From contig CAILTI010000025.1 of the NCBI GenBank assembly GCA_903837075.1, positions 1 to 61,138 on the forward strand: a DNA stretch of 61,138 nt, given 5' to 3'. Each line of letters starts with the position of its first letter. Positions within the stretch are counted from its first letter, which is position 1. Both the position numbers and the translations under genes were made by a program. Origin of the DNA: an uncultured bacterium. Lineage in GTDB: Bacteria; Patescibacteriota; Minisyncoccia; Phycocordibacterales; PALSA-1337. This document shows, piece by piece, positions 1 through 61,138 of the stretch. The notes below the pieces were generated by a model. The model ran no database searches. It saw only the letters and a list, made by a program, of their open reading frames with translations, and was not told the origin of the DNA.

Positions 1-141
1 AAAGTTCAAGATCGTGAACATGAGTAGCGGCTTCAAGACGACCCACACATAGCCCAGTACACTCCCGTGGTAACGTAGCTTGAAATCAGTCTTGGCTATA
101 CGCATCACTAGCTCTCTGTGGTTTTCGTGGGTTTGGGGCAT
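1..141 (-). CDS. ABC-2 type polysaccharide/teichoic-acid export permease, N-terminal fragment (gene continues beyond window start)
   Basis: Own translation from ATG at 141: MPQTHENHRELVMRIAKTDFKLRYHGSVLGYVWVVLKPLLMFTILNF. The DxKLRYxGSxLGYxW...PLL segment matches the conserved N-terminus of Wzm/TagG-type permeases. Absent from the ORF track because it is truncated. Confidence 0.55.
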   Translation of the reverse strand, partial: MPQTHENHRELVMRIAKTDFKLRYHGSVLGYVWVVLKPLLMFTILNF

Positions 142-144
142 AAA
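96..144. repeat. Direct repeat copy 1 (45 nt perfect, 48/49 with flank); overlaps start codon and first 14 codons of the permease gene
   Basis: ACGCATCACTAGCTCTCTGTGGTTTTCGTGGGTTTGGGGCATAAA is identical at 100-144 and 511-555. Confidence 0.9.
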
Positions 145-168
145 ACTGAAGAAAATAGTAAAATGATT

Positions 169-327
169 TTACCTTATAATATCACCACCCCAGATATAGT
201 CCGTAAAATTCGGTGTTAAATTTTTTCCAATAACCGCTGATTTACTTACCCCAGCCACTTTCGCAAGTTTTTGCAGATTTTCAATATTAATACGTACTTT
301 TTTGTGGATTTGTCGTTCTATAAACAT
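169..327 (-). CDS. 52-aa helix-turn-helix protein (Xre/excisionase-like), below ORF-track cutoff
   Basis: Own translation: MFIERQIHKKVRINIENLQKLAKVAGVSKSAVIGKNLTPNFTDYIWGGDIIR*. The segment LQKLAKVAGVSKSAV reads as an HTH. The ORF sits between the two direct-repeat copies. Confidence 0.4.
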   Translation of the reverse strand: MFIERQIHKKVRINIENLQKLAKVAGVSKSAVIGKNLTPNFTDYIWGGDIIR

Positions 328-462
328 GTGATTTTGAGCCGTATATTACATACTTTTACTAAAACGTAAGTGCACTTATAGAATGTCTTGAACAAAATAT
401 AAATAGACTATAGCAGATATTAGTCACTATATCCAACAAACGCATTCACCAAACTGATTTCT

Positions 463-490
463 ATTGTCAAGTCATTGTCAACAAGACAAT
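463..490. promoter_or_regulatory. Candidate operator: ATTGTCAA half-site plus palindrome ATTGTC-AACAA-GACAAT
   Basis: ATTGTCAA occurs at 463-470 and 474-481. A 6+5+6 palindrome lies at 474-490, upstream of the HTH ORF on the minus strand. Confidence 0.3.
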
Positions 491-506
491 ATTTGATCCC
501 ATCCAC

Positions 507-555
507 CTAGACGCATCACTAGCTCTCTGTGGTTTTCGTGGGTTTGGGGCATAAA
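507..555. repeat. Direct repeat copy 2 (duplicated permease 5' end; opens a dead-end 24-codon ORF)
   Basis: Identical to 100-144. Translation from ATG at 552: MPQTHENHRELVMRLGGWDQILSC*. Confidence 0.9.
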
Positions 556-622
556 GGAGTGTTATTTTTGCATCTGTAACGTCTATACTACATCAAAAAC
601 TGCACATTTCCAAACCAAATGT

Positions 623-2788
623 CTACGGCTGAACCTCTCTTATTGCCGCTTCTATTTCATCTTTTGCCTGTGGATAATAGGCCTCTATCGATCGTAATAT
701 CTCAATCGCCCGTGCAGTATTACCGGCTGCATATTGTATACGCGCCTGTTGAATAAGAGCGCTTATACTTTGTGAAGGGGTGATTATGTCCTGATAAATC
801 GACACTGCTTGCGATAGTTTTCCTGATAACATGTATGTCTTTGCTTTCTTTACCAAATCAAAATCCGCCCCCAACACATGAGCCGCATCATCTTCATGAC
901 CAGCCAATGCAAGCGTAACAGCATATGCAGTCGCTGCTTTTGCATATCCTGGAGCTAATTCGTAAGACTGTTTAAGGACACTGATCGCCTGATCAAGTTT
1001 ATTCTCAAACAAATACACTGACGCTAGCTCAAAACTTATTACCTGCTCTTCAGGTGCCAATGAGAGCGCCTTTCCAAGCAACGCTTCAGCATCGGCAAAT
1101 CTCCCGATCCTTTTCAAAAATGGCCCACTTATAAAATACACGTAAGCATCATTTGGTGTATTTAATATCTGTACATCTATTTGTTTGGAGACAAGATCGA
1201 TCAATAACTGCTTTGTTTGTCCGGTGGCCATAGGATTACTAAGAACATTATCCGTACATGATATAAGTTGCGAAAGAATATATTGACTAGACATAACATT
1301 ACTTACAGATATTGACTTTATAAACCATTCGATACTGGTAATTGGTTGGGAGCAGGACTCATTGGCAAGACTCAAATATTTGTTTGCCAATAGCGGTCTT
1401 ATATTCAAACAGTAAACAACTCCTATAAAGAATATGATGATAACTGGCACAAAGAAATAAATTATAATATCCTTTGATACTATCCTCCTATTAGCATTCT
1501 GCGACTGGTCATAAACACTGAAGGAATCTACCATAGCAAGTACAACAAAAAAGAATAGGTAGCTAGATAATGTATCAAATACAAACAAATTATGAACTAT
1601 ATACCCAATCAATAGACCTGTTAAAATATATTTTCCAGCTAACAAAAGTCGTGATTTCCAAAGAGCTATCATCAATAGTACATATATAGCGAGGTATGAA
1701 AGTAAACCTACAACTCCAAAAGATGAAAGCTGATCCAAAAAGATATTATGTGCACTGTCGACCCACTGCTCTACAGCATACATGTTGGGATTATAGTATT
1801 TCTGAAATAAGTAAACGAAGTTTCCTTGTCCCCAACCGAGAACAGGCCTTTCCGAAATACCCATCAAAGCAATGGGCCATATATACTGTCTCGACTGATC
1901 GCTTGCCGTCCATGAGATAGCTGCAAAACGTGACAGAACTGCACTTCGTTGAATGATCGGATTTGCGCGATTGAACCAGAACACTCCACCAACAATAATA
2001 GCGAGTCCTATAACACATCCGCATATGATGCGCCACCGCCTAAAGAGACGTGGCCCAAATATAGAAAAAGCGGCAATTGCTACTATTGAACCCAGCACCA
2101 ACCCAAGAAATGAACCTCTAGTACCAGTTTCAAAAATATTATAGACGAAAAGAAGTATTGCTATTACATATATAGAAAGCTGCAAAATCAAACGAGGCTT
2201 TCGTTGCCAAACAGTAACATACATATAAGCCGCTAGAAAAACATGGAAAAGAAGGTACGCAGCGAGAAAGGTCGGATTACCAAAAGATGAATCTATGCGC
2301 GTAGTATCAAAGTGCATTTGCATCCAACCAACGCTTTGAAACAATCCGTGCACACCAACAATCATCGCTATAAATAACGAAAAATTTATCCATCTATTCC
2401 ACATCTCATTTACATCACCAGCATTGAACATGCTTTTAATGACCAAATAAAATGCCCAAAGATGGATGATAGTAATCCAACCGTCCATTCGATCAAAATT
2501 GGACCAAAAACTCCTCATTGGATCTATGCCGATCAGATCAGCAACTAGCGACAAAACAACAAAAATACTAATAGTAATAGTAAGTGGCGTAAACCTAGGT
2601 CGGTATTTAAAATCAAACAAAGCTAGAATCAACCACGATGCAAATGCAATTTCTACAAGTATCCGAAAATAAAATGCTTGTCCTGTAATATATGGTACAA
2701 CGAAGGATGATATTACGACTATGGGAAAAATAGGAATAAGAAAAATCGCTGACAATGTTATATATTTTGCAATATTCTTAATATTCAT
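623..2788 (-). CDS. O-antigen ligase/polymerase-like polytopic membrane protein with C-terminal TPR repeats
   Basis: 721 aa with more than 10 hydrophobic helices and a Wzy_C-like region (GTRGSFLGLVLGS). The C-terminal ~230 aa carry TPR-like repeats (AEALLGKALSLAPEE, LDQAISVLKQSYELAPGY). Confidence 0.75.
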   Translation of the reverse strand: MNIKNIAKYITLSAIFLIPIFPIVVISSFVVPYITGQAFYFRILVEIAFASWLILALFDFKYRPRFTPLTITISIFVVLSLVADLIGIDPMRSFWSNFDRMDGWITIIHLWAFYLVIKSMFNAGDVNEMWNRWINFSLFIAMIVGVHGLFQSVGWMQMHFDTTRIDSSFGNPTFLAAYLLFHVFLAAYMYVTVWQRKPRLILQLSIYVIAILLFVYNIFETGTRGSFLGLVLGSIVAIAAFSIFGPRLFRRWRIICGCVIGLAIIVGGVFWFNRANPIIQRSAVLSRFAAISWTASDQSRQYIWPIALMGISERPVLGWGQGNFVYLFQKYYNPNMYAVEQWVDSAHNIFLDQLSSFGVVGLLSYLAIYVLLMIALWKSRLLLAGKYILTGLLIGYIVHNLFVFDTLSSYLFFFVVLAMVDSFSVYDQSQNANRRIVSKDIIIYFFVPVIIIFFIGVVYCLNIRPLLANKYLSLANESCSQPITSIEWFIKSISVSNVMSSQYILSQLISCTDNVLSNPMATGQTKQLLIDLVSKQIDVQILNTPNDAYVYFISGPFLKRIGRFADAEALLGKALSLAPEEQVISFELASVYLFENKLDQAISVLKQSYELAPGYAKAATAYAVTLALAGHEDDAAHVLGADFDLVKKAKTYMLSGKLSQAVSIYQDIITPSQSISALIQQARIQYAAGNTARAIEILRSIEAYYPQAKDEIEAAIREVQP

Positions 2789-2797
2789 AGAGTCGAA

Positions 2798-4318
2798 TTA
2801 TATTCCTTTGTTCAATAGTTCCCTTGTTGAAGGACCAACTATTCCAACAGCGTCAAGTCCATTTTTCTTCTGATATGCCTGTACACCCTCCTTTGTTTGC
2901 GAACCAAAATATCCTGTTATAGGTCCTGAATATACTCCGTCTGATTTCAACCTATGTTGCAGAGCCAAGACATCAGGATCTGACACTCCTAGTGCCGTCA
3001 TTCCAGGATATAGATAACGAGTGAAGGAAGCGCTTAATGCAGGTTGCTGATTCACAACTTGAACAGATCGTGGGCTTGATGGCAATTTTGATGAATTCCC
3101 CATCCAGAAATAGTACTGACCCACAACACCCTTTAGATTGGTAAAAGAAATTACAACTGGCAAAGGCAGAGCATCGCTACCAGTGGGTTTATACGTTGCA
3201 TAGTATACACCATCAGTTCCCTGGGTTACAGCTGTTTGATACCCGCCGATTTTTACCTGTACATTTGTCACCGTCTCGTTCGTACCAAAATTTACGCTTA
3301 TAGTGCTACCGGCTCCAAAAAATAATCCTAGTACGTCATTTGAAGACATAGATATCGAGGAAAGTTGTGGAGGTTGGTTGAATCCAGAAGACACTGGAGC
3401 AAGAATAGTGTTCTGAGTAGGCACGGCACTTCCAGAGCTCAGAGAGTTTACAATGATAGACCCACACATATAACCAGTTGCACATACAGATACAGTAGAC
3501 TGACCAACAGTCAAACCTTGGAGCACAAGGTTTGTTCCATTAATGCTGGCCGACACTATATCCTTATTTGTATTAGTTAATGCATTATAGGAACCGGGGC
3601 CATATATTCCAATCATCTGTGTAGGTTGCCCAACCACAACATAAGCCGGAGACTGATTGAATGTAACCGTTTGACTTGGAGACTTAACGGATATATTAAC
3701 AGTACCACAACCGACTGATGATGCGCAGATAGACACTGTAGACACTCCTATATTCAATCCTGTCATTAACACAGAATTGCTGTTTGTCTGGATCGATGTT
3801 GAAACAATATTAGGATTGGAATTTCCCGCAACTACCAAGGCATTCGCTGTGTTATCAGCATAAATGTTCACACTTTGACCTTGAACGATGGTGACATTTT
3901 GTTTAGATAGAGATAAGGCTCCCGTCTGTGTGGATATATTAGACGTTGTTGGCCAGGAAACCTTGGACGAGATGGCCCCATCTACAGATACATACACTGA
4001 TACTCCACCACTCAGACCATATGAATTAGGAGCAACAGAAACACTGAATGAACCATTTGCATCGGTATGACCGATATCTATGGACGTGTACAACGTGGTC
4101 GTTTGGTTTGTAGAATAAAGGTTTGGGTAATTGAACGTGACTACCGCGTTTTGACCTGCCCCAGCAACATCAACCCTGACTAAAGATACGTTGTCGGTAA
4201 TAGTCAAATTTGGTATATTCGCCGCCAGGACATGATTCATGAGTGTACCGGTAAGAATAGTGGCAACGATCATATTCATTGCTAGGTAGCCACTTTTTTT
4301 GAAAATATTTTTATTCAT
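2798..4318 (-). CDS. Secreted surface protein, Ig-like (Big_2-type) repeats plus C-terminal peptidoglycan-binding domain
   Basis: N-terminal hydrophobic anchor. Repeated ..STVS[IV]CA..GCG.. modules. C-terminal PG_binding_1 motif VLALQHRLKSDGVYSGPITGYFGSQTKEGVQAYQKKNGL. Confidence 0.7.
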   Translation of the reverse strand: MNKNIFKKSGYLAMNMIVATILTGTLMNHVLAANIPNLTITDNVSLVRVDVAGAGQNAVVTFNYPNLYSTNQTTTLYTSIDIGHTDANGSFSVSVAPNSYGLSGGVSVYVSVDGAISSKVSWPTTSNISTQTGALSLSKQNVTIVQGQSVNIYADNTANALVVAGNSNPNIVSTSIQTNSNSVLMTGLNIGVSTVSICASSVGCGTVNISVKSPSQTVTFNQSPAYVVVGQPTQMIGIYGPGSYNALTNTNKDIVSASINGTNLVLQGLTVGQSTVSVCATGYMCGSIIVNSLSSGSAVPTQNTILAPVSSGFNQPPQLSSISMSSNDVLGLFFGAGSTISVNFGTNETVTNVQVKIGGYQTAVTQGTDGVYYATYKPTGSDALPLPVVISFTNLKGVVGQYYFWMGNSSKLPSSPRSVQVVNQQPALSASFTRYLYPGMTALGVSDPDVLALQHRLKSDGVYSGPITGYFGSQTKEGVQAYQKKNGLDAVGIVGPSTRELLNKGI

Positions 4319-4341
4319 GTTCAGATTTTTAGCAAACTAAA

Positions 4342-5367
4342 CTACTGTGCACTAGATACGACGAACGACAACGTTACCGGCAACGAACTTTGTGCATTAT
4401 TTATAAACAACGTATGGGAACCTGATGTCACACTAGTTGGAACTGTAAAAACTATCACCGTTCCATCTGGAGAAACGTATCTACTAGTCGCCTGCAGATT
4501 TGAATAATTGGAATCAAAATATATATTTGTAGACCTAGAAAATCCTGAACCTAGTAACACCACCGAAGTTGCATCGTCAGCATAAGCAGAAGCCGGCGCG
4601 ATTGACGTGACACTAAATTGCGGAGCTATAACAGTGAACCAGCCACTTACATCGTCATTTGGAGTAGATCCTGTGTTGTTACCCTGTATACGTATTCGGT
4701 ACGTTCCGATAGGGAGATCTTGGTATGAATTTGTTATAGATGAATATATATTACCAACCTTCCAGAGATATTGATTCCCATTACTGCCTGGCAATTGACT
4801 TAGAGCAATGAAACCTGCCCCAGCTCCTCCAGGTCGCTCTAAACTAATATTATAACCACCAGCAATAGTTTTATCCCATCGTATCATTGTAGAGCTTCCT
4901 ATTGAAAGTGCCTGACCAGTAGCAGGTGATTTAATACCAGTATTCGAAATGGCAGGAACTCCGACAATTGGTGAAACTGATGCCTGATTAGCAGATGACG
5001 TGGCTGGATTATTATTAACTATTCCACTCAAGCAGGTTTTTTGATTGATCGATGCTCGAGTCTGAGAACCAACATAACCTGTAGGAGAAATACCATTATT
5101 AGTCTGATATTTTTTTACAGCTGATAAAGTCAGCAAACCAAAATATCCGTTTGGTGTGGCCGCTAAATAATTCGAAGACTTTAGGTAAGTCTGAATCATT
5201 GATACGGAATTATCCGAGGCAGAGTCGTTCAGACCAAAAGAAAGGTCGTGCGCTAAGTTAACACAGATCGATTGGGCAGAGGCCATCTGTACAGACGTGA
5301 ATAATGTACACACGACTGACAATGCGAGAACGGATTTGCCAGTTTTGCTCACAATATAATTATACAT
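4342..5367 (-). CDS. Secreted protein, N-terminal peptidoglycan-binding domain plus Ig/IPT-like C-terminus
   Basis: Signal peptide (..SVQMASAQS). PG_binding_1-like segment VSMIQTYLKSSNYL..GYFGLLTLSAVKKYQTNNGISPTGYVG. Confidence 0.7.
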   Translation of the reverse strand: MYNYIVSKTGKSVLALSVVCTLFTSVQMASAQSICVNLAHDLSFGLNDSASDNSVSMIQTYLKSSNYLAATPNGYFGLLTLSAVKKYQTNNGISPTGYVGSQTRASINQKTCLSGIVNNNPATSSANQASVSPIVGVPAISNTGIKSPATGQALSIGSSTMIRWDKTIAGGYNISLERPGGAGAGFIALSQLPGSNGNQYLWKVGNIYSSITNSYQDLPIGTYRIRIQGNNTGSTPNDDVSGWFTVIAPQFSVTSIAPASAYADDATSVVLLGSGFSRSTNIYFDSNYSNLQATSRYVSPDGTVIVFTVPTSVTSGSHTLFINNAQSSLPVTLSFVVSSAQ

Positions 5368-5529
5368 GCACTAATTATAACCTATTGGAACTTAAACTTA
5401 CATAGACATGAGACATACAACATATAATCACAACATAAAGTTATCAATATTATCAAACACAAAAACCACTCTTTCGAGTGGCTTTTGTTCCAACTTTGTA
5501 ACCCGTTGGGAGGAGATTGACCTATACTA

Positions 5530-7392
5530 TTATTGGAACATAACTGCCTTTAAGAGAGTCGTAATCTGTGAAGATTGTAGACTATTAGCGGCAGGCAATG
5601 CACTTGATGTTCCATAGTTAAGCCTGGAAACAGAGACTGTGCCACCGGCTGATGCGGCTCCTGAAGCCTGGAATGTAGCAGTGAAAGTCTTTGTTGCACC
5701 TGGACCAACGTAGAAGAATAGACCATTTGGATCATCCTGACTTGAATCGCTATCAGAGAAGTCCTTCGTAGTAGTTGCAAAGTTACCACTGAAGTTCGTC
5801 GAATTGACAGCAATGGCTGCATTAGCATTCGTTGACACGTAGATCGGGTTGTTTCCGGCCGTTAGGCTGTAAACAAACTTGTAGATCTGTGTACAAGTTG
5901 CCAACGTAGTATCGCAAGTCTTAGGAGAAACAACTGTTGAAGCCATATTCGATGCATTCACACCTGTAGCAGTGAATGACTGAGCATTGGCAGTAAGAGT
6001 TGTCTCTGAGCTATTTGGAACACTATTGTATGTAGCGTCGATAACTGAAGGATTGAACGTGGTTGCACCAAGTAAGCCTGCTGTAGGCAATGACACCTGC
6101 AACGTTGTGTTATCAACAATGCCATTAGTATCCTGAACGATCGTAGCTGTGATCGTCATAGGAACATAAACATCAGCCTTCAATGGGATGTTCAAATTTG
6201 TAAATGACGTCGTTGTACCGATAGTGCTAGCTGAATATGTAAGACCATTTACCTTCAACTGAACATTAGCAAGAGCTCTATCAGCCGTAACTCCGGTCGA
6301 TCCGACCTTATTGATCGTTACGTTCAAAGACTGAAGTGTACCTGGCTCATTTTGTACCTTGATATCGAAGATACCGAGGACTACATTCTGAGTTTGAGAA
6401 GCTGTAGAAACTTGTATGAGACCAGTAGCTGGTGAACTTGCATCGGTTGTTACGACAAGTTGTCCGACGTTTGAACCCTGGTAGGTGAATGTGCGGTAAT
6501 CAGTACCTTCTGCACCGAGGACTGCGCCTGTACCACGTGTTTGTGTATCTGTGATACCTGTGCCGTCAACTGCACGAACCTGGGCCTCGGTAACAACAAT
6601 CGGACCGCTTGAGCGATCTGAGACTGCGTTGAATCCTACATTGACTGTCAAGTATTTGCTCTGAGTTGCCTTGACAACGAGATTAACCGGGACTGTGATT
6701 CTATAATCTGAACCAACAGTAAGTTCACTGAAGTTGGAAACATTCAAGTTATTAACTGAACCGACAACTGTACCTGTCTCATCCTTGATCGTGATCGAAT
6801 TTGCGTAGAGCCAAATGCGAGTATTGAAGTCAATAGAGAAATTGGTAACTGCCATGTCGGAAGCATTTGCCTGAAGCTTGTAGCCTACTACATCGTATGA
6901 CTGACCCTTGTAAGCTGTAACGCCTGAAGGGGTAGTCCAGATTGAGAAAGCCAAAGTTCCTGCTATGCCAGGTGTTGAAATTCCTGCTACTGTGCCAGTG
7001 ACTGTTGTTGCAGGAAGTGTGTTACCAGCACCTATTAGAGTACAAATCATGCCTGTAGGACAAACTGTTCCTGCTGCAGGAGTTGCAACTGCACTACCAT
7101 TCAAAGATGCGAGGGTCAAAGGACCAACGAAACCTGTTGAAGGAATCTTGTTTGCTGTCTGGTAAGCCTGGACTGCTGTCTTTGTCTGAGAACCGAAGTA
7201 TCCTGGAGCTGCTGTCTTTGCAACAACTGAAGGAATACTGTAACCACTACTAATCAACCATGTCTGAAGAGCAACAACATCAGCGCCAGTAGAACCGACT
7301 GTTAGGTTGGTCTTAAAAGCGTAACCTTGTGCTGAAGCGATCATAGCAACTGCCAATACAGCAACGCCTGTCGCGATCATTATTTTTTTCAT
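5530..7392 (-). CDS. Secreted 620-aa surface protein with N-terminal peptidoglycan-binding domain
   Basis: Signal peptide AVLAVAMIASAQG. Motif VVALQTWLISSGY..GYFGSQTKTAVQAYQTANKIPSTGFVG. The remainder is T/S/V-rich and beta-rich. Confidence 0.7.
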   Translation of the reverse strand: MKKIMIATGVAVLAVAMIASAQGYAFKTNLTVGSTGADVVALQTWLISSGYSIPSVVAKTAAPGYFGSQTKTAVQAYQTANKIPSTGFVGPLTLASLNGSAVATPAAGTVCPTGMICTLIGAGNTLPATTVTGTVAGISTPGIAGTLAFSIWTTPSGVTAYKGQSYDVVGYKLQANASDMAVTNFSIDFNTRIWLYANSITIKDETGTVVGSVNNLNVSNFSELTVGSDYRITVPVNLVVKATQSKYLTVNVGFNAVSDRSSGPIVVTEAQVRAVDGTGITDTQTRGTGAVLGAEGTDYRTFTYQGSNVGQLVVTTDASSPATGLIQVSTASQTQNVVLGIFDIKVQNEPGTLQSLNVTINKVGSTGVTADRALANVQLKVNGLTYSASTIGTTTSFTNLNIPLKADVYVPMTITATIVQDTNGIVDNTTLQVSLPTAGLLGATTFNPSVIDATYNSVPNSSETTLTANAQSFTATGVNASNMASTVVSPKTCDTTLATCTQIYKFVYSLTAGNNPIYVSTNANAAIAVNSTNFSGNFATTTKDFSDSDSSQDDPNGLFFYVGPGATKTFTATFQASGAASAGGTVSVSRLNYGTSSALPAANSLQSSQITTLLKAVMFQ

Positions 7393-7942
7393 TTTTTATA
7401 ATTTTACGCATGCCTCTCCATTTATTTATAATTCGAAGGAAAGATTGATGCGGCTAGTAAGCTAACTGATAATCTAACTCATGCCACTTCTCCCACCTCA
7501 ACGCTATCGACACGCCGAAGTACGAGATTTTGTGGGTACACTAAATACGAACTTATCTAACTAGATATTATTTAGTTTTCAAAGTTCGTGTCTATCCTAC
7601 GAAGCTTTCGCGAGGTAGGATCCCCTCTGCTGTTATGCTTTGGGACGAGGGTATTATAAGTACGAAACTTGTAACACACTCGTTGCAAAACATTATAGCT
7701 CATAATGTACACACTATGCAAAAGGGTGATGTGTGGATAACATTACTAACTATACTATATTTATTTACTAAAAAAGGCCTCAAATCCATGTTTTCTCATG
7801 CTTTTGTGGCTTCGTGTAGTAATAGAGCCATATTAGCTGATTTCGTGCTATTAGTCAATCAAGAGAATGTTCAACGTCCAATGACACAATATTCAGTGGA
7901 CATTGCGTCATTGCCTCGCCTGCCGGCAGGCAGGAATATTGT

Positions 7943-8737
7943 TCATTTTAGGGAATATCTACTCCATCTCCTCTCACCTTCTTTCTTGATGATTCCCCTA
8001 TTTAACAAATCGATAAGTTCGCGTTGTATAGTCTTCTCACTACAGTCCTTGATCACCTTGGCGAAGTCCTTTATAGTCAGTTCACTTCGCGTTCCCAGAA
8101 TATTCAAGATCACCTCCTGTCTATTGGTTTTCTTCTGTTGAACAGAAACATGGCCTTGAATAGACGTGGCAGTTTTATTGGCAATTGGGTATTGGGTATT
8201 GGACATTTGCCCTTTGGAATCTCTCGACCCATGACCAGTATTTCCTCTATTATCCATCCTGAAACCCGACGCGAACAAATCTGGTGTCTTAAAGAATGAC
8301 TCTGAGAGAACGTAACCTGCCTTTTCAGCACTCTGTGCTAGTCGATCACGGAGCATGCCAACAACGAGATCGATCTCGCGCACCAGAAGCTGGTGATTCA
8401 TCTCCGAAATAAGGTTGGAAATCTTCGCTACATTCAATAACGACAAAGTCTCGAGCGCGGCAGTAAAGATCGACTGGATAACTACACTCTTGTCACCAGG
8501 AACAGCACTAGATGCTGTGAAGGACGAAGATAATAGATCTATACCCCTATCACGAAGTTCCCACTTGATCGGCTCATCGTCCTTTAGGAGTCCGGAGACG
8601 AGGTAGAGCGCGGCGGTAATTTTTTCTGTCTTTTTGAACAGATAGATCAGGTAGTCCTCCGCGGAGAAAAAGCCTAGTGATTTCCAGTTCAAAGGGTTAC
8701 TGAACGAGTCCTGATTGTTTGTCTCTGAATTGTCCAT
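7943..8737 (-). CDS. DNA-binding protein with C-terminal winged helix (DeoR/MarR-like)
   Basis: C-terminus ILNILGTRSELTIKDFAKVIKDCSEKTIQRELIDLLNRGIIKKEG. The N-terminal domain is unassigned. Confidence 0.55.
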   Translation of the reverse strand: MDNSETNNQDSFSNPLNWKSLGFFSAEDYLIYLFKKTEKITAALYLVSGLLKDDEPIKWELRDRGIDLLSSSFTASSAVPGDKSVVIQSIFTAALETLSLLNVAKISNLISEMNHQLLVREIDLVVGMLRDRLAQSAEKAGYVLSESFFKTPDLFASGFRMDNRGNTGHGSRDSKGQMSNTQYPIANKTATSIQGHVSVQQKKTNRQEVILNILGTRSELTIKDFAKVIKDCSEKTIQRELIDLLNRGIIKKEGERRWSRYSLK

Positions 8738-8970
8738 GATGATATATCGGTGTCCTTTATACTGATTCTGATGTCCTTGATGAAATCTCCTGGCATTTCC
8801 CTGTCTTTGATGTGTCCATTATAGTCTTTGAGGAGAGAAAAGCAAGCACCCCTTATCTACCTGACAATATTCCATTCCGTAAACATGAATACTGTTTTTC
8901 AATGCAGTGACGAAGTACATTTTGAAATTATATGTGCTATTATTTAGATATAAATTAATAAACTACCATC

Positions 8971-11310
8971 ATGGCAAAGAAAAAAGATACCGACCTCGGC
9001 AAGAAAATCAGATTCTGGGATGAGATGAGTACTGGCACCGTGCAGGCCATCTCTGCCATTCTCTCGTTCCTAGTAGCTACGATCGCCCTGTTGGCCGCCT
9101 TTGGAAAGGCGGGAGTAGTCGGTGATTATGCATTCATATTTCTCTCTAGAATGTTCGGTATCGGCTACTACTTGATACCTCTAGTTTTCGCCATGCTCGG
9201 CATAACTTTCCTACAAGGCCTCAAAAGTAAGTTCCAAATATCCAAAGCCCTCGGCGCTCTCCTATTCTTCGTCTCGGGTCTAGGATTGATCCACCTCATC
9301 TATACTGGCGCTGGCGGTGTGATCGGTAAGTTCATCGACTATCCATTCCTCAAACTTATCGACTACTTGGCTACATCGATACTGATGACCGCCGTCCTGA
9401 TCATATCGATCTTCATGACATTCGATCTACATATCACCTGGGAGATGTTGGCATTCTGGCGCAAGAAAGAAACTGAGGAATCGACAGACGTCAAGATCGC
9501 AGCAACAGATGACGAAGACGACATCGATGAGATGGTCGCGGCAGCCAGTGCGAAGAGTGCCGACCAATTGAGTGCACGAGAGATAGAAGCGGCCGCAGCG
9601 AAAGCTAGGATGGAAGCATTGCAGAAAGAAAAGAAGAGTAAAGCCAATACCGGACTCGATCTCGGAGATGACGAAGAAGCGAATTTTGCAGCATTGACAT
9701 CTATGCCGCGCCTCAGACCATTCAATGCTCCTCCTATGTCACTCCTCGAGAAAGATCGTGGTAAACCTGAAACTGGCGACATCAAAGCCAACGCCAATAT
9801 CATCAAACGCACTCTGCAAAACTTTGGTATCACAGTAGAGATGGACGAGATCTCGATCGGTCCATCTGTCACTCGCTATTCATTGAAACCGGCTGAAGGA
9901 GTAAAGTTGTCTAGGATCGTGGGCCTGAACAATGACCTGGCTCTAGCACTAGCAGCACATCCGATACGTATCGAAGCACCGATCCCTGGGAAATCTCTAG
10001 TCGGTATCGAAGTTCCCAATACTGCCAAAACAACCGTCGGACTGGCAACCCTCTTGTCTGCTGCAGAATTCCAGGAATCTGAAAAGCCTCTACTAGTCTC
10101 ACTCGGCAAGGACATCACTGGCAAGGCGCATTTCAGTAACCTTGGCAAAGCACCTCACATGCTGATCGCCGGTGCCACCGGTTCGGGCAAATCCGTCACT
10201 ATTCACGCCCTGATCGCTTCCCTACTCTACCGCAACTCTGCTGATAGTATGAGATTCATCATGATCGACCCCAAACGCGTAGAATTGACCCTATACAACA
10301 AGATTCCTCATTTATTGACTCCTGTTATCACCGACCCAAAGAAAGCTATCCTTGCCTTGAAATGGGCCGCCAAAGAGATGTCCCGCAGGTATGACACGTT
10401 GGAAAAGAATACGATCAGGGACATCGACTCGTATCACAAGAACGTTTTGGCGCCAGCTATTGCAAAATTTCAGAAAAATTCATCTGCGCATCCTTTTGTG
10501 GGGAGTAGTTCCTTCCCTCAAACCCACAAGGGGAATCGGGAAGAAACTCTCCCCCCAGCGGATGCGAATAAGTCCCTGCCAGAAACCATGCCGTACATCG
10601 TCATCATCATCGATGAGTTGGCAGATATCATGCAGAGTTATCCTAGAGAACTAGAGTCCGCTATCGTGAGACTAGCCCAGATGAGTCGCGCTGTCGGTAT
10701 TCACCTCGTTATCTCCACACAGAGACCGAGCGTGAACGTCATCACCGGTCTCATCAAGGCCAACATCCCTACTCGTGTCGCTCTCCAGGTAGCATCACAG
10801 ATCGACTCACGTACCATCCTCGATCAGATGGGTGCTGAAAAATTGCTCGGTGCTGGTGACATGCTCTACCTCGGCGGTGAAATGTCCAAACCTGTTCGTC
10901 TACAATCCGCATACATCTCTGAGTCAGAGGTTAAGAAAGTAGTAAAGTTCATCTGCGACCAATATATAGACGATATTCCTGAAACTATCGATTTCGCAGC
11001 AAAAACTCCTGAAGCAGGTTCAACTTCTGCCTTCGCGGCGATGGATGACGGTGATTCCATAGAAGACGATGACGATATGTACGAACCAGCGAGAGAGGCA
11101 GTCATCACCGCCAACAAGGCCTCTACATCATTCATCCAACGCAAACTCGGTATAGGATATTCTCGTGCAGCGAAACTCATAGACATGTTAGAAGAACGCG
11201 GCGTGATCGGTCCTGCCAATGGTTCCAAGCCTAGGGAGATCATAGGAGTAGGAGGTGCTACTGCTACGATCAGTATTCCGACCGAAGAAAGTGAGCCACC
11301 TATCTTTTAG
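8971..11310 (+). CDS. ftsK: DNA translocase FtsK/SpoIIIE
   Basis: N-terminal TM helices and an acidic linker. Walker A AGATGSGKS, Walker B IIIDELAD, gamma wHTH SFIQRKLGIGYSRAAKLIDMLEERGVIG. Confidence 0.95.
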   Translation: MAKKKDTDLGKKIRFWDEMSTGTVQAISAILSFLVATIALLAAFGKAGVVGDYAFIFLSRMFGIGYYLIPLVFAMLGITFLQGLKSKFQISKALGALLFFVSGLGLIHLIYTGAGGVIGKFIDYPFLKLIDYLATSILMTAVLIISIFMTFDLHITWEMLAFWRKKETEESTDVKIAATDDEDDIDEMVAAASAKSADQLSAREIEAAAAKARMEALQKEKKSKANTGLDLGDDEEANFAALTSMPRLRPFNAPPMSLLEKDRGKPETGDIKANANIIKRTLQNFGITVEMDEISIGPSVTRYSLKPAEGVKLSRIVGLNNDLALALAAHPIRIEAPIPGKSLVGIEVPNTAKTTVGLATLLSAAEFQESEKPLLVSLGKDITGKAHFSNLGKAPHMLIAGATGSGKSVTIHALIASLLYRNSADSMRFIMIDPKRVELTLYNKIPHLLTPVITDPKKAILALKWAAKEMSRRYDTLEKNTIRDIDSYHKNVLAPAIAKFQKNSSAHPFVGSSSFPQTHKGNREETLPPADANKSLPETMPYIVIIIDELADIMQSYPRELESAIVRLAQMSRAVGIHLVISTQRPSVNVITGLIKANIPTRVALQVASQIDSRTILDQMGAEKLLGAGDMLYLGGEMSKPVRLQSAYISESEVKKVVKFICDQYIDDIPETIDFAAKTPEAGSTSAFAAMDDGDSIEDDDDMYEPAREAVITANKASTSFIQRKLGIGYSRAAKLIDMLEERGVIGPANGSKPREIIGVGGATATISIPTEESEPPIF
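10486..10566 (+). repeat. Family A palindromic element, diverged copy, in frame in ftsK
   Basis: GCGCATCC..GGGGAGtagttCCTTCCC..CCCacaaGGGG..GGGAAGAaacTCTCCCC..GGATGCG. Collinear with 16940-17022. Confidence 0.8.
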
Positions 11311-11315
11311 TGATT

Positions 11316-11424
11316 TACGAATGTAAAATGTAAATATTAAAATGGAAAATGACAATGTAAAATCAAAAAAGCTGGCGTACTTGTGATCTCATTTTGCCTT
11401 TTACATTTTCCATTTTACATTTCC
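11316..11424. repeat. Family C AT-rich hairpin element (copy 1), fills the ftsK-downstream spacer
   Basis: Shares AAAATGTAAATAT (11325-11337) and ATTTTCCATTT (11405-11415) with 15625-15741. Internal arms AAAATGGAAAATG / CATTTTCCATTTT. Confidence 0.6.
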
Positions 11425-11425
11425 T

Positions 11426-11815
11426 ATGACCCGCACATCCCTTCAACGACTACTCAAACTCATCGGCGTCGTGCTAGTAGCACTCGCCATTGTCGCCTTT
11501 GCTGTATGGCGATCACTGAGTTATGTCCGTGGACCATTGATCGTCGTTATCGAACCATCGAACGGCTCCATGATCAACGAAAGATCTGTGATGATCAAAG
11601 GTCACATAGAGAGGGCCACCAATCTCCTACTGAATGGCAACAAGACCAATATCGATGAACAAGGTCAATTTTCCGAAGTTGCTATCATCTTCCCCGGCAT
11701 CAATCTGATCACCCTCAAAGCCGAGGATCAGTTTGGTCGCTCCGTCGAAGACAGGCTCACATTGATCGGATCAGTAGGCAATAATATTGCTACTTCAACA
11801 AGTCTTGTCAGATGA
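11426..11815 (+). CDS. Membrane-anchored hypothetical protein with Ig-like ectodomain
   Basis: 129 aa with one N-terminal TM (LIGVVLVALAIVAFAVW). No motif recognised. Confidence 0.5.
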   Translation: MTRTSLQRLLKLIGVVLVALAIVAFAVWRSLSYVRGPLIVVIEPSNGSMINERSVMIKGHIERATNLLLNGNKTNIDEQGQFSEVAIIFPGINLITLKAEDQFGRSVEDRLTLIGSVGNNIATSTSLVR

Positions 11816-11917
11816 TCGGATGTGATAATATACAGCTACCTGCCATTTATCAGAACTAACTGAATTCCCGCTTCCCCTTACTGCCAACAGGTCTGGCGAG
11901 AATGACAATATTATATT

Positions 11918-13081
11918 ATGTCTATACAAAAAAATTCTGCCTCCACCAAGATATCGGACGGCAAAAAAAGCAAGAAAGTAGAAGAGACTACAGAAGAGCA
12001 GACCAGTCAACCTGAGGATACAGAGCCAAAGATCGAGAAATCTGATGATGTCGTCATTAAAAAGGACTCCAAGGTGGTGGCACCGAATTATGGAGCCAAC
12101 AGCAGATCTGCATCTGATGTGAATGACGCACTCAAGACTATCCGTACGAAATTTGGCGAGGATTCCATCATGAAACTCGGTGACAAGCCGAAGGTAAATG
12201 TGAACGCCATCCCGACGGGCTCTCTCGGACTCGACTGGGCACTAGGTATCGGTGGCATGCCACGCGGGCGCATCGTAGAAATATTTGGTCCGGAGTCATC
12301 CGGCAAGACTACCCTAGCATTACACGTCGTTGCCGAAGCCCAGAAGCGCGGCGGGGTTTGTGCTTACATCGACGCAGAACATGCTATGGATCCTGAATAC
12401 GCCAAGAGACTCGGCGTAAAGATAGATGACCTCCTCATTTCCCAACCAGATACAGGCGAACAAGCTCTCGAGATCGTCGACAGTCTGATCCGTACAGGCA
12501 AGATGGACGTTGTCGTTATCGACTCTGTTGCCGCTCTCACACCAAAGGCTGAGATCGAAGGCGACATGGGCGCTCATCACATCGGCACACAGGCCAGACT
12601 GATGTCACAGGCCCTTCGCAAACTGACTGCCATCGTCGCCAAATCCAAAACCATAGTTATATTCATCAATCAGATCCGCATGCAGATCGGTGTAATGTTC
12701 GGCAACCCAGAAACCACTCCCGGAGGAAAAGCTCTCAAATTCTACGCCTCTGTTCGTCTCGACATACGACGTATCGCCCAGATCAAAAAAGGCGAGGAGA
12801 TCATGGGTGGCCGCGTCAGAGTGAAGGTTGTAAAGAACAAAGTCGCAGCACCATTCAAACAAACAGAATTCGACTTGATGTACAACGAAGGTATCTCTCA
12901 GGAAGGCGAGATCATCGCCCTAGGTGAGAAATATGCCATACTACAAAAGTCCGGTTCTTCGTATTCATTCGGCGAGGAAAAGCTGGGCCGCGGCTATGAT
13001 GCTACTAGACAATTCCTAAAGGAAAATACCAAAGTCCGCACAGAGATTCTAAAGCAGATCAGAGAGAAGTTGAAGGAATAA
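11918..13081 (+). CDS. recA: Recombinase RecA with ~60-aa K/E/T-rich N-terminal extension
   Basis: [19 protein letters not shown]..., Walker [10 protein letters not shown], ...[15 protein letters not shown]...FINQIR. Confidence 0.97.
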
Positions 13082-13221
13082 ACTGTTAAACTCCGCTAGT
13101 TGGCGGATAGACAATTGAACTAGTCCCACCAATCCGTCCAGCAGAATTTCGATCATCCTACCGAGAGCATTAGCATATATATGTATTCGACACGAAGTGT
13201 GATTTGTGCGATGATAATCAC

Positions 13222-14160
13222 ATGATAAATACACCCAATACACACTCCCCCAAGAACTGGGGTATGATAACTGCCTTCGCCGTAGTTGCGGCTATCCTTA
13301 TAAGTGGTGGATATTATGTATATAGTAGACTAACTTCCCTCTCGACGAATATCGCGACCCTGTCGGGTCAGATCAACTCATTAGAAGCGAGAATGTCCTC
13401 GACGACAGCTTCTCTACAGAACAACATCTCACAAACTAGCAATTCTCTGAACAATGCTCTCAATCAGCAAATACAAAGTTCTGCAGCTATAGCGCAACAA
13501 CTCGGCAACTACCAACAGCAAGTCAGCACTGTTTCTACGACGGTTTCCACATTACAAAAACTGAGCAAAACTGACTCCCAGCTCCTAGAAAAATATTCGA
13601 AAGTTTTCTTCTTGAATGAATATTATGCTCCAGCACAACTAGTCGCTGTTCCGAATGATTATTCATATAGCGATACCAAGGTTCTAAAACTCCAGAATGA
13701 GGTTTGGCCGCACCTGAAACAAATGATCGACGATGCCAAAAGTTCCAGTGTAACTATGTATGTTTTCTCCGCCTATCGTTCATTCAATGAACAGAGTGCC
13801 CTGAAGAGTGACTACAAGGTCACCTATGGTTCCGGTACTGCCAACTCATTCTCAGCTGACCAAGGATACTCCGAACATCAGCTAGGTACGACGATCGACA
13901 TGATCGCCCCGGGTTTGGGTGGCATATTGGATAATTTTGGAGATACGAAACAATACACCTGGCTCATCAACAATGCATACCGATATGGCTTCGTGATCTC
14001 GTATCCCAAGAACAATACCTTCTATGTCTATGAACCGTGGCACTGGAGATTCGTCGGGGTCAAGCTCGCTACCGATCTCCACAACCAAGGCAAGAACTTC
14101 TATGACCTAGACCAGAGAACGATAGATACCTATCTGGTGAATTTCTTTGACGCACAGTAG
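13222..14160 (+). CDS. D-alanyl-D-alanine carboxypeptidase family (VanY / peptidase M15B), membrane anchored
   Basis: SEHQLGTTIDM and EPWHWRFVG motifs plus an N-terminal TM. The ORF track starts at a TTG (13204); I prefer the in-frame ATG at 13222. Confidence 0.8.
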   Translation: MINTPNTHSPKNWGMITAFAVVAAILISGGYYVYSRLTSLSTNIATLSGQINSLEARMSSTTASLQNNISQTSNSLNNALNQQIQSSAAIAQQLGNYQQQVSTVSTTVSTLQKLSKTDSQLLEKYSKVFFLNEYYAPAQLVAVPNDYSYSDTKVLKLQNEVWPHLKQMIDDAKSSSVTMYVFSAYRSFNEQSALKSDYKVTYGSGTANSFSADQGYSEHQLGTTIDMIAPGLGGILDNFGDTKQYTWLINNAYRYGFVISYPKNNTFYVYEPWHWRFVGVKLATDLHNQGKNFYDLDQRTIDTYLVNFFDAQ

Positions 14161-14272
14161 ATTTTGCTTTTAGCGTAAAACCGTGTAGAATGCCACGGTG
14201 ATGTTTTAACAGTTATTCAGACCGATTCTCTACCAAAATATGAATCTTTGAATATATAATTTCCAACTATCT

Positions 14273-14845
14273 ATGTCCCTACTCGAATACAACGAAATAA
14301 CCGAGAAAAAATACATCGTCCTAGACGGTGCACCCTACGAAGTCATCTCATCGCACGTTTTCCGCAAACAACAGAGGAAACCTGTGAACGCCACGAAGCT
14401 CAAAAACCTCATGTCTGGCAAGGTTACGGAGTATTCATTTCATCAGTCCGAAAAGATCGAACAAGCCGAGATCGACGAGCGTGAGGTCAAATATCTCTAC
14501 AACAATCGTGGCGAATGGTGGTTCGCGGAAGCCACAGACTCATCAAAGAGATTCAAGGTCACCGAGGAACAAGTCGGCCCACAAGGCAAATTCTTGAAGC
14601 CGAACACCGAAGTAACCCAGCTTTTGTTCCAGGAGCAACCAATGGGATTCAAGATGCCGATCACTGCCGAGCTCCGTGTCGTTGAGGCGCCACCGAATAT
14701 CAAGGGCGACTCGGCTGCTGGTGGCAACAAAGTGATCAAACTCGAAACTGGCGCAACGATCAACGCCCCCCTATTCGTGAATGAGGGAGATGTCATACGT
14801 ATAAATACTGAAACTGGTGAATATCGTGAGAGAGTGAACAAATAG
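14273..14845 (+). CDS. efp: Elongation factor P
   Basis: 190 aa. KYIVLDGAPYEVISSHVFRKQQRKPVNATKLKNLMSGKV is typical of the EF-P N-terminal KOW-like domain. Confidence 0.93.
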   Translation: MSLLEYNEITEKKYIVLDGAPYEVISSHVFRKQQRKPVNATKLKNLMSGKVTEYSFHQSEKIEQAEIDEREVKYLYNNRGEWWFAEATDSSKRFKVTEEQVGPQGKFLKPNTEVTQLLFQEQPMGFKMPITAELRVVEAPPNIKGDSAAGGNKVIKLETGATINAPLFVNEGDVIRINTETGEYRERVNK

Positions 14846-14846
14846 C

Positions 14847-14896
14847 AAAAAAGAGGACAAGGGACGATCTGATGCGTTTCCCGAGTCCTCTTTTTT
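14847..14896. terminator. Bidirectional intrinsic terminator between convergent efp and rpsR
   Basis: AAAAAAGAGGAC ... GTCCTCTTTTTT: 12-nt arms with an A-tract and a T-tract on either side. Confidence 0.7.
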
Positions 14897-14901
14897 GATA
14901 C

Positions 14902-15105
14902 CTAGCTAGCGACGTAAGGTAATAGGCCCATGAACCTAGCACGCTTCACTGCAACAGCGAGTTGGCGTTGGTATTTGGCTCCGATGCCACTGCGCTTCCT
15001 ACCCAAGATACGTCCGTGAGGATTCAAAAACTTACGGAGAATCTCTGTGTCCTTGTAATCGATAAATTTTATATTGTGTTGGCTAAAGTAACATTGCTTT
15101 TTCAT
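14902..15105 (-). CDS. rpsR: 30S ribosomal protein bS18
   Basis: IDYKDTEILRKFLNPHGRILGRKRSGIGAKYQRQLAVAVKRARFMGLLPY. Confidence 0.95.
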   Translation of the reverse strand: MKKQCYFSQHNIKFIDYKDTEILRKFLNPHGRILGRKRSGIGAKYQRQLAVAVKRARFMGLLPYVAS

Positions 15106-15131
15106 ATTTGTAATTTTATTAGTTTAATTGT

Positions 15132-15617
15132 TTAGAATGGTATATCGTCTGGATTGATCTCTTCTTGTGGATAATCGATCTTGTCCTTTTCTGCTGGTGG
15201 TTGATTTGTATCACCTTCTTTTCCGGCGTCTGTCGCCTTACTAGAAGTGTTCACCGCGCTCGATGGTGCTCCGCTAGGACCACTACCGCCAGCCTTGAAT
15301 CCGAACTGGATATTGTCTGCGATGATCTCTGTACGATACCTCTTCTCTCCGGCCGCTGTATCCCATGACCTCGTCTGCAATCTACCCTCGATCAGTGCCT
15401 GCTGGCCCTTCTTCAGATATTGACCAGCCAATTCTCCGAGTTTGGAGAAAGCGACAATATTGTGAAACTCGCTCGTCTCTTTGCGCTCACCGTCTTTGTC
15501 TTTGTATGTGCGACTGGTAGCAACTGAAAAGTTGCAAACTTTGACGCCTGACGGCAAGGCCTTGACCTCAGGATCTCTGGTCAGGTTTCCTATGATATAT
15601 GCTTTGTTTAGGTACAT
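15132..15617 (-). CDS. ssb: Single-stranded DNA-binding protein
   Basis: OB fold NKAYIIGNLTRDPEVKALPSGVKVCNFSVA..., acidic tail ending DDIPF. Confidence 0.95.
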   Translation of the reverse strand: MYLNKAYIIGNLTRDPEVKALPSGVKVCNFSVATSRTYKDKDGERKETSEFHNIVAFSKLGELAGQYLKKGQQALIEGRLQTRSWDTAAGEKRYRTEIIADNIQFGFKAGGSGPSGAPSSAVNTSSKATDAGKEGDTNQPPAEKDKIDYPQEEINPDDIPF

Positions 15618-15624
15618 GATAGTT

Positions 15625-15741
15625 AATGAAAAATGTAAATATCAAAATTCAAAATAATAACACTCAAACTGTGTACAGTTTACAATGGATCATTTGCAAT
15701 TTTGAATTGTAATTTTCCATTTGGATTTTTAATTTTTAAAT
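15625..15741. repeat. Family C AT-rich hairpin element (copy 2), fills the rpsF-ssb spacer
   Basis: AAAATGTAAATAT at 15630-15642 and ATTTTCCATTT at 15712-15722. 10-bp stem AATTCAAAAT (15646-15655) / ATTTTGAATT (15699-15708). Confidence 0.6.
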
Positions 15742-15747
15742 TACTAT

Positions 15748-16263
15748 CTACTTCACTTCCTTAACCATATCATCGATACTCTTGTCCATATCTTCGATAG
15801 ATATTGGAGCGATGTCCTTCTTGTCATCTATGATAGGACCAACACCTAAACCTGGTTCAATCGCCTTTTTCGGCATGATAGTTGCGGCGATCTGGGAAGC
15901 TCTCTTTCCTAGGTATGTATTCTCCTTGGTAGTAGAGATCAAGATCATGCGCAAAACTGTTGGCACGAGTTCTACGGTCTTCTTTATAGACTCAACCACA
16001 CTCGAACTGACCTCGAACTTGATCCAACCAAAATAGGCTTTGTCATATTTCTCATATGACCCAGACACTGTCTTTACCCTCATGGTATAGGCTAGTTGTT
16101 CTAGGTGTGGTGCTTCGTCTGCTAGGACTGATGCACCGGCCTTGGTAATAATACTCTTCACCTTCTCTTCCTCCTCGGAGACTTTCTCCGGAGTGACAGA
16201 CCCGGCGATCAGGTATCCTATCTCATAGACCGATATGCGGTCATCAATATTGTTTTCGTTCAT
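15748..16263 (-). CDS. rpsF: 30S ribosomal protein bS6 with long C-terminal extension
   Basis: YEIGYLIA...LEQLAYTM...AYFGWIKFE...VLRMILI follows the S6 pattern. The rpsF-ssb-rpsR order is conserved. Confidence 0.85.
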   Translation of the reverse strand: MNENNIDDRISVYEIGYLIAGSVTPEKVSEEEEKVKSIITKAGASVLADEAPHLEQLAYTMRVKTVSGSYEKYDKAYFGWIKFEVSSSVVESIKKTVELVPTVLRMILISTTKENTYLGKRASQIAATIMPKKAIEPGLGVGPIIDDKKDIAPISIEDMDKSIDDMVKEVK

Positions 16264-16550
16264 ATATTGGTTTGCGAACAGTGACCCTTCAACTGGGATC
16301 CTCTCTGCTTTCGGCTTCGAGGAACTGGTCGCGATTACTTATAATGTAATACGAGACTACCACAGGTTTCGCTCCTCTGCAAGGGCGTTATTTCCCTCCT
16401 CGAGGATGGGAAATAGACGTGTATGGAAGAGGTAATAGAACGATATCACAGTGAAGATAAAATCCTGATAAATTTTTGATGAAGATCTGATAAAGAAATG
16501 ATCAAGAACCGACGGTAGGCCTAGTCGTAAACCACCCATATATCATCTAT

Positions 16551-17474
16551 CTATTTCTGTAGTTCAAAGAAATTTCGTGCGTTGGCAAGGACTCGTTCGG
16601 CGACTTTATCAGCACTTTCACCACGAATCTCGGCTATCTTTTTTACAACTTCGATAACATAGGATGGTTCGTTCCTCTTGCCTCGATATGGTATCGGTGC
16701 CACAAATGGGCAATCAGTCTCTGTCATTATCTTGTCGGCTGGTGCCGATCGGATAAGTTCGTCGTAATTCCGTGCAAAAGTGACCACGCCAGTAAATGAA
16801 ATGCTGCAGCCCATCGACAACGCCTCATTCATGTCCTCCATCGTACCCGCAAAGAAATGAAAATTTGCAGGAACTTTCGCATACGTGCGCAATATTTGGA
16901 TAGCTTCCTGATAGGCATTACCGCCCGCTTCTGTCAGTGGCGCACCCTTTTGGGAGGAGTAGCTTCCTCCCTCAAACCCATAAAGGGAATCGGGAGGAAC
17001 CTCTCCTCCCAAGCGGGTGCGCGTATTTATAGAAACTTTCGAATTTACAGTAGCATTCCTCACATGCAACATGAGAGGTTTCCTGACAATATTTGCCAAT
17101 TCGATATGTTGGATGAAAACTACTCTTTGATGCGCCATATTCGCCGGTTCGGAATGAAAATAGTCTAGTCCACATTCACCTATAGCGACAACTTTTGGAT
17201 GCCGCGCCAACTCCGTGAATGCAGCAATGTCGAATGAACTATCTTTGGGTGGACCATCACCCCTCGATCCGGCTGCTTCCGTAGGATGCATACCTATGAT
17301 GGCCCACATGTCATCGTGTTTCTCTGCCAACACGACGCACGCCCTTGAGGACACGAGATCTGTCCCCACCGTGATGATGCCGACACCGGCATCATGTGCG
17401 CGCTTTATAACTTCTTCCCTATCTGCGTCATATTCAGGAAAATTGACGTGACCATGTATGTCTATGTAGTTCAT
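16551..17474 (-). CDS. tatD: TatD-family metal-dependent hydrolase, carrying a family A insert
   Basis: IDIHGHVNF, GECGLDY, LMLHVRNA, ETDCPF motifs. Confidence 0.9.
   Translation of the reverse strand: MNYIDIHGHVNFPEYDADREEVIKRAHDAGVGIITVGTDLVSSRACVVLAEKHDDMWAIIGMHPTEAAGSRGDGPPKDSSFDIAAFTELARHPKVVAIGECGLDYFHSEPANMAHQRVVFIQHIELANIVRKPLMLHVRNATVNSKVSINTRTRLGGEVPPDSLYGFEGGSYSSQKGAPLTEAGGNAYQEAIQILRTYAKVPANFHFFAGTMEDMNEALSMGCSISFTGVVTFARNYDELIRSAPADKIMTETDCPFVAPIPYRGKRNEPSYVIEVVKKIAEIRGESADKVAERVLANARNFFELQK
16940..17022 (+). repeat. Family A palindromic element, best copy (83 nt), in frame in tatD
   Basis: GCGCACCC tttt GGGAGGAgtagctTCCTCCC tcaaa CCCataaaGGG aatc GGGAGGAacctcTCCTCCC aagc GGGTGCGC. 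Confidence 0.9.
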
Positions 17475-19043
17475 CTATTTTCTAACGAACAATGGTGCGG
17501 CTGGCATCTTGTTCTCTCTGATACACGTCAATATTTTGTGAGCCGTCTCAGGCAAGAATGGTTGCAACATGACCGCCACTTCTCCGAGTGCCGCGACCAA
17601 TTCACTGATGAGAGTTGTCCCCTTCTCCTTGTCAGTCTTTACCAGAGCAAAGGGTTGCTCTTTCTGTATTCGCTGGTCCAATACAGCGATCTTCTCCCAG
17701 ATGACATTCATCGCTTTCTGCAAATTGAAACTGTCTATAGCGCTGAAAAATTCTGGACTTTGAATGCTTGCAAATTTATCCATGACCGCACCATTTTCCT
17801 TTTCTTGAACATTGGATATTGGATATTGGATATTATCCCGTGCCATCTTCATGATACGCGACGTCAGATTGCCGAGGCCGTTGGCCAGACCAGCGTTATA
17901 AGTCTCTTTGAATTTCTCTATCGTGAACGGACTATCTTCAAATGGATGTAGTTCTTTGGTAACGAAATAGCGGAATGCATCTGTGCCGAACTCATTTATA
18001 ACATCGATCGGACTGACCGTATTTCCTAGAGATTTGGACATCTTGACCCCACCTGCACCTGTCACGAAACCGTTCACAACTATGACCTTGGACGGAGTGA
18101 GACCTACGGCCATGAGCATCGCCTGCCACATCGCTGACTGCTGACGGAGATTGTCTTTGCCGCAGTATTGGACCACACCACCAGTTTCTTTCCACCATTT
18201 ATCAAATAAACTCTCGTCGTCCGGCCAGCCGATCGTGGAAATATAGTTTACTAGGGCATCGAACCAGACGTACATAACATGTGTTGTGTCTCCCGGAACT
18301 GGTATGCCCCAAGGCATCTTGCTAGAGAGTCTCGTGACACTGAAATCCTCTATTCCCCTCTCCACGAATGCACGGATCTCATTCAGCCTAGAGTTAGGAA
18401 TAACGAAAGAATTCTGATTCTCTGCATTCGATGTTGAGGCCGAGCCGCGTTCATATAGATCCATGAGCGGTTTCTGATATAGGCTGAATCGAAAAAAGTA
18501 GTTCTCTTCCTCGATGATCTCGATCTCTTGCAATGCATGTAGCGGGCACTTTCCGTCTACTAGCTCAGACTCGGTCTTTTCTAGCTCACAACCATTACAA
18601 TATTTTATAGCGTAATTTTTCTTGTAAATCAGACCATTCTTGTCGGCCATCTTCCAGAAGGCTTGGGCTGCCATGATATGGTGTGGATCAGTGGTACGTG
18701 TGAACTTTATATCCGCACTGATCCCGAGGATCGGGAGGAGTTCTTTGAACTTTGCCGCGGCACCATCTACATATTTCTGTGGGTCGACGTGCGCTTGCAC
18801 TGCTTTTTGATAAACCTTCACTCCATGCTCATCTGTGCCAGTATTGAAAAAAACATCGAAACCCATAAGTTTCTTGTACCTAGCGATGACGTCGGCACGA
18901 ATGAACTCCAGTGCGTGGCCAACATGCGGCTCAGCATTTACATACGGCAATGTGGTGGTGATATAGAACGGTCTTTTTGCCACAGATCCTGGGGCAGGCT
19001 TCTGTGCCGCATTATTGGCGGCTTTGGTCGTTGCTTTTGACAT
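17475..19043 (-). CDS. metG: Methionyl-tRNA synthetase
   Basis: PYVNAEPHVGHALE (HIGH-type) and KMSKSLGN. Its stop abuts the tatD start. Confidence 0.95.
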   Translation of the reverse strand: MSKATTKAANNAAQKPAPGSVAKRPFYITTTLPYVNAEPHVGHALEFIRADVIARYKKLMGFDVFFNTGTDEHGVKVYQKAVQAHVDPQKYVDGAAAKFKELLPILGISADIKFTRTTDPHHIMAAQAFWKMADKNGLIYKKNYAIKYCNGCELEKTESELVDGKCPLHALQEIEIIEEENYFFRFSLYQKPLMDLYERGSASTSNAENQNSFVIPNSRLNEIRAFVERGIEDFSVTRLSSKMPWGIPVPGDTTHVMYVWFDALVNYISTIGWPDDESLFDKWWKETGGVVQYCGKDNLRQQSAMWQAMLMAVGLTPSKVIVVNGFVTGAGGVKMSKSLGNTVSPIDVINEFGTDAFRYFVTKELHPFEDSPFTIEKFKETYNAGLANGLGNLTSRIMKMARDNIQYPISNVQEKENGAVMDKFASIQSPEFFSAIDSFNLQKAMNVIWEKIAVLDQRIQKEQPFALVKTDKEKGTTLISELVAALGEVAVMLQPFLPETAHKILTCIRENKMPAAPLFVRK

Positions 19044-19108
19044 ATGGAACTAGTGTACAGGTAAAGAAATCCCGCGACAAGGCCTCTCCTTGTCTATATA
19101 TTTAATCA

Positions 19109-20206
19109 TCAGATCTTCCCCACCTTCTCTAGAGATGCCCTCTCGGCCCTCTCGGCGTTCTTGTATTTCTCGATGTCATGAATATATTCCATGAGTGCGG
19201 CAGAGAGTGGCACAGCGATAAGTGCCCCCAAAACTCCAGCAAGCTTGGCACCGATCACCAAAGCCAGGATAACGACGATCGGAGAAATACCAACGATCTT
19301 CCGAACTACCAGAGGATAGAAGACCTGACTCTCGAGCTGATAGATGATGAGATATAGACCCAGGAGGAGCAGACCAACACTGAAACCACGGTCAGTAAAA
19401 GCGAGCAGTATTGGCGGGATAGATGATATGATCGGGCCGAATATCGGGATGATTTCCAAGATCGCCGCGAGTAATGCGAAGAGTAATGCATGCTCGATAC
19501 CGACAGACTTTAGCAGGATATAAACCAGAACACCGACAACGATACCGAGAATGATCTGACCCTGTAACCACAGTGCGATCTTGCGTTGTGATCTCTTCCA
19601 GAGATCTATGATGTATTCATGATGCTTGACCGGTGCAACGATGCGCAAGAAATCATCCACACCGTCCTCCTTTACCGCCAGATAGAATGACAGCACGACG
19701 ATCAGGATAAAACTCAACAACCCACCGAATATCGCGCCCAAAGTTTGGAATAACGTGTCAGTGTTGCCGGCAACCAATGATCGCAGCTGATTGACTATAT
19801 TTGTGAGTGACAGTGTATGTTCCCCGAAACTATATGAGGAACCGAAGTTGATTCCTATGTTACTGATAGGGCTCCAGAGCTCTTGGAATGTAACCGTTTT
19901 TGGCAGAGTCGTTAGGAAATTGGTAGCATCACTGACGAGTAGAGGCATGAAGAAGACGAAGACGGCCGCAAGGAGCAATGACAATACGATATATATCGTG
20001 ATCACGCTCGCCACCCTATGGATCTTGCGCCTCTTTAATCTCCGAACTAATGGCTCTATGGCCGAAGCGATAACTATCGCGGCTACCATGACGACCACAA
20101 CATCTGACAAGTAGTATATCGCACCCATGAGGAGGAGAACGAGAAAGAAGCGAATGATCGTGCCCGTATTTATAGATATTTTGGCAATTGGATTTTGATC
20201 TGTCAT
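19109..20206 (-). CDS. AI-2E family transporter (PerM/UPF0118-like permease)
   Basis: 365 aa, about 8 TM helices, typical ..IL.IIP..GP.I.. segment (ILEIIPIFGPIISSIP). Confidence 0.8.
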   Translation of the reverse strand: MTDQNPIAKISINTGTIIRFFLVLLLMGAIYYLSDVVVVMVAAIVIASAIEPLVRRLKRRKIHRVASVITIYIVLSLLLAAVFVFFMPLLVSDATNFLTTLPKTVTFQELWSPISNIGINFGSSYSFGEHTLSLTNIVNQLRSLVAGNTDTLFQTLGAIFGGLLSFILIVVLSFYLAVKEDGVDDFLRIVAPVKHHEYIIDLWKRSQRKIALWLQGQIILGIVVGVLVYILLKSVGIEHALLFALLAAILEIIPIFGPIISSIPPILLAFTDRGFSVGLLLLGLYLIIYQLESQVFYPLVVRKIVGISPIVVILALVIGAKLAGVLGALIAVPLSAALMEYIHDIEKYKNAERAERASLEKVGKI

Positions 20207-20239
20207 GGTATTTATAATTATAATTATATGAATATTGAT

Positions 20240-21514
20240 TTATAAATCAAATTTGAAATACGACTCGAATCCGTCCCCAGACTGGAATTTCCCTATTATG
20301 GCCATATTGAGACCCTTATCTACGAAGATCTGACGAGCGAGTTTTTGGATATCATCCGCGGTAACAGCACTGACCTTGGACATGAACTCCTCCGGCGTAT
20401 CTATGCGCTTCTTCAATATTTCCTGCACACCACAATATTCCGCGCGCGATTCTGAGGTTTCCAGTTCGAGTAGAGTCGTTCCTGAGATGTAGTCTTTGAC
20501 CTTCTTGAGTTCCGCCGGGCTGACGAGGTCATTCTTCAGATTCACACATTGCTTCAATATTTCTCTCACTGCTTCCTCAACTCTCACATTATCAACTCCC
20601 GCTGATATAGAGATTTCACCATGATCAGTTGACACATCATGCGACGCGCGAATGTAATAACATATACCGAGCTCATCTCTCATCTTGGAAAATAGCCTCG
20701 AGCTCATTCCCCCTCCCAAGATAGTGGTCAAAACTGCCATGGTCGGTATCCTCGGATCAGTTATCGAAAATGTTCTGGCGGCGATAACTAGGTGTGTCTG
20801 ATCTGTTTCTTTGAAAAAAGTCTTGATGGCAGGTAACTGTTGTTCCTCAGTGACGGCGAGTTTGGCTTTCTTTGGATCAGCAACAACACTAGAGAACGCT
20901 TTCTCGATCTTCGATATCGTCTCCCCTTCATCAAATGAACCGGCAACGAGAACTGTCGTGGCCGAACTCACGTAATTATCCTTCCTATATTTGGTAAAAT
21001 CTTCACGACTGAATGCGCGAATGTTTTCTTCCGAACCAAGGACACTCCATCCTGCCGGCTGATCGCCGAACATGAGTTCTCCGAGGATCTCGTGGACGCG
21101 ACGCTGAGGTAGATCGTTGTACATACGTACTTCTTCGATGATCACACCCTTTTCCTTGGTTATCTCCGCTTCATCGAAAAGTGGATTCATGTACATATCA
21201 CTCACTATATCTATGAGACTATCTAGACTGCGTGATGCTGCCTTGGCGTAATACCCAGTGAATTCCTGTGTCGTAAAGGCATTGTAATGAGCGCCCAACG
21301 AATCTAGCTCACGAGAGATGTCACTTGCCTTCGGCCGTCGTGGCGTTCCCTTGAAGACCATGTGTTCCAGAAAATGTGATATGCCGTTCTGCTTCTTTGT
21401 TTCATATTTCGATCCCGCCTCTACCATAACTAAGATAGTTACAGAAGGATTGTCTGTCATCGGAACAGTGATGATGCGCAAGCCATTATTTAGAACTGTC
21501 TTTGTGAATTTCAT
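20240..21514 (-). CDS. M16 family zinc peptidase (insulinase-like)
   Basis: Inverted zinc motif HFLEHMVFKGT. 424 aa. Confidence 0.9.
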   Translation of the reverse strand: MKFTKTVLNNGLRIITVPMTDNPSVTILVMVEAGSKYETKKQNGISHFLEHMVFKGTPRRPKASDISRELDSLGAHYNAFTTQEFTGYYAKAASRSLDSLIDIVSDMYMNPLFDEAEITKEKGVIIEEVRMYNDLPQRRVHEILGELMFGDQPAGWSVLGSEENIRAFSREDFTKYRKDNYVSSATTVLVAGSFDEGETISKIEKAFSSVVADPKKAKLAVTEEQQLPAIKTFFKETDQTHLVIAARTFSITDPRIPTMAVLTTILGGGMSSRLFSKMRDELGICYYIRASHDVSTDHGEISISAGVDNVRVEEAVREILKQCVNLKNDLVSPAELKKVKDYISGTTLLELETSESRAEYCGVQEILKKRIDTPEEFMSKVSAVTADDIQKLARQIFVDKGLNMAIIGKFQSGDGFESYFKFDL

Positions 21515-21538
21515 ATATTAAATGTAGCACATAAGTAT

Positions 21539-21646
21539 AATCTTGGTAACAGAGTGTAGAAGGGGTACGGATATTTTCCTGCTGGAAAATTCCTCGTGCT
21601 CGCACCAGTGCTCGCAAGCCCCCTTCTCCCCTCTGTTACCAAGATT
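21539..21646 (+). repeat. Family B element, intergenic copy 18 nt after the glyQS stop
   Basis: 62-nt core GGGGTACGGATATTTTCCTGCTGGAAAATTCCTCGTGCTCGCACCAGTGCTCGCAAGCCCCC flanked by AATCTTGGTAACAGAG / CTCTGTTACCAAGATT. Confidence 0.9.
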
Positions 21647-21664
21647 TTTAGTGTCATTCACTCC

Positions 21665-22996
21665 CTAGCCCTTAACCTTGTCCTTCAAATATTTGAGTAA
21701 CTCACCTTCCGCCACTCTCTCCTGCTTCCCAGAATCACGGTCGCGAACTGTGACACCATTACCTTTTTCTATTGTTTCGAAATCGATGGTGACACAGAAT
21801 GGTGTTCCGATCTCATCCTGGCGGCGATAGCGCTTGCCGACATTACCATTGTCATCATAGTCAGTCATCGGAATGTCTTTCTGAATAGTAGCGAACACTT
21901 CCTCAGCTTTCTTCACGAGCTCAGGTTTATTGCGGAGTAGTGGAAAGACTGCAACTTTGTAAGGTGCCACGGAAGGATGTAGCTTGAGATATATCCTCTT
22001 GTCACCTCCCATATCATCCTCAGTATACGCGTCACAGAGTATCGCCAATACCGATCGATCCAATCCGAACGAAGGTTCGATGCAATGCGGCACGAATCTC
22101 TCCTTTTTCTCCTCATCATAATACGACAGATCTACCTTACTGAACTCCGAATGCTGTTTCAGATCAAAATCACCTCGATACGCGAGACCATACAACTCCT
22201 TCCTACCAAATGGGAAATCATATTCAAAGTCTATCGTCCTCCTGGAATAATGTGCACGATCACTCTCTGGTACTTCCAGTTCATGAATCCTGGTAGCGCT
22301 GAGGCCGATATCAGACATAAAGGCATTCATCTCCGCACGGAAATACTCGAATGACTTTTCCCAATCCTTTGGATCGACGAAGTATTCTATCTCCATCTGT
22401 TCGAATTCTCTCGAGCGAAAGAGGAAATCTCGTGGTGCGATCTCGTTCCTGAAAGCCTTGCCGATCTGTGCCATACCGAACGGTAGTCGAGGATGTTCAG
22501 TATCTAGAATATTTTTGAAATTCACAAACATACCCTGAGCTGTCTCTGGTCGCAGATATGAGATAGATGATGCATCCTGCACAGCTCCGACATGTGTCTC
22601 GAACATCATATTGAACTGTCTCTGAGCTCCGAGTTCCCCACCACAATCAGGGCATTTCCCTTTTTCCGAATCAGCGGCGGTTATCTGATCAGCACGAAAT
22701 CTATGCTTGCACTTCTTACATTCTACCAACGGATCAGCGAAACCGGCCGCATGACCACTGGCCTGCCAAACTTTCTGATTCATGAGGATAGCGGCGTTCA
22801 CTTTGAACATATTCCCTTTGCCCCAGACAAAGCGCCTCAACCACACTGATTGGACGTTCCATTTCAAGGCCTCGCCCAAAGGTCCATAATCCCACGTTCC
22901 CGCCAATCCGCCATATATTTCGGACCCCTGAAACACGAAACCTCGTCGCTTACATAGAGCAACTATTGCGTCCATCTTGTCTTCTATTTTATTCAT
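21665..22996 (-). CDS. glyQS: Glycyl-tRNA synthetase (dimeric class II type)
   Basis: 443 aa. RPETAQGMFVNF, FRNEI.PR, GLDR motifs. Confidence 0.95.
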   Translation of the reverse strand: MNKIEDKMDAIVALCKRRGFVFQGSEIYGGLAGTWDYGPLGEALKWNVQSVWLRRFVWGKGNMFKVNAAILMNQKVWQASGHAAGFADPLVECKKCKHRFRADQITAADSEKGKCPDCGGELGAQRQFNMMFETHVGAVQDASSISYLRPETAQGMFVNFKNILDTEHPRLPFGMAQIGKAFRNEIAPRDFLFRSREFEQMEIEYFVDPKDWEKSFEYFRAEMNAFMSDIGLSATRIHELEVPESDRAHYSRRTIDFEYDFPFGRKELYGLAYRGDFDLKQHSEFSKVDLSYYDEEKKERFVPHCIEPSFGLDRSVLAILCDAYTEDDMGGDKRIYLKLHPSVAPYKVAVFPLLRNKPELVKKAEEVFATIQKDIPMTDYDDNGNVGKRYRRQDEIGTPFCVTIDFETIEKGNGVTVRDRDSGKQERVAEGELLKYLKDKVKG

Positions 22997-23073
22997 ACTG
23001 ATATTCTACACTTAAAAAGGTCTTGGAGGCAATGGTCTATTTGACTTTACGGACTTTACGGACTTCAAGGACT

Positions 23074-25008
23074 TCACTTCACATTCCCATCTCCATCCTT
23101 GTAAGCAGGATCGGTACTGAATCTACTCGTCATATTACCTTGGGTACTAGTAAGCTTCGCGCCAGTAAATGAATCGAGGCCCGTGAGTGTAGCCGTATCT
23201 ATCAACATGATCGTCTGACCGATGAGATCAACTCCCGGCATCACCGACACCTGGAATGCCACCTCCCGCCTCTTGTTCGTATTCAATGTATAGGTGCCAA
23301 TATTACCTACTTGCCAAGTGATCTTGCCAGTATTGGAATCATAAGTAACATTCTCGCTACTAGGACTAACATTCTTCATCCATTTCACATTTGTCGGCAG
23401 TATAGCTGTGACCTCCGCATTACCGACAGGATTCGAAGTGTTATCAACATCCCAGATCACAGTGAATGTCGTCACCTTCTCCGCCTTGAGTGGTACAGGA
23501 CCAGTGTTCGTGAATGGGCCGACTGTGCGCACGACCCTACCAGACAGACTCACATTCGAAGCGACACGGATCACCCTCGTCGAGACAGCAGACAAACTAC
23601 TCGATACACCTGTTTCCTGTGTGCGATTTCCAGAGACGGTTACCGAAGTCAGTATTTGTGGATTGGTGACGGAACTATTAACAGTACTAGTACTCTTTGG
23701 GATGAGACTGAACGAAACCACACCAGTCGCACCTGCCGCAACTGACGCCAGGTCAGGATTGGTTTGTTGATTCCAGACGATCTGATCTGATATTGATTGG
23801 AAACTTCCCAGACGAGGTTGAACGTTCAGCTTGTCGTACGCAGTACCAGATAGCTTGGCAGTTATAACCATATTGGAAACAGAAACGGGCAGATTGTTTA
23901 CCCAGTCAATCTCGATATTGTTACTAGATCCTGATTGGCCTATATAGTCAGTACTGGTCTCGTCACCATTTATCGATACTGCCAATGAGATGAATGGCTT
24001 CTGCACAGTCACATCATGCTCTACCGCCATGTATTGCGTCCCGATATTTTTCTGATCCGTTGAACTCTGTGCCCCAACTGCGAATCTGAAAACTCGGAGT
24101 TCACTGTCTTCACCAGTTAGCTTTCCATGAATAATGATATTCCTCGCTCCACCTGGAGGTATGTCACCTATTTTCCAAGTCGCGTTGTCTGTGAGCGGCT
24201 TGATATCAGCAGAGATGAATGCGTAACCTGGTGGATACTGTGCTTTCATAACAATACTCTTCAATGTGTCCTGAGAATTGGATTTGAGGCCCACCTTCAT
24301 ATCGAACTCCTGACCAGACGCGACCTCCTTGAATGTATCTACTGTGACACTGATCGGCGAGGAACTGATGAGGACGTCATACGTAGTATTTTTCGTAAAA
24401 AGTGAATTGGATCCTTTGACTTTGTAAGCGACTGTTACAACGATACTTCTCTGAGTATTTTCTTCTCCGAACATGATAGCTTTCACAGTCTTCTCTGCGG
24501 CGCTCCCTGCTGATATATCCCCTAACAATTCTTGAAACTTCTTCAATTCTTTGGTCGAATCAACCGGATCTGTTGTACCTGCGGGAAATTCTACGGCGAG
24601 GTCTGCTGTCTGTAGATCAACATTGTTCTTGTTGGTTACAACGATATCGAACGCCACTGGTGTTCCACCTGGAACAGAGACTGGAGCATTCACCGTGATC
24701 GTGATGTTATCAGCAGAGATCAGGTTTGATCCATTGAAAAATAGGTACGCCCCTGTACCTAGAGCGATAACGCAGAAGATCGCGGAGCCGATCAGTATCT
24801 TTGTAAAATATGACATGGAATTATCTTCGTAGTGCTGATTCAGAGTTGGGTCAACAACGACTTCCTTCGGTTCTTCCCAACTAGTCTGAACTTCCGGAGT
24901 TCTATCTATGAAACGCAACTTGCGACGAGTACGCACATCAGGCGCTCCTCTCGAATATAGAGACTTCTTCAACTCTTCAATGTAACTTTTATCTTCTGGC
25001 TGCGTCAC
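23074..25008 (-). CDS. Membrane-anchored large extracytoplasmic protein, beta-sandwich repeats, function unknown
   Basis: 644 aa with a single TM near residue 70-90 (ILIGSAIFCVIALGTGAYLFF). No catalytic motif seen. Confidence 0.6.
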   Translation of the reverse strand: MTQPEDKSYIEELKKSLYSRGAPDVRTRRKLRFIDRTPEVQTSWEEPKEVVVDPTLNQHYEDNSMSYFTKILIGSAIFCVIALGTGAYLFFNGSNLISADNITITVNAPVSVPGGTPVAFDIVVTNKNNVDLQTADLAVEFPAGTTDPVDSTKELKKFQELLGDISAGSAAEKTVKAIMFGEENTQRSIVVTVAYKVKGSNSLFTKNTTYDVLISSSPISVTVDTFKEVASGQEFDMKVGLKSNSQDTLKSIVMKAQYPPGYAFISADIKPLTDNATWKIGDIPPGGARNIIIHGKLTGEDSELRVFRFAVGAQSSTDQKNIGTQYMAVEHDVTVQKPFISLAVSINGDETSTDYIGQSGSSNNIEIDWVNNLPVSVSNMVITAKLSGTAYDKLNVQPRLGSFQSISDQIVWNQQTNPDLASVAAGATGVVSFSLIPKSTSTVNSSVTNPQILTSVTVSGNRTQETGVSSSLSAVSTRVIRVASNVSLSGRVVRTVGPFTNTGPVPLKAEKVTTFTVIWDVDNTSNPVGNAEVTAILPTNVKWMKNVSPSSENVTYDSNTGKITWQVGNIGTYTLNTNKRREVAFQVSVMPGVDLIGQTIMLIDTATLTGLDSFTGAKLTSTQGNMTSRFSTDPAYKDGDGNVK

Positions 25009-25053
25009 CGCTACATTTTACAACTAAATGGATCAAATGACCATTGACCAACG

Positions 25054-25081
25054 AAAAAGTCGCTACCAACTAGGCAGCGAC
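25054..25081 (-). terminator. Intrinsic terminator downstream of the 62-aa ORF
   Basis: Minus strand: GTCGCT gcctagttggt AGCGAC TTTTT. Confidence 0.55.
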
Positions 25082-25134
25082 TGTGAATTTCTGTACTTGG
25101 AATTGCATTCATGACACTATTCGAGAATGACAGA

Positions 25135-25323
25135 TCATTGGAAACGAGTTCTGAGCCATCGAACGAACCTCGAGGACCAATGATCGCGCTTGGCTTTCAT
25201 GGTGGCGATAAGTTCCAGTTTTCGCTCCCTGTTCGATACCGTATGGGCTGGCGTTCTCCAGATGTCTGTCGGCCTCAATCTGTCATAGAGTGCAGCTTCC
25301 TGCCTATTCATTTTTGCGTGCAT
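25135..25323 (-). CDS. Small basic protein (62 aa), hypothetical
   Basis: The ORF is bracketed by its own hairpins (recO terminator upstream, hairpin plus T5 downstream). No motif recognised; it could be non-coding. Confidence 0.3.
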   Translation of the reverse strand: MHAKMNRQEAALYDRLRPTDIWRTPAHTVSNRERKLELIATMKAKRDHWSSRFVRWLRTRFQ

Positions 25324-25350
25324 ACTGAGTACGATACTAACACGAATAGA

Positions 25351-25378
25351 GGTCCGAGAACATCTGACCTCTCGGACC
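25351..25378 (-). terminator. Hairpin after recO stop
   Basis: GGTCCGAGA / TCTCGGACC, 9-bp stem, with a moderately T-rich tail on the minus strand. Confidence 0.5.
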
Positions 25379-25419
25379 GCGGCTCGGCGACCAATATCTC
25401 ATATTTCACACTGGATCAC

Positions 25420-26088
25420 TCACAGCATCGACTCCTTCAGTGCCCTATTGATATGTTGATTCAATAATGTCCTCTTGCTATGAAGTTCGACTAACAATAC
25501 CCGATCGATATCTTTCGATTGCAAGATACTATCGATCCCCGAGATATTTCCAATATAGCCCAATGTAAATAGCATCCTAGCTACTATCAATGATTCCAGA
25601 GTTATTATCTCTTCCGCCTGTCCTGAAACATTCGCCAAATAATTCATCTCCAGAAACTTGGCGCACGCGATGATGTAATCGAACAATTCTGGGTGTGCCT
25701 CTTCACCATGGAGAAGTCTACGCAGGAGTAGGGCTATCCTAGCAACGATCTCCTGTGCATCTAGTCTCAGATCTCCCAGTTTTGCTCGTAAACTTACTGG
25801 CCCTGAGATTGCCGACAAGTCACATCGTATATCTGTACTGGCACTAACGATCCTCCAATACTCCCTTCCTCTCACCAGCGAATATGTGCCGAATGAATAA
25901 TCTTGGATATGATATCGGAGTTTCGACTTTTCCAATCGTATTCCCTGCGCCGTAGCGTAGATGAGTCCAAATTCGCGCGTAAATATATTCAATATTTTAC
26001 CCGCATCTCCATAAGGACGCGAACCAACGATGAATCCAGCTGTAGTGTGAATAGTATGCATATCGACAAGGCCTCGCCTCGTCATCAT
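25420..26088 (-). CDS. recO: DNA repair protein RecO
   Basis: GFIVGSRPYGDAGKILNIFTREFGLIYATAQGIR... is a typical RecO N-terminal OB region. Confidence 0.8.
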   Translation of the reverse strand: MMTRRGLVDMHTIHTTAGFIVGSRPYGDAGKILNIFTREFGLIYATAQGIRLEKSKLRYHIQDYSFGTYSLVRGREYWRIVSASTDIRCDLSAISGPVSLRAKLGDLRLDAQEIVARIALLLRRLLHGEEAHPELFDYIIACAKFLEMNYLANVSGQAEEIITLESLIVARMLFTLGYIGNISGIDSILQSKDIDRVLLVELHSKRTLLNQHINRALKESML

Positions 26089-26118
26089 TATATGACCACT
26101 ATCGATCTATTCATATCC

Positions 26119-26146
26119 TTGACAAACATAGTGATCATGCTATGCT
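26119..26146 (+). promoter_or_regulatory. Sigma70-like promoter TTGACA-16-TATGCT
   Basis: TTGACA at 26119-26124, TATGCT at 26141-26146. Confidence 0.45.
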
Positions 26147-26152
26147 CGTTTC

Positions 26153-26380
26153 AGACAAGTTGACGCGAGTCGCGACTTTGCCGGAAAGCCATACCCCGGT
26201 TAGGTCGCTCGACACAAAGCCCCGCCATGTCACCACCGGCCGCGGATGGATACCTCCAACCACCGCCGCAGGTTTTCCGGGGCACACGTCAACCTTGCTC
26301 CCTCCTCCAATGCAAACTGTTCCTGTATGCATCGGGAGCTCACTGGGCGTACGACTTGCTTCCTGTCGTGCGCCCTTTTT
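26153..26380 (+). ncRNA. Candidate ~228-nt structured RNA, class unknown, antisense orientation between ileS and recO
   Basis: Promoter upstream. Strong terminator GGGCGTACGAC..GTCGTGCGCCC+T5 (26345-26380). GC-rich with nested long-range helices. Only overlapping junk ORFs in several frames. Confidence 0.4.
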
Positions 26381-26404
26381 CATATCTCACTGAGTATCTG
26401 CCTA

Positions 26405-29400
26405 CTAGATTCCCAATTTTACCGACATATCACCGACCATTTGCGTCTCCCCCTCAACACCGGTATATAGAATGACATTCAGTGAAGTTGCTCCGATTAT
26501 TGCTGGCTCATTCCTTTCGACGAACTTCCGACCTTCGTCATCGACTTCGATTTTCAAATCTACCTTGTCATTCAGTGTCAGTCCCTTCTCTTTACGCAGA
26601 TCCTGAATCATACGGATAAGTTCACGGACCATGCCTTCTTCCTTGAGTTCCGGAGAGATCATGATATCGAGATCTATTCTCACGCCACCAGAATCTATAA
26701 ATAGATGGTTGTCCTTTTCTACAACTTTAGATTTCGCGTCACTGGACGACGGCTCTAGAGCTGTCGATGCGATAACGACCTTCTCTGACACGACACACTT
26801 TACATTCAATTTTTCTTTGATGATGTCACGAAAACCCTCTGAGATATCTGCCACAGGCTTTTCTGAAGACACTTTCCCTTCATTGGTAACACCAACACCG
26901 AGATCATATACCAATCTCGCCAATGGCTGTCGAACACCTATCTTCTTGTATGAACGTAGAGACAATGCCACTTCGACGATCTTTCGCGTCGTTCCCATCT
27001 GAGCGAGCAACTTCTCATCTATCTTGTGTGCGGTCGGCCAATTCTCTAGATGCACACTCTCGAGCTCGCCTCCTACCTCTCCGTAAACGTGATCCGCGAA
27101 AAATGGTGCCATAGGTGCCATGACCTTCGAAAGCGTCATGAGGACATAGCGTAGAGTCATGAGCGCCTCAGACTTCTCTGTGGCACTACCCTTGAAACGA
27201 TCCCTGGAACTCTGCAAATACCACTGAGAAAGATCGGCGATAAAATCTCTGATCGCTCTAGTTGGTTCTAGGAATTTGTAAGCATCTAGATTTTCCGTAA
27301 CAGTCTGAATGAGCTGATCCAGGCGGTTCAATATCCATCGATCGAGGACATTCGAGAGACTAGAGTTCCAACCTTCACCAAGATTTCGGCTGGTGGATAC
27401 CGTGTAAGATATGGAGTGATCGGCATACAATTTGTAGAATGACAAAACATTCTCCACCATATTGAATACTTTCTTGACCATCTCATCAACGGTCTTCTCG
27501 TCAAAGTTTTTGGAATCGCCAGGTTGATTGACCGAATACATCCACAGACGCAATGCATCAACTCCGTATTTATCCATCATTTCCCATGGACTAACGACGT
27601 TACCTATCGACTTGCTCATCTTCTTGCCCTTCACATCTAGAACGTGCCCGAGACAAATAACATTCTTGTAGGCCGCTCCTTTGCCCATGATCGTACCGAT
27701 CGCATGCAATGTGTAGAACCACCCCCTTGTCTGATCGATCGCCTCAGAAATGAAATCCGCCGGATATGGCATCTTCTCATTCTTTGCACCCAAGATATGA
27801 TCTTGCGCAAAAGGCATAGATCCAGAATCGAACCAGACGTCCATAACCTCCTTGGCACGGTTCATCGGACTACCACAATCACAGACCAATTTCACAGCAT
27901 CTATGAATGGTCGGTGTAGATCGAGTTCATAGTTGGCATCATGTGGCACCTTGGAAAATTCTACTTTTCTAACCTCGGCATTCCCGATAAAATCGCCGGT
28001 TTTTCTCAGACCTTTGGCACTCTCTATATCGATACCCATAGCCGCCGCACACAGCAGCATTGCAGGAGTCTCATGAGTGATGATCAATATATTCTTTCCT
28101 TCATATTTACTATCAATATCATAGAGAAATTCGCCTGTTCTTTTCTTTATATCCATGTAATCCTCTCCACCCTCTGGCCTCCAGAACCATCTATCCTGAC
28201 CAGCGTGAGCGTGACCGAGTTCAGAAACTGGCTTACCCTCGAAAACTCCAGTGCTATATTCTCCGACACGTTTATCGACGATCACCTGTGACGCATCCAA
28301 CCCTAGTGCAGGCGCCACGATCTTGGCGGTTTCCAATGTTCGTAATATTGGTGAAACATATATGAGATCGATCTTCAATGACTTCAGTTGTTTCATCGCT
28401 GTCTCGATCTGCGTCCTACCTTTCATGGTCAGATGATTCGTCGTCGTGATACTACTGTCGAGAATGCCCAAGATATTATTATCAGCCTCACCATGTCGCA
28501 TGACATGATATGTATTCCTCGGTTTCTCGATGATCTCAGCAACAGAGCCGATCACCCTGTTAGCATGACAAGAGTGACATGTCCATACCGGTAACGGCGT
28601 TCCCCAGTATCTCTCACGCGATATTGCCCAATCTTTGACTTCACGAAGCCACTCACCAAACCTCCCTTCTTTGGTATGGTCTGGCTCCCAATGAATGCTC
28701 TCATTTTCCTTGACCAACTTTTTGCGAAGTTCTGACATCCGGATGTACCAGCTGTCACGTGCAAAATATATGAGTGGCGTATGACAGCGCCAACAGAATG
28801 GATATGTATGCTCGTATTTTTCCTTGGCAAACAAAAGTCCGCGGCCTGCCAGGTCCCTGATGATGGTCACGTCGGTGTTAGGATCTTTGACAAAGGCACC
28901 AGCCAAGAATCCAGCCTCCTTCTTGAATGTCCCGTCCTCATGAACCAGATGATATTTTGGCAAACCAACCTTTGTACCGAGTTCAAAGTCATCCTGACCA
29001 TACATGACCGCCGTATGCACTATACCTGTACCATCAGACGTCGTGACGAAGTCCGCAGCATATACTTTGTAGGCGTTTCCTAATTTTTCCTTTTCAGCAC
29101 CTGATATATGGTCTTTGAGAAATGGGTAAAGTGGCTCGTACTCTACTCCGACGAGGGCGGAACCTTTGATGGTTTCGACTATTTCTGGTTCAGTGAATTG
29201 ACCTTTGATCACTTCATATCTGTCCTTGGCAACTATATAGGTTTCTTCTGCGCTCCTGACCTTCACATAATCAATCTTCGGATTTACTGCCAAACCAACA
29301 TTGCCTGGCAATGTCCACGGCGTGGTCGTCCATGCCAATAGATATGTAGGCGATGTCTGATTCTGAATTTTGGATTTTGGATTTGTTTCGGATTTTGGAT

Positions 29401-30079
29401 TTGGAATTTTGAATTTGACTGTCAACGAGAGGTCCTTCACTGTCTGATATCCTTGTGCCAATTCATGAGAAGATAATGCCGTACCACATCTCGGACACCA
29501 AGGCACCACCTTATAATCTTTATAGAGTAACTCTTTCTCATCCGCGGTTTTTATGACATTCCAAACTGCCTCGATATATTTTGGCTTGTATGTGATGTAT
29601 GGATCCTTGAGATCTGCCCAGTAACCGATCCTCTCCGTGAACTCTGTCCATTCATTTACATATCTCCAAACACTCTCTTTGCATTTGTCATTGAATGCAC
29701 CGATGCCATAGGAATCGATCTCTTTCTTGGACTTCAATCCTAGCTCTTTCTCCACTTGCAGTTCGACTGGTAGTCCATGAGTATCCCAACCTCCTTTCCT
29801 TCGCACATGATAACCGCGCATAGTTTTGTAGCGTGGAATGGCGTCCTTGAATGCACGCGCCTCGAGGTGGTGAATACCTGGATGCCCATTGGCTGTCGGT
29901 GGTCCTTCATAGAAAACGAACTCCCCTTTTGGAGCCTTGCCGGCAGGCCATTTATTCAATGATTTTTCGAAAATACCCTTCTCTTTCCATCGTGCCAAAA
30001 TCTTCTCCTCACGAAGCGCGTGAGTGCTTTTCAGGATCTTGACTCCTTCGGGCTTTGTGTTGTCTATCTGATCAGCCAT
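26405..30079 (-). CDS. ileS: Isoleucyl-tRNA synthetase (type 2) with an embedded histidine-phosphatase domain
   Basis: PTANGHPGIHH, WTTTPWTLP, KMSKSIGN. 1224 aa; residues ~520-712 are a PGAM-like domain. Confidence 0.97.
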   Translation of the reverse strand: MADQIDNTKPEGVKILKSTHALREEKILARWKEKGIFEKSLNKWPAGKAPKGEFVFYEGPPTANGHPGIHHLEARAFKDAIPRYKTMRGYHVRRKGGWDTHGLPVELQVEKELGLKSKKEIDSYGIGAFNDKCKESVWRYVNEWTEFTERIGYWADLKDPYITYKPKYIEAVWNVIKTADEKELLYKDYKVVPWCPRCGTALSSHELAQGYQTVKDLSLTVKFKIPNPKSETNPKSKIQNQTSPTYLLAWTTTPWTLPGNVGLAVNPKIDYVKVRSAEETYIVAKDRYEVIKGQFTEPEIVETIKGSALVGVEYEPLYPFLKDHISGAEKEKLGNAYKVYAADFVTTSDGTGIVHTAVMYGQDDFELGTKVGLPKYHLVHEDGTFKKEAGFLAGAFVKDPNTDVTIIRDLAGRGLLFAKEKYEHTYPFCWRCHTPLIYFARDSWYIRMSELRKKLVKENESIHWEPDHTKEGRFGEWLREVKDWAISRERYWGTPLPVWTCHSCHANRVIGSVAEIIEKPRNTYHVMRHGEADNNILGILDSSITTTNHLTMKGRTQIETAMKQLKSLKIDLIYVSPILRTLETAKIVAPALGLDASQVIVDKRVGEYSTGVFEGKPVSELGHAHAGQDRWFWRPEGGEDYMDIKKRTGEFLYDIDSKYEGKNILIITHETPAMLLCAAAMGIDIESAKGLRKTGDFIGNAEVRKVEFSKVPHDANYELDLHRPFIDAVKLVCDCGSPMNRAKEVMDVWFDSGSMPFAQDHILGAKNEKMPYPADFISEAIDQTRGWFYTLHAIGTIMGKGAAYKNVICLGHVLDVKGKKMSKSIGNVVSPWEMMDKYGVDALRLWMYSVNQPGDSKNFDEKTVDEMVKKVFNMVENVLSFYKLYADHSISYTVSTSRNLGEGWNSSLSNVLDRWILNRLDQLIQTVTENLDAYKFLEPTRAIRDFIADLSQWYLQSSRDRFKGSATEKSEALMTLRYVLMTLSKVMAPMAPFFADHVYGEVGGELESVHLENWPTAHKIDEKLLAQMGTTRKIVEVALSLRSYKKIGVRQPLARLVYDLGVGVTNEGKVSSEKPVADISEGFRDIIKEKLNVKCVVSEKVVIASTALEPSSSDAKSKVVEKDNHLFIDSGGVRIDLDIMISPELKEEGMVRELIRMIQDLRKEKGLTLNDKVDLKIEVDDEGRKFVERNEPAIIGATSLNVILYTGVEGETQMVGDMSVKLGI

Positions 30080-30233
30080 TTTGTTTGTAGGCCTATTCTA
30101 GCACCAAGGATAGATCCTGTCAGTAAATAGCACGTAAGCATCCCCCACCGTACATGAGTGAATCTGCGGGGGCAAGGAGGTCGCGCGCGCTCATTTCATA
30201 TTGAATATTCCGCAAGCAGTGAATTCAAAGCAA

Positions 30234-33200
30234 TCAAAGCTTCGCTGCGGAGAAAGCACAGCCGACATAGGAATACGAGACCCCCGGACCGCCCGTGAGG
30301 ACGCGGCCGCCGACAGCACCGAAGTCCCCGGCGAAAACGACGTAGCCAAAGGACGTGCGCGATTTAGTCCATGAATATGTATTTGGCAACAGTCGTTCGC
30401 CTGTAGCACGTTCCGTTAGGACCGTACGATAGAACCATTCAATGAATGATTCGCGGAACATCTGGGTCAATTTCAATTTTTCAAGAGTATCCGCGGCTGA
30501 TTTCCACTTAGGATCGTCTGATGACATAGAGTCGTCTTGAAGCTTTCTGAATTCTTGTTTATTGCTTTTCAGAGCAATCCATTCTCCGAGAGCTTCCTTG
30601 ACGTCCTTGGGCATCTCTTCATTTCCATATAAACCAACAACATAATCAGCCAAAACACCGGTCTGTTCGAGATAGTTTCTGTTCGTCGATTCAGGAATCA
30701 TGTCCTTCGAGACGAGTTTCCAGCGTAATTCTGCCCCTTCTTTAGTAAAGAATTTTTCATTTTTATACCACTCAGTATCGTAAAGAAGTTTTGTAGCGTC
30801 TTTTTTCTTATCCCCTAGCATTCCGTAAAGTCTTTTCCCATCAACCTTTTCAAAACTTCCATGCATACTTGACACAGGAATTATCTGACTACCCCCATAT
30901 AATATAAGTTGGTGTGTATCCTTCAGCCTCTCAATTAATTCTAGTGAAAAAGGAATATCCGGAATTTTTTCTGGAAATTCTAGTCCTAGTGCCGCTTTAA
31001 CCTCCTCCGGTCCATAGAAATTCGCTCCCATGATTTCCTTGGCTTCTTTCATTGTAATGCCTTCATGTGGTAAAGAAGCCTCAAAAGTACTCCACCCCTT
31101 CTCCATTTCATCTCTCATATTTACGACTCTCGCCATATCTCCAGTCCTAGCACATTCATCGAGTAATACTTGGAACTCATGAGTTTTATTCGTGCAGCTT
31201 TCAATGAATTGATCAACAAGCGAAACAACTGCTGGAATTTTATAACCCTTAAATTTTTCCTTGGTAGTTTTCAGTCTTTCGGAATATGATTGTTGGAATA
31301 ACTCCAATTCATTCAATTTTTCCGCTACCGCAATGTCCGGACTAATTGCTTCCTCCGATACTGTCCCCTTCTTCCTATAATCCGGCCATCTTGTTCTTTC
31401 CGGCCCTGTACCGAAAACAGTATCGACTACCTGGCGCGGGCCGTTAAATTCTATTTTCGGCGCAGGGACTTCTGGAGCGCTCACTTTGAAAGCGGAAACT
31501 GTGCCTTTCGAGCCATAATCAGGGTTCTGTTCCCATTTACCTCCTTGGAAAAATCCATACTGATCCTTGAACAGTTGATACAAATAGGCCTTGTCGGAAA
31601 GCTTTGTGGGCTGATTGACGAATTCGGTAAAAACATAGTGATCAAGCTCGTTCCGATAACCATCATTCTGCCAAGCCGTTATTATCCTGTCCATGCCGCG
31701 TATAGACAGCACACCCTCTTTCAGGCGATATTCAAACGACGTAGTTCCACCGCCCTGATTGAAGAATTGCGATTTATCGACAGAACCGCCGGAAAAATTG
31801 TCTTCCGTGGCACGCGCGGCCTTGGCCAGATTCCAGAGCTTGCGCAATTCGCCTTCAGGTATTTCTATATTACCGTTCTTATCCATAACTCGTGACACGA
31901 TCAATTCAAAAAGCTCATTCCTGCCACCCCTGCCGTCGCCAGCGCTCGCTTCATCCAGTGTACCGACTTTCACCTGCGGCAAATAATCATGCTTCATCAA
32001 ATGCAGTCGTGAGAGAAAAGCTGGATCAAGATCCTGGCGCATGACATAACGATCGGCACCGCCTTCATTTATATTACCCGTGAGTATGAAGCCAAATCCT
32101 TCTGCAATCTTCACTTCACTGCCACTATTTTGTTGTATCCTGATAACATCTCCGACCTTACGAGTGAGAAGATGATTCAGACTGATCAAAACATCGTGCG
32201 GGATAGCATTGACCTCGTCGAGAATGATCGGTCGGCCTTCAGACATGGCTTGGTAGACTTGACCCATATAAAAGTCGGAGACTGTACCGCTACGATACTC
32301 GTAAGCCAATCTTTCCTGCAAACCGGATTTGATCAGATCGAACTGCTGTTCGGCCTCTTTATCTTTTGCTTCAGGATTTTCTTTCCTCCACCTATCCATT
32401 TCATCGTTTACCGTCTTTAGGAAAGTTTTATAGCGCTTTTCCGATTCGTTAGGATCGACTTCACGCAAACTCAAAACTTGATGACCAAAAAGCTCCGCAG
32501 GTGAAGTATGTTTCGAACCAGAGATGATCAACGCTTCTTTATCAAAATATTTGCGCGCTACGTGAAAAGCCAGTTCAGTTTTTCCTGATCCAAGATGGCC
32601 GTGAATAAATACCGGCTGGCCGGCTCGAACATGGGAAACTATTTCTTCTGCTTGCTTGCGCACGTAATCCGTCTCGACTATCTTGCCAGATTCTAGTTGC
32701 TCCTTGTACCCCTTCAATTCTTTTAGGTTAAGTCCGTACCATGCTTCCGGAGATGATTGCTTTAATTTCTCGCCTGCCGCATCTAGTGCGCGTTCTTTTT
32801 CTGCTGCCTTGGATAACAAGGTCCGCTCTGCAGAAACTGACTTGCCAGCACCCTGATTGGTTATCATTTTCTTGATAATGCCAGTTTCAAATGCGACTAT
32901 TCGTCCGCGTTCCCTTTCTAGTGCAGCTTCCGTCTTCATTGCCCGAGACAAGTTCATCCACCTCAAAGAGGCCAGGGCTTTTTCCGGAGAGGCTCCGTCT
33001 CCCAAAAGCTTTTCGTAGGCTTCCTCGTGTGCGATCTTCTCCGCCTGTATACTGTCAGCATCAGATTCGTTCAGAGGCTCGATACCGAGCTCTGACAAGA
33101 GCTTCTCGTCTGCCTTGCCGCTTTCAGAAACGTTCACGAAGTCCACTTCCACTTTTCCACCCAACGCAACAGACTTGCGTTTCAAAACTTCTGCCTTGTT

Positions 33201-33539
33201 TACATTTGACTCAGCTTTGACCCACTCATCAGTAGATAAAGGTTGACCATCCATCAACGCTTCAGCAATCAACTTGCCCGAAAGCGGATCCTCCGGTTTG
33301 GTGTCTTCAATAATTCTTATTTTATAAGGCCTACCAGGTTCAATATTCGATCCTACCGGAAGTTCTATTGACTTTCTGTCAGGGCTGCTTGATTTGTAGC
33401 CGATAACTTTACCTTTTTTGTCTTTGATTTCTTTGAAAACAACGTCCTCCAGAATTTTTTCTTTGCCAACAGCAGATTCTGTAGTCATGGCCGGTTTCTG
33501 TTGATCTTCTGGTGTTCTTGGACTTTCTGGTGATTTCAT
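30234..33539 (-). CDS. 1101-aa MoxR/AAA_5-type AAA+ ATPase with large unassigned N- and C-terminal regions
   Basis: Walker A GHLGSGKT (res 314-321), Walker B PIILDEVN, sensor FILTGN, DPAFLSRL. Confidence 0.8.
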   Translation of the reverse strand: MKSPESPRTPEDQQKPAMTTESAVGKEKILEDVVFKEIKDKKGKVIGYKSSSPDRKSIELPVGSNIEPGRPYKIRIIEDTKPEDPLSGKLIAEALMDGQPLSTDEWVKAESNVNKAEVLKRKSVALGGKVEVDFVNVSESGKADEKLLSELGIEPLNESDADSIQAEKIAHEEAYEKLLGDGASPEKALASLRWMNLSRAMKTEAALERERGRIVAFETGIIKKMITNQGAGKSVSAERTLLSKAAEKERALDAAGEKLKQSSPEAWYGLNLKELKGYKEQLESGKIVETDYVRKQAEEIVSHVRAGQPVFIHGHLGSGKTELAFHVARKYFDKEALIISGSKHTSPAELFGHQVLSLREVDPNESEKRYKTFLKTVNDEMDRWRKENPEAKDKEAEQQFDLIKSGLQERLAYEYRSGTVSDFYMGQVYQAMSEGRPIILDEVNAIPHDVLISLNHLLTRKVGDVIRIQQNSGSEVKIAEGFGFILTGNINEGGADRYVMRQDLDPAFLSRLHLMKHDYLPQVKVGTLDEASAGDGRGGRNELFELIVSRVMDKNGNIEIPEGELRKLWNLAKAARATEDNFSGGSVDKSQFFNQGGGTTSFEYRLKEGVLSIRGMDRIITAWQNDGYRNELDHYVFTEFVNQPTKLSDKAYLYQLFKDQYGFFQGGKWEQNPDYGSKGTVSAFKVSAPEVPAPKIEFNGPRQVVDTVFGTGPERTRWPDYRKKGTVSEEAISPDIAVAEKLNELELFQQSYSERLKTTKEKFKGYKIPAVVSLVDQFIESCTNKTHEFQVLLDECARTGDMARVVNMRDEMEKGWSTFEASLPHEGITMKEAKEIMGANFYGPEEVKAALGLEFPEKIPDIPFSLELIERLKDTHQLILYGGSQIIPVSSMHGSFEKVDGKRLYGMLGDKKKDATKLLYDTEWYKNEKFFTKEGAELRWKLVSKDMIPESTNRNYLEQTGVLADYVVGLYGNEEMPKDVKEALGEWIALKSNKQEFRKLQDDSMSSDDPKWKSAADTLEKLKLTQMFRESFIEWFYRTVLTERATGERLLPNTYSWTKSRTSFGYVVFAGDFGAVGGRVLTGGPGVSYSYVGCAFSAAKL

Positions 33540-33614
33540 GATATTAAATGGTATTAAAATGCCTATATTTTAGGCCATATTTAGATTTCTAAGATAATCG
33601 ATCACCATGTGTAC

Positions 33615-33643
33615 TTGACAAATATGGTGGGGTCTGCTATATT
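33615..33643 (+). promoter_or_regulatory. Sigma70-like promoter TTGACA-17-TATATT
   Basis: TTGACA at 33615-33620, TATATT at 33638-33643. Confidence 0.45.
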
Positions 33644-33649
33644 AATAAC

Positions 33650-33883
33650 GGTATAGAGGGTTCGTGAAGTGTTTCCGAAACTCTCAATTGTTCGTTAAGA
33701 TCGGTGCGCGAGGGCATATTGTAAATGGTACTGACCATTCAATAATACCACGTAGATATGGGTTAGCCAAACCCACACATGCACAGCGCTTTCATTAAGC
33801 TCCGCTGATCGGAAAGGCCTAGCCACGGCCGACCGCAAAGCGTAGTCATACCCCCCATAAAAAAATGGGGGGTGTTCTATTTT
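33650..33883 (+). ncRNA. Candidate ~234-nt RNA between the vWA and AAA+ genes, antisense orientation, class unknown
   Basis: Consensus promoter plus CCCCCCA taaaaaaa TGGGGGG followed by a T-rich tail. The 3' half is GC-rich and structured. Confidence 0.35.
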
Positions 33884-33899
33884 CGAGATAATGCCATTC

Positions 33900-36224
33900 T
33901 CATATTGATACGTCCCCTAGATACTCCTTCAATGCCTTTGTAATGGCTGGAATAAGAGCGGAGATGTTCACACCCACACGTAAACCACATTCCTTTTCCC
34001 TGCCTTCATTCCATACAGAATCAAAGATGTTTTGTTCACTACGACTCACTTGACCTATTTGAAAAGCTCTCGTAATAACCTTTTTTTCTATCAACTTATC
34101 CACGGCTACCCTAGCATCATCGGGACTACTAGATCCACCGTCGGTTATTTCGAAAACTATATCCATAATCTTGCCGGATTCTATTCTTTCTGTATCATCA
34201 GGCGTTAGTGAATCCAAAATACTGGAAAGAGCCACGTCGTCATACGTACCCCCATTGGCATCTTGAATATGGTTAAAGATAGAAACCATTTCTATATTAT
34301 CCCTATCGTCAGATGATTTAATTTTTTCTGCAGTATTACCGAATGTCCAACCTTCGGTTTCGATTTCCAGTTTTGATCTTGTTTCGGCTCTCGTAACATT
34401 CAAATATGTTTGGAACTCATCCAATGAACTGAATACGAGCGTCATTGCCAGTTGCAAAATATGTAATCTTTCATCATTCATAGAACCAGACATATCGCCG
34501 ACGACGCGCACACGGATAAGCTCTGGTTTTTGAGTCACTACTTCTTTGTCTTCTATTTTTTTGAATATTTTCGTTTGCTCGAATTTGCCTTCCTGGATAC
34601 TTCCCCAATCTTCGATAGTTTTTTGGATATCCAGCTCGTCTCCTGTTTTAAAGTGTCCTTCCATTCCACGCACGATCTCCCGCGATGTGCCAAATATTAT
34701 ATGCCTCCACAGTGCAGACAATTCGTCCAGATAAGGAGCGATCTCCGCTTGAACCTGCCTGAATCTGGCAAGATTTTCTAGAAGTTGTTCCTTGGAAAGT
34801 CCTCGTGAAGCGTTCTTCTTAGCCCATTGCTCATCTTCATTTTTCTGCGTATCGGTTGCCTTTTCTTGCGGGGTCCGCTCATCTTCTGCCTTGAGCTTTT
34901 TTTCTTCTTCATCCTTGGCCTGTTCCACCTTTTTCATTTCCTCTTCCTTCTTTCCTTTCACCTCTTCAAACTTTTTGAACAAATCCTTCATATCCTCAGG
35001 TGGCAATTGATCAATGGTATTTTCTTGCCATTCTTTTATTTCTTTTTCAAAAGGAGTTGTGGGTGGCAATTCACCTGTCTCTACACCCCCGTTCTCTCCT
35101 TTTGATTCCTGGGGTTCTTGTGGCTTTTCTTTTTCACCTTGATCTTTTGTATCCTCTGACTCCTGTGATTGTTCCTCTGGCGGCTTCCATTCCGGTTTCC
35201 AATCCGCGATATCTTTTGCCAAAAGTTCTTTGAATATCGGTTCCAGTGTTCTCCTCAGAATAGTATAACGTTCACCAGCTTTTGTATCTCTACCAGTCCT
35301 TGGTTTGATGAAAGTAGTAATGAGCTCCTTTGCGGTATACGATTTTCCAGCAAATTGAATTTTTCTATTTAGTGCCTCCTCCACATCCGGCGAAACGACA
35401 CATTGTTCGTCAGGAACATTGTCGTCACGCAAAAGTTTATTGATGAATTGGCGATGCCGTGACTCACCTTTTGAATAATCAAATCCCGGAAATAATTTTT
35501 CCTTGTAAAGCGATTCTATTTCCTTGCCGCCTTCTGTGCCTCTCTCGAACGAAGCGGCCTTACGCGAAACAGCATTGTTGACCCAGATATCATCTAAAGA
35601 GTTATAAAATGGATGATGTATTTTGTAGGCCGACTGCGCCAAGCTATTGAATGTGCCCATTTCCGGCCTTTCTGGATTGGCCGGTGTTGTTTTTTTAAGA
35701 TGATCGAGGAAAGCTTTTTGCTTTGGATCGCTTTGATCGAGTACTGTTTCCCACTTGCGCAACATGATGTCGCCAGTTTTTCTGGCCTCATCGGCAATAT
35801 GGTCGAAATTCTGCATCAATCTTTTCGGATCAGTCTTGAAGTCATCAAAGTGCCCAATTTCATGCATACATGCCCACAGAATCTGACGCTCTGAAAAGCC
35901 CTTGTTATAAAACCAGTCGGTGGCCAGATTTACTTCGCCTTTTTGAAAGTCAAAATAGAAAGCCTGACCAAGCTTGAAACGGATCGATGTGTCGCCGGAA
36001 AAACTGGCAAAAAATCCTGTTTTTGAGTATCGGTCGATGAAAGCTTGCGCGCGTTCACGATATGCTTCTATGCCTTCATTGTTTTCAAGAGCTGGGACAG
36101 CGTCAGGTAAGGCAACTTTTGGCTTTTCCAGCGGATCAGGAGAATCCTTGATCGGTTCAGTGACCTCAAAAGATAAAGGTTTCATGTTATCACTATACCT
36201 TATTCCCCATATTTTTCCACACAC
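33900..36224 (-). CDS. HExxH metallopeptidase-like / acidic linker / C-terminal vWA (MIDAS) protein
   Basis: MHEIGH at res 120-125. DMSGS MIDAS at res 577-581, with ..TDGGSS. E/K-rich linker at res 340-470. The track start is a GTG; the ATG at 36185 (MKPLSFEV) is more likely. Confidence 0.8.
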   Translation of the reverse strand: MCGKIWGIRYSDNMKPLSFEVTEPIKDSPDPLEKPKVALPDAVPALENNEGIEAYRERAQAFIDRYSKTGFFASFSGDTSIRFKLGQAFYFDFQKGEVNLATDWFYNKGFSERQILWACMHEIGHFDDFKTDPKRLMQNFDHIADEARKTGDIMLRKWETVLDQSDPKQKAFLDHLKKTTPANPERPEMGTFNSLAQSAYKIHHPFYNSLDDIWVNNAVSRKAASFERGTEGGKEIESLYKEKLFPGFDYSKGESRHRQFINKLLRDDNVPDEQCVVSPDVEEALNRKIQFAGKSYTAKELITTFIKPRTGRDTKAGERYTILRRTLEPIFKELLAKDIADWKPEWKPPEEQSQESEDTKDQGEKEKPQEPQESKGENGGVETGELPPTTPFEKEIKEWQENTIDQLPPEDMKDLFKKFEEVKGKKEEEMKKVEQAKDEEEKKLKAEDERTPQEKATDTQKNEDEQWAKKNASRGLSKEQLLENLARFRQVQAEIAPYLDELSALWRHIIFGTSREIVRGMEGHFKTGDELDIQKTIEDWGSIQEGKFEQTKIFKKIEDKEVVTQKPELIRVRVVGDMSGSMNDERLHILQLAMTLVFSSLDEFQTYLNVTRAETRSKLEIETEGWTFGNTAEKIKSSDDRDNIEMVSIFNHIQDANGGTYDDVALSSILDSLTPDDTERIESGKIMDIVFEITDGGSSSPDDARVAVDKLIEKKVITRAFQIGQVSRSEQNIFDSVWNEGREKECGLRVGVNISALIPAITKALKEYLGDVSI

Positions 36225-36234
36225 CCAAAAAGAT

Positions 36235-38085
36235 CTACATCCTCTTCGGTACCTTGATTCCGAGCAACCACAACCCTTCAGTCATCGTCCTCAAGAACGT
36301 CCTGGTAACGAGCAGTCGATAGACCGACAACGGGTCCTGGATGTCTATGATAGTTTGTGTCGCATAAAATGCATTGAATGCGCCGGCGAGCTGCACGAGG
36401 TAGTTCGCCACACCCTGTGGTGCATACTCATCTCCTGCACGCCCCGCGATATCAGTGAAGCGAACGATCAACCTTTCTAGCAGGCCGACTGTCTCTGGCA
36501 ACATTACTTCCCCCTTGTCCAGACCCTTTATACTCTCCTTAACCGCTTTGTCCAATATCGATTGCGCCCTAACCGCTGAATATTGCAGATATGGCCCAGA
36601 ATCTCCCTCGAAGGATATAGATGCCGCGGAGTCAAAAACGACATTGCCACCGATCGCCTGACGGAGGATGGTGTATTTGATAGCCCCGATCGCGATCATA
36701 TCAGCGATCTCATCCGCCTCATCAACATCGAATGCTCTATCAGCGATCTTTTCCATGACCATCTTCTTCATATCTCCGATCAATGACTCGGCAGCTATCA
36801 CATTGCCTGTCCTAGATGACATCTTGCCAGTGGCAAACCTGAGCATACCGTGTCCGATATGTATAGTCTTTGAACCGTTCTTCTCATCGATCAGAGAAAG
36901 TACTTTCGTGAGCACCTTGAAATATTCATTCTGCTCGTTGGCTGTGATGATGATGGACTTTGTGGCATCTGGATATTTCTGAAATTTTGTTACGTTCAAT
37001 CCAACATCCTTCGTCTCATATGTCGGCAGTCCGCGACTATTCACAAATACGCGAGTATGTAGCCCGTGATCTTCACCTTTGAATACGATCGCTCCATCAC
37101 TCTCTTCGAATACACCGATATTCGCACCCAAATCTGTCGATTTTGTATCACCCGATCTTTCGGCTTGTTCACCTTTCATATGCTCCCTCACCACCTTCAT
37201 GCCTACCGGAGCCATCTCACTCTCGAATATTTGCCGATCGAACTTCGTGCCCAGAAGTTGGTAAAGCATATCGAAATGTTCCAAACTCCATGCCCTGCCC
37301 TTTTCATAGAGATCATTCACCGCTTCATCAGACTCATCGTAGACTGCCTGGTTCAATTCATCTATCTCATTCTTCGCCGACGGGTCAGTGTCATAGATAT
37401 TGGTACCTTCGACATACATCTTGCCCAGAAATGCCGTCCTCTCTGCTATAGGTGCCGCTTCACTCGGTATCTCACCTAGGTGCAGTTGCATCGCCCAGAT
37501 CGCCTTGGCGATATGCAGACCGATATCCGACGGATAGCAGATTCTCACAACTTTCGCGCCACCAAATTCTATCAACCTAGAAATGGATTCCCCGATAGTA
37601 TTCGACATGACATGCCCGATGTGAAATGCCTTGAACGTATTGGGGTCTGTGTATTCGATGAGAACGGTGTTCCCTTTTCCGTCCTTTTGGGAGGAGTAGC
37701 TTCCTCCCTCCTGCCGGCCGGCAGGCACGGCAAACCCGTAAAAGGAATCGGGAGAAACCTCTCCTCCCAAGCGGGCAGATTTACTAATCTTAACAACATC
37801 CTCCGCAAAAACCTTATCCTCAATTTTAAAATTTATGAATCCCGGTCCAGCCATAGAAATATCTCGTATTCCCAATCCTTCAATATTTGAATTCTTCAAT
37901 CTTTCAATGATTTTCTCCGCCAACTCCTTCGGAGCCATCTGCAATTGCTTGGCATATGAGAGTGCGGCGTTCGTCGAAAAGTCTCCGTGGTCCAGATTTT
38001 CCGGATAATCTATCTTTACCAGTGGCTCGGAGATGCCGAGATCTATGAGAACAGTCCTCAATGCGTCGATGATGTATTGCTTCAT
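36235..38085 (-). CDS. argS: Arginyl-tRNA synthetase, carrying a family A insert
   Basis: AFHIGHVMS (HIGH-type), DALR-type C-terminal domain, C-terminal ..KRM. Confidence 0.95.
   Translation of the reverse strand: MKQYIIDALRTVLIDLGISEPLVKIDYPENLDHGDFSTNAALSYAKQLQMAPKELAEKIIERLKNSNIEGLGIRDISMAGPGFINFKIEDKVFAEDVVKISKSARLGGEVSPDSFYGFAVPAGRQEGGSYSSQKDGKGNTVLIEYTDPNTFKAFHIGHVMSNTIGESISRLIEFGGAKVVRICYPSDIGLHIAKAIWAMQLHLGEIPSEAAPIAERTAFLGKMYVEGTNIYDTDPSAKNEIDELNQAVYDESDEAVNDLYEKGRAWSLEHFDMLYQLLGTKFDRQIFESEMAPVGMKVVREHMKGEQAERSGDTKSTDLGANIGVFEESDGAIVFKGEDHGLHTRVFVNSRGLPTYETKDVGLNVTKFQKYPDATKSIIITANEQNEYFKVLTKVLSLIDEKNGSKTIHIGHGMLRFATGKMSSRTGNVIAAESLIGDMKKMVMEKIADRAFDVDEADEIADMIAIGAIKYTILRQAIGGNVVFDSAASISFEGDSGPYLQYSAVRAQSILDKAVKESIKGLDKGEVMLPETVGLLERLIVRFTDIAGRAGDEYAPQGVANYLVQLAGAFNAFYATQTIIDIQDPLSVYRLLVTRTFLRTMTEGLWLLGIKVPKRM
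37678..37777 (+). repeat. Family A element in frame in argS, with nested 16-nt GC palindrome
   Basis: TTTTGGGAGGAGTAGCTTCCTCCCTC + CCTGCCGGCCGGCAGG + ..AAACCCGTAAAAGGAATCGGGAGAAACCTCTCCTCCCAAGC. Confidence 0.9.
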
Positions 38086-38122
38086 ACATCAATATTACCA
38101 GAGATGAGACATATGGCGCATA

Positions 38123-38150
38123 TTGACAATCTCGATAAAAGGAGTATAGT
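38123..38150 (+). promoter_or_regulatory. Sigma70-like promoter TTGACA-16-TATAGT
   Basis: TTGACA at 38123-38128, TATAGT at 38145-38150. Confidence 0.45.
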
Positions 38151-38155
38151 GCAAA

Positions 38156-38457
38156 ATGGCTAGGAGAGACGAAGGTTGAATCTCCTGCACCCGCTTCGTT
38201 CGCGAACACCACTTAGAAGTACCGAACGGGCCCGTGCGAACCAATGGGAAAGCTAGGTTCCTCACCGACGCGGTAGATATAGTAAGCCAACGCTGGTTAA
38301 ATTCCTTGACAGCGACCTATCTACTGACGATCCCACACAACCAGCGCAGCAGCCATTCGCCATATATCTGTGATGATGATTTCATCCAATCTCATAGACA
38401 GTGTCTGCCGAATCGGCCGCGATCGCGAGTGATCCTTTGGGACTTCGCGATTTTTTT
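38156..38457 (+). ncRNA. Candidate ~300-nt structured RNA in the glyA-argS spacer (alternative: minus-strand argS leader)
   Basis: Promoter plus terminator GATCGCGAG..CTTCGCGAT+T7 (38421-38457). GC-rich, with many local palindromes. Confidence 0.35.
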
Positions 38458-38490
38458 CATATGAATACCAGACCTACGAAACTCACCGAC

Positions 38491-39747
38491 CTACACAGCC
38501 TTCAGTATCTTGTCGATCCTCATCGCGATCTTTTTGAAATCTTTCTCTTTACCGCCACGAGTCGTCTCCGCAGCCGTACCCAGACGTATACCCGAAGGAT
38601 CTGCTGGTGGGCGCGTATCGAATGGGATGGCGTTCTTGTTCACGATGATACCCTGTGCTTCTAGTTTGTTACTAGCATCTTTACCGGAAACTCCGCCGGC
38701 ACCGCTATCATTCTTCGTGCCTCCGTGCCACGTATCGACGAGAATGAGGTGACTGTCTGTCCCCTCTGAGATGATCCTCCAGCCCAGCTTCTTCAATTCG
38801 GCCGCTAGTACTGCTGCATTCTTCACTACCTGCTTTGCATATTTCGCAAACTTCGGACTAGCCGCTTCTCGTAGAGCTACCGCCACTGCAGCAACCTGAT
38901 TCATGTGTGGACCACCTTGTAAACCTGGAAAAATAGCTTTGTCTATCTTCTTGTCCAATTCTCGCGCATCACGTCTCACGAAGATGAGTGCTGCCCTAGG
39001 ACCACGGAGCGTCTTGTGAGTCGTTGTGGTCACGATATCTGCATATGGGAATGGTGAAGGATACACCCCCCCAGCAACGAGCCCCGCGATATGTGACATA
39101 TCTACCATGAGGAGAGATTTTGCCGCATCGGCAACCTCTCTCATGCGCGCCCACTCTATGATCCTCGGGTACGCCGTATAACCACTGACGATGAGCGCAG
39201 GCTTTTCTCGAACAGCCATCTCGCGAAGCTGGTCGTAGTTCAGTATCTCCGTAGCTTGATCAACTCCATATGGGATCTGAGTCCAGAATTTACCAGACGC
39301 CGTAACTTTCTGACCATGAGTGAGATGTCCTCCCTGGTCCAGTGCCATTCCCATGATTTTAGGAGTAGCTTGCACAACCGGAGGAACAGACTGATCCGCA
39401 GTAGCAGTATCCCCTTTTACATGTGTCGCGCCGAGTACTCCCATATATACTGCCAGATTTGCCGGCGATCCAGACAAGGCTTGCACATTTACATGCCAAT
39501 CCTTTGGATCTAGTCCGAATAACTTTAGTGCTCGTTCCTTGCAGAGCTCCTCGATCTTGTCCACGATCTCATTACCACCATAATACCTCTTGCCGGGATA
39601 GCCCTCGGCATATTTATTGGTCAGCTCTGATCCGAGCGCTTCCATGACGTCTTTTGAAACATAGTTCTCGGAAGCGATCAGGTTCACAACTTTCTTTTGT
39701 CGCTTCTTTTCGTTTCCGATCAATTTCCTTATTTGTGTATCTTTCAT
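38491..39747 (-). CDS. glyA: Serine hydroxymethyltransferase with ~20-aa insert
   Basis: GGHLTHG and PLP-lysine motif TTTHKTLRGPR. Confidence 0.95.
   Translation of the reverse strand: MKDTQIRKLIGNEKKRQKKVVNLIASENYVSKDVMEALGSELTNKYAEGYPGKRYYGGNEIVDKIEELCKERALKLFGLDPKDWHVNVQALSGSPANLAVYMGVLGATHVKGDTATADQSVPPVVQATPKIMGMALDQGGHLTHGQKVTASGKFWTQIPYGVDQATEILNYDQLREMAVREKPALIVSGYTAYPRIIEWARMREVADAAKSLLMVDMSHIAGLVAGGVYPSPFPYADIVTTTTHKTLRGPRAALIFVRRDARELDKKIDKAIFPGLQGGPHMNQVAAVAVALREAASPKFAKYAKQVVKNAAVLAAELKKLGWRIISEGTDSHLILVDTWHGGTKNDSGAGGVSGKDASNKLEAQGIIVNKNAIPFDTRPPADPSGIRLGTAAETTRGGKEKDFKKIAMRIDKILKAV
39357..39420 (+). repeat. Decayed family A remnant in frame in glyA
   Basis: TTTTAGGAGTAGCTT and CGGAGGAAC are collinear with TTTTGGGAGGAGTAGCTT and CGGGAGGAAC of the family A consensus. 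The remnant coincides with an SHMT insert. Confidence 0.5.
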
Positions 39748-39793
39748 AGTTTTTTTAATTTAATATTGTCTACGACAAATCGCATTGTAACAT

Positions 39794-39828
39794 GAAAAAG
39801 GAGGTGTCACGACTGTGCGACACCTCCT
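39794..39828 (-). terminator. Intrinsic terminator (minus strand)
   Basis: AGGAGGTGTC gcacagtcgt GACACCTCCT TTTTC on the minus strand. Confidence 0.7.
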
Positions 39829-40177
39829 ACCTATGCAAGACACTATACTATACCAAACCAAACCAACTGCATACTATATCAGTATACAATGAAAGACCTC
39901 GTTCGAAACCACGAACAGCGTGGGTCCCCTCACCGAGGACAGAAGGGAAAAATGGAGACCGAGTAATAATTGGAACATGATGAACCTCAACTACGGTCTC
40001 AGTTTGGTTTCCCGGTGAATGAATTCGCGAATGAATAAAAAGTCCAGAACTTCACGTTTTCACAAACCAGTTGACCTTAGCACCGAATTAGTGCCTCTGG
40101 TGTATTAGATTACTCCTATCATAAATATATTGCAAGGTAGTTATACACAGGGTGCTTCGAGGAGATCTGCCCTAGTC

Positions 40178-40215
40178 AAAAAAAGGCCCGTCACAGCAAC
40201 TTGCCATGACGAGCC
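40178..40215 (-). terminator. Intrinsic terminator of dut
   Basis: GGCTCGTCA..TGACGGGCC followed by T7 on the minus strand. Confidence 0.7.
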
Positions 40216-40299
40216 ATATGAACTGATACTTTCACTTACCTAATACCACTAGCACCGTATTAATTAAAGCAAAAGTAAATAAATTTTGCAAGGGGCAGA

Positions 40300-40722
40300 T
40301 CACTTCCCTGTACTGCCGAATCTCCCCTCTCCTCGTTTCGTCTCTGACAATTTCTGAACTTCCACGAGCTCGGCTATGGCAACTGGGAACACCACGATCT
40401 GCGCCAGTTTGTCACCCTTGCTGATCTTGTATATTTTCTTCCCTAGATTGATCAAGTTCACATTGTACTCGCCACGATATCCCGCATCAAAGACACCACC
40501 CATCGTATGGATGCCGGCGTTCTTGGGTAAGCTTCCTTTATCCTTGATGATCGCCGCATAGCCAACGGGAAACTCCATAGCAAAACCAACATCGAATATC
40601 TGTCTCTGGCCAGGCTTGAGAACATGATCACTCAGAGCAAATACATCCATGCCCACATCACCTGGATGAGCGTAGCTCGGCATTTTCGCGTCTTTATGGA
40701 GTTTTTTGATTTTGATTTTCAG
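40300..40722 (-). CDS. dut: dUTP diphosphatase; probable non-ATG (CTG) start upstream of the track ORF
   Basis: GDVGMDVFA, GVFDAGYRGE, RGEGRFGSTG. The in-frame upstream codons read (L)KIKIKKLHKDAK, the canonical dUTPase first strand, back to a TAA. Confidence 0.8.
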   Translation of the reverse strand: MKIKIKKLHKDAKMPSYAHPGDVGMDVFALSDHVLKPGQRQIFDVGFAMEFPVGYAAIIKDKGSLPKNAGIHTMGGVFDAGYRGEYNVNLINLGKKIYKISKGDKLAQIVVFPVAIAELVEVQKLSETKRGEGRFGSTGK

Positions 40723-40835
40723 AAATTTATATTAACATAGAAACTGAGCTCATCGGAACGTTGCAAAAGTTCGCAACGAAATGTAGTGTAAGTCTAGAAT
40801 AGTCAACACAAGAGAAAAACAGTACAATTCACAAT

Positions 40836-41720
40836 ATGAGATCACCTAATGAACGCACACCAGACAGCCAGTACCGTGATATTCTAGAGAAGATCCTCCG
40901 AACAGGTCGCGAGGTCAAACCGATCCATGGTGAGAAAGCTCGCATGTTGATCGGCCTACAACTCCGATATGACCTCAGCAACGGTTTCCCCCTCATTCCT
41001 GACAGAGACCTTGGAACACTCATGAAGGGTGCCCTATCTGAACACTTCGCTTTCCTCCATGGTGCCAGGACGCAAAAGGAGCTCGAGGCATGGGGTTGCA
41101 AGTGGTGGAGTCGCTGGGTCACACCAGAGAAATGTGCCGCCTTTGGCCTCGAAACTGGAGACCTAGGTCCCGGTTCATACGGACCTGCATGGGCAGCCTT
41201 CCCTACTGCCGAAGGTAAACCCTTCAACCAGATACTCGAAGTTGTTCGTCAGATCAAGGAGCGGCCATATCTCCGTACTCATGTGATCACACCATGGATA
41301 CCGCAATATGCCATCCAACATTCAGGACTGACCCGCAAGGTCGTTGTAGCTCCCTGCCATGGATACATTCACATTCTAGCTTTCCCTGAGAGCAAAGAAG
41401 TTAGTGTTCACCATTTCCAGAGGAGCGGAGACATGCCAGTCGGTGTTCCATTCAACATCATTCAGTATGCGGCTTTTACACTGATGATCGCTCAGATCAT
41501 CGGCTATACACCACGTGAATATGTGCACACCATCTCTGATGCACACATCTACGAGAGTCAATACGCCCTAGTCGAGGAACTGTTGAAACGTGAACCTCGG
41601 AAATTGCCTACAGTTACACTGAACCCATCTATCATGGATATCATGGACTTCAGGCCTGAACACTTCACTCTCTCCGACTACGATCCACATCCGTCAATGA
41701 AGATCCCAACACCTGTATGA
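40836..41720 (+). CDS. thyA: Thymidylate synthase ThyA (divergent)
   Basis: VAPCHGY (catalytic Cys), RSGDMPVGVPFNIIQYA, SDAHIYES, GDLGPGSYGPAW. Confidence 0.85.
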   Translation: MRSPNERTPDSQYRDILEKILRTGREVKPIHGEKARMLIGLQLRYDLSNGFPLIPDRDLGTLMKGALSEHFAFLHGARTQKELEAWGCKWWSRWVTPEKCAAFGLETGDLGPGSYGPAWAAFPTAEGKPFNQILEVVRQIKERPYLRTHVITPWIPQYAIQHSGLTRKVVVAPCHGYIHILAFPESKEVSVHHFQRSGDMPVGVPFNIIQYAAFTLMIAQIIGYTPREYVHTISDAHIYESQYALVEELLKREPRKLPTVTLNPSIMDIMDFRPEHFTLSDYDPHPSMKIPTPV

Positions 41721-42172
41721 GTAAGGGTTTCGTCAACCAAGAGAATACGCACTCGAGACCAGATGGCGCTTATGGTGAAGTCATCAGAAAGATCGCCAAA
41801 GATGGCGTTTGTCCATTTTGTAGAGAACATCTCACGGAATATCACAAACATCCATTGGATGAAAGAAAGTTCTGGTGGATCACAGACAATATGTGGCCAT
41901 ACAAACCATCACTTCAGCACAAACTAGTGATACACAAGGAGCATGTGAGTCATGTAAATGAACTCTCCAACGATGCCTGGGTGGAGCTTCTAGAAATTCA
42001 AAAGGAGTTGTCAGCCAAGCTGAACATAGTCGGCGGAACATTGGTGATGCGTTTTGGTGAGACACACTTTACCGGTGCCTCGGTCTCTCACCTTCATACC
42101 AATCTCGTCCAGTCCGATCCAGAGGACCCGTCCTACGATCCCAAAAAAGGTTTGGTGACACGTATAGGATAG
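41717..42172 (+). CDS. HIT-family nucleotide hydrolase/transferase
   Basis: Histidine triad VSHLHTNLV and CPFC. The start overlaps the thyA stop (ATGA). Confidence 0.7.
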   Translation: MSKGFVNQENTHSRPDGAYGEVIRKIAKDGVCPFCREHLTEYHKHPLDERKFWWITDNMWPYKPSLQHKLVIHKEHVSHVNELSNDAWVELLEIQKELSAKLNIVGGTLVMRFGETHFTGASVSHLHTNLVQSDPEDPSYDPKKGLVTRIG

Positions 42173-42192
42173 GTGAATAGCACCAACTAGAG

Positions 42193-43041
42193 TCACTGCA
42201 CCAATATCACCTCGACCCCAAAATGGTCGAGGATTCTTTCTGCATCGAGCAGTGAATAACCTTTTGAATAATAGACTTTCTTCACACCAGCGGTACCTAT
42301 GAGTCGTGCGCAGTTAGGGCAAGGGAATGTCGTGGAGTAGAATGTTGTCCCCTTCAATGATATCCCCTTCTTGGCGGCGATAGCTATAGCCTCGGCCTCG
42401 GCATGTATCGAGGTATAGACCTCCTGATGTTGGCCAGCATCAAAATTACTCCTAGGGTCTCCATTCATTGCCAGATGGAAATCTGTCGGCAGGTGATGAT
42501 TGTATGTGGAGATAACCACTTTCCCACTCTTCATAACCAGACAAGATATCTGCCTCCACCAGTCACTGCTCTTCTGTGCCAGTGTAAAAGCCTTGTCTAT
42601 CACCTTCCTATGAAATACTTCCTCAGTGATCTTCCTGCCTTCTGATACGACATTCTCTTTCAATGTTATCACCCTGTTCCAACGCAAGAAGACGGAAACG
42701 AATGATAGCTCTTTGTTCTTCAGATATTTTATGGCGATATCTCGGCACACCTCATCATCGGGCATGATGATGTGACCGTATCTGAATGATGCTAGCTGCT
42801 TCTTACCGACTGTCGCGATCTTCCTGTTTGTGAGAACCGACTTCAGCGCCGTCGTAATCTTTCTGGCCGGTAATAGTCGGAGATCGCGCGTGAGATGAAC
42901 GTAACTTTGTACCAACTCATCATCGAGAACCAGTATATCTCCGTCATTCTTATTGAAAAAATCCACGTACCCAGAATGAATAACGGGCACGAAAGCCAGG
43001 ATCGCAGATTTATTCTTCTTCGACATCATTTTTGAATTCAT
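42193..43041 (-). CDS. dCMP/CMP deaminase domain protein with ~130-aa unassigned N-terminal domain
   Basis: HAEAEAI and PCPNCARLI zinc motifs in the C-terminal half. Confidence 0.8.
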   Translation of the reverse strand: MNSKMMSKKNKSAILAFVPVIHSGYVDFFNKNDGDILVLDDELVQSYVHLTRDLRLLPARKITTALKSVLTNRKIATVGKKQLASFRYGHIIMPDDEVCRDIAIKYLKNKELSFVSVFLRWNRVITLKENVVSEGRKITEEVFHRKVIDKAFTLAQKSSDWWRQISCLVMKSGKVVISTYNHHLPTDFHLAMNGDPRSNFDAGQHQEVYTSIHAEAEAIAIAAKKGISLKGTTFYSTTFPCPNCARLIGTAGVKKVYYSKGYSLLDAERILDHFGVEVILVQ

Positions 43042-43710
43042 TTATTTCTTCCTTACTCGATCGAGAAATCTCTTTGTTAAACTGGAAACTTCTCGGGCGA
43101 GCTTCTCTGCACCCTCCATAGTCAGATTGCGGATCCTGGCGGACGTCGTCGTCGTAGCCTGAGGCGGCAAAGTAACGATCTCCTTACAAACGCCCCGATA
43201 TTCCTCTGCCATCGCTCGAGTAAAATCCGTCGTTGACTGGGAAACGACCAATACATCCGGCCGCACTAGTCTGATGAGATCGCCGATACCGTGGTTAGCC
43301 TGGCGTAATGTGACGACATCCACATGGCGCAGATGTACCAACATTTTCAGTCTCTCCGTTTCTGGGACGATCGGCCTATCTGGACCCTTCCTCTTGCGTG
43401 TAAGTTCATCAGAATCAACACCGACGATCAGAATATCTCCATAGGACTTTGCATTCTCGAGATATGCCGCATGGCCCTCATGGATGAGATCGTAAACACC
43501 TTGTGTCAGGACTACCTTGTATCCCATCTCCTTGAATGTCTTCACTATCTTCTCCAGATCCTTGTAATCAGGAACATACCTCTGGGCCAGATTCGATCCG
43601 AGGGAGATGATGTGCTTGATAGTCGTCTTTGTACCATTCGTCGAGACCTTGGGTATGTCTCTCACGTTAGTTATCTTTATTCCATTCGCTTCCTTTGAGG
43701 ACTTTTTCAT
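43042..43710 (-). CDS. Cytidylyltransferase-like (HxGH nucleotidyltransferase) protein
   Basis: GVYDLIHEGHAAYLENAKSYGDILIVGVDSDE resembles TagD/RfaE-II type. Confidence 0.7.
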   Translation of the reverse strand: MKKSSKEANGIKITNVRDIPKVSTNGTKTTIKHIISLGSNLAQRYVPDYKDLEKIVKTFKEMGYKVVLTQGVYDLIHEGHAAYLENAKSYGDILIVGVDSDELTRKRKGPDRPIVPETERLKMLVHLRHVDVVTLRQANHGIGDLIRLVRPDVLVVSQSTTDFTRAMAEEYRGVCKEIVTLPPQATTTTSARIRNLTMEGAEKLAREVSSLTKRFLDRVRKK

Positions 43711-43796
43711 TCACCAAGTATAATCTAGTGAATCGGAAAAGCAATACATGACAATGCTCGATTCTTGTATCAGAATATTCACCAGCAAATATACAA

Positions 43797-43805
43797 TGCT
43801 ATAAT
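43797..43805 (+). promoter_or_regulatory. Extended -10 (TGCTATAAT) 7 nt upstream of ATG, implying a leaderless mRNA
   Basis: TGC TATAAT at 43797-43805; ATG at 43813. Confidence 0.45.
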
Positions 43806-43812
43806 CATGCAC

Positions 43813-44313
43813 ATGAAAGTATTCATCATTTCCTGCCTCACGGCAGACGGTTATATAGGTAAACATTCGACGCATGCCGCGATGTGGACCAGCAAAGAGG
43901 ACAAGAAGCGCTTTATCGAGATTACCAAACGTGCCGGTGTCATCGTTATGGGTCAGAACACCTGGACGACTCTAGGCGGCAAGCCGCTCAAGGACAGACT
44001 GAATATCGTCTACTCCCCCACTCCACTGCCGACCATCGAAGGAATGGAAGTCACTATGAAAAGTCCTACTGATCTCATAGCCGATCTAGAATCTCGTGGT
44101 TTCAAAGAAGTTGCCATCTGCGGTGGCTCACAGATATACACGATGTTCATGAAGGCTGGCCTAGTAGATACCCTATATCTCACCATCGAACCTGTCGTAT
44201 TCGGAGATGGTATGAGGTTGTTCAAAGAAGACATAGACTACAAACTGACTTTGGCAGAATGTACGAAGACTGATACGGGCACACTCTTGCTGACATACAG
44301 TGTTAGTAGGTGA
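43813..44313 (+). CDS. Dihydrofolate reductase-like (RibD C-terminal fold) protein
   Basis: MKVFIISCLTADGYIG..., VIVMGQNTW, ICGGSQIY. The track ORF begins at a TTG (43765); I prefer the ATG at 43813. Confidence 0.7.
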   Translation: MKVFIISCLTADGYIGKHSTHAAMWTSKEDKKRFIEITKRAGVIVMGQNTWTTLGGKPLKDRLNIVYSPTPLPTIEGMEVTMKSPTDLIADLESRGFKEVAICGGSQIYTMFMKAGLVDTLYLTIEPVVFGDGMRLFKEDIDYKLTLAECTKTDTGTLLLTYSVSR

Positions 44314-44369
44314 AGCGCCGGGAATTACCTCATGAAGGAAGATTCTTAAATGAGTCACCCTCAAACTAC

Positions 44370-44405
44370 AAAAAAATCGCACACCCTATAGATAGGATGT
44401 GCGAT
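44370..44405 (-). terminator. Intrinsic terminator of the 178-aa gene
   Basis: ATCGCACA..TGTGCGAT followed by T7 on the minus strand. Confidence 0.7.
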
Positions 44406-44432
44406 GTGAAAAAGATGACGAGTCACAAAAGA

Positions 44433-44969
44433 TCAGTAAGCTGACGCCATTACCTTCTGCCGGATCGGGCTTCGCGTGGACCTATCGCAAATGTCGGCAG
44501 CACACGGCACGATCTCGCCGAGATCGTTATAGAGTCGGAAATGGACTCTATTACTAGGTTCGAGATGATCGACCCCGAACTTTCTGAGAGCGGCCTTGGC
44601 CGTATCTAGTCCGAAAAATTTGTCGATCTGAACACAGATGAGAACCGGCTTCCCCAGTCGTACAGAGGAGACAGCTTGGGCGAGACAGCGTAGGGACATC
44701 CCGTTGTGAACCCAGACCAGGATATCCGCCTCGGCAGCGGGATCTAGATCATGGATGGCATCATACTTATCATCACGCTCGAGAGCTGTTACTGGCAATT
44801 CCTTACTGGTGATATCGACACCCGGAACTTGCCTAAAAAGCTCTTGTAATCTAGGCATATGGCACTTGAGGAATTCCTCGGATACGCCGGACATTGGGTA
44901 AGTTAAGTGGATTTTCATAGTTTCAATCTGACGAAATCCTATCATCTGAAAAGAATCTGGCAAGTACAT
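44433..44969 (-). CDS. Hypothetical protein, possibly nucleoside 2-deoxyribosyltransferase-like (DUF4406-type) fold
   Basis: MKIHLTYPMSG start and the ADILVWV strand pattern suggest this fold. Weak, from memory only. Confidence 0.4.
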   Translation of the reverse strand: MYLPDSFQMIGFRQIETMKIHLTYPMSGVSEEFLKCHMPRLQELFRQVPGVDITSKELPVTALERDDKYDAIHDLDPAAEADILVWVHNGMSLRCLAQAVSSVRLGKPVLICVQIDKFFGLDTAKAALRKFGVDHLEPSNRVHFRLYNDLGEIVPCAADICDRSTRSPIRQKVMASAY

Positions 44970-45031
44970 ATCGCCGTCAAATAAAATAAGGCCTCTACAG
45001 CCTCATTTTATTTTACACTTCTAATATTGTA

Positions 45032-45454
45032 TTATTTGACGTCCACACCCATAGATCTAGCTGTACCAGCGATGATCTTGGCGGCCTGATCGATCGTATT
45101 GGCATTGAGATCCGCCATCTTCCTTTCTGCGATCTCACGAGCTTGCGCCTTGGTGATAGTGCCGATCTTCTTGGTATTTGGCTTCCCAGATCCTTTTTCC
45201 ATCTTCAGCGCTTTCAAGATGAGACTTGAAGCCGGTGGAGATTTGAGCTTGAAATCATATGTACGATCTTCGTAAACAGTGATGAGTACTGGTATCATGT
45301 CCCCCATCATTCCCTTTGTCGCCTCGTTGAACTTCTTGGTAAAATCACCAATGTTAACACCAGCTTGACCTAGTGTAGGTCCCAAAGGAGGCGCAGGAGT
45401 GGCCTTCCCAGCAGGAGCGATGACTTTGACTTTCTTTATGATTTTCTTTGCCAT
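45032..45454 (-). CDS. rplK: 50S ribosomal protein uL11
   Basis: AGKATPAPPLGPTLGQAGVNIGDFTKKFN. Confidence 0.97.
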   Translation of the reverse strand: MAKKIIKKVKVIAPAGKATPAPPLGPTLGQAGVNIGDFTKKFNEATKGMMGDMIPVLITVYEDRTYDFKLKSPPASSLILKALKMEKGSGKPNTKKIGTITKAQAREIAERKMADLNANTIDQAAKIIAGTARSMGVDVK

Positions 45455-45495
45455 GGTTGTGGTACTTTACATCAAGTTAATCGAATAAGCAAGAT

Positions 45496-46041
45496 TTACA
45501 CCTTCTTCACCTGCAAGAAGTCGAGTTCTACTGGCGTCTCTCGTCCGAACATAGAAACCAAGACTTTGATCTTGCCTCTCTGTGTATCTACTTCCGCGAC
45601 CTTACCTTCGAAGTCCTTGAATGGTCCGTCAGAAACTTTGACGAGGTCACCAGTCACGAGATCGATAGAATGTTCGGTATTACCTTTCTGCATACGTGCA
45701 AATAGGGTTTCGACTTCCTTGGCTTCCAATGGAACTGGTGAAACTCCTGCCCCGACGAAACCAGTCACGCGTGGTGTATTGCGAACTATATACCAGGAAT
45801 CATCCGTAACTATCATCTCCACGAGAACGTAACCAGGATAGATCTTTTCCTCCTCTTCTATCCTCTTGCCAGCTTTGACTTTGATCTTTTTCTCTGTAGG
45901 CACGATAACATTGAAGATCTTGTCCTCCATACCGAGCGACTCGATACGTTGTTTCAAGTTTCGTGCGACCGCGTTCTCATAGCCCGCGTATGTATGTATC
46001 GCGTACCAATTCCTCTCTCCTGTTATGTGTTGTTTTGTCAT
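45496..46041 (-). CDS. nusG: Transcription termination/antitermination factor NusG
   Basis: NGN domain WYAIHTYAGYEN and KOW GDLVKVSDGPFKDFEGKV. Confidence 0.95.
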   Translation of the reverse strand: MTKQHITGERNWYAIHTYAGYENAVARNLKQRIESLGMEDKIFNVIVPTEKKIKVKAGKRIEEEEKIYPGYVLVEMIVTDDSWYIVRNTPRVTGFVGAGVSPVPLEAKEVETLFARMQKGNTEHSIDLVTGDLVKVSDGPFKDFEGKVAEVDTQRGKIKVLVSMFGRETPVELDFLQVKKV

Positions 46042-46054
46042 GGTAAATGTAAGA

Positions 46055-46231
46055 TTAGAACAGCAATGTTAGCAATCTAGAAAATACAAAGTCCGAAAGT
46101 CCGAGGATTGCTGCCGTAGCGATCGACACCAAGATAACGAGAGTCGTGAATCGTATCGTCTGTTGTCGAGTTGGCCAATTGACATGAGCCATCTCTGCGC
46201 GTGTATCTTTGATGTAATTTGTGATTCTCAT
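46055..46231 (-). CDS. secE: Preprotein translocase subunit SecE (58 aa, below track cutoff)
   Basis: Own translation: MRITNYIKDTRAEMAHVNWPTRQQTIRFTTLVILVSIATAAILGLSDFVFSRLLTLLF*. Sits in the canonical position upstream of nusG. Confidence 0.85.
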   Translation of the reverse strand: MRITNYIKDTRAEMAHVNWPTRQQTIRFTTLVILVSIATAAILGLSDFVFSRLLTLLF

Positions 46232-46378
46232 GTGATTTTGAGCCCTTTTACGGAGCAGATTGATATTTTTATTAAAAAACCCCGCCTGGGGATAACATAT
46301 ATATATTATACCCTTTGAAGCGTCAAGTCAATGGCGCCCAGTGAATGTGTTCCGACCGCACCTACGTCCACTCACCTC

Positions 46379-46476
46379 ATAACAATGAATGGTGCAGGGG
46401 TACGGATATTTTCCTGCTGGAAAATTCCTCGTGCTCTCACCAGTGCTCGCAAGCCCCCTTCACCCTTCATTGTTAT
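46379..46476 (+). repeat. Family B element, intergenic copy 22 nt after the DUF541 gene stop
   Basis: The core differs from the 21539-21646 copy at one position. Flanks are ATAACAATGAA / TTCATTGTTAT. Confidence 0.9.
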
Positions 46477-46498
46477 TCGGCTCAGTGTGTAGTAATAC

Positions 46499-47284
46499 CT
46501 ACTTTATCTCATACGTGACTGAGACACTACTCGTCACCTTCTGTTCGCCAACAGATACCTCTGGAGCAACTGATGCTGTTGCTGCCATCATCTTGGCAGA
46601 ATTATCCATGTTATACGTCATCGGTCGTGGTGAATTACCGCTTTCTGAGAAACTGACGACACGTACCAGACTGACACCGAGCTGTTTGGCCAACTCCTTG
46701 GCCTTCGACTGCGCATTGGCTATAGCAACACCACGTGCCTCAGCCTGTACAGACTCTGGCTTATCAACAGAGAAATTTAGACCGTTCACATTCTGAACCC
46801 CTATAGAGCCGATCGCGGCGAACAGTGTGCCCGCTTTACTCAAGTCACGAACCTTGATCTGCGTACTCTGGCTAACATCATAACCGGTGAGAACTGATCT
46901 GGATGGTGGGCAACTATTCGCAGTACATGGACTACTCTGATATTCATAATGAGGGTTGATATTGTATGAAGTCGTTTGGATATCCTTGTCTACAACTCCG
47001 CCACTACGAACCGCCTTGAGAGCAGCATTCACTTTGTTGGTAGCTTTTGTCTGAGCATCTACGACGGCCACTGATGTCTCTGTCACAGTAAAGGAAAAAG
47101 TGGCAACATCCGGTATCGCTACAGCATCCCCTGTTCCTTCGACAGAAATAGTATTGACGACTTGATCACTCTTGCCGACATAACCGATGGATTTCAATTC
47201 TTTCACAGACACAACAACGAGGAATATAGTTAGTAAACCCAATGCGCCGACAGCTGTTTTCCAAAAGTTTTGTGGAATATTCAT
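46499..47284 (-). CDS. SIMPL/DUF541 family periplasmic protein
   Basis: N-terminal TM, ISVEGTGDAVAIPDVATFSFTV, C-terminal VSVTYEI pattern. Confidence 0.75.
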   Translation of the reverse strand: MNIPQNFWKTAVGALGLLTIFLVVVSVKELKSIGYVGKSDQVVNTISVEGTGDAVAIPDVATFSFTVTETSVAVVDAQTKATNKVNAALKAVRSGGVVDKDIQTTSYNINPHYEYQSSPCTANSCPPSRSVLTGYDVSQSTQIKVRDLSKAGTLFAAIGSIGVQNVNGLNFSVDKPESVQAEARGVAIANAQSKAKELAKQLGVSLVRVVSFSESGNSPRPMTYNMDNSAKMMAATASVAPEVSVGEQKVTSSVSVTYEIK

Positions 47285-47326
47285 TTGATTAATTGTAATT
47301 ATTGTAATTGTTAATACTTCAATGAT

Positions 47327-47434
47327 ATACGAATCTACGAATATTACAAATATGCGAATGATTACGAATGTTATCTAGCCTACTCATGTGGATTCGTATC
47401 CATTCGCATATTCGCACCACTCGTAGATTCGTAT
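47327..47434. repeat. 108-nt imperfect palindrome built from TACGAAT-type words, abutting the folD stop
   Basis: ATACGAATCTACGA (47327-47340) / TCGTAGATTCGTAT (47421-47434). AATATGCGAATG (47349-47360) / CATTCGCATATT (47401-47412). Confidence 0.8.
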
Positions 47435-47435
47435 C

Positions 47436-48263
47436 CTATCGACACAAATCTATCAAATTTTCAAATAACGCCAATACTGTCATCGCCCCTACCCCACCAG
47501 GAACTGGCGAGATGGCTTTCACGATCTGCGAAACAGATTCAAAATCAACATCACCAACCAGCTTCTCCTCACCTATACGCGAGATGCCAACATCTATCAC
47601 CACCTGGTCACCATTCACATGCTTCGCCGTGATCAGGCCAGGCTTACCAACAGCAACGATGAGAATATCTGCGTCCTTCGTTCCTGATATCAGATCCGTC
47701 GTCTGGCTATGACAAACAGTCACGTGAGCACCTGCATTCTGGCACATGACGGCGATCGGCCTACCGACGAGGTCAGACCGACCAACTACGGTCACTTTCT
47801 TGCCTAGAATTTCGATACCATAGAACCTGAGCAGCTCTCTCACTCCCCTTGCTGTCGCTGGCATTATTCCCTTTCCCTTGGTCCAGCTACCGATACTCGT
47901 AGTCGTCAGAGCATCGACATCCTTCTCTGGTGCGATAGTATCGATAACCTTCGTTCGGTCGATATGTCCCGGCAATGGCAATTGGACGATGATGCCGTGA
48001 ATACTCTCATCATCATTCAACATCTCGATATGTTTCAATATTTCCGTTTGCGTGATCGTCTCCGCGAATAGTTCGTGCACGACTTCTACACCGATCTTGG
48101 CTGCAAAAAGTTTCTTTGCGCGAATATATGAAGTCGAATCAGACCTATCACCAACTTGGATGATCGCCAACTTTGGTATACACGGGAGCGCCTTCACCTT
48201 GGCGATGAGTTCTCCAGTATGCGCCTCACGAGTTTTGCGGCCGTCTATGATGATAGCTGACAT
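47436..48263 (-). CDS. folD: Bifunctional methylene-THF dehydrogenase/methenyl-THF cyclohydrolase
   Basis: IIDGRKTR..., VGDRSDSTSYIRAK, VTVVGRSDLVGRP, PVPGGVGAMT. An alternative ATG lies at 48284. Confidence 0.93.
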   Translation of the reverse strand: MSAIIIDGRKTREAHTGELIAKVKALPCIPKLAIIQVGDRSDSTSYIRAKKLFAAKIGVEVVHELFAETITQTEILKHIEMLNDDESIHGIIVQLPLPGHIDRTKVIDTIAPEKDVDALTTTSIGSWTKGKGIMPATARGVRELLRFYGIEILGKKVTVVGRSDLVGRPIAVMCQNAGAHVTVCHSQTTDLISGTKDADILIVAVGKPGLITAKHVNGDQVVIDVGISRIGEEKLVGDVDFESVSQIVKAISPVPGGVGAMTVLALFENLIDLCR

Positions 48264-48310
48264 AGTAAATCCAGCATAACACATATATATGATTTACTAA
48301 ATTATTACCC

Positions 48311-49309
48311 TCATTTTGCACTCCACCTGGCATAGATACCAGCCGGTAGCAATCTCATTCCTTCCTCCTTCCTTCCCTCTCCTATCGCGAGCTCCCCTAT
48401 CTCTATATGTCCACCAAATTTTTCCACGAGTGGTAGCAAATTATTTTCATAAGCCACCGCCGAGTAACCGGCCGAATAACCATTGATGAGGAAAAATAGC
48501 GGCCGATCTTTCAATAATGTTATACATTGATCGATGAGTGGCAAAAAATGTTCTTCTATCTTCCAAAGCTCACTATCCGGTCCATGACCGAATGCTGGCG
48601 GATCCATGATGATACCGTCGTATCTATTACCCCTTTTCAATTCCCTGCGTACGAATTCCCTGGCATCATCCATGATCCAGCGAACAGGTTTGTCTTTGAG
48701 ACCAGATAACTCCGCATTGTCTCGCGCCCAGGTCATCGCGGTTTTCGATGAGTCGACGTGCACAACATTCGCACCAGATTGTGAGCACGCTAGAGTCGCT
48801 CCGCCCGTGTAACCGAATAAATTTAGAATATTTATAGTATCGCTTTCTGTCTGAGAAGATTGAACGGGCACGGATATTTTCTTGCTAGAAAATTCCTCGT
48901 GCTCGCCCCGTCGGGCTCGCAAGCCCCCTTCACTCTTCTCAGACAGAAAGCTTTGAATGATATTTCGTAACCAATCCCAATTCGCTGATTGCTCTGGGAA
49001 AATACCGACATGCTTGAAAGATGAAGGTTTCACCCACAGCTTGAGTCCGCCAAATTCTATCGGCCATCTATCGAGTTTGCCGTTTTTCATCGTCCACTTG
49101 CCGTCACTACCATCACGAGAAAAGTGTCCGTCTGCTTTCGCCCATTCAGTTTGTGCCGACTTCTTGTGCCACAACGCCTGTGGATCTGGCCTAGAGAGAA
49201 CCACCGTACCAAAACGTTCGAGCCTCTCCCCCTCTCCAGAGTCGATCAACTCATAATCGGCACTCGACTCGGTTACCAAGATGTTAGATATTTTATTCAG
49301 ATTTGACAT
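48311..49309 (-). CDS. Class I SAM-dependent (RlmI/RlmK-like rRNA) methyltransferase, carrying a family B insert
   Basis: HVGIFPEQ, NLFGYTGGATLA (motif I), IIMDPPAFG (motif IV). Confidence 0.8.
   Translation of the reverse strand: MSNLNKISNILVTESSADYELIDSGEGERLERFGTVVLSRPDPQALWHKKSAQTEWAKADGHFSRDGSDGKWTMKNGKLDRWPIEFGGLKLWVKPSSFKHVGIFPEQSANWDWLRNIIQSFLSEKSEGGLRARRGEHEEFSSKKISVPVQSSQTESDTINILNLFGYTGGATLACSQSGANVVHVDSSKTAMTWARDNAELSGLKDKPVRWIMDDAREFVRRELKRGNRYDGIIMDPPAFGHGPDSELWKIEEHFLPLIDQCITLLKDRPLFFLINGYSAGYSAVAYENNLLPLVEKFGGHIEIGELAIGEGRKEEGMRLLPAGIYARWSAK
48842..48951 (+). repeat. Family B element in frame inside the methyltransferase gene
   Basis: The core carries compensatory changes. 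Perfect 18-bp flanks GCTTTCTGTCTGAGAAGA / TCTTCTCAGACAGAAAGC. Confidence 0.9.
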
Positions 49310-49349
49310 GATTTTTTATTCAAATTATGACCCCCCTAGCCCCTAATCA

Positions 49350-49847
49350 CTAATCACTAGTCACTACACTATACTTCTTAAACACCGCCAACGTTAGAAT
49401 AAAGAGGATCGTAGTGATCGCCGCCGAAGTTAAACAATATTGACAATATGCGTGAAGGACGAATGCCTGCAATGCCGTGAACCAGATCGATGCCAGGAAT
49501 CCTGGAACCGTCAGGAATAGACTGAGCCGCAGTATTTCAGAATTGTGTTTCTCCAGCTTGGTGATGTGTTTCGATTCGAGCAGAATGACACTACCGATGA
49601 CGATGAGGAGATAGTATATAGCACCAACTAGAGAGACTGGTATACCGAGCACGGCCGAGTACGGGCTAGTCAATACAGTTTCGCATCCACCTGTAACCGA
49701 GCACGGTGGTACGACTCCGCGGAAATACTCGACAGACAGAAATGTAGCATCCGCAAACCCGATCAGAGCGATGATCAGAATGGCGATAACTAGACTACTT
49801 GGTAGCTGCCGCAGCGGCCTCGTCAACAGTTTTTTTAATTTCTTCAT
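49350..49847 (-). CDS. Vitamin K epoxide reductase (VKOR) family membrane protein
   Basis: Loop cysteines PPCSVTGGCETV and CQYC redox motif, 4-5 TM helices. Start taken at MKKLKK; the track start is 49874. Confidence 0.8.
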   Translation of the reverse strand: MKKLKKLLTRPLRQLPSSLVIAILIIALIGFADATFLSVEYFRGVVPPCSVTGGCETVLTSPYSAVLGIPVSLVGAIYYLLIVIGSVILLESKHITKLEKHNSEILRLSLFLTVPGFLASIWFTALQAFVLHAYCQYCLTSAAITTILFILTLAVFKKYSVVTSD

Positions 49848-50451
49848 AGGTTGCAAAGTTGGTCTCCTTACCATTAACGAAATATGTCGGGGTATGATCG
49901 ATACCGATCTTTCTAGATTCCGTTTCTCCTGCCACTATTATAGCAGCCGTAGTGCTAGACACTAGGTCCGCCTTGAATTTCGTTATGTCCAATCCGAGAG
50001 TCGTGGCATATCCTTCAAAGATGGATTCGGCATCAGCATGTGGTTTCTCTGACCAATCATTCTGGTTGGCATAGAGCAAACTATACATCTCCCAGAACTT
50101 GCCCTGAGTAGCCGCGGCCTCAGACGCTTCTGCTGCTGGTATGGCGTTAGCATGTTGGGTCAATGGGAAATGTCTGAAAACGAGTCGCATCGTAGTCGAG
50201 GATTCGTTGAATAATTTCTCCATCACTGGGAAATATGTGCCGCAAGCTGGGCACTGGAAATCCTCATACTCGATAACTGTTACTGGTGCATTTGGATTGC
50301 CTCGAATATGATCTGCGGCAGTAACTGGTCCTGGTACGATATTGGACAAGTTCCTACGTGGCAACTTATTCATAGAAGCTATCAATCCCCAAACTATCAG
50401 AGCCAAAATGATGATAAATGATGCCCAAAAAATGATTCTTTTTGTATTCAT
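49795..50451 (-). CDS. DsbA-like thioredoxin-fold oxidoreductase, membrane anchored
   Basis: CPAC active site (FQCPACGTYF) and an N-terminal TM. Confidence 0.85.
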   Translation of the reverse strand: MNTKRIIFWASFIIILALIVWGLIASMNKLPRRNLSNIVPGPVTAADHIRGNPNAPVTVIEYEDFQCPACGTYFPVMEKLFNESSTTMRLVFRHFPLTQHANAIPAAEASEAAATQGKFWEMYSLLYANQNDWSEKPHADAESIFEGYATTLGLDITKFKADLVSSTTAAIIVAGETESRKIGIDHTPTYFVNGKETNFATYEEIKKTVDEAAAAATK

Positions 50452-50520
50452 AGGTTTTCAGTATACATATTTAATAGACGATCAACAAGTGTCATACCAT
50501 AGCCCTCACTCTGTCACTTG

Positions 50521-51294
50521 TCACATCCCCTCCGTGAGCGAAACGATCTTGTACCCCTTCCCCTCGATCGTCGTAAACACATCATCCAATATTCTACCTG
50601 TGATGTCATTGCCAACATGCATGAGATAGATACTCCCTGGCATAATATTGGAAATGATCCTATCGGTAACTTGTGCATCTGTAACTGTCTCTGGACCCTT
50701 CCAATCATACGCATCCGTAGTCCAGTATACTGACTCATACCCATCTCGATAAGCGGCCTTTAGAACCCTCTCATTGCGATCGCCATATGGTGCCCTGAAG
50801 TACGGCCTAGTGGAGACATTGGGGACAGAAGCCATGCCTCTGGTAATTTTAGCCAGAGCAACATCCATCTCATTCAATTCATTAACAACATCGACACTAG
50901 CGATCGATGTCAGGTAAGGATGGTTATAGCTATGATTGAATATTTCGTGACCCGCGGAAACGACTTCCCTAACAAAGTCAGGATACGCCTCTACGAATCT
51001 CCCCGTCATGAAGAATGTCCCCTTCACGTGATGCTCAGCGAGGACCGACAAAATTTTCTGACCAGACTGTATACCACTCCCAGCATCGAATGTAAATATG
51101 ACTTGCTGCTTGGTCGTATCACCACGACTGATCTCATCTATAGAATGTGCTCGAATACTGGCAGATGGTGAGACTACCGTAGCTGGGCGCGGTTTCTTTT
51201 CGGTCGATATGTAGACCGCCCCCAAGATCAACAAGATGCAAAAACCTATCATTGACTGCGTCCAATGCCTCTTTGTTATTGGTCCATTATTCAT
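50521..51294 (-). CDS. Polysaccharide deacetylase (NodB homology domain)
   Basis: FTFDAG and HEIFNHSYNHP motifs, N-terminal TM. Confidence 0.85.
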   Translation of the reverse strand: MNNGPITKRHWTQSMIGFCILLILGAVYISTEKKPRPATVVSPSASIRAHSIDEISRGDTTKQQVIFTFDAGSGIQSGQKILSVLAEHHVKGTFFMTGRFVEAYPDFVREVVSAGHEIFNHSYNHPYLTSIASVDVVNELNEMDVALAKITRGMASVPNVSTRPYFRAPYGDRNERVLKAAYRDGYESVYWTTDAYDWKGPETVTDAQVTDRIISNIMPGSIYLMHVGNDITGRILDDVFTTIEGKGYKIVSLTEGM

Positions 51295-51337
51295 GATGTA
51301 AAATAGTATTCATCGTTCTGAAATGATCGACAGATAC

Positions 51338-52006
51338 TTACCAAGGCATCATCTCTCCATTGAACCAGAAATATCCTGAGTCTGGTCTAGAGATCGCCAA
51401 TTTGTAGATATTGGCGGCCGCTTCATCTGGCGTAATATTCGCCCCTGCCCCACCCATCTGCGTTTGCACCCATCCTGGATGTACAGAAGAAACAGTGTGT
51501 TGATCCTTCAATCTGAGAGCCAGAGTTCGCGTGTACATATTGAGCGCGGCCTTGGAGATCTTGTAGCTAGGATAATGACCGAGGAAATGACTATGATGTC
51601 CCGTTTCTTCCAACGAGCCGGCAGATGATGATACGTTCACGATGTGCCCTCCTATATCTAACATCGGTATGAGTCTCTCTGTGAGATCTATCGTGCCTAT
51701 CAAGTTGACCTCCAGGGTTTTGCGAAGTTTCTCTATGACGATAGCCGTCTCATCCTCGTCAAAGATCGCCCCGGCGTTATTGATATGGATATTTATCTTC
51801 TTGCCGAGCTTGTTCGCACCATCCACACAGTCCTCGATACTTTTTGACGATGAGAGATCGAGCTTCAGAACTTTCAGATCGGTATTTTCGATATCAACCT
51901 CTCCGGAAGTAGATGTGCCAATGACGAAATAACCTTCATTCAAGAATTTCATAGCTAGAGCCTTCCCTATCCCCTTGGAAACACCTGATATAAATACTGT
52001 ATTCAT
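51338..52006 (-). CDS. Short-chain dehydrogenase/reductase
   Basis: SGVSKGIGKA glycine motif, NNAG, YKISK catalytic motif. Confidence 0.9.
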   Translation of the reverse strand: MNTVFISGVSKGIGKALAMKFLNEGYFVIGTSTSGEVDIENTDLKVLKLDLSSSKSIEDCVDGANKLGKKINIHINNAGAIFDEDETAIVIEKLRKTLEVNLIGTIDLTERLIPMLDIGGHIVNVSSSAGSLEETGHHSHFLGHYPSYKISKAALNMYTRTLALRLKDQHTVSSVHPGWVQTQMGGAGANITPDEAAANIYKLAISRPDSGYFWFNGEMMPW

Positions 52007-52054
52007 GGCTGGATTATATCAGCATTCTCACAAAATGTCCTAGACAATCCGGAA

Positions 52055-52981
52055 CTATATTATCGAAGGAGAAGTAGCTGGAGCAGGTGCAGCTGTGTTC
52101 ATAAAATACGTCTTGTAAATGATGATGCCAGCAACCACGACTAGGGCGATGACGAGAGTGATGAGGACCGCTTCGAGGATTCTCGACGTGGACCTTTTGT
52201 CCTGACCTAGAGCATGTTGCATATTCATATTCGTAAAGTCTACCTTGCCAACACCTGTTCCGCTGGCTTCTGCAGTATTCTGAACTGGGTTTTTTTGCTG
52301 TGTCATACCGAACGGTGACCTAGGAATATTATTAATGGGCGGTGGTGTCATCTGCCCCGGTACACTACTCGACAACACAGACGGCCTAGGTGCATACATA
52401 GTAGTCACGACTGGAATAGTTTGCGGCGTGATCGGTAACTGACCCGGTAACTGTGGGGTTAGCACTTTGTTGATCGTTGCAGATGAAGCAAAAGCCGGCG
52501 TCGGAGCCACGACTGGAGAGATGTACGGAACCGGAACTACGGGCGGAAGCGGCGCTGGAATCGGAAATGGAACAGAAGCTGAGATAGGAGCTGTCGCCGA
52601 AGCAGCAACTAGTACTGGAGCTGACACAGGAGACGGCGATGGAAATGGTGCTGGTACTGTCGCCGACACTGGAGATTTTGCAGCCGAGAACATCGCCTCA
52701 AAGTCAGGCGCCACTGGTTTCATGGAAACAGTTGGAGTTGGTGTGATGACTGGAGGTGGTGTAGGTAAAATAGGTGGTATCGGTGCCGCAGGTGCCGGCG
52801 GTGGCGTAGGCAATGTAGGCGGTTTCATAGATAGATACGCTTCATCAACATCGGATGATGTCCAACCTTCGCTCATCAACATTTTTGTAATAGCTTCACG
52901 AGTCATACCTTGACTCATCTGACCATTAATAAAATCTAGCATTAGTTTTGTAATCATATATGTAGTCAAATTATAACACAT
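52055..52981 (-). CDS. Proline-rich protein with C-terminal TM anchor, hypothetical
   Basis: Small helical N-domain, about 180 aa of P/A/V/T-rich sequence, TM ILEAVLITLVIALVVVAGIIIY. Confidence 0.5.
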   Translation of the reverse strand: MCYNLTTYMITKLMLDFINGQMSQGMTREAITKMLMSEGWTSSDVDEAYLSMKPPTLPTPPPAPAAPIPPILPTPPPVITPTPTVSMKPVAPDFEAMFSAAKSPVSATVPAPFPSPSPVSAPVLVAASATAPISASVPFPIPAPLPPVVPVPYISPVVAPTPAFASSATINKVLTPQLPGQLPITPQTIPVVTTMYAPRPSVLSSSVPGQMTPPPINNIPRSPFGMTQQKNPVQNTAEASGTGVGKVDFTNMNMQHALGQDKRSTSRILEAVLITLVIALVVVAGIIIYKTYFMNTAAPAPATSPSII

Positions 52982-53154
52982 TGCACCGCTATGTATGCAA
53001 GCAACGTACTATATGCACGCAGTGGTGCGAGGATGAATGTCGGCATCCTTCGTGATTACAAAGGCGTTAAAGCGAAGCATCATTGTGACCATTATTTATT
53101 AGGGTAATTATTCTAAAGATCAAAGTTGATACCCATTATTAATCTAAATACAAT

Positions 53155-53829
53155 ATGAAATTAACATACGCAAAATATCTAGGCGCTATCGCCATTACAG
53201 GGGCGTTAGTTGCTATAACGACACTTCCAGCATTCGCAGCAACCAATAGCAACAAAAATGACGACCGAGACGAAAGGTCGTCTATCGCCTCATCTACATA
53301 TCGAGGTCCAGGAATGATGAATGGTCGGTATGGTAACGCTACAACAACGAGAATGATGTACAACAGATCGGATACTGATAAAAATAGAACTGGTACAAGC
53401 ACCAGAATGATGAATGGTCGGTATGGTAACGCTACAACAACGAGAATGATGAATGGTCGCTGGAATGCAACCTCCACCAATGAAAACCAGATTCCACTGA
53501 TCACCGGCAACGGACGACCAGTGGTCGCCGGAACAGTTTCATCTGTGACCGGTACGACAGTCACGATCACGACCGCCAGTAACATTAGTTACACCGTGGA
53601 CGTCTCCAGTTCAACAGTGAATCGCAACAAACTATCCAGTACCGCTTCTGCCATCGTGGTCGGTGATTACGTCATCGTCCAAGGAACAGTGAATGGTAAT
53701 TCTGTTGTGGCTTCATCTGTTATAGATAGCTCTGTCGTTCCTCCAAATACTATTCCACCAGGCGGTCCAGGAAACATGGGCTTCCTAGGTTCTGTAGGAG
53801 GATTCTTCAGACACCTATTCGGCTTCTGA
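53155..53829 (+). CDS. Secreted protein with internal exact duplication and DUF5666-like C-terminal half
   Basis: Signal peptide. MMNGRYGNATTTRMM occurs twice. TGTTVTITT...GDYVIVQGTVNGNSVVASSV. Confidence 0.6.
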   Translation: MKLTYAKYLGAIAITGALVAITTLPAFAATNSNKNDDRDERSSIASSTYRGPGMMNGRYGNATTTRMMYNRSDTDKNRTGTSTRMMNGRYGNATTTRMMNGRWNATSTNENQIPLITGNGRPVVAGTVSSVTGTTVTITTASNISYTVDVSSSTVNRNKLSSTASAIVVGDYVIVQGTVNGNSVVASSVIDSSVVPPNTIPPGGPGNMGFLGSVGGFFRHLFGF

Positions 53830-53866
53830 TCTAGAGAGGTCAACACATCTTCACTTATTAGCAACT

Positions 53867-53896
53867 AAAAACAGAGGCTTATGACCTCTGTTTTTT
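53867..53896. terminator. Bidirectional-type terminator after the secreted-protein gene
   Basis: AAAAACAGAGG cttatga CCTCTGTTTTTT. Confidence 0.7.
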
Positions 53897-53899
53897 GTT

Positions 53900-53927
53900 A
53901 AAAAAAGCCCACCGTTTGACGGTAGGC
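53900..53927 (-). terminator. Minus-strand intrinsic terminator
   Basis: Minus strand: GCCTACCGT caa ACGGTGGGC TTTTTTT. Confidence 0.65.
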
Positions 53928-54128
53928 CTGTTACGCGTTGTTGTACGCAAGGAAGACGATATCTCTATTGTGCAGCCGTGTGGGGCGAAACAGTCGCTAT
54001 CCATCACGAACGAAGGGAGAGTCGCAGTTGACGGTACTAAACGCATCTAGAATCACGTTTTCCCGTTTGTCGACCGTCCATAGAGTCATCTCGTGTGATA
54101 CCACTGAATATATGATCTAGCTAGCAGA
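53900..54128 (-). ncRNA. Candidate ~228-nt orphan transcript (RNA, or mRNA for a 30-codon ORF)
   Basis: Extended -10 TGCTATACT (minus strand, 54133-54141) and the terminator at 53900-53927. No annotated CDS in between. Confidence 0.3.
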
Positions 54129-54146
54129 CCCCAGTATAGCAGAATA

Positions 54147-54174
54147 TTGAATTTTTGTGGGATAATAGTATACT
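54147..54174 (+). promoter_or_regulatory. Promoter TTGAAT-16-TATACT placed 6 nt before ATG (leaderless)
   Basis: TTGAAT at 54147-54152, TATACT at 54169-54174, ATG at 54181. Confidence 0.45.
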
Positions 54175-54180
54175 TATCAT

Positions 54181-54777
54181 ATGAATATCGAAAATTTCAA
54201 TCAAAATAATGACATTCCAGCCTCAGAAGAAAATGAAGGAAACAAGTCATCAGGCAACAATAATTTGAAAAGAACAACCCAGGCGGCCTTGGCCGCTTCT
54301 ATGATAGCGATGGGTGCCGTAGGTTGTGATACACATCCAAACAATACGGGCAATGAAACAGAAAAACCGGACCGCTTCGAAAAACAAAGTGACCTGGCCG
54401 ATACTCTACGAGAGGATGAGAAAAGACCAGTTCTAGATCAAGAGAAACTCGATGTGTATTTTAGTTCTATAAAAGCGGGTAACTTTGGAAAGGACTTTTA
54501 TAAACTTACCAGGTGTAGAGCTATCGACCTGGCTATAAAAAAGGGTATGCATGTGACCACAGATAGCGACGTTGTATTCAAGGCGATCGGTGGTATACCG
54601 GTCGAGACAACGATAGATGGAAGACCTGTGCCTGTTAGCGCGGATGATTATACACCGGAGGAATTGGCAATAGTCCGAATGGGCCGATCAGCGGCTGGTC
54701 TCCTACATGAGTCCCCTACCACGAACGAGCCTGCATCAGAGAGCAAAACAAATCCTGATCTCAAAGATTTTTTGTAG
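54181..54777 (+). CDS. Hypothetical exported/lipoprotein-like protein
   Basis: 198 aa with hydrophobic segment AALAASMIAMGAVGC (possible lipobox). No motif recognised. Confidence 0.5.
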   Translation: MNIENFNQNNDIPASEENEGNKSSGNNNLKRTTQAALAASMIAMGAVGCDTHPNNTGNETEKPDRFEKQSDLADTLREDEKRPVLDQEKLDVYFSSIKAGNFGKDFYKLTRCRAIDLAIKKGMHVTTDSDVVFKAIGGIPVETTIDGRPVPVSADDYTPEELAIVRMGRSAAGLLHESPTTNEPASESKTNPDLKDFL

Positions 54778-54804
54778 AAATATGTAATATATAGTAGACA
54801 TAAG

Positions 54805-54831
54805 AAACCGCAGATTACTCTGCGGTTTGTT
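54805..54831 (+). terminator. Hairpin terminator after 54181..54777
   Basis: AAACCGCAG attact CTGCGGTTT GTT. Confidence 0.5.
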
Positions 54832-54894
54832 GAATATTGGAGTCCGTCAGTTCGAACTGCGGACATGTGTTACTACTGGAACATTTGGAAGCAT

Positions 54895-55722
54895 CTACCA
54901 CTTTATCTCGATGGCACTCATAGGTGTGAGACGCTTGTACTGTGCAGGAACCTTGAGATCTCTGCGTGTTTGCGCACTTATCTCTATGTCTCCAGACAAG
55001 ATGTAGAGTTTTACCACGTTATTTGAAGCCATATCCTTTTCCTGCTTCAGAAAACCACTACCACTCTCTCCGTTCATGCTTTCATACAACATGAGGTAAA
55101 AGGCGTTCGTGACAGTATTGACCATCTCGCCGATAATTTCGAAACTCTCACCCGTCGTGATCGAAGTAACCTTGAAAGGGGTGACCGGACTCAGACTGAA
55201 CTCTTGTCGCGACGGAGATGCTGCGGAAACGAGAACCGACGATGTTCTCGAGATCAGACTAGCATCACCCATATAGCATAGTGCTACATCCTGTATCCCC
55301 TCCACTGTAGGCGACGTCCTCAAACTATCGAGGACAACACTAGAGAGATGCCCTTGTGAAGTGAACCCGCTCGGCCCTAGAACATGATAATCATAGAGAT
55401 CGGAACCAGGCTCAGTATTCGAGAATAGATGACTGGCAGTGACGATGAATGACGGCTGACCATCTTTACCGATCACCATCGTGCCACATGCCGCAGCGTA
55501 TTTACCTTTGCTAAAATACACTGCTCGAAGCCGTGGATGAATGTTGGTCGGTGATCGATGACCCAAGTTATAGTCATATCTCTCCTGCAGCTCTCTCTGT
55601 GAATGTTCTACCGTGCTCGGCTCTTTCATCGTCCAGAGTGATACCGATACCACCCCAGCAACGACGATAGTCAAGACGATCCCCCAGCGATAACTGACTT
55701 TCTTCTTTTTATTTTTCTTCAT
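54895..55722 (-). CDS. Membrane-anchored trypsin-like serine peptidase (tentative)
   Basis: TASHLF (His) and GESGSGF (Ser) motifs in the expected order, plus an N-terminal TM. Confidence 0.45.
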   Translation of the reverse strand: MKKNKKKKVSYRWGIVLTIVVAGVVSVSLWTMKEPSTVEHSQRELQERYDYNLGHRSPTNIHPRLRAVYFSKGKYAAACGTMVIGKDGQPSFIVTASHLFSNTEPGSDLYDYHVLGPSGFTSQGHLSSVVLDSLRTSPTVEGIQDVALCYMGDASLISRTSSVLVSAASPSRQEFSLSPVTPFKVTSITTGESFEIIGEMVNTVTNAFYLMLYESMNGESGSGFLKQEKDMASNNVVKLYILSGDIEISAQTRRDLKVPAQYKRLTPMSAIEIKW

Positions 55723-55830
55723 GCATACCCTTCTCTGTCATTGGTTATATATGTGTATGTACAAAATACATCATATCTATATCACTATTTATATCTCCTG
55801 TCAAGGCGAGTGTAGGTAAACCTGATATCC

Positions 55831-56841
55831 CTATCTTTTCAAGTAACTCTCAACTCTCTTCGCGACATTCTCTTTCAAATTGAAATAGTAAAATGGATAA
55901 TCATAACTATGATATATTCCAGGGCCGAATCCTAACTGCATTTTACTCTCATCGGCAACACTACAAACCAGAACTCCTTTCACCTTGTCGACACGAGCGT
56001 CAGCATAATTCTTCACTGACAAAAACTTTCCATCAGCCCCCAGCGTGACTGCACCGGTTTTGTCTAGGATGATCGATCCCGCATTCTCCGTAGCCTTAGC
56101 CAAGGTCTCTTCCCTCGTCCAAGTGACGGGGTTGATAGCGAGCGCACCTGGTAAAACAACAGGATTTTTCTTTCCTATCACCGGAGCCTCGGTATTATAT
56201 GAAATGATGACACCAGTATCAGACGAGCCATCGGCGAATTTCAAATGTGGATTGGCTTTGAGATAGCTATCAGTTACCGAATATCCGATGACATACGCAG
56301 CGATCATTCTCTTGTAAACATCTGGATTTTTCTTCATATAATCAGATAACAAATATACCAATAAGTTCGAACCCTGAGAATGTCCCGCCAACATAAATGG
56401 CCGACCCTTATTAAAATTCTTTATGTAATAGTCAAAAGCGGCGAAAGCATCCTCCCTAGGAATACCTCCAACGACTTTATCTTGTTCAGCCAGAGGCAAT
56501 GACAAAGTGTACAAAGCATCTGCCTGTCTATAATATGGAGCATATATATTGGCAACATCATTAAATATAGTGGCTTGTCTATCGAAAGCTAGCTTGGAAC
56601 CTTTTAGCATGATCGGGTTATCAATATTGCAAATATTCGGATCAGACTGAGCAACCTTCTGCCAGGCTGTCGGATATAGATAGAAGACGTCGACTTTCTT
56701 ATCTGCACTCTCAGGTAGAGATAGCCAATGCTCAGATTTCGAATAATCAGTTGCCCTATTTACCGCCTTGTCATTGGACAAGAAGAAATAGCAAGCCAAA
56801 GCAACGATGAACAGAGCAACGATGAATATTTTTATTTTCAT
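55831..56841 (-). CDS. DUF3089-type alpha/beta hydrolase (lipase-like)
   Basis: APYYRQ and the nucleophile elbow GHSQGS; N-terminal signal/TM. Confidence 0.7.
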   Translation of the reverse strand: MKIKIFIVALFIVALACYFFLSNDKAVNRATDYSKSEHWLSLPESADKKVDVFYLYPTAWQKVAQSDPNICNIDNPIMLKGSKLAFDRQATIFNDVANIYAPYYRQADALYTLSLPLAEQDKVVGGIPREDAFAAFDYYIKNFNKGRPFMLAGHSQGSNLLVYLLSDYMKKNPDVYKRMIAAYVIGYSVTDSYLKANPHLKFADGSSDTGVIISYNTEAPVIGKKNPVVLPGALAINPVTWTREETLAKATENAGSIILDKTGAVTLGADGKFLSVKNYADARVDKVKGVLVCSVADESKMQLGFGPGIYHSYDYPFYYFNLKENVAKRVESYLKR

Positions 56842-56908
56842 ATTTATATTTGTATTAATTTACTAATATGTTGGGTGATTGTAAAAATATATCTACACGC
56901 GCCGCAGT

Positions 56909-58933
56909 CTATACCAGAGCAAAATCCAGCATTCTCCTATCTATGTCAGCACCTTTGACCTGGAACTTGACCGTGTCTCCTAGGGTGAATTTTTTACCAG
57001 TCTTTTCTCCGATGATGGAATATGTCTTCTCATCGAATGAGAAATAGTCCTCTCCCAAACTAGAGATATGGATCATGCCTTCAGACATAGTTTTTGACTC
57101 AGCGACATATATCCCCCATTTCGCCACTCCAGTGATAGTGCCATCGAAACTCTCCCCGATACGAGTACTCATATACTCGACTTGCTTCAGTTTCTTCGAA
57201 GCCCGTTCAGCTTCGGATGCGGATATCTCTCTACTAGTCGAGCTGTCGGCAATCTTCTGAAAGACCACGATATCACGATCTCCGAATGCTTCATTGTTCA
57301 AATGCTTGGCCAAAACTCGATGAACCAATAGGTCCGGGTATCGACGAATAGGTGAGGTGAAATGAGTGTAGAAACTAAATGCCAACCCAAAGTGGCCGAT
57401 ATTTTTCGTGGAATATACTGCTTTCTGCATAGACCTGATCGTGGCTGTTCTGATCAATGACTCATGTGGAGTATCTTCGATCTGATCCAGAAGATCATTC
57501 AGACTCTGACCAGTGACTACTCCGTCATCTGATTTCAATGTATACCCCAACGCCTTTACGAACGTCACGAGATTCATGATCTTGTCCTTATCTGGAATGT
57601 CATGAATGCGATATATCGCTCCAGTATCCCTGGTACTTTTCTTCTTTATAGAATCAAAAATGAATTTGGCCACTTCGCGGTTAGCGAGGAGCATGAACTC
57701 CTCTACTAGCTTATGTGTATCCAGGCGCATGGTTTTGTTGATACCGATAGGTTTGCCAGACTGGTCCAACTGGAACTTGATCTCATCTTGCTCGAACTCC
57801 ACGGCGCCTTTGGAAAATTTCTCTTTCTTCAGAATCTTGGCCAATCTATTCAGCTCTATCAGAGATTCACGATATTTCATCCCGGCTTCGGCCGATGCCG
57901 TGGTCTGAATACCGCTAGAGTACTTTACAACTAGAGACGAGTCCCCCATGATCGCTGCCTCTGCTGTCTCATAAGTAAATCGATGTGTAGAGTTCATGAT
58001 CGTCTTGCCGAACCACCGTGAGCGGACATGAGCGTTACTATCCATCACGAATATAGTCGAGAAAGATAACTTGTCTTCATTTGGATTCAAACTACAAACA
58101 TCATTCGACAGTACCTCTGGGAGCATCGGGATCGTCCTATCTACCAGATATACTGAACAGCCGCGCTTCACCGCCTCCTTGTCGAGCGCAGATCCCTCAC
58201 GAACATAATGAGAAACGTCAGCGATATGGACACCGATTTCGAACAAACCATCCGGAAGTTTCTTTATAGAAATAGCATCATCGAAATCCTTGGCGTCGAA
58301 TGGATCTATGGTGAACGTCGGAGTTCCGCGGATATCACGGCGTTTGGCGATCTCCTCAGCTCCGATAGTTTTCTCCTGTCCCACCTTCCGCGCTTCGCTC
58401 TCGACATTATGTGGAAAATCAACTTCGAATCCTTTTTCGAGCACGATAGACTCCATCTCAACATTGTTGTTGCCCTTTTCCCCCAACACCTTGATGACCG
58501 CACCAGTAGGTAATTTTGCTGGATCAGTCCAGTCCGACAGTTTGACGAAAACTTTTTGATCATTCTTCAATCCTTTGGAATTTTGCGCGGAAATAGAGAT
58601 GTTCACATACATTTTCTTGTCATCAGGAACGACGACACAGTTACCCGTCTTTTCGAAAGACACGGTACCAACGAATGAACCTTTGGCGCGTTCGACAACT
58701 TTCGTGACTATTCCCTTTTTCTCGATCTTTCCTCTAACTCTGGTGTCACTGACCGCCACTTCGACTTTGTCGCCATCGAGAGCTGTATTCAGATGACCAG
58801 GTTCGACATACACTGACTCCTTCTTTGGATCAGCGTCGTCGATATAACCAGCCCCTTTCATGGTCGTTCTGATCTGGCCAACTATAACGGTTTTCTGGGA
58901 TTTGTGTCCTTTCACGAATTTACTATAGCACAA
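56909..58933 (-). CDS. rnr: Ribonuclease R / exoribonuclease II family
   Basis: RNB domain (IDPFDAKDFDDAIS, HFGL...YTHFTSPIRRYPDL) and a C-terminal S1 domain. Confidence 0.9.
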   Translation of the reverse strand: MCYSKFVKGHKSQKTVIVGQIRTTMKGAGYIDDADPKKESVYVEPGHLNTALDGDKVEVAVSDTRVRGKIEKKGIVTKVVERAKGSFVGTVSFEKTGNCVVVPDDKKMYVNISISAQNSKGLKNDQKVFVKLSDWTDPAKLPTGAVIKVLGEKGNNNVEMESIVLEKGFEVDFPHNVESEARKVGQEKTIGAEEIAKRRDIRGTPTFTIDPFDAKDFDDAISIKKLPDGLFEIGVHIADVSHYVREGSALDKEAVKRGCSVYLVDRTIPMLPEVLSNDVCSLNPNEDKLSFSTIFVMDSNAHVRSRWFGKTIMNSTHRFTYETAEAAIMGDSSLVVKYSSGIQTTASAEAGMKYRESLIELNRLAKILKKEKFSKGAVEFEQDEIKFQLDQSGKPIGINKTMRLDTHKLVEEFMLLANREVAKFIFDSIKKKSTRDTGAIYRIHDIPDKDKIMNLVTFVKALGYTLKSDDGVVTGQSLNDLLDQIEDTPHESLIRTATIRSMQKAVYSTKNIGHFGLAFSFYTHFTSPIRRYPDLLVHRVLAKHLNNEAFGDRDIVVFQKIADSSTSREISASEAERASKKLKQVEYMSTRIGESFDGTITGVAKWGIYVAESKTMSEGMIHISSLGEDYFSFDEKTYSIIGEKTGKKFTLGDTVKFQVKGADIDRRMLDFALV

Positions 58934-58939
58934 TAGGTC

Positions 58940-59557
58940 CTAATGTCCCTCCGCTTGCCACTCCTTTATCTCCTGACTCGGATACACGAGCTGAAGTACA
59001 TTCAATGTCAGATTGTCCCTGACCCACCAGAGTGCACCTAGTTCAAAGACGAGGATGAGTACGATCACGATCCACACCTTCGAGAAACGAGCGACCAAGA
59101 AGCCTATGGCCATCATGCCAACATCGCAAACAGAATTGAGAACAGAATCACCAGTGTATCCGAGAGCTATAGTGGCGGTGCGGTATCGATCGATGATGAT
59201 CGGCGAATTTTCCAACAACTCCCAACCCCCCTCGATGAGGAGCGCGACCAAGAACCACCATTTACGTGGGAACTTTTCTTTGAGCCTTGGTGGTAATTTG
59301 CTCCAGATAAGATATAGGAAGCCATAGAACAGCATCCCGTGAATGATATGTGAAAATGAATACACATCCGCGACGCGTTGTGAAGTTTCATTACCCCAAA
59401 TATCGTTGTCCCACCAACCGAATCGTCCATCAGGACCCAGGAGCGAACGATCAGAGGCGTATTCGGTGATGCCGACGATAGCAAAAACAATGATGGTACT
59501 GAGGATGATAAAACGATGCTTTTTGATAAATTCCCAGGAACTTGAAATGAATTTCAT
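58940..59557 (-). CDS. Polytopic membrane protein, DUF2585-like
   Basis: 205 aa, about 5 TM helices, SFSHIIHGMLFY segment. Family assignment from memory only. Confidence 0.5.
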   Translation of the reverse strand: MKFISSSWEFIKKHRFIILSTIIVFAIVGITEYASDRSLLGPDGRFGWWDNDIWGNETSQRVADVYSFSHIIHGMLFYGFLYLIWSKLPPRLKEKFPRKWWFLVALLIEGGWELLENSPIIIDRYRTATIALGYTGDSVLNSVCDVGMMAIGFLVARFSKVWIVIVLILVFELGALWWVRDNLTLNVLQLVYPSQEIKEWQAEGH

Positions 59558-59576
59558 GAGGACATTATAACACCAA

Positions 59577-59666
59577 AATCATTTGTATCACGGGATGAGT
59601 CTGATGGAAGATTCTTAGAACTCATCCACTACATTCACGGGTGCATCAGAAATGATGCACTTTTTT
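59577..59666 (+). ncRNA. Candidate ~90-nt two-hairpin sRNA
   Basis: TTGAAA-17-TTATAA (59542-59570). Hairpin GGATGAGT/ACTCATCC (59593-59627). Terminator GTGCATC/GATGCAC+T6 (59641-59666). Confidence 0.3.
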
Positions 59667-59732
59667 CATTAAATATCTGCCGATTAAAAGGTCCCTTTTT
59701 AGCGACACTCTGCCCCTCGGCATGTACTCCCT

Positions 59733-60479
59733 CTATTGATAGAAAATTTCTAGTTTTTTACACCACTTATCCTTCAATAACTTTTTTAAGGTATCCATAA
59801 ATTCCTCCGATGAAAATGTATCTACGAACAACTCACCAAAGAGTCCTTCTGTATCCTCTTCATTGGCAGTGGAATTAATCTTATGAATATGCTCTATCAG
59901 AGCCTCATAGTGAATCGAATCAAAAATATCCTTCTGATTTTCACGAACGGTCTGAGTAAGAAAGTCGCGAATTCTTTCATCAGTAACACGTGAGGGGTTC
60001 TGATTCACGGTACTCCACCTATTCCAGAAAAAAGTACCTTCACTTCTCAAATTATATGAACTTAAAACCTTATCCGTATCTAAACCAATACTTTTGAAAT
60101 CCTTGTGAAGTTCATCATAAACATCTTTGTCAATTTGACCTTTCCCTAAAGCAAACATTTCTTGCTTGATAATACCCATAGTTATGAGGGTTATTTCACC
60201 AACCACATTCATGAAGGCCTCCTTAACATCTTCAGATCGTTTCTTTCTACCAACATCCTTACATCGTTTTATAAATCTTTTTATGAGGCGATCTGATTCG
60301 ACGACCGTCATCTTTTCAAGGATGACAGTATCCCTCATAAAATCAGCAAGTTCAGTGATACCCTTTTCATTCTTCCTAATCAAGACGTACGTAAAGGTAT
60401 TCGCGATAATCTCAATTTCTGGACGTATAACCTCCATTACGTTTTGTGCATCTCTCATCTCCCCAATTTCATCCATCAT
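59733..60479 (-). CDS. Hypothetical cytoplasmic protein
   Basis: 248-aa ORF, helical and charged. No motif recognised. Confidence 0.5.
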   Translation of the reverse strand: MMDEIGEMRDAQNVMEVIRPEIEIIANTFTYVLIRKNEKGITELADFMRDTVILEKMTVVESDRLIKRFIKRCKDVGRKKRSEDVKEAFMNVVGEITLITMGIIKQEMFALGKGQIDKDVYDELHKDFKSIGLDTDKVLSSYNLRSEGTFFWNRWSTVNQNPSRVTDERIRDFLTQTVRENQKDIFDSIHYEALIEHIHKINSTANEEDTEGLFGELFVDTFSSEEFMDTLKKLLKDKWCKKLEIFYQ

Positions 60480-60554
60480 ACGCGCACCCCCCTTGACAAC
60501 ACCATATATGTATTGCTATACTCTGAGGAGTAAACTTAGTCAACCAAAAGAAAG

Positions 60555-60989
60555 GTGCAAATCCTTAGTCCTTTTATGAAAAAAATAATATTCCTATTCA
60601 GCTCCCTGCTGCTACTCGCAGTCACGGGCTGCAGTACGGTGAAACTCGGCAGTCCCAATATCACATATCCACGAAATTCGATCGTGATACGGAACAATAC
60701 CCCATATACACTTTTCGTTTTTCGAAACATGGGCATATGGACAGTGGGTAACATGCAAAATGAGCCCCAGTTCGAATCCGACATAGAAGTCGGTCCGTAC
60801 GCAGAATTCGTACACCCGAACGCCACGACACTAAACAGAGAGCGGATCAAACTCTGTGTCTGGGCCGGAAAACCGGAAAAGGTAGGCTGCCTTCGAGGCT
60901 TCGACGTATTCGGCAAGCACCATTTCAAAGTTGATCTGGGCACCAATAGCCCACCGATCATAGTGAATATAATAAGTGGTGGATATTGA
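60555..60989 (+). CDS. Lipoprotein, hypothetical
   Basis: Lipobox LLLLAVTGCST. Confidence 0.6.
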   Translation: MQILSPFMKKIIFLFSSLLLLAVTGCSTVKLGSPNITYPRNSIVIRNNTPYTLFVFRNMGIWTVGNMQNEPQFESDIEVGPYAEFVHPNATTLNRERIKLCVWAGKPEKVGCLRGFDVFGKHHFKVDLGTNSPPIIVNIISGGY

Positions 60990-61007
60990 GATCCACCACC
61001 CTACACA

Positions 61008-61042
61008 GAGACGTGCTGAACATCATTCCGCACGTCTTTTTT
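61008..61042 (+). terminator. Intrinsic terminator
   Basis: GAGACGTGC tgaacatcattcc GCACGTCT TTTTT. Confidence 0.7.
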
Positions 61043-61138
61043 ATACCTAGTTATATTCTCGTATCACTTGCCGATCATCAGTTATTCCCCCCATCCGTCC
61101 TCAAACTCTTTTCCGTAACCGCAGATACTGTGAGTGAC

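Follow-up and report, generated by a model that had tools for sequence, protein, structure and literature searches.

A palindromic repeat family resembling Rickettsia palindromic elements inside housekeeping genes of Candidatus Taylorbacteria

The analysed stretch of 61,138 nucleotides (hereafter the window), which originates from a member of Candidatus Taylorbacteria (Patescibacteria), carries three copies of a short palindromic repeat, termed Family A; seven further copies at other loci bring the total to ten. Family A probably represents a non-autonomous repeat similar to the Rickettsia palindromic elements (RPEs), namely a selfish palindrome that resides in housekeeping genes and is translated as a loop peptide. 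The elements have a length of about 81-87 nt (100 nt in the argS copy, which contains a nested insertion), lack any coding capacity of their own and have a GC content of 58-62% (60% in the tatD copy) versus 45% for the window and 38% for the contig of a copy in an unrelated bacterium (L001), so that their composition is foreign to the surrounding DNA. Copies were recovered in independent assemblies from JGI, NCBI, ENA and Logan, which indicates that Family A is real and no artefact. The interpretation as an RPE-like selfish palindrome had already been proposed in a preliminary description of this DNA and is supported by the present analysis, with corrections concerning a claimed copy in glyA and the number of hairpins.

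The element in tatD was found at positions 16940-17022 with the sequence quoted in the preliminary description (nhmmer E = 8.7e-28; covariance model 109 bits). It lies in the reference orientation (+) in a host gene on the reverse strand and is read in frame -1 as RTRLGGEVPPDSLYGFEGGSYSSQKGA. The argS copy, described as near-identical, is likewise present at 37678-37777 (+; nhmmer E = 2.5e-22; covariance model 82 bits), its host being also encoded on the reverse strand and read in frame -1 (ARLGGEVSPDSFYGF-AVPAGRQ-EGGSYSSQKDG). This copy carries a nested GC-rich palindrome of 21 nt (37709-37729, +; CCTGCCGGCCGGCAGGCACGG), which appears as a gap in the alignment and, its length being a multiple of three, adds seven in-frame codons; it is common to the argS genes of relatives L005-L010, which are about 97% identical. 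The diverged ftsK copy at 10486-10566 (+) was recovered by both nhmmer (E = 4.6e-24) and the covariance model (89 bits). Its host is encoded on the forward strand, so that the element is reversed relative to its host and is read in frame +0 as AHPFVGSSSFPQTHKGNREETLPPADA. The covariance-model bit scores of the window copies refer to runs with filters off. Other matches in the window were weak, the best one comprising 16 nt at about 5500-5516 that match the element end; they resemble chance Shine-Dalgarno-like GGAGG strings and were not accepted as copies.

A fourth, decayed copy had been claimed in glyA (39357-39420), and all four copies were said to lie inside housekeeping CDSs. The location in housekeeping genes holds for three of the three real copies, whereas the fourth copy is undetectable: within the glyA segment there was neither an nhmmer match at E<=100 nor a covariance-model match at E<=10, and no folding signal was observed (z about 0). 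The best gapped local score of the segment was 23, which was reached by 2 of 1326 control windows, so that such scores arise by chance in the window. The glyA copy is therefore unsupported by nhmmer, the covariance model, the fold z-score and the empirical score distribution. The serine hydroxymethyltransferase (SHMT) encoded by glyA has a lineage-specific insert of about 20 aa at the claimed site, which cannot be tied to Family A in its origin.

The host of the tatD copy encodes a TatD-family hydrolase of 307 aa (16551-17474, reverse strand; Pfam PF01026, E 1.9e-70), the domain match being divided in two by the insert. Compared with solved TatD/YcfH structures the whole extra segment spans residues ~144-189 (16908-17045, reverse strand). 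The earlier estimate of about 45 residues proved accurate, as the segment comprises 45-46 residues at a point where the TatD/YcfH chains in the PDB are contiguous: according to the PDB alignments, chain 2gzx is contiguous at 134/135 while the query TatD jumps from 143 to 190, and 1j6o is contiguous at residue 143 while the query jumps from 141 to 187. The insertion point follows LHVRN. The element proper encodes residues ~152-179 and the remainder of the extra segment is variable flank, which shows an 18-nt strain-specific indel at about 17029-17046 in comparison to L002. The AlphaFold2 model of TatD, with an overall mean pLDDT of 87.6 and a confident barrel, falls to pLDDT <50 and coil in a single stretch (residues 151-181), and the element-encoded stretch is accordingly predicted to form a disordered loop.

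The arginyl-tRNA synthetase (ArgRS, 616 aa; 36235-38085, reverse strand; Pfam PF03485, PF00750, PF05746) is identical to P0004 of the protein collection. Its Family A copy is located in the inter-domain linker between the Arg_tRNA_synt_N and the catalytic domains, where a gap occurs in the alignment with PDB ArgRS. In the DNA translocase encoded by ftsK (779 aa; 8971-11310, forward strand; Pfam FtsK_4TM, alpha, SpoIIIE and gamma domains) the copy lies in a variable loop preceding Walker B of the motor. It had been considered that orthologues of unrelated phyla might carry homologous residues at these sites. However, the PDB TatD and ArgRS show gaps there, and relatives within the Paceibacteria have short or unrelated linkers. 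Family A is inserted DNA relative to the orthologues, and the inserts in TatD, ArgRS and FtsK are predicted to occupy surface or loop positions compatible with the fold of the host protein.

Folding of the window copies gave signals far beyond chance. The tatD copy has a minimum free energy (MFE) of -58.2 kcal/mol (z = -10.5; 0 of 200 shuffles were as low), and the z-scores of the other two copies are -6.2 and -5.0. The architecture of three hairpins proposed in the preliminary description is not the MFE fold and is not supported by the covariation, since its helix 4 is 77% paired versus 92% for a long hairpin; it is one of the pairings open to a palindrome with internal repeats, and the long hairpin is preferred. 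When the ten copies are aligned to a single long hairpin, 92.3% of the cells pair and 12 pairs are altered on both sides, a result that was reached by none of 500 shuffles, all register-slid controls being lower. The conserved shape of Family A is a single long, interrupted hairpin that ends in a small apical stem, the two halves being complementary nearly end-to-end. The termini form an inverted repeat (GCGCAYCC...GGRTGCGC) with the compensatory variants CACATCC/GGATGTG and GCGTC/GACGC, and a GTAG motif occurs only internally, inside the 5' arm. The few strain-level substitutions seen are located at unpaired positions or at the terminal pair. In Rfam no family matched the element, only sub-threshold generic miRNA-precursor-like matches were obtained, and no signature of a group I/II intron or another ribozyme was detected.

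Four of the six reading frames of Family A are free of stop codons, and in the mirror frames +1 and -1 the entry offset is 1 nt at whichever end reading begins, so that a copy is translatable in either orientation. The copies use the frames -1, -1, +0, +1, -0>-1 and +0>+1 and the resulting peptides are unrelated; the tatD, argS and SMC copies share one frame and one peptide. For tatD and argS the peptide is the one given earlier, RLGGEV[PS]PDS[LF]YGF..GGSYSSQK, and the tryptic peptide of the TatD insert is LGGEVPPDSLYGFEGGSYSSQK. The claim that every copy keeps the host frame open was borne out by eight of eight copies (product of open fractions 0.015), a statistic which is weak (0.15) for the four copies found independently of intact proteins. 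Internal indels amount to +21 and +9 nt, both divisible by three, and the copies in L014 and L015 contain frameshifts that avoid the consensus stops. Judging from the sequence, Family A is presumably translated and not removed from the mRNA.

Further copies were identified in tatD of L013, L014 (inverted) and L015 and in argS of L004 (inverted), with E-values of 1e-14 to 1e-20. An SMC gene of an unrelated bacterium with 38% GC (L001) carries a copy that shares 92% identity with the tatD copy over 75 nt, the element being the only similarity between this locus and the window. In argS, the window (- orientation) and L004 (+ orientation) share the codon at which the upstream junction lies. The occupation of identical tatD and argS positions in opposite orientations fits the in-place inversion of an old insertion as well as it fits repeated insertion. 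Identity at third codon positions of the tatD flanks amounts to 0.39-0.44 versus an element identity of 0.77-0.90, and the window tatD copy shares more with the window argS copy (0.89) than with its counterparts in tatD of L013 and L014 (0.77-0.78); both observations count against simple vertical drift.

At least four lineages have an occupied tatD site. The TatD protein P0133, which is among the closest relatives, has a site of canonical length without insert or scar, in ArgRS of P0012/L012 the linker is short and canonical, no Family A element was detected in L011 or L012, and the FtsK of the relative L015 is without the element. In tatD of L017, 22 nt identical to the element end are retained while the rest is lost, and L018 shows a weaker scar. 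The distribution among the relatives is patchy and includes decay products. Relatives with about 97% identity seemed to have an empty argS site, which was discarded as they carry a copy with a C>T change that the pattern scan had missed. A clean empty site at nucleotide resolution was not recovered among the relatives, and the exact ends of the element are therefore deduced from the palindrome. Other palindromic in-frame inserts were seen in the ArgRS of related genomes.

Scans with an exact pattern revealed one match in the GTDB representative genomes and two orthologous matches in JGI metagenomes, and no match in viral contigs, phage records and plasmids. Diverged copies escape so strict a pattern and were found via TatD and ArgRS homologues. 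An exhaustive phmmer search of 1.84 billion cluster representatives with a 30-aa peptide returned only three spurious tandem-repeat translations, and a word-index search with the 44-aa TatD insert peptide, uninformative in itself, yielded no candidates. The few genomes in the pattern scans and the lack of a genuine peptide match suggest that Family A is rare or fast-diverging; among the protein representatives it appears to be rare, or else to be hidden inside clusters.

Pfam searches revealed no transposase, RAYT or IS with matching ends in the window or in 18 related loci. The same searches revealed no transposase among the large unknown ORFs, in a strain-specific 6-kb segment or in a 124-aa ORF, which is part of a 790-nt strain-specific insert in L002. 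Inspection by eye of the junctions in five host contexts showed neither a target-site duplication nor a common target motif; short target duplications could be hidden, since the element ends are derived from the palindrome. Family A presumably is, or was, mobilised in trans by a putative enzyme encoded elsewhere, which may recognise the hairpin or the terminal inverted repeat. Copies would have entered essential genes that are unrelated to one another (TatD, ArgRS, FtsK, SMC) at permissive surface loops, or would have been copied there. As single-stranded DNA or RNA the element would form the long interrupted hairpin, and in either orientation it would be translated straight through as a Gly/Ser/Pro-rich disordered loop of about 27 residues tolerated by the host protein. 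The copies may then drift by in-frame indels, compensating frameshifts, nested palindromes and internal deletions until scars are left, while selection on mobile master copies, hairpin-templated (template-switch) correction, or the two together may preserve the complementarity of the arms.

An explanation without continuing mobility, which we regard as unlikely but worth serious consideration, proposes old insertions that hit each site once in an ancestor of these Paceibacteria. The palindrome would have been kept by quasi-palindrome template switching, as proposed for the coding palindromes of Nematomorpha mitochondria (PMC6649704), inverted in situ from time to time by recombination, or by strand switching, between the arms and homogenised between copies by gene conversion, the element being no longer a transposon. 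The argS junction shared by the window and L004 in opposite orientations is consistent with this proposal, as are the common entry offset of the mirror frames, by which an in-place flip is frame-neutral, the occupied and scarred tatD sites, and the failure to find a mobilising enzyme or a target-site duplication. However, the SMC copy in the 38% GC bacterium requires transfer or transposition at some time, three unrelated genes within one 61-kb window require multiple insertions anyway, element similarity does not follow the orthology of the loci, and the scarless TatD P0133 of a close relative is of canonical length. A functional hairpin, for instance an RNase III or mRNA-stability site, an inter-domain translational pause or a protein-binding cruciform, would explain by selection the pairs changed on both sides, the far stronger conservation of the elements compared to flanking third-codon positions and the confinement of strain-level substitutions to unpaired positions or the terminal pair. 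Yet this seems improbable in view of functionally unrelated hosts, the lack of an Rfam family and an orientation to the transcript that is not conserved, as would normally be required of an RNA signal. The patchiness among close relatives, with the same sites empty or deletion-scarred, also argues against a needed function, and covariation can result from different master copies or template switching.

The very stable hairpin within a coding region could also be expected of an intervening sequence that is absent from the protein, either excised like an intron or bypassed by the ribosome as in the yeast mitochondrial 'byp' hairpins and T4 gene 60. Every copy is nevertheless open in the host frame, and indels in threes or paired frameshifts dodging the consensus stops would be needless if the element was removed or skipped. 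No intron or ribozyme signature was detected by Rfam and no matching codons for take-off and landing were noticed at the junctions, which makes this explanation very improbable. The nucleotide similarity might finally reflect a shared protein motif, as could be suspected from the common frame and peptide of the tatD, argS and SMC copies, or a chance low-complexity sequence or an assembly artefact. The preliminary description had named a shared motif as a possible objection. It is refuted by the frames and orientations: the ftsK and L014 tatD copies (77-86% DNA identity to the tatD copy) and the L004 argS copy (71%) are read in another frame or orientation as unrelated peptides and yet are similar at the DNA level, so that a shared motif cannot explain the similarity. 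Taking furthermore into account the E-values of 1e-14 to 1e-28 and the recovery from four assembly sources, this group of explanations can practically be dismissed.

The probable reading of Family A as an RPE-like selfish palindrome may be extended, although only tentatively and with considerable doubt, to a site-selective, orientation-reversible coding palindrome that repeatedly occupied tatD (after LHVRN) and the argS linker loops across the Paceibacteria. Its symmetry would have evolved for translation in either orientation via the mirror frames, and hairpin-templated repair would preserve the complementarity of its arms. If true, this would constitute a previously undescribed route of persistence for a mobile element in streamlined, gene-dense genomes of the candidate phyla radiation (CPR), and might be a general source of lineage-specific protein inserts in CPR.

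So far, palindromic repeats that are translated in frame have been regarded as peculiar to Rickettsia and Wolbachia. The existence of an unrelated family of the same behaviour in Candidatus Taylorbacteria would mean that the phenomenon is not limited to the Rickettsiales, and it fits the idea that in small gene-dense genomes the loops of essential genes are among the few places where such elements survive. In agreement with the earlier statement that no description of such elements in CPR-like genomes was known, a full-text literature search gave no report of them in CPR. Family A provides a concrete source for some of the lineage-specific inserts in housekeeping proteins of CPR that have lacked an explanation, and for annotation and phylogenetics it is a warning that such segments are insertions without homology. 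At a single tatD site, copies in intact, inverted, frameshifted and scarred form provide a natural time course of the gain, remodelling and loss of an insert.

Among known systems, the intragenic bacterial MITEs ERIC/IRU, the 107-bp Correia/NEMIS and YPAL (Delihas 2008, PMC2229807) are also small non-autonomous repeats with terminal inverted repeats, stable stem-loop transcripts and open frames fused in frame to host ORFs. They are, however, mainly intergenic, have TA or other target-site duplications and in some cases a parent IS, whereas all observed Family A copies are intragenic and, with terminal inverted repeats present, show no visible duplication in the five contexts inspected by eye, and no parent IS was found. 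REP/BIME sequences mobilised by RAYT (IS200/IS605-type) transposases (PMC3733652) resemble Family A as GC-rich imperfect palindromes acting as hairpins, and the RAYT mechanism inserts without target duplication. In contrast to Family A (~83 nt, every copy intragenic, GTAG internal only, no RAYT in the available sequence), REPs are 20-40 bp long and extragenic, bear a GTAG/CGTC tag at the terminus and are accompanied by a RAYT gene. The Nematomorpha mitochondrial genes, in which template switching is proposed to keep the arms complementary, share long inverted repeats inside coding sequence, the translation of both arms and dynamic gain and loss, but those palindromes are perfect, locus-specific and encode conserved residues and do not form a dispersed family of extra loops. 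Introns and bypassed sequences differ from Family A in view of its lack of an Rfam family, its open host frames and its frame-preserving indels.

The RPEs themselves comprise RPE-1 to RPE-10 (Ogata et al. 2000, 2002) in the accounts given in PMC2229807 and PMC10969869, which also cite the protein-coding palindromic repeats of Wolbachia (Ogata et al. 2005) and report 44 to >700 RPE copies per Rickettsia genome; a size of 105-150 bp is stated in PMC2229807. Family A resembles them as short repeats without own coding capacity, with terminal inverted repeats and a predicted long stem-loop, located in frame in many unrelated conserved genes of a small-genome, host-dependent bacterium and read through as an extra peptide. 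In both cases the inserts lie in tolerated surface regions, copies lose identity over time, and there is no clear target-site duplication and no known transposase. Unlike the RPEs proper, which belong to Rickettsia and the Rickettsiales, Family A occurs in another phylum, the Patescibacteria, and a kinship in sequence would not be expected. Family A is also shorter and occupies the same loop of the same gene in opposite orientations among related lineages. To our knowledge, neither such opposite-orientation occupancy of one loop nor frame-neutral inversion via mirror frames has been described for RPEs. For the guanylate kinase of Rickettsia, forms with and without the insert have reportedly been expressed and compared in activity and stability. 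As a dispersed stem-loop family that is located in frame in conserved genes and at loop positions, Family A has the features of the RPE-like class.

According to a profile search (nhmmer, with a profile made from four Family A copies) and an unfiltered covariance model search, the window contains three copies of Family A, each within a host gene identified by Pfam. The element sequence quoted in the preliminary description was found at 16940-17022 in tatD (16551-17474, minus strand; E = 8.7e-28, 109 bits), the near-identical copy at 37678-37777 in argS (36235-38085, minus strand; E = 2.5e-22, 82 bits) and the diverged one at 10486-10566 in ftsK (8971-11310, plus strand; E = 4.6e-24, 89 bits). 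The same three-member set was recovered by a repeat search of the window (repeats D3, D5 and D7). Beyond these copies and their own reverse strands the profile search of the 61-kb window detected nothing below E = 4, and the next-best matches of the covariance model were unrelated palindromes of at most 16 bits. The GC content of Family A is 58-62% compared with 45% for the window, and folding of the three copies against shuffled controls gave z-scores of -10.5, -6.2 and -5.0.

What chiefly sets the argS copy apart from that in tatD is a 21-nt palindrome nested within it (37709-37729). A similar GC-rich palindrome (GCCTGCCGGCAGGC, pair I10) at 7911-7935, just downstream of an ORF ending at 7943, may represent a hairpin of the terminator type or a small palindromic unit in its own right.

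A fourth, decayed copy had been proposed at 39357-39420 in glyA. Neither nhmmer (E<=100) nor the covariance model (E<=10) detected this region, its fold was no better than those of shuffles and its best gapped local score was equalled in 2 of 1326 control windows. The location inside housekeeping genes consequently stands for tatD, argS and ftsK, but not for glyA. The serine hydroxymethyltransferase does contain an insert of about 20 residues here (the ATHVKGDTATADQSVPPVVQATPK region), which is missing from the PDB structures and from the relative L012 (405 aa) and is common to the relative L011; neither nhmmer, the covariance model nor local scores detected a tie to Family A.

Comparison with homologous proteins indicated where the host genes are interrupted. 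TatD has 45-46 extra residues at a point where solved TatD/YcfH chains run contiguously (query 143>190 versus chain 134>135), in agreement with the preliminary description. In an AlphaFold2 model of TatD built from 120 homologues (mean pLDDT 87.6), residues 151-181 form the sole segment of at least three residues with a pLDDT below 50, have no secondary structure and coincide essentially with the element-encoded peptide. The element-encoded residues of ArgRS fall in a gap relative to solved structures, between the N-terminal and the catalytic domain, and in FtsK the element is placed in a variable loop preceding Walker B, where the syntenic relative L015 has a shorter unrelated loop without the element. 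Family A is therefore inserted DNA and not part of the host proteins.

The TatD site after LHVRN is hypervariable across Paceibacteria, many of which (P0138-P0169, alignment A3) carry a 12-20-residue segment of the AKPNSKGGSATND..IDPNEH type, possibly an older element in decay. Adjoining the tatD element, at about 17029-17046, an 18-nt (6-codon) indel distinguishes the window (…NATVNSKVSINTRTR…) from L002/P0126 (…NATANTRTR…), its extra piece partly duplicating the adjacent TAAAT(T/A)CG.

Relatives with approximately 95-99% DNA identity (L002, L003, L005-L010), drawn from JGI, NCBI GCA_037146795.1, ENA and Logan assemblies, have copies in both tatD and argS that differ by one or two substitutions. 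The 90% cluster of the window ArgRS contains MEI8327580.1, labelled Candidatus Taylorbacteria. In the closest other lineage (P0005/L004; 71% ArgRS protein identity) argS carries a copy in the opposite orientation, its upstream junction lying at the same codon as in the window, and three more lineages have tatD copies (E 1e-17 to 1e-20), those of L013 and L015 in the window orientation and that of L014 inverted. Furthermore, a copy resides within the SMC gene of L001 (“uncultured bacterium MJ-2014 bin-1666”, a contig of 38% GC), where the element is the sole similarity to the window (92% over 75 nt). Family A was not found in the syntenic 22-kb regions of L011 and L012, nor in L016, and TatD P0133, among the closest relatives, has a site of canonical length. 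The tatD gene of L017 retains 22 nt that match one end of the L013 copy exactly, the remainder being gone, and reads as a clear deletion scar; that of L018 looks like a weaker one.

Of the six consensus frames of Family A four are open, and the copies are read in different ones. The tatD, argS and L001 SMC copies are read in frame -1 (RLGGEV.PDS.YGFEGGSYSSQKG), the ftsK copy in +0 (AHPFVGSSSFPQTHKGNREETLPPADA) and the argS copy of L004 in +1 (ILLEGVASSLK...), and the tatD copies of L015 and L014 begin in -0 and +0 and move to -1 and +1, respectively. Since the copies remain 0.77-0.89 identical in DNA to that in the window tatD despite the differing frames and peptides (0.71 for L004, the most diverged), a shared peptide motif was rejected as the source of the similarity.

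The claim that every copy keeps its host frame open holds for all eight diverged copies (product of open-frame fractions 0.015; just 0.15 when restricted to the four whose discovery did not rely on intact proteins). Length varies internally in two cases (+21 and +9 nt), each time by a multiple of three, and the paired frameshifts in L014 and L015 dodge stop codons of the consensus. Judged from these sequence features, read-through of Family A appears favoured over its excision from the mRNA or bypass by the ribosome.

The preliminary description had folded the element into three hairpins within an 8-bp closing stem. However, whichever strand is folded, the structure of minimum free energy is for all copies a single long, interrupted hairpin capped by a 3-bp apical stem. 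As GGGAGGA/TCCTCCC is present twice, both pairings are possible on paper, and both models were tested on alignment A4, which comprises ten copies in five host contexts. The long hairpin had 92.3% of cells paired versus 85.7% for the three-hairpin model, and 12 versus 7 pairs changed on both sides, 12 being reached in 0 of 500 shuffles. In the region discriminating the models it had seven double-changed pairs (among them 17-99 GC:6/AU:4 and 29-88 CG:5/UA:4) versus one per local helix. The long hairpin showed no weak helix, whereas helix 4 of the three-hairpin model was only 77% paired, and register-slid controls of the long hairpin were lower in every case. A search of Rfam gave no family for Family A, only generic miRNA-precursor-like hairpins far below threshold. 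The original observation is thus confirmed in part: three of the copies are real and the one in glyA is not, and the structure is a single long hairpin.

Between lineages, third-codon identity of the tatD flanks is 0.39-0.44, near saturation, whereas the elements are 0.77-0.90 identical, and their similarity does not track the locus: the window tatD copy is nearest to the window argS (0.89) and ftsK (0.85) copies and the L001 SMC copy (0.84), with those in tatD of L013 and L014 lower (0.77-0.78), and the window ftsK copy is nearest to the L015 tatD copy (0.86). Either, therefore, the copies post-date the divergence of their hosts and arose by repeated insertion at the same loops, whether permissive or preferred, or their DNA has been constrained and homogenised. 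The argS pair, with its shared junction codon and opposite orientations, fits an in-place flip, which would keep the host frame since frames +1 and -1 have the same one-base offset at their entry into the element; site-specific re-insertion fits equally well. Occupancy of the same site in both orientations is an unusual extra feature of Family A.

The best-supported reading is that Family A is a non-autonomous, RPE/MITE-like palindromic repeat, presumably able to survive within essential genes since its translation yields a harmless, disordered loop. The earlier interpretation as a selfish palindrome resembling the Rickettsia palindromic elements (RPEs) is supported. We infer the mobilising step, as neither a transposase nor a RAYT turned up in the window, the strain-specific segments or the fetched loci, and no target-site duplication or shared target motif was visible at the junctions. 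Arm complementarity with compensatory changes can result from selection on transposition-competent master copies or from hairpin-templated correction, a mechanism discussed for coding palindromes (PMC6649704), and, taken alone, is no proof of a function as RNA.

Other repeats were also detected. A second palindromic family (21539-21646, 46381-46473 and 48842-48951; 82-nt core, 91% and 67% identity) has 27-nt inverted arms flanking each copy. Two copies are intergenic; the third lies within a 332-aa methyltransferase ORF (48311-49309), upstream of the Pfam domain, and may be another in-frame insertion. The copy region 21552-21633 does not align with the approximately 98%-identical L002 (5610-5776). 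The ArgRS of L016 (P0085; also P0019) contains a different palindromic in-frame insert in its C-terminal part (L016 11453-11608; …VVIPASRSEAKAQAGIQGH…LDPRFRGDDTE…; -63.6 kcal/mol over 156 nt), which suggests coding palindromes of several families in Paceibacteria. The L001 SMC gene (about 4600-4700) also encodes GSAGAPAGCNPRPVGEV, similar to SSPAGATAGSNPRTIETP inserted in the ArgRS homologues P0043/P0054, and the two may constitute a third family.

The AT-rich inverted repeat I1 (47327-47434; 43-nt arms, 84% complementary, 22-nt spacer), a weak covariance model match, is placed between a SIMPL gene and folD. AT-rich AATGTAAAATGTAAATATTAAAATGGAAAATGA motifs occur in direct and inverted orientation in two intergenic regions (11320-11421 and 15625-15742; D2, I2, I3, I18-I20). 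The D9 and D10 pairs comprise direct repeats at 96-144/507-555 (49 nt, 98% identity, 411 nt apart) and at 53312-53358/53405-53451 (47 nt, 100% identity, 93 nt apart, in overlapping ORFs 53139-53829). Since ileS directly follows argS in the approximately 97%-identical L005-L010, window 30234-36224 between these genes is a strain-specific insertion of about 6 kb; it encodes 1101 aa (AAA_5/McrB-like ATPase domain) and 774 aa (faint VWA match) ORFs and is possibly a defence island. Conversely, close relatives have about 790 nt extra in the metG/AI-2E permease gene interval (L002 2379-3171), absent from the window (19085-19115), with a 124-aa ORF lacking a Pfam match.

RPEs are stem-loop repeats of 105-146 bp with terminal inverted repeats, joined in frame to many conserved genes of Rickettsia, translated and tolerated, for which neither duplication nor a transposase has been established (PMC2229807; PMC10969869); in R. 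felis, 85 of the 728 copies lie in ORFs (PMC1166351). Wolbachia has also been cited as carrying similar repeats, and ERIC, Correia and YPAL as cases of intragenic fusion (PMC2229807). Full-text searches on CPR, Patescibacteria or Parcubacteria, or on housekeeping genes and selfish DNA, yielded no relevant report of palindromic, MITE, hairpin or in-frame elements. Family A accordingly belongs to an RPE-like kind that is already known, in a phylum for which no report was found; it works in the same way as these repeats and is set apart from the RPEs by its host and its length.

What the first reader, a model, noticed from the sequence alone, without database searches (positions are those of the whole stretch)
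27944..28522. A complete histidine-phosphatase (PGAM-like) domain is embedded in the IleRS catalytic core
IleRS residues ~520-712 are not IleRS sequence. They carry all the hallmarks of the histidine phosphatase superfamily in order: VMRHGEADNN (RHG motif), VSPILRTLETAKI (SPxxRAxxTA-like), VGEYSTGVFEGKP and NILIITHETPAM (second catalytic His). The domain is inserted between the first zinc knuckle (TCHSCHANRVIGSVAEI) and the conserved LDLHRPFIDAVKLVCDCG segment. Normally a short loop links these two. A folded phosphatase nested inside an essential synthetase is unusual. It might act on a nucleotide or phospho-metabolite, or it might be a degenerate structural insert.
Basis: partly seen in the sequence, partly recalled or inferred. 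Interest (0 to 1): 0.65.

Follow-up and report, generated by a model that had tools for sequence, protein, structure and literature searches.

The report
Active phosphatase nested inside isoleucyl-tRNA synthetase
An essential protein-synthesis enzyme (isoleucyl-tRNA synthetase) of an ultra-small Patescibacteria (CPR) bacterium has a complete, apparently working phosphatase enzyme spliced into its catalytic core; this undescribed arrangement recurs in hundreds of related species and points to an unknown link between phosphate removal and tRNA charging.

Summary
The 1224-aa type-2 IleRS (window 26405-30079, minus strand) carries a ~195-aa His_Phos_1 domain (Pfam E=9e-31, aa 526-708). It replaces a ~4-residue hairpin loop between the two Cys pairs of a zinc knuckle in the catalytic (HUP/Rossmann) domain. 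AlphaFold models both folds confidently. The catalytic set R528/H529/N535/R580/E607/H669 is invariant in 120 homologs and in 80/80 species-representative genomes, so the "degenerate structural insert" option is rejected.

The insert is lineage-wide: at least 521 GTDB species representatives encode a relative, and 79 of the 80 loci examined carry it nested in IleRS. In related lineages the same phosphatase subfamily is a free-standing gene between argS and ileS, is fused to the ArgRS C-terminus, or is nested at other IleRS loops in up to four copies. One IleRS carries unrelated HAD phosphatases at one of those loops.

The best reading is a catalytically active phosphohydrolase that selection keeps physically coupled to class I synthetases. 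The substrate is unknown. No paper describing this was found; automated annotations already list the domains. Rated a new variant of a known kind, interest about 0.7.

The parts
26405..30079 (-). Complete IleRS gene (1224 aa plus stop), type 2, hosting the phosphatase
   Evidence: ORF list. TIGR00392 scores 884 bits. Foldseek of the AF2 model matches IleRS structures with TM 0.78-0.87, normalised by target length.
28532..30079 (-). IleRS N-terminal host part, aa 1-516: first half of the Rossmann/HUP fold, the CP1 editing domain, and the DWAISRERYWGTPLP motif
   Evidence: Pfam tRNA-synt_1 covers aa 27-518. Aligns to 8C8W residues 10-474.
29867..29878 (-). Signature motif GIHH (aa 68-71), the non-canonical [A/G]XHH variant of HIGH
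   Evidence: Translation. P67 and H71 are invariant and G68/I69/H70 are at least 90% conserved. It matches the 'GVHH' of the hyper-resistant mutant 8C8W rather than the 'HVGH' of wild-type 8C8V. The variant is described in preprint 10.64898/2026.02.03.703510.
28568..28579 (-). First Cys pair of the zinc knuckle (C501-H-S-C504)
   Evidence: Invariant in 120 homologs. Coordinates verified.
27947..28531 (-).
   Evidence: Boundaries come from the alignment to 8C8W (516->474, 712->479) and to the insert-less L001 IleRS. Length is constrained to 192-205 aa in 120 homologs.
27956..28504 (-). His_Phos_1 (PGAM-like histidine phosphatase) domain, aa 526-708
   Evidence: Pfam PF00300, E=9e-31. AF2 pLDDT is 93-98 in context and 93.5 alone. 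Foldseek matches PspA, GpgP, PhoE, CobC and TIGAR with query-normalised TM about 0.8.
28490..28498 (-). RHG motif: R528 and nucleophile H529, plus G530
   Evidence: R and H are 100% conserved.
28475..28477 (-). N535 (phosphate pocket)
   Evidence: 100% in 120 homologs and 80/80 genomes.
28340..28342 (-). R580 (second catalytic Arg, within the SPxxRTxET motif)
   Evidence: 100% conserved.
28259..28261 (-). E607 (general acid/base)
   Evidence: 100% in 120 homologs and 80/80 genomes. Across all 281 copies it is E in 269 and D in 8.
28073..28075 (-). H669 (second catalytic His, within ILIITHETP)
   Evidence: 100% conserved.
27875..27883 (-). Second Cys pair of the zinc knuckle (C733-D-C735)
   Evidence: Invariant.
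26408..27946 (-). IleRS C-terminal host part, aa 712-1224: second half of the Rossmann fold, KMSKS at 27608-27622, the anticodon-binding domain and DUF5915
   Evidence: Pfam Anticodon_1 at aa 913-1053 and DUF5915 at 1107-1220. Aligns to 8C8W residues 479-846 and beyond. KMSKS verified.
36235..38085 (-). ArgRS gene upstream on the same strand. This is the syntenic partner that, in related lineages, is followed directly by the free-standing phosphatase gene.
   Evidence: Pfam Arg_tRNA_synt_N, tRNA-synt_1d and DALR_1. Synteny with L001, L005, L088 and L090.

Best explanation
The window encodes a housekeeping type-2 isoleucyl-tRNA synthetase. A complete, catalytically competent branch-1 histidine phosphatase (PGAM-like fold) is nested at the tip of a zinc-knuckle hairpin in the second half of its catalytic domain.

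Shown:
- Both folds are intact.
- The phosphatase keeps the full catalytic apparatus: nucleophile His529, Arg528/Arg580/Asn535/His669 forming the phosphate pocket, and Glu607 as acid/base. By family chemistry it should hydrolyse a terminal phosphate through a phospho-histidine intermediate.
- The insert is inherited vertically with its host across a large Patescibacteria clade.
- The same phosphatase subfamily occurs in related lineages as a separate gene wedged between argS and ileS, as a C-terminal fusion to ArgRS, and as nested copies at other IleRS loops.

Inferred:
- The domain came from the argS-phosphatase-ileS gene cluster and moved into ileS.
- Selection acts on phosphatase activity held physically next to a class I synthetase. 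The phosphatase therefore works in cis on a phosphorylated compound connected with aminoacylation.
- The most likely substrate is a small phospho-compound or nucleotide-type molecule. A phosphate on tRNA or aminoacyl-tRNA is less likely.

The substrate itself is not determined.
For: Domain identity and integrity:
- Pfam His_Phos_1, E=9e-31.
- AF2 full-length model: pLDDT 86.8, pTM 0.80, with the insert at 93-98. Insert alone: pLDDT 93.5, pTM 0.91.
- Foldseek: the host matches IleRS with TM 0.78-0.87. The insert matches PspA, GpgP, PhoE, CobC, TIGAR and HFP with TM about 0.8 and rmsd about 2.4 A.

Catalytic residues:
- Invariant in 120 homologs.
- Conserved in nearly all of the 281 copies extracted from the retrieved proteins: Arg528 and His529 in every copy that covers them, His669 in 272 of 274, Glu607 in 269 with Asp in 8.
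- Present in 80/80 GTDB species representatives.
- Length is constrained to 192-205 aa although sequence identity is only 45%.

Vertical inheritance: the best insert neighbour is among the top-5 host neighbours for 72/120 sequences, against about 5 expected by chance.

Breadth: at least 521 species representatives encode a relative, and 79 of the 80 loci examined carry it nested in IleRS.

Coupling to synthetases:
- Free-standing relatives lie directly downstream of argS in 6/6 loci and next to ileS in 5/6, with gaps of 1-5 nt in three.
- The window shares that synteny: ArgRS ... IleRS-RecO-644aa-class II aaRS-M16-AI-2E.
- In nested loci argS lies upstream on the same strand in 52/54, and less than 150 nt from ileS in 12.
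- An ArgRS-phosphatase fusion, P0252, occurs on two contigs with the same synteny.
- Nested copies at sites A, B and C form site-specific groups.
- All copies in multi-copy proteins keep the catalytic residues.
- Two tandem HAD phosphatases with intact DxDGV and TDTxxD motifs occupy site C in P0340, which has no His_Phos_1.
Against: - No substrate is identified. No curated sub-family model reaches its cutoff: the best is dPGM_arch at 83-88 bits against a cutoff of 225.
- The argS...ileS region is part of a long block of conserved housekeeping synteny (smpB, infC, rpmI, rplT, recO, another aaRS). Adjacency alone could therefore be historical rather than functional.
- The same IleRS loops also accept GNAT, P-loop kinase, alpha/beta-hydrolase, DUF559 and IS200-like domains. 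They may simply be permissive loops in a gene that tolerates insertions.
- The insert evolves faster than the synthetase core (45% vs 80% identity).
- The relative geometry of the two active sites could not be examined, because no coordinates were available.
- Whether this is the genome's only IleRS was not tested.
Confidence: 0.65

Rival explanations
1. Tethered but unrelated metabolic enzyme. The domain is an ordinary small-molecule phosphatase (PhoE/PspA/CobC-like) whose gene happened to lie next to ileS. In a streamlined genome it was absorbed into the essential gene, which guarantees its expression. Its chemistry has nothing to do with aminoacylation.
For: - The closest solved relatives by sequence and fold are all small-molecule phosphatases.
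- Nested copies are near-neutral (median pI 6.3) with no sign of an RNA-binding surface.
- The neighbourhood is a long block of conserved housekeeping synteny.
- The same loops accept many unrelated domains.
Against: - Read-through of neighbouring genes would give an end-to-end fusion. It would not give nested insertions at three or more separate internal loops that form site-specific groups.
- The phosphatase stays with ArgRS when ileS has left the locus.
- Proteins with 2-4 copies keep every active site.
- An unrelated HAD phosphatase occupies the same loop in another lineage.
Confidence: 0.2
2. tRNA-end or aminoacyl-tRNA phosphatase. The domain removes a phosphate that blocks charging, for example a 3'-phosphate or 3'-pyrophosphate on the CCA end left by a toxin, or a phosphate on the aminoacyl moiety. 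It is held on the synthetase so that repaired tRNA is charged at once.
For: - The subfamily is associated with two different class I synthetases by adjacency and by fusion.
- In some relatives the nested phosphatase co-occurs with a nested P-loop kinase. That kinase's best, though weak, matches act on tRNA or RNA: PSTK TIGR03574 (E=4e-10) and Pnkp1 4XRP (E=8e-4). The pairing recalls kinase-phosphatase end-healing enzymes; this resemblance is from my own knowledge and was not tested.
Against: - To my knowledge, no histidine-phosphatase family member is known to act on RNA ends.
- The kinase matches are far below family cutoffs (39.6 vs 290 bits).
- The nested HAD in P0340 resembles phosphoglycolate phosphatase and PpaX-type enzymes. 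The T4 PNKP 3'-phosphatase, which I know to be a HAD-superfamily enzyme, was not among its listed matches; that comparison was not tested directly.
- The domain is not basic.
- There are no PADLOC defence hits.
Confidence: 0.12
3. Missing glycolytic enzyme. The nested domain is the cofactor-dependent phosphoglycerate mutase that appears to be absent from several Parcubacteria clades.
For: - The best NCBIfam sub-family match is the small archaeal-type dPGM (NF038349, 83-88 bits).
- Jaffe et al. [quoted passage not shown]
Against: - The score is far below the equivalog cutoff (225).
- Bacterial GpmA models score only 17-26 bits against cutoffs of 316-366.
- The top Foldseek matches are phosphatase-type members; true mutases appear only from rank 28, with lower TM-scores.
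- Multi-copy nesting and replacement by HAD phosphatases fit a phosphatase better than a mutase.
Confidence: 0.05
4. Structural or oligomerisation module only. The fold is kept as a spacer or dimerisation domain and catalysis is irrelevant.
For: The surface evolves fast (45% identity). From my own knowledge, many PGAM-family proteins form dimers.
Against: All six catalytic residues are invariant in 120 homologs and in 80/80 genomes, and in every copy of the multi-copy proteins. Conservation of that kind is not expected without catalysis.
Confidence: 0.03

Closest known systems
Small phosphatase-type members of the histidine phosphatase superfamily, branch 1: PhoE/YhfR (1EBB, 1H2E), PspA phosphoserine phosphatase (4IJ5), GpgP Rv2419c (4QIH), CobC, TIGAR, HFP (9MMH)
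   Same: The fold matches (query-normalised TM about 0.8, rmsd about 2.4 A). The size is similar (about 190-210 aa). The catalytic set RHG...N...R...E...H is the same.
   Different: Identity is only 19-29% (Foldseek rows). No curated sub-family cutoff is reached. Those enzymes are free-standing proteins; this one is nested inside a synthetase and belongs to a subfamily linked to argS/ileS.
Type-2 IleRS (P. megaterium IleRS2 8C8V/8C8W; T. thermophilus 1ILE; yeast 7D5C/8WND)
   Same: The host is a full type-2 IleRS: editing domain, two zinc knuckles, KMSKS, and the Anticodon_1 and DUF5915 C-terminal domains. It carries the [A/G]XHH signature variant.
   Different: Those enzymes have a loop of about 4 residues where this one has a 195-aa enzyme.
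IleRS with a nested N-acetyltransferase domain (NCBIfam NF040702 'ileS_w_GNAT')
   Same: It is a precedent, recognised by annotators, for an unrelated enzyme domain carried within IleRS. In relatives retrieved here, GNAT domains lie between IleRS segments and next to His_Phos_1 copies.
   Different: The window protein is not a member (309 bits vs cutoff 1999). The nested enzyme here is a phosphatase. No paper on either form was found.
Domain accretion in aminoacyl-tRNA synthetases in general (appended or inserted editing, tRNA-binding and eukaryote-specific domains)
   Same: An extra folded module is added to a synthetase at a surface loop without destroying the core. This comparison rests on established knowledge.
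   Different: The known additions I am aware of are editing, RNA-binding or protein-interaction modules. Here a generic metabolic-type hydrolase with an intact active site is nested in the catalytic domain, repeatedly and at several loops.
Bifunctional RNase H/acid phosphatase (PRK07238, Rv2228c type)
   Same: A CobC/PhoE-like histidine phosphatase is fused to a nucleic-acid enzyme. The NCBIfam match is 66-71 bits.
   Different: That fusion is end-to-end, not nested. The score is below the cutoff of 326, and the partner enzyme is different.

Membership tests
Histidine phosphatase superfamily, branch 1 (Pfam PF00300 His_Phos_1) | Profile match above the curated gathering score | tested here: met
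   107.4 bits in context and 112.7 bits excised, against a cutoff of 21.7; E=9e-31 and 2e-32.
Histidine phosphatase superfamily, branch 1 (Pfam PF00300 His_Phos_1) | Catalytic core: RHG nucleophile His with its Arg, the second Arg, the second His, and an acidic proton donor | tested here: met
   R528, H529, R580, H669, E607 and also N535 are present. They are invariant in 120 homologs and in 80/80 genomes.
Histidine phosphatase superfamily, branch 1 (Pfam PF00300 His_Phos_1) | The alpha/beta PGAM fold | tested here: met
   AF2 pLDDT 93.5, pTM 0.91. Foldseek probability is 1.00 to many family structures, with query-normalised TM 0.74-0.82 for the top 30.
Histidine phosphatase superfamily, branch 1 (Pfam PF00300 His_Phos_1) | Phosphatase or mutase activity via a phospho-histidine intermediate | not testable with these tools
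   Requires an enzyme assay.
Cofactor-dependent phosphoglycerate mutase (dPGM; NF038349, PRK14120, PRK01295 and related models) | Score above the equivalog cutoff | tested here: not met
   dPGM_arch scores 83-88 bits against 225. GpmA-type models score 17-26 bits against 316-366.
Alpha-ribazole phosphatase CobC / phosphoserine phosphatase PspA / SixA | Score above the equivalog cutoff | tested here: not met
   TIGR03162: 66-70 bits vs 162.9. PspA: 61-65 vs 350. SixA: 27-31 vs 74.5.
Isoleucyl-tRNA synthetase (TIGR00392 ileS), type 2 | Equivalog profile score, class I signature motifs, editing domain, and type-2 C-terminal domains | tested here: met
   884 bits vs 621. GIHH and KMSKS are present. 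Anticodon_1 and DUF5915 are found. The closest structures are IleRS2 and 1ILE.
Isoleucyl-tRNA synthetase (TIGR00392 ileS), type 2 | It is the organism's functional, sole IleRS | not tested
   Only a 61-kb contig is available. Conserved housekeeping synteny suggests it is.
IleRS with N-acetyltransferase domain (NF040702) | Score above the exception-model cutoff; presence of a GNAT domain | tested here: not met
   309 bits vs 1999. Pfam finds no GNAT in the window protein.
Intein or other self-splicing, mobile in-frame element | Hint-domain blocks, a nucleophile at the N-terminal junction, HN plus Cys/Ser/Thr at the C-terminal junction, and a homing endonuclease | tested here: not met
   The whole insert is accounted for by His_Phos_1, and no Hint or endonuclease family is found. 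The 'PH(D/N)' at the C-terminal junction aligns with host residues of the insert-less 8C8W. The insert is inherited vertically.

The most novel reading that the evidence does not exclude
Patescibacteria have repeatedly built a phosphohydrolase into, or next to, their class I synthetases (IleRS, ArgRS) because an undescribed step of tRNA charging in these organisms needs it. One possibility is removal of a blocking phosphate or pyrophosphate from the tRNA 3' end or from the aminoacyl moiety. Another is local destruction of a phosphorylated inhibitor or reaction product at the synthetase active site. Under this reading the nested kinases, acetyltransferases and hydrolases seen at the same IleRS loops in sister lineages would belong to the same on-enzyme substrate-repair or inhibitor-defence toolkit.
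Probability: 0.25. Interest if true: 0.9.

Novelty: new variant of a known kind. Interest (0 to 1): 0.72.

Why it matters
Synthetases are among the most conserved enzymes known, and their catalytic cores were thought to tolerate only editing or RNA-binding additions. Here a generic hydrolase with an intact active site sits in the core of an essential synthetase in hundreds of species.

The same activity has been attached to synthetases by at least five routes:
- operon adjacency;
- fusion to ArgRS;
- three or more separate nested sites in IleRS;
- tandem copies;
- replacement by an unrelated phosphatase family.

That pattern is the classic comparative-genomic signature of a functional link. 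No known step of aminoacylation needs a phosphomonoesterase. Identifying the substrate could reveal one of three things: a new layer of tRNA or aminoacyl-adenylate quality control, a defence against inhibitors aimed at IleRS (these enzymes also carry the mupirocin-hyper-resistance signature variant), or a missing metabolic enzyme in CPR bacteria.

There is also a practical side. NCBI names these proteins only 'class I tRNA ligase family protein', so the architecture confuses automated annotation and possibly pathway reconstruction.

Tried and rejected
- **Word-index search with the insert alone** found only 3 hits and was uninformative. The full-length search and the exhaustive search were needed.
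- **Rfam scan of the window** found nothing.
- **Global correlation of insert and host pairwise identities** was uninformative, because the 120 homologs are almost equidistant. Spearman was 0.04; even the two host halves against each other gave only 0.13. Nearest-neighbour concordance was used instead.
- **Intein or mobile-element reading** was considered because of the 'PHN' at the C-terminal junction. It was rejected: those residues align with the host sequence of an insert-less IleRS, and there is no Hint or endonuclease signal.
- **PADLOC defence profiles** gave no hit for the insert.
- **Charge analysis** as a proxy for RNA binding gave a near-neutral result, which is weak evidence only.
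It stays a low-probability rival.
- **Distance and orientation between the phosphatase pocket and the IleRS synthetic or editing sites** could not be measured, because model coordinates are not returned.
- **dN/dS** was not attempted, because synonymous sites are saturated at these divergences.
- **Nine of the ten allowed literature searches** found no description of the architecture.
Full report
**1. Observation**

The finding lies inside one long ORF on the minus strand, 26405..30079, encoding 1224 aa. The protein is an isoleucyl-tRNA synthetase: NCBIfam TIGR00392 scores 884 bits against a cutoff of 621.

Pfam splits the class I catalytic domain (tRNA-synt_1) into two stretches. Between them it finds His_Phos_1 at aa 526-708 with E=9.2e-31, and the excised 193 residues alone give E=2.3e-32.

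Against the closest solved IleRS (Priestia megaterium IleRS2, 8C8W), HMMER aligns query 20-516 to chain 10-474 and query 712-1095 to chain 479-846. About 195 residues therefore replace about four. The insert sits at the tip of a hairpin between two Cys pairs, C501/C504 and C733/C735. Both pairs are invariant in 120 homologs. GC content and skew show no discontinuity across the insert.

**2. Are both folds and the active site intact?**

- An AlphaFold2 model of aa 1-1200, built on a 120-sequence alignment, has mean pLDDT 86.8 and pTM 0.80. The insert is the most confident region, with 10-residue block means of 93-98.
- Foldseek places the whole model on IleRS structures: 8C8W (target-normalised TM 0.78), 7D5C (0.87) and 1ILE (0.86).
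- The insert modelled alone has pLDDT 93.5 and pTM 0.91.
- It superposes on small phosphatase-type members of the superfamily with query-normalised TM about 0.8 and rmsd about 2.4 A. These are mycobacterial hydrolase 6S2Q, PspA 4IJ5/4IJ6, GpgP Rv2419c 4QIH, TIGAR, HFP 9MMH, PhoE 1H2E and CobC. True mutases appear only further down the list, from rank 28, with lower TM-scores.
- The catalytic residues R528, H529, N535, R580, E607 and H669 are 100% conserved in 120 homologs.
- They are also present in 80 of 80 species-representative genomes.
- Insert length varies only from 192 to 205 aa. Mean pairwise identity is 45%, against about 80% for the Rossmann core and 48% for the C-terminal domain.

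The 'degenerate structural insert' alternative is essentially excluded.

**3. Distribution**

All 120 best full-length homologs carry PF00133 together with PF00300. They are 57-73% identical, 1102-1242 aa long, and come from NCBI, JGI, ENA and Logan assemblies. Those that have names are called Patescibacteria, Paceibacterota, Parcubacteria or Taylorbacteria.

An exhaustive phmmer search of 1.84 billion representatives with the insert alone found 8946 hits at E<=1e-3 and 828 at E<=1e-10. Of the best 150 (152 proteins were classified, counting three from an earlier search), 94 have IleRS flanks and most of the rest are short proteins of about 130-255 aa.

Of the best 80, 79 carry the domain in-frame in IleRS at this same site. 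The source organisms include Paceibacterota and Kaiser-, Wolfe-, Taylor-, Nomura-, Campbell-, Yonath-, Lloyd-, Zambryskii- and Berkelbacteria.

For 72 of 120 sequences, the closest insert relative is among the five closest host relatives, against about 5 expected by chance. This indicates vertical co-inheritance.

**4. Origin: the argS-phosphatase-ileS cluster**

The free-standing relatives are about 187-195 aa long and 33-39% identical to the insert by tblastn. They were looked up on their contigs.

- In L001/L002, L005 and L088/L089 the gene order is ArgRS, phosphatase, then an insert-less IleRS of 931-991 aa. The phosphatase-ileS gap is 1-5 nt.
- In L006 and L087, ArgRS and the phosphatase are followed by a convergent IleRS.
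- In the 1.9-kb contig L004, ArgRS overlaps the phosphatase start.

ArgRS is therefore directly upstream in 6 of 6 loci and IleRS is adjacent in 5 of 6.

Downstream genes match the window. The window reads, on the minus strand: SHMT, ArgRS (36235-38085), two inserted genes (774 aa of unknown function; 1101 aa with an AAA_5 domain), IleRS with the insert, RecO, a 644-aa protein, a class II aaRS, peptidase M16, an AI-2E transporter and MetRS.

The L001 IleRS is 45% identical to the window's host part. Where the window has the phosphatase, it has only a short linker, 'GSIKEL-EKLSSVKVT-DLHKHFID'.

In nested loci argS lies upstream on the same strand in 52 of 54 cases. In 12 it is less than 150 nt from ileS, so the slot for a separate phosphatase gene is empty.

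One further state exists. P0252 is an ArgRS with this phosphatase fused to its C-terminus (DALR_1 at 390-503, His_Phos_1 at 509-671). It occurs on two 70-kb contigs with the same downstream synteny but with no ileS at the locus.

The simplest history is that a phosphatase gene resident between argS and ileS was moved into ileS in the window's lineage. This is an inference.

**5. Recurrent nesting**

In more distant IleRS proteins, named Gracilibacteria, Peregrinibacteria or Peribacteria where names exist, the same phosphatase subfamily is nested at other loops.

In window numbering the sites are:
- site A, between residues 516 and 712 (the window's site);
- site A', at about residue 737, after the second Cys pair (P0159);
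- site C, at about 760-774, after 'SGSMPYA';
- site B, at about 887-907, between the catalytic body and the anticodon-binding domain;
- possibly site D, at about 449 (P0161, tentative).

The tally for 270 near-full-length IleRS retrieved is below. The site assignment is coarse, based on BLAST flanks. For example, P0159's first copy is counted there as A, whereas the explicit alignment places it at A'.

| Sites occupied | Number of IleRS |
|---|---|
| A only | 183 |
| B only | 44 |
| C + B | 16 |
| C only | 5 |
| A + B | 4 |
| Other combinations, up to four copies | 5 |
| None | 13 |

Copies group by site. The nearest neighbour outside the same protein is at the same site for 244/260 A copies, 60/66 B copies and 21/23 C copies. 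The sites therefore represent separate old events rather than continual shuffling. Every copy in the multi-copy proteins keeps the catalytic residues.

The most telling case is P0340. It has no His_Phos_1, but it carries two tandem HAD-superfamily phosphatase domains at site C with intact motifs ('FFDFDGVL' with 'VTDTMNDL', and 'FFDNDGVL' with 'VTDTIGDL'). An unrelated phosphatase at the same loop argues that phosphatase activity itself is the selected property.

**6. Mechanism**

*Shown.* An intact histidine-phosphatase active site is nested in an intact type-2 IleRS. It is conserved clade-wide. It is associated with ArgRS and IleRS by adjacency, by fusion and by repeated nesting.

*Follows from family chemistry.* This is established knowledge of the histidine phosphatase superfamily. 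His529 attacks a terminal phosphate held by Arg528, Arg580, Asn535 and His669. Glu607 protonates the leaving group and then activates water to hydrolyse the phospho-histidine.

*Inferred.* The enzyme acts in cis with the synthetase.

*Substrate.* The closest relatives are small-molecule phosphatases. The domain is near-neutral, with a median pI of 6.3. The HAD substitute resembles phosphoglycolate phosphatase, PpaX pyrophosphatase and nucleotidases. These points favour a small phospho-compound, possibly a nucleotide or pyrophosphate-type product of the aaRS reaction.

Against this, some relatives add a nested P-loop kinase. Its best, weak matches are the tRNA-dependent kinase PSTK (E=4e-10, far below cutoff) and Pnkp1 of an RNA-repair complex (E=8e-4). 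That keeps a tRNA-linked phosphate in play.

The dPGM reading is weak on scores. It cannot be excluded, because PGM is reported missing from some Parcubacteria clades (PMC7304191).

A caution applies. The same loops also host GNAT, alpha/beta-hydrolase, DUF559 and IS200-like domains. Part of the pattern may simply reflect permissive loops.

**7. Comparison with what is known, and novelty**

The insert is a member of Pfam His_Phos_1, but it reaches no curated sub-family cutoff. The host is a type-2 IleRS.

A nested enzyme within IleRS has a precedent in annotation: NCBIfam NF040702 'ileS_w_GNAT'. The window protein is not a member of that family. JGI's pipeline already labels some relatives 'isoleucyl-tRNA synthetase/phosphohistidine phosphatase SixA/...'. 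NCBI mostly labels them 'class I tRNA ligase family protein'.

Nine full-text searches found no paper describing the architecture. A 2026 preprint that dissects IleRS domain architectures across life does not mention it (10.64898/2026.02.03.703510). The library covers open-access literature only.

I rate it a new variant of a known kind: domain accretion in synthetases, but with an unprecedented nested hydrolase and an unusually strong comparative signal. It is not categorically new.

**8. Verdict**

The feature is real, ancient, widespread and probably catalytically active. Its substrate and its relation to aminoacylation are unknown and experimentally tractable. Interest is 0.72.

Noticed in passing
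window 29867-29878 (-), aa 68-71 of IleRS: The class I signature motif reads GIHH rather than HxGH. [quoted passage not shown] It is conserved across the 120 homologs, and the protein's best PDB match is the engineered GVHH mutant 8C8W.
   Followed up: partly
window 30234-36224 (-): Two large genes are wedged between argS and ileS, where related genomes have either nothing or the free-standing phosphatase gene. One is 774 aa with no Pfam hit. The other is 1101 aa with an AAA_5 (McrB/dynein-like) ATPase domain and only a marginal PADLOC AbiO match (E=4e-4). GC content drops to 0.37-0.43 across the first ~1 kb of this stretch (about 30400-31450; the composition profile did not extend further). 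This may be an inserted island.
   Followed up: partly
Proteins P0279, P0291, P0293, P0320, P0334, P0360 and others; P0180: Many Gracilibacteria- and Peregrinibacteria-type IleRS carry GNAT acetyltransferase domains nested beside the phosphatase, in proteins up to 1859 aa long. NCBI names some of these whole proteins 'GNAT family N-acetyltransferase'.
   Followed up: partly
Proteins P0341, P0356, P0361, P0362, P0364: A P-loop kinase (AAA_33/AAA_18/Zeta_toxin-like) is nested in IleRS together with the phosphatase. In P0356 it sits at site B. Its best weak matches are PSTK (a tRNA-dependent kinase) and Pnkp1 (RNA repair).
   Followed up: partly
Protein P0340 aa 556-986: Two tandem HAD-superfamily phosphatase domains with intact catalytic motifs are nested at IleRS site C, in a protein that lacks His_Phos_1.
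   Followed up: yes
Proteins P0292, P0305, P0306, P0355, P0356 (DUF559/MTES_1575); P0180, P0362 (IS200 Y1_Tnp): Endonuclease-like (DUF559, Vsr-fold) and IS200-type transposase domains are called in-frame inside IleRS, including within the CP1 editing region. These may be selfish insertions or gene-calling artefacts. Not examined at the DNA level.
   Followed up: no
Protein P0330 aa 562-734: A serine-hydrolase (alpha/beta-hydrolase) domain is nested at IleRS site C, alongside a site-B phosphatase.
   Followed up: no
L090/L091 5001-7070 (protein P0252): An ArgRS has the same phosphatase subfamily fused to its C-terminus. It occurs on two 70-kb contigs whose downstream genes match the window's synteny, but ileS is absent from the locus.
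   Followed up: yes
Protein P0161 (1161 aa, contig-end fragment): A divergent IleRS (about 23% identity to the window protein) carries four consecutive phosphatase copies. They are each other's best matches, and the first appears to start at about window residue 449. The site assignment is tentative.
   Followed up: partly
window 17475-22996 and 36235-39747 (-): The region is dense in translation genes. MetRS, a class II aaRS (tRNA-synt_2b with HGTP_anticodon), IleRS and ArgRS lie within about 21 kb, with SHMT just upstream of ArgRS. This synteny is conserved in related loci.
   Followed up: partly
L058 (JBLHGD010000014.1): One species-representative genome carrying the nested form is labelled 'Candidatus Azotimanducaceae', which does not look like a Patescibacteria name. 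This could be mis-binning or mislabelling; not checked.
   Followed up: no

What the first reader, a model, noticed from the sequence alone, without database searches (positions are those of the whole stretch)
30234..36224. Giant MoxR/AAA_5 ATPase and HExxH-vWA protein pair wedged between argS and ileS
Two non-housekeeping giants interrupt a run of core genes. The first (774 aa) has a putative zinc-peptidase site MHEIGH (DNA 35850-35864), a ~130-aa E/K-rich acidic linker, and a C-terminal vWA domain with an intact MIDAS site (DMSGS at 34482-34496, then TDGGSS). The second (1101 aa) has an AAA_5-type module (GHLGSGKT at 32577-32600, PIILDEVN, FILTGN, DPAFLSRL). About 310 N-terminal and about 560 C-terminal residues have no motif I recognise. 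It ends in a locally GC-rich, Gly-rich tail (..GDFGAVGGRVLTGGPGVSYSYVGCAFSAAKL). MoxR-type ATPases paired with vWA proteins are a known association, and NTPase-vWA modules have been proposed as conflict or chaperone systems. This oversized version, with a peptidase head and an antisense RNA unit in the 360-bp spacer, is not a layout I recognise. There is no integrase or other mobility signature nearby.
Basis: partly seen in the sequence, partly recalled or inferred. Interest (0 to 1): 0.65.

Follow-up and report, generated by a model that had tools for sequence, protein, structure and literature searches.

The report
Relic hypermutation target: ATPase–vWA pair
The two giant genes are a Midasin-like ATPase and its zinc-motif/vWA partner, a pair that in related Patescibacteria travels with a diversity-generating retroelement; here the retroelement has been deleted, leaving the ATPase's once-hypermutated tail frozen.

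Summary
All eight independent orthologous loci with downstream sequence carry a template repeat, and the seven that extend far enough also carry Avd and a reverse transcriptase. Template-VR mismatches fall almost only on template adenines. The window has no template, Avd or RT. It keeps a 46-nt scar of the cassette (30177-30222). Its VR has 6.7% A and is identical in a 90%-identical relative, so it is probably frozen.

The HExxH-linker-vWA partner accompanies the ATPase family in 22 of 24 well-flanked loci. The ATPase core is closest to Midasin AAA modules. Its C-terminal ~275 aa is a free-standing, multi-copy protein in other Patescibacteria. The 360-bp spacer holds a conserved antisense ~235-nt RNA candidate with a near-consensus promoter, a terminator and covarying hairpins.

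AAA-ATPase DGR targets in CPR bacteria and DGR-linked MoxR-vWA conflict systems are already published. This is therefore a variant of a known kind. I found no description of the zincin-vWA partner, the RNA or the decayed state. The biochemical function is inferred, not shown.

The parts
33900..36224 (-). HExxH-head / acidic-linker / vWA(MIDAS) protein. The maximal ORF is 774 aa; the probable start is ATG at 36185 (761 aa).
   Evidence: 65 homologues, all Patescibacteria-type. Invariant H121, E122, H125, F126, D128, D212, N216, D577, S579, S581.
35190..36185 (-). N-terminal alpha/beta domain carrying the invariant HExxH (HEIGH at 35850-35864); candidate zincin.
   Evidence: AF2 model pLDDT 87.5, pTM 0.85. 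A three-stranded sheet precedes the HExxH helix. No PDB match by Foldseek, and no Pfam, NCBIfam or PADLOC hit.
34785..35192 (-). E/K/D-rich low-complexity linker (residues 345-480).
   Evidence: 48% E+D+K. Length varies among homologues.
33903..34517 (-). vWA domain with an intact MIDAS site (DMSGS at 34482-34496; T694-D695-G696).
33650..33885 (+). Candidate ~235-nt small RNA, antisense to the vWA-ATPase spacer. Promoter at 33615-33643, two hairpins with UAGCCA loops (around 33757-33777 and 33812-33832), terminator at 33848-33885.
   Evidence: Promoter and terminator scan. Conserved in L001 (two copies), L004, L005, L006, L009 and L017, and partially in L003. 94% of cells paired, 7 of 17 pairs with compensatory changes, covariation 0.44 against 0.25 in shuffles. 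MFE z = -3.2. No Rfam family.
30234..33539 (-). 1101-aa AAA_5 ATPase fused to a DGR-target module.
31980..32672 (-). AAA+ core (residues ~290-520): Walker A GHLGSGKT, Walker B ILDEVN, sensor-1 N489, R501/R511.
   Evidence: Invariant columns in 40 homologues. Pfam AAA_5. The core profile matches Midasin AAA modules at E=4e-34 and NorQ at 6e-3.
30237..31061 (-). C-terminal 'A_C' module (residues ~827-1101), a putative ligand-binding domain. It is free-standing (~310 aa) in other loci.
   Evidence: Six tandem paralogues plus one more in L007 (blastp E from 3e-20 to 2e-9). 956 clusters in 1.84 billion representatives. No Pfam or PDB relative. AF2 pLDDT 70 overall, with the VR part below 45.
30242..30360 (-). 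DGR variable region (last ~40 codons), now without a template.
   Evidence: It aligns to the VRs and TRs of L001, L003, L004 and L073. Against the L073 TR it has 34 mismatches, 24 of them at the 32 TR adenines. A content is 6.7%, the lowest 119-nt window of the gene.
30177..30222 (-). 46-nt scar of the DGR cassette. In intact loci this conserved element lies ~45 nt upstream of the TR.
   Evidence: 89-93% identical to L001, L003, L004 and L006, with shorter matches in L009 (37 nt, 92%) and L005 (23 nt, 100%). Alignments show ~115 nt, including the post-VR hairpin, deleted upstream of it, and TR/Avd/RT missing downstream.

Best explanation
The two genes are the surviving core of a Patescibacteria DGR cassette.

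Shown: the 1101-aa protein is an AAA_5 (Midasin/NorQ-like) ATPase. Its C-terminal module ends in a DGR variable region. Orthologues have the template repeat, Avd and reverse transcriptase immediately downstream and show adenine-specific rewriting. In this lineage the template and retroelement genes were deleted. A 46-nt scar and an adenine-depleted VR remain, and the VR is identical in a 90%-identical relative. The HExxH-linker-vWA gene is the ATPase's near-obligate neighbour. A conserved antisense small-RNA gene lies between them in this clade.

Inferred: both proteins are cytoplasmic. The ATPase forms a ring, and the partner's MIDAS domain, tethered by the acidic linker, docks on it as in Midasin or NorQ/NorD. 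The variable module binds a specific, probably foreign, intracellular ligand. ATP hydrolysis then remodels that ligand, or hands it to or activates the HExxH head. This would be a sensor-effector ('ternary-type') conflict system whose receptor was tuned by hypermutation and is now fixed at one specificity.
For: - TR/VR pairs with adenine-restricted mismatches: L003 17/18, L004 10/10, L005 20/20, L006 16/17, L009 18/19, L073 15/15.
- Avd and RT lie downstream in L001, L003, L004, L005, L006 and L009.
- The window has no RT, Avd or TR.
- Scar and deletions.
- VR composition, and P0001 VR 41/41 identical against 90.0% identity elsewhere.
- The P0001 contig has the same 154-nt gap to the next gene.
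- The vWA partner is present in 22/24 well-flanked loci.
- DGRs also flank short-form pairs.
- The module is free-standing and multi-copy elsewhere.
- Catalytic and MIDAS residues are invariant.
- Midasin is the best solved relative.
- No TM segments.
- Literature precedent: PMC10907252, PMC5758913, PMC7159879.
Against: - Only 61 kb of the genome is visible, so a trans-acting DGR elsewhere cannot be strictly excluded.
- The fold of the VR-bearing module could not be assigned (Foldseek E>0.01 in PDB and BFVD), so a C-type-lectin-like binding surface is assumed, not shown.
- The HExxH domain matches no known peptidase fold or family.
- There is no PADLOC hit.
- No ligand, expression data or interaction data exist.
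- The pair sits among housekeeping genes and could serve an endogenous client.
Confidence: 0.85

Rival explanations
1. The VR is still being diversified by a DGR encoded elsewhere in the genome. Trans-acting templates on remote targets are known for DGRs.
For: The VR keeps the conserved 3' end (…GCTTTCTCCGCAGCGA) shared with active loci. CPR genomes often hold several DGRs (PMC10907252). Only 61 kb was seen.
Against: - The VR peptide is identical (41/41) in a protein only 90% identical elsewhere.
- The post-VR hairpin present in every active locus is deleted.
- 10 of 34 differences from the nearest TR fall at non-adenine sites, as expected for ordinary drift.
- The scar shows the cognate cassette was removed.
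Confidence: 0.08
2. An ordinary MoxR/NorQ-NorD-type maturation chaperone pair serves an endogenous metalloprotein or complex. The DGR link in relatives is incidental.
For: AAA_5/vWA pairs such as NorQ/NorD and CbbQ/CbbO are cofactor-insertion or remodelling chaperones (PMC9976466, PMC13036017). The pair sits between argS and ileS and persists intact after DGR loss.
Against: - The VR lies inside the ATPase gene itself in this clade.
- In short-form loci the pair is flanked by DGR targets on both sides.
- The fused module exists as arrays of divergent paralogues.
- No client enzyme gene is conserved next to the pair.
Confidence: 0.1
3. A host-attachment or surface-recognition factor of an episymbiont, which is the usual proposal for CPR DGR targets.
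For: DGR targets of CPR organisms are generally predicted to modulate host interaction (PMC8867640).
Against: Neither protein has a hydrophobic segment (maximum KD19 1.1-1.2). The VR is covalently fused to a cytoplasmic-type AAA+ ATPase. No signal-peptide-like N-terminus is visible by inspection of the sequences.
Confidence: 0.05

Closest known systems
CPR/Patescibacteria DGR variable proteins with a fused AAA ATPase (Paul et al. 2017, as cited in PMC10907252; 'UVR4 / Midasin-motif' targets of Wu et al. 2018, PMC5758913)
   Same: A P-loop/AAA (Midasin-like) N-terminal part with a C-terminal VR. Cassette order is target-TR-avd(reverse)-RT in the orthologues, which appears to correspond to Wu et al.'s B3 architecture (the commonest in their CPR set). 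Patescibacterial origin.
   Different: The window copy has lost TR, avd and RT.
vWA-MoxR(-VMAP) ternary conflict systems with DGR-diversified FGS/CLec domains (Kaur et al. 2020, PMC7159879; Doré et al. 2024, PMC10907252)
   Same: An AAA+ ATPase, a vWA/MIDAS protein and a hypervariable DGR-targeted binding module are encoded together. A peptidase function is associated with them. A cytoplasmic sensor-transducer-effector logic has been proposed.
   Different: There the VR domain is fused to the vWA protein and the peptidase sits on a third VMAP protein. Here the VR module is on the ATPase (or free-standing) and the HExxH head is on the vWA protein. No VMAP gene is present. The ATPase is AAA_5/Midasin-like rather than MoxR proper. 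The host lineage is CPR, not multicellular bacteria.
Midasin/Rea1
   Same: The AAA_5 modules are the best solved relatives (E=4e-34). An acidic low-complexity linker is followed by a MIDAS-containing vWA domain.
   Different: Midasin has six AAA modules, the linker and MIDAS in one ~4900-aa chain. Here there is one AAA module per chain, and the linker and MIDAS sit on a separate protein that also has an HExxH head. There is no ribosome-biogenesis context.
NorQ/NorD and CbbQ/CbbO AAA_5-vWA chaperone pairs
   Same: A two-gene AAA_5 plus vWA(MIDAS) arrangement. Weak sequence similarity (NorQ E=6e-3, CbbQ E=0.47).
   Different: Those pairs have neither a variable module, a DGR link nor an HExxH head. 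Here there is no adjacent client enzyme.

Membership tests
DGR target gene (variable protein) | 3'-terminal repeat homologous to VRs whose cognate TRs differ only at adenines | tested here: met
   Window 30242-30360 aligns in register with the VRs and TRs of L001, L003, L004 and L073. 24 of 34 differences from the L073 TR lie at TR adenines. The orthologues' own TR/VR mismatches are 92-100% at A in all loci except L001 (21 of 26).
DGR target gene (variable protein) | Cognate template repeat present | tested here: not met
   No second copy in the 61-kb window (repeat finder; blastn-short; A-bias scan). The rest of the genome was not visible.
DGR target gene (variable protein) | DGR reverse transcriptase and Avd nearby | tested here: not met
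   tblastn with the L001 RT and Avd found nothing in the window. Both lie immediately downstream in seven distinct orthologous loci.
DGR target gene (variable protein) | Hairpin/cruciform just downstream of the VR | tested here: not met
   The inverted repeat present in L001, L004, L006 and L073 (…CCGTATGCCGTACAGGCATACGG…) falls within a ~115-nt deletion in the window.
DGR target gene (variable protein) | VR displayed on a C-type-lectin/FGE-like fold | tested here: inconclusive
   AF2 pLDDT is below 45 over the VR. Foldseek found no match in PDB or BFVD. No Pfam or PDB sequence hit. Only a loose motif resemblance exists (P-x6-7-LG-x-x-FS).
AAA_5 / MoxR-class AAA+ ATPase | Pfam AAA_5 above gathering score, with intact Walker A, Walker B, sensor-1 and arginines | tested here: met
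   44.4 bits against a cutoff of 22. G314-K320, D441, E442, N489, R501 and R511 are invariant.
AAA_5 / MoxR-class AAA+ ATPase | MoxR proper (Pfam AAA_3) | tested here: not met
   No AAA_3 hit for the window protein at E<=1. The best solved relatives are Midasin modules, then NorQ.
AAA_5 / MoxR-class AAA+ ATPase | Encoded next to a vWA/MIDAS protein | tested here: met
   22 of 24 loci with at least 2.6 kb on both sides.
vWA domain with MIDAS | DxSxS … T … D metal-site residues within a vWA fold | tested here: met
   D577, S579 and S581 are invariant; T694 and D695 are nearly invariant. The profile hits TRAP vWA at E=6e-5. Pfam VWA hits 9 of 41 members.
Zincin metallopeptidase | HExxH on a helix following a beta-sheet, plus a third zinc ligand; known zincin fold | tested here: inconclusive
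   HExxH is invariant, and the model's sheet-then-helix topology is compatible. No third ligand was assigned, and there is no Foldseek or Pfam match.
VMAP-ternary conflict system (Kaur et al. 2020) | [quoted passage not shown] | tested here: not met
   No third gene in the window: argS and ileS flank the pair. The VR is on the ATPase. PADLOC gave no significant hit. VMAP-specific profiles were not available.
Rfam RNA families (spacer RNA) | Match to any curated covariance model | tested here: not met
   0 hits at gathering score. Only chance-level hits at E<=10.

The most novel reading that the evidence does not exclude
In one Patescibacteria clade, the Midasin-like ATPase, the zincin-vWA protein and the conserved ~235-nt antisense RNA with two UAGCCA-loop hairpins form a new kind of cytoplasmic sensor machine. 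Its receptor module was generated by retroelement hypermutation. In this lineage the receptor was 'hard-wired' after the retroelement was lost, so an innate receptor was captured from an adaptive-like diversification system. The RNA would be a dedicated regulator or subunit.
Probability: 0.15. Interest if true: 0.75.

Novelty: new variant of a known kind. Interest (0 to 1): 0.45.

Why it matters
- It turns an unexplained pair of 'giant hypotheticals' into a defined object: the fixed remnant of a hypermutation system.
- It shows that in Patescibacteria the DGR cassette usually travels with a two-protein, Midasin-like ATPase/MIDAS machine bearing a conserved HExxH head.
- That points to an intracellular sensing or remodelling role for CPR DGR targets, rather than surface adhesion.
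- The fusion and free-standing forms link the ATPase to its variable module.
- Lineages with and without the retroelement form a natural experiment on what happens to a hypermutated receptor when diversification stops.
- The conserved antisense RNA is a testable new non-coding RNA candidate.

Tried and rejected
- Foldseek of the C-terminal module against PDB and BFVD, and of the HExxH domain against PDB, gave no match below E=0.01.
- PADLOC and NCBIfam gave nothing significant.
- A full-length ATPase profile against PDB gave nothing. Only the trimmed AAA core worked.
- The module family has no Pfam or PDB relative.
- Rfam gave nothing for the spacer.
- IMG/VR viral contigs hold neither the ATPase family nor the RNA motif. 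I found no link to phage contigs.
- The genome-contig scan returned only two close relatives, Ca. Taylorbacteria and Ca. Parcubacteria MAGs.
- Paul et al. 2017 could not be read, so its content is cited only through other papers.
- The p265/p240 gene upstream of the pair in L001 and L005 is absent from the window and unrelated to the module family. I dropped it as a system component.
- DNA for the closest relatives (the P0001 and P0122 contigs) was not available.


Full report
OBSERVATION. The window holds two minus-strand ORFs, 30234-33539 (1101 aa) and 33900-36224 (774 aa), between argS (36235-38085) and ileS (26405-30079). The second ORF most likely starts at the ATG at 36185, giving 761 aa. 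That is the form held in the protein collection (P0121), and M14 is invariant or nearly invariant in two alignments.

- Pfam AAA_5 is significant for the large protein (E=2e-11, 44.4 bits against a cutoff of 22).
- Walker A, Walker B, sensor-1 and two arginines are invariant in 40 homologues.
- VWA is weak for the single sequence (E=0.006). It is supported by a family profile against solved TRAP vWA domains (E=6e-5).
- MIDAS residues D577, S579 and S581 are invariant, and T694 and D695 are nearly invariant.
- H121, E122 and H125 of the HExxH are invariant in 41 sequences.
- The linker (residues 345-480) is 48% E+D+K.
- Composition across the region does not differ from the rest of the window.

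WHAT THE 'GLY-RICH TAIL' IS. The first orthologue context I fetched (L001, an 858-kb contig) showed bAvd and an RVT_1 reverse transcriptase directly downstream of the 1101-aa gene. A 119-127-nt repeat links the gene's last ~40 codons to an intergenic copy ~340 nt downstream. Mismatches fall on adenines of the downstream copy, which is the signature of a diversity-generating retroelement template (TR) and variable region (VR).

| Locus | Mismatches at TR adenines |
|---|---|
| L001 | 21 of 26 |
| L003 (Ca. Taylorbacteria) | 17 of 18 |
| L004 (Ca. Parcubacteria) | 10 of 10 |
| L005 | 20 of 20 |
| L006 | 16 of 17 |
| L009 | 18 of 19 |
| L073 | 15 of 15 |

The window's tail (30242-30360, minus strand) aligns in register with these VRs and TRs. 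Against the TR of its nearest DGR-bearing relative (L073, 80-82% protein identity) it has 34 differences, 24 of them at the 32 TR adenines. The VR is 6.7% A against 31.8% in the rest of the gene. It is the most A-poor 119-nt stretch of the gene and is 66% GC. That accounts for the 'locally GC-rich, Gly-rich' look.

THE RETROELEMENT IS GONE HERE. The window holds no RT or Avd homologue (tblastn) and no TR-like copy. Only 154 nt separate the ATPase stop from the ileS start. Inside that gap, 30177-30222 is 89-93% identical to a conserved 46-nt element that in the intact loci lies about 45 nt upstream of the TR. Alignments show two losses relative to intact loci. About 115 nt between the stop codon and this element are deleted, including the inverted repeat that follows the VR in intact loci. 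Everything beyond the element (TR, Avd, RT) is missing.

The closest relative, P0001, is 90.0% identical over residues 1-1060 and has a VR peptide identical to the window's (41/41). Relatives that keep the DGR are only 54-58% identical in the VR, against 72-82% elsewhere. P0001's contig also has a same-strand gene starting 154 nt after the stop. The simplest reading is one loss in the common ancestor of these two lineages, with the VR frozen since then. Ten non-adenine differences from the nearest TR fit ordinary drift. A trans-acting DGR elsewhere in the genome cannot be strictly excluded.

THE PAIR AS A SYSTEM. The ATPase family (172 hits) has a ~620-aa core equal to query residues ~100-720. 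Most members are ~650 aa. I compared 67 non-redundant loci from genomes and metagenomes.

- The HExxH-vWA partner is present in 22 of the 24 loci that have at least 2.6 kb on both sides.
- An RT is visible in 19 loci.
- In short-form loci the DGR lies upstream of the vWA gene, and one or two separate target genes flank the pair. An example is L024: VR1, TR, Avd, RT, vWA, a gene carrying VR2, then the ATPase.
- Those targets are a different ~355-417-aa family ending …GVRSxVR.
- The window ATPase's C-terminal ~275 residues are a module of their own. L007 has six tandem ~311-318-aa paralogues plus another after the ATPase (E from 3e-20 to 2e-9).
- L013 has a free-standing copy next to the ATPase. 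L008 has a fused copy, and L026 carries the module in an ORF that overlaps the end of the ATPase ORF.
- An exhaustive search finds 956 clusters (E<=1e-3). These are mostly ~300-350-aa proteins. 22 of 67 sampled carry AAA_5, and no other domain type was found.

The fused and free-standing forms argue that the ATPase and the variable module work together.

STRUCTURE AND RELATIVES.

- The trimmed AAA core profile matches Midasin/Rea1 AAA modules best (E=4e-34). NorQ (6e-3) and CbbQ (0.47) follow.
- This agrees with Wu et al. (PMC5758913), who found that CPR 'UVR4' targets match the Midasin motif.
- The partner's acidic linker plus MIDAS domain mirrors Midasin's C-terminal arrangement, but on a separate chain.
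- The HExxH domain gives a confident AF2 model (pLDDT 87.5), with a three-stranded sheet before the HExxH helix. It has no PDB neighbour and no family hit.
- The C-terminal module gives a moderate model (pLDDT 70), with a three-helix linker and then an alpha/beta domain. The VR segment is unresolved.
- That model has no structural neighbour, so a C-type-lectin fold is not shown.
- Neither protein has a hydrophobic segment.
- The family is absent from IMG/VR viral contigs.

THE SPACER RNA. The plus strand of the 360-bp spacer has TTGACA-17-TATATT with an upstream TG (33615-33643) and an intrinsic terminator (33848-33885). The same promoter (TTGACA … TGCTATAAT/TATACT), two small hairpins with UAGCCA-containing loops, and a terminator are conserved in the spacers of L004, L005, L006, L009 and L017. 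L001 has two copies, and L003 has the element partly. On eight sequences, 94% of cells pair and 7 of 17 pairs show compensatory changes. The covariation score is 0.44, against 0.25 in shuffles (0 of 500 reach it) and at most 0.21 for slid controls. The window copy folds with z = -3.2. No Rfam family matches. The element was found only in the loci of the long-form clade related to the window: it is absent from the more distant fused-module loci L008, L013 and L026, from the short-form loci and from viral contigs. It survived the DGR loss, so it seems tied to the gene pair rather than to retrohoming. Its function is unknown. It is divergent from, or antisense to, the ATPase leader, which itself has a conserved small hairpin at 33561-33575.

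MECHANISM (inferred). Both proteins are cytoplasmic. By analogy with Midasin and NorQ/NorD, the ATPase would form a ring on which the partner's MIDAS domain docks, tethered by the acidic linker. The variable module would supply ligand specificity. ATP hydrolysis would remodel the bound ligand or couple binding to the HExxH head. This parallels the sensor-transducer-effector logic proposed for DGR-linked vWA-MoxR ternary systems (PMC7159879, PMC10907252). The domain distribution differs here: the VR is on the ATPase or free-standing, the peptidase-like head is on the vWA protein, and there is no VMAP gene. What the system recognises, and whether the head is a peptidase, remain untested.

KNOWN OR NEW. 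[quoted passage not shown] 2017. Wu et al. describe Midasin-motif targets and report that their B3 cassette order accounts for 90% of CPR DGRs; the orthologues' target-TR-avd(reverse)-RT order appears to correspond to it. The ATPase is therefore a member of a published class. I did not find four things described in the papers I could read: the near-obligate HExxH-vWA partner, the free-standing multi-copy form of the VR module, the antisense RNA, and the decayed 'frozen VR plus scar' state. I rate this a new variant of a known kind, of moderate interest.

CONTEXT. The argS/SHMT/dUTPase genes beside the pair in the window also lie within ~9 kb of the intact cassette in L005. This suggests long residence in this chromosomal neighbourhood rather than recent transfer.

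Noticed in passing
window 27956-28504 (within ileS 26405-30079, minus strand): The isoleucyl-tRNA synthetase is 1224 aa. A complete histidine-phosphatase (His_Phos_1) domain is inserted at residues 526-708 (E=9e-31), between halves of the catalytic domain.
   Followed up: partly
window 10486-10557 (FtsK), 16940-17011 (TatD), 37731-37775 (argS): A 45-72-nt hairpin-forming repeat (folds to -47 to -62 kcal/mol in the two longer copies; -32 in the argS copy) is inserted in frame in three housekeeping genes. It occurs in both orientations and adds peptides such as RLGGEVxPDSxYGF…GGSYSSQK. This resembles Rickettsia palindromic elements.
   Followed up: partly
window 21552-21633, 46387-46468, 48855-48936: Three copies of an 82-nt repeat (67-91% identical to the reference copy). 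Function unknown.
   Followed up: no
window 53312-53358 and 53405-53451; also 96-144 and 507-555: Exact 47-nt direct repeat spaced 93 nt apart. A separate 49-nt, 98%-identical repeat is spaced 411 nt apart near the window start.
   Followed up: no
window 33561-33575 (minus strand): Small conserved hairpin (GCCTAAAATATAGGC followed by ATTTTAAT) about 20 nt upstream of the ATPase start codon. It is conserved in several of the aligned orthologous spacers and may be a leader or attenuator element.
   Followed up: no
L007 992-5764 and 11235-12173: A short-form locus has six tandem ~311-318-aa paralogues of the ATPase's C-terminal module upstream of the vWA-ATPase pair, plus one more downstream. The downstream neighbour of the ATPase gave faint-to-weak Pfam WD40 hits, and the gene at the upstream end of the array ends in a WD40-like repeat. 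No RT is in view.
   Followed up: partly
L024, L027, L035, L043, L061: In short-form loci the DGR sits upstream of the vWA gene. It diversifies one or two copies of a different ~355-417-aa target family (C-terminus …YFPASGxVP…GVRSxVR) placed on either side of the pair, or between vWA and ATPase.
   Followed up: partly
L001 9250-9518 and 9655-9902: The antisense RNA gene is tandemly duplicated in this orthologue, which lengthens the spacer to 750 nt.
   Followed up: partly
L003 1-800: In the Ca. Taylorbacteria contig the vWA gene is not upstream of the ATPase. The RNA element is truncated after its first hairpin and is followed by an unrelated ORF with a coiled-coil, lysine-rich N-terminus (possibly a transposase), which suggests an insertion.
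   Followed up: no
L005 15045-18252: Immediately downstream of the intact DGR cassette lie a 926-aa DUF8128/TraG-like coupling-protein homologue and a PemK toxin. A PemK toxin also lies ~3 kb upstream of the cassette in L001.
   Followed up: no
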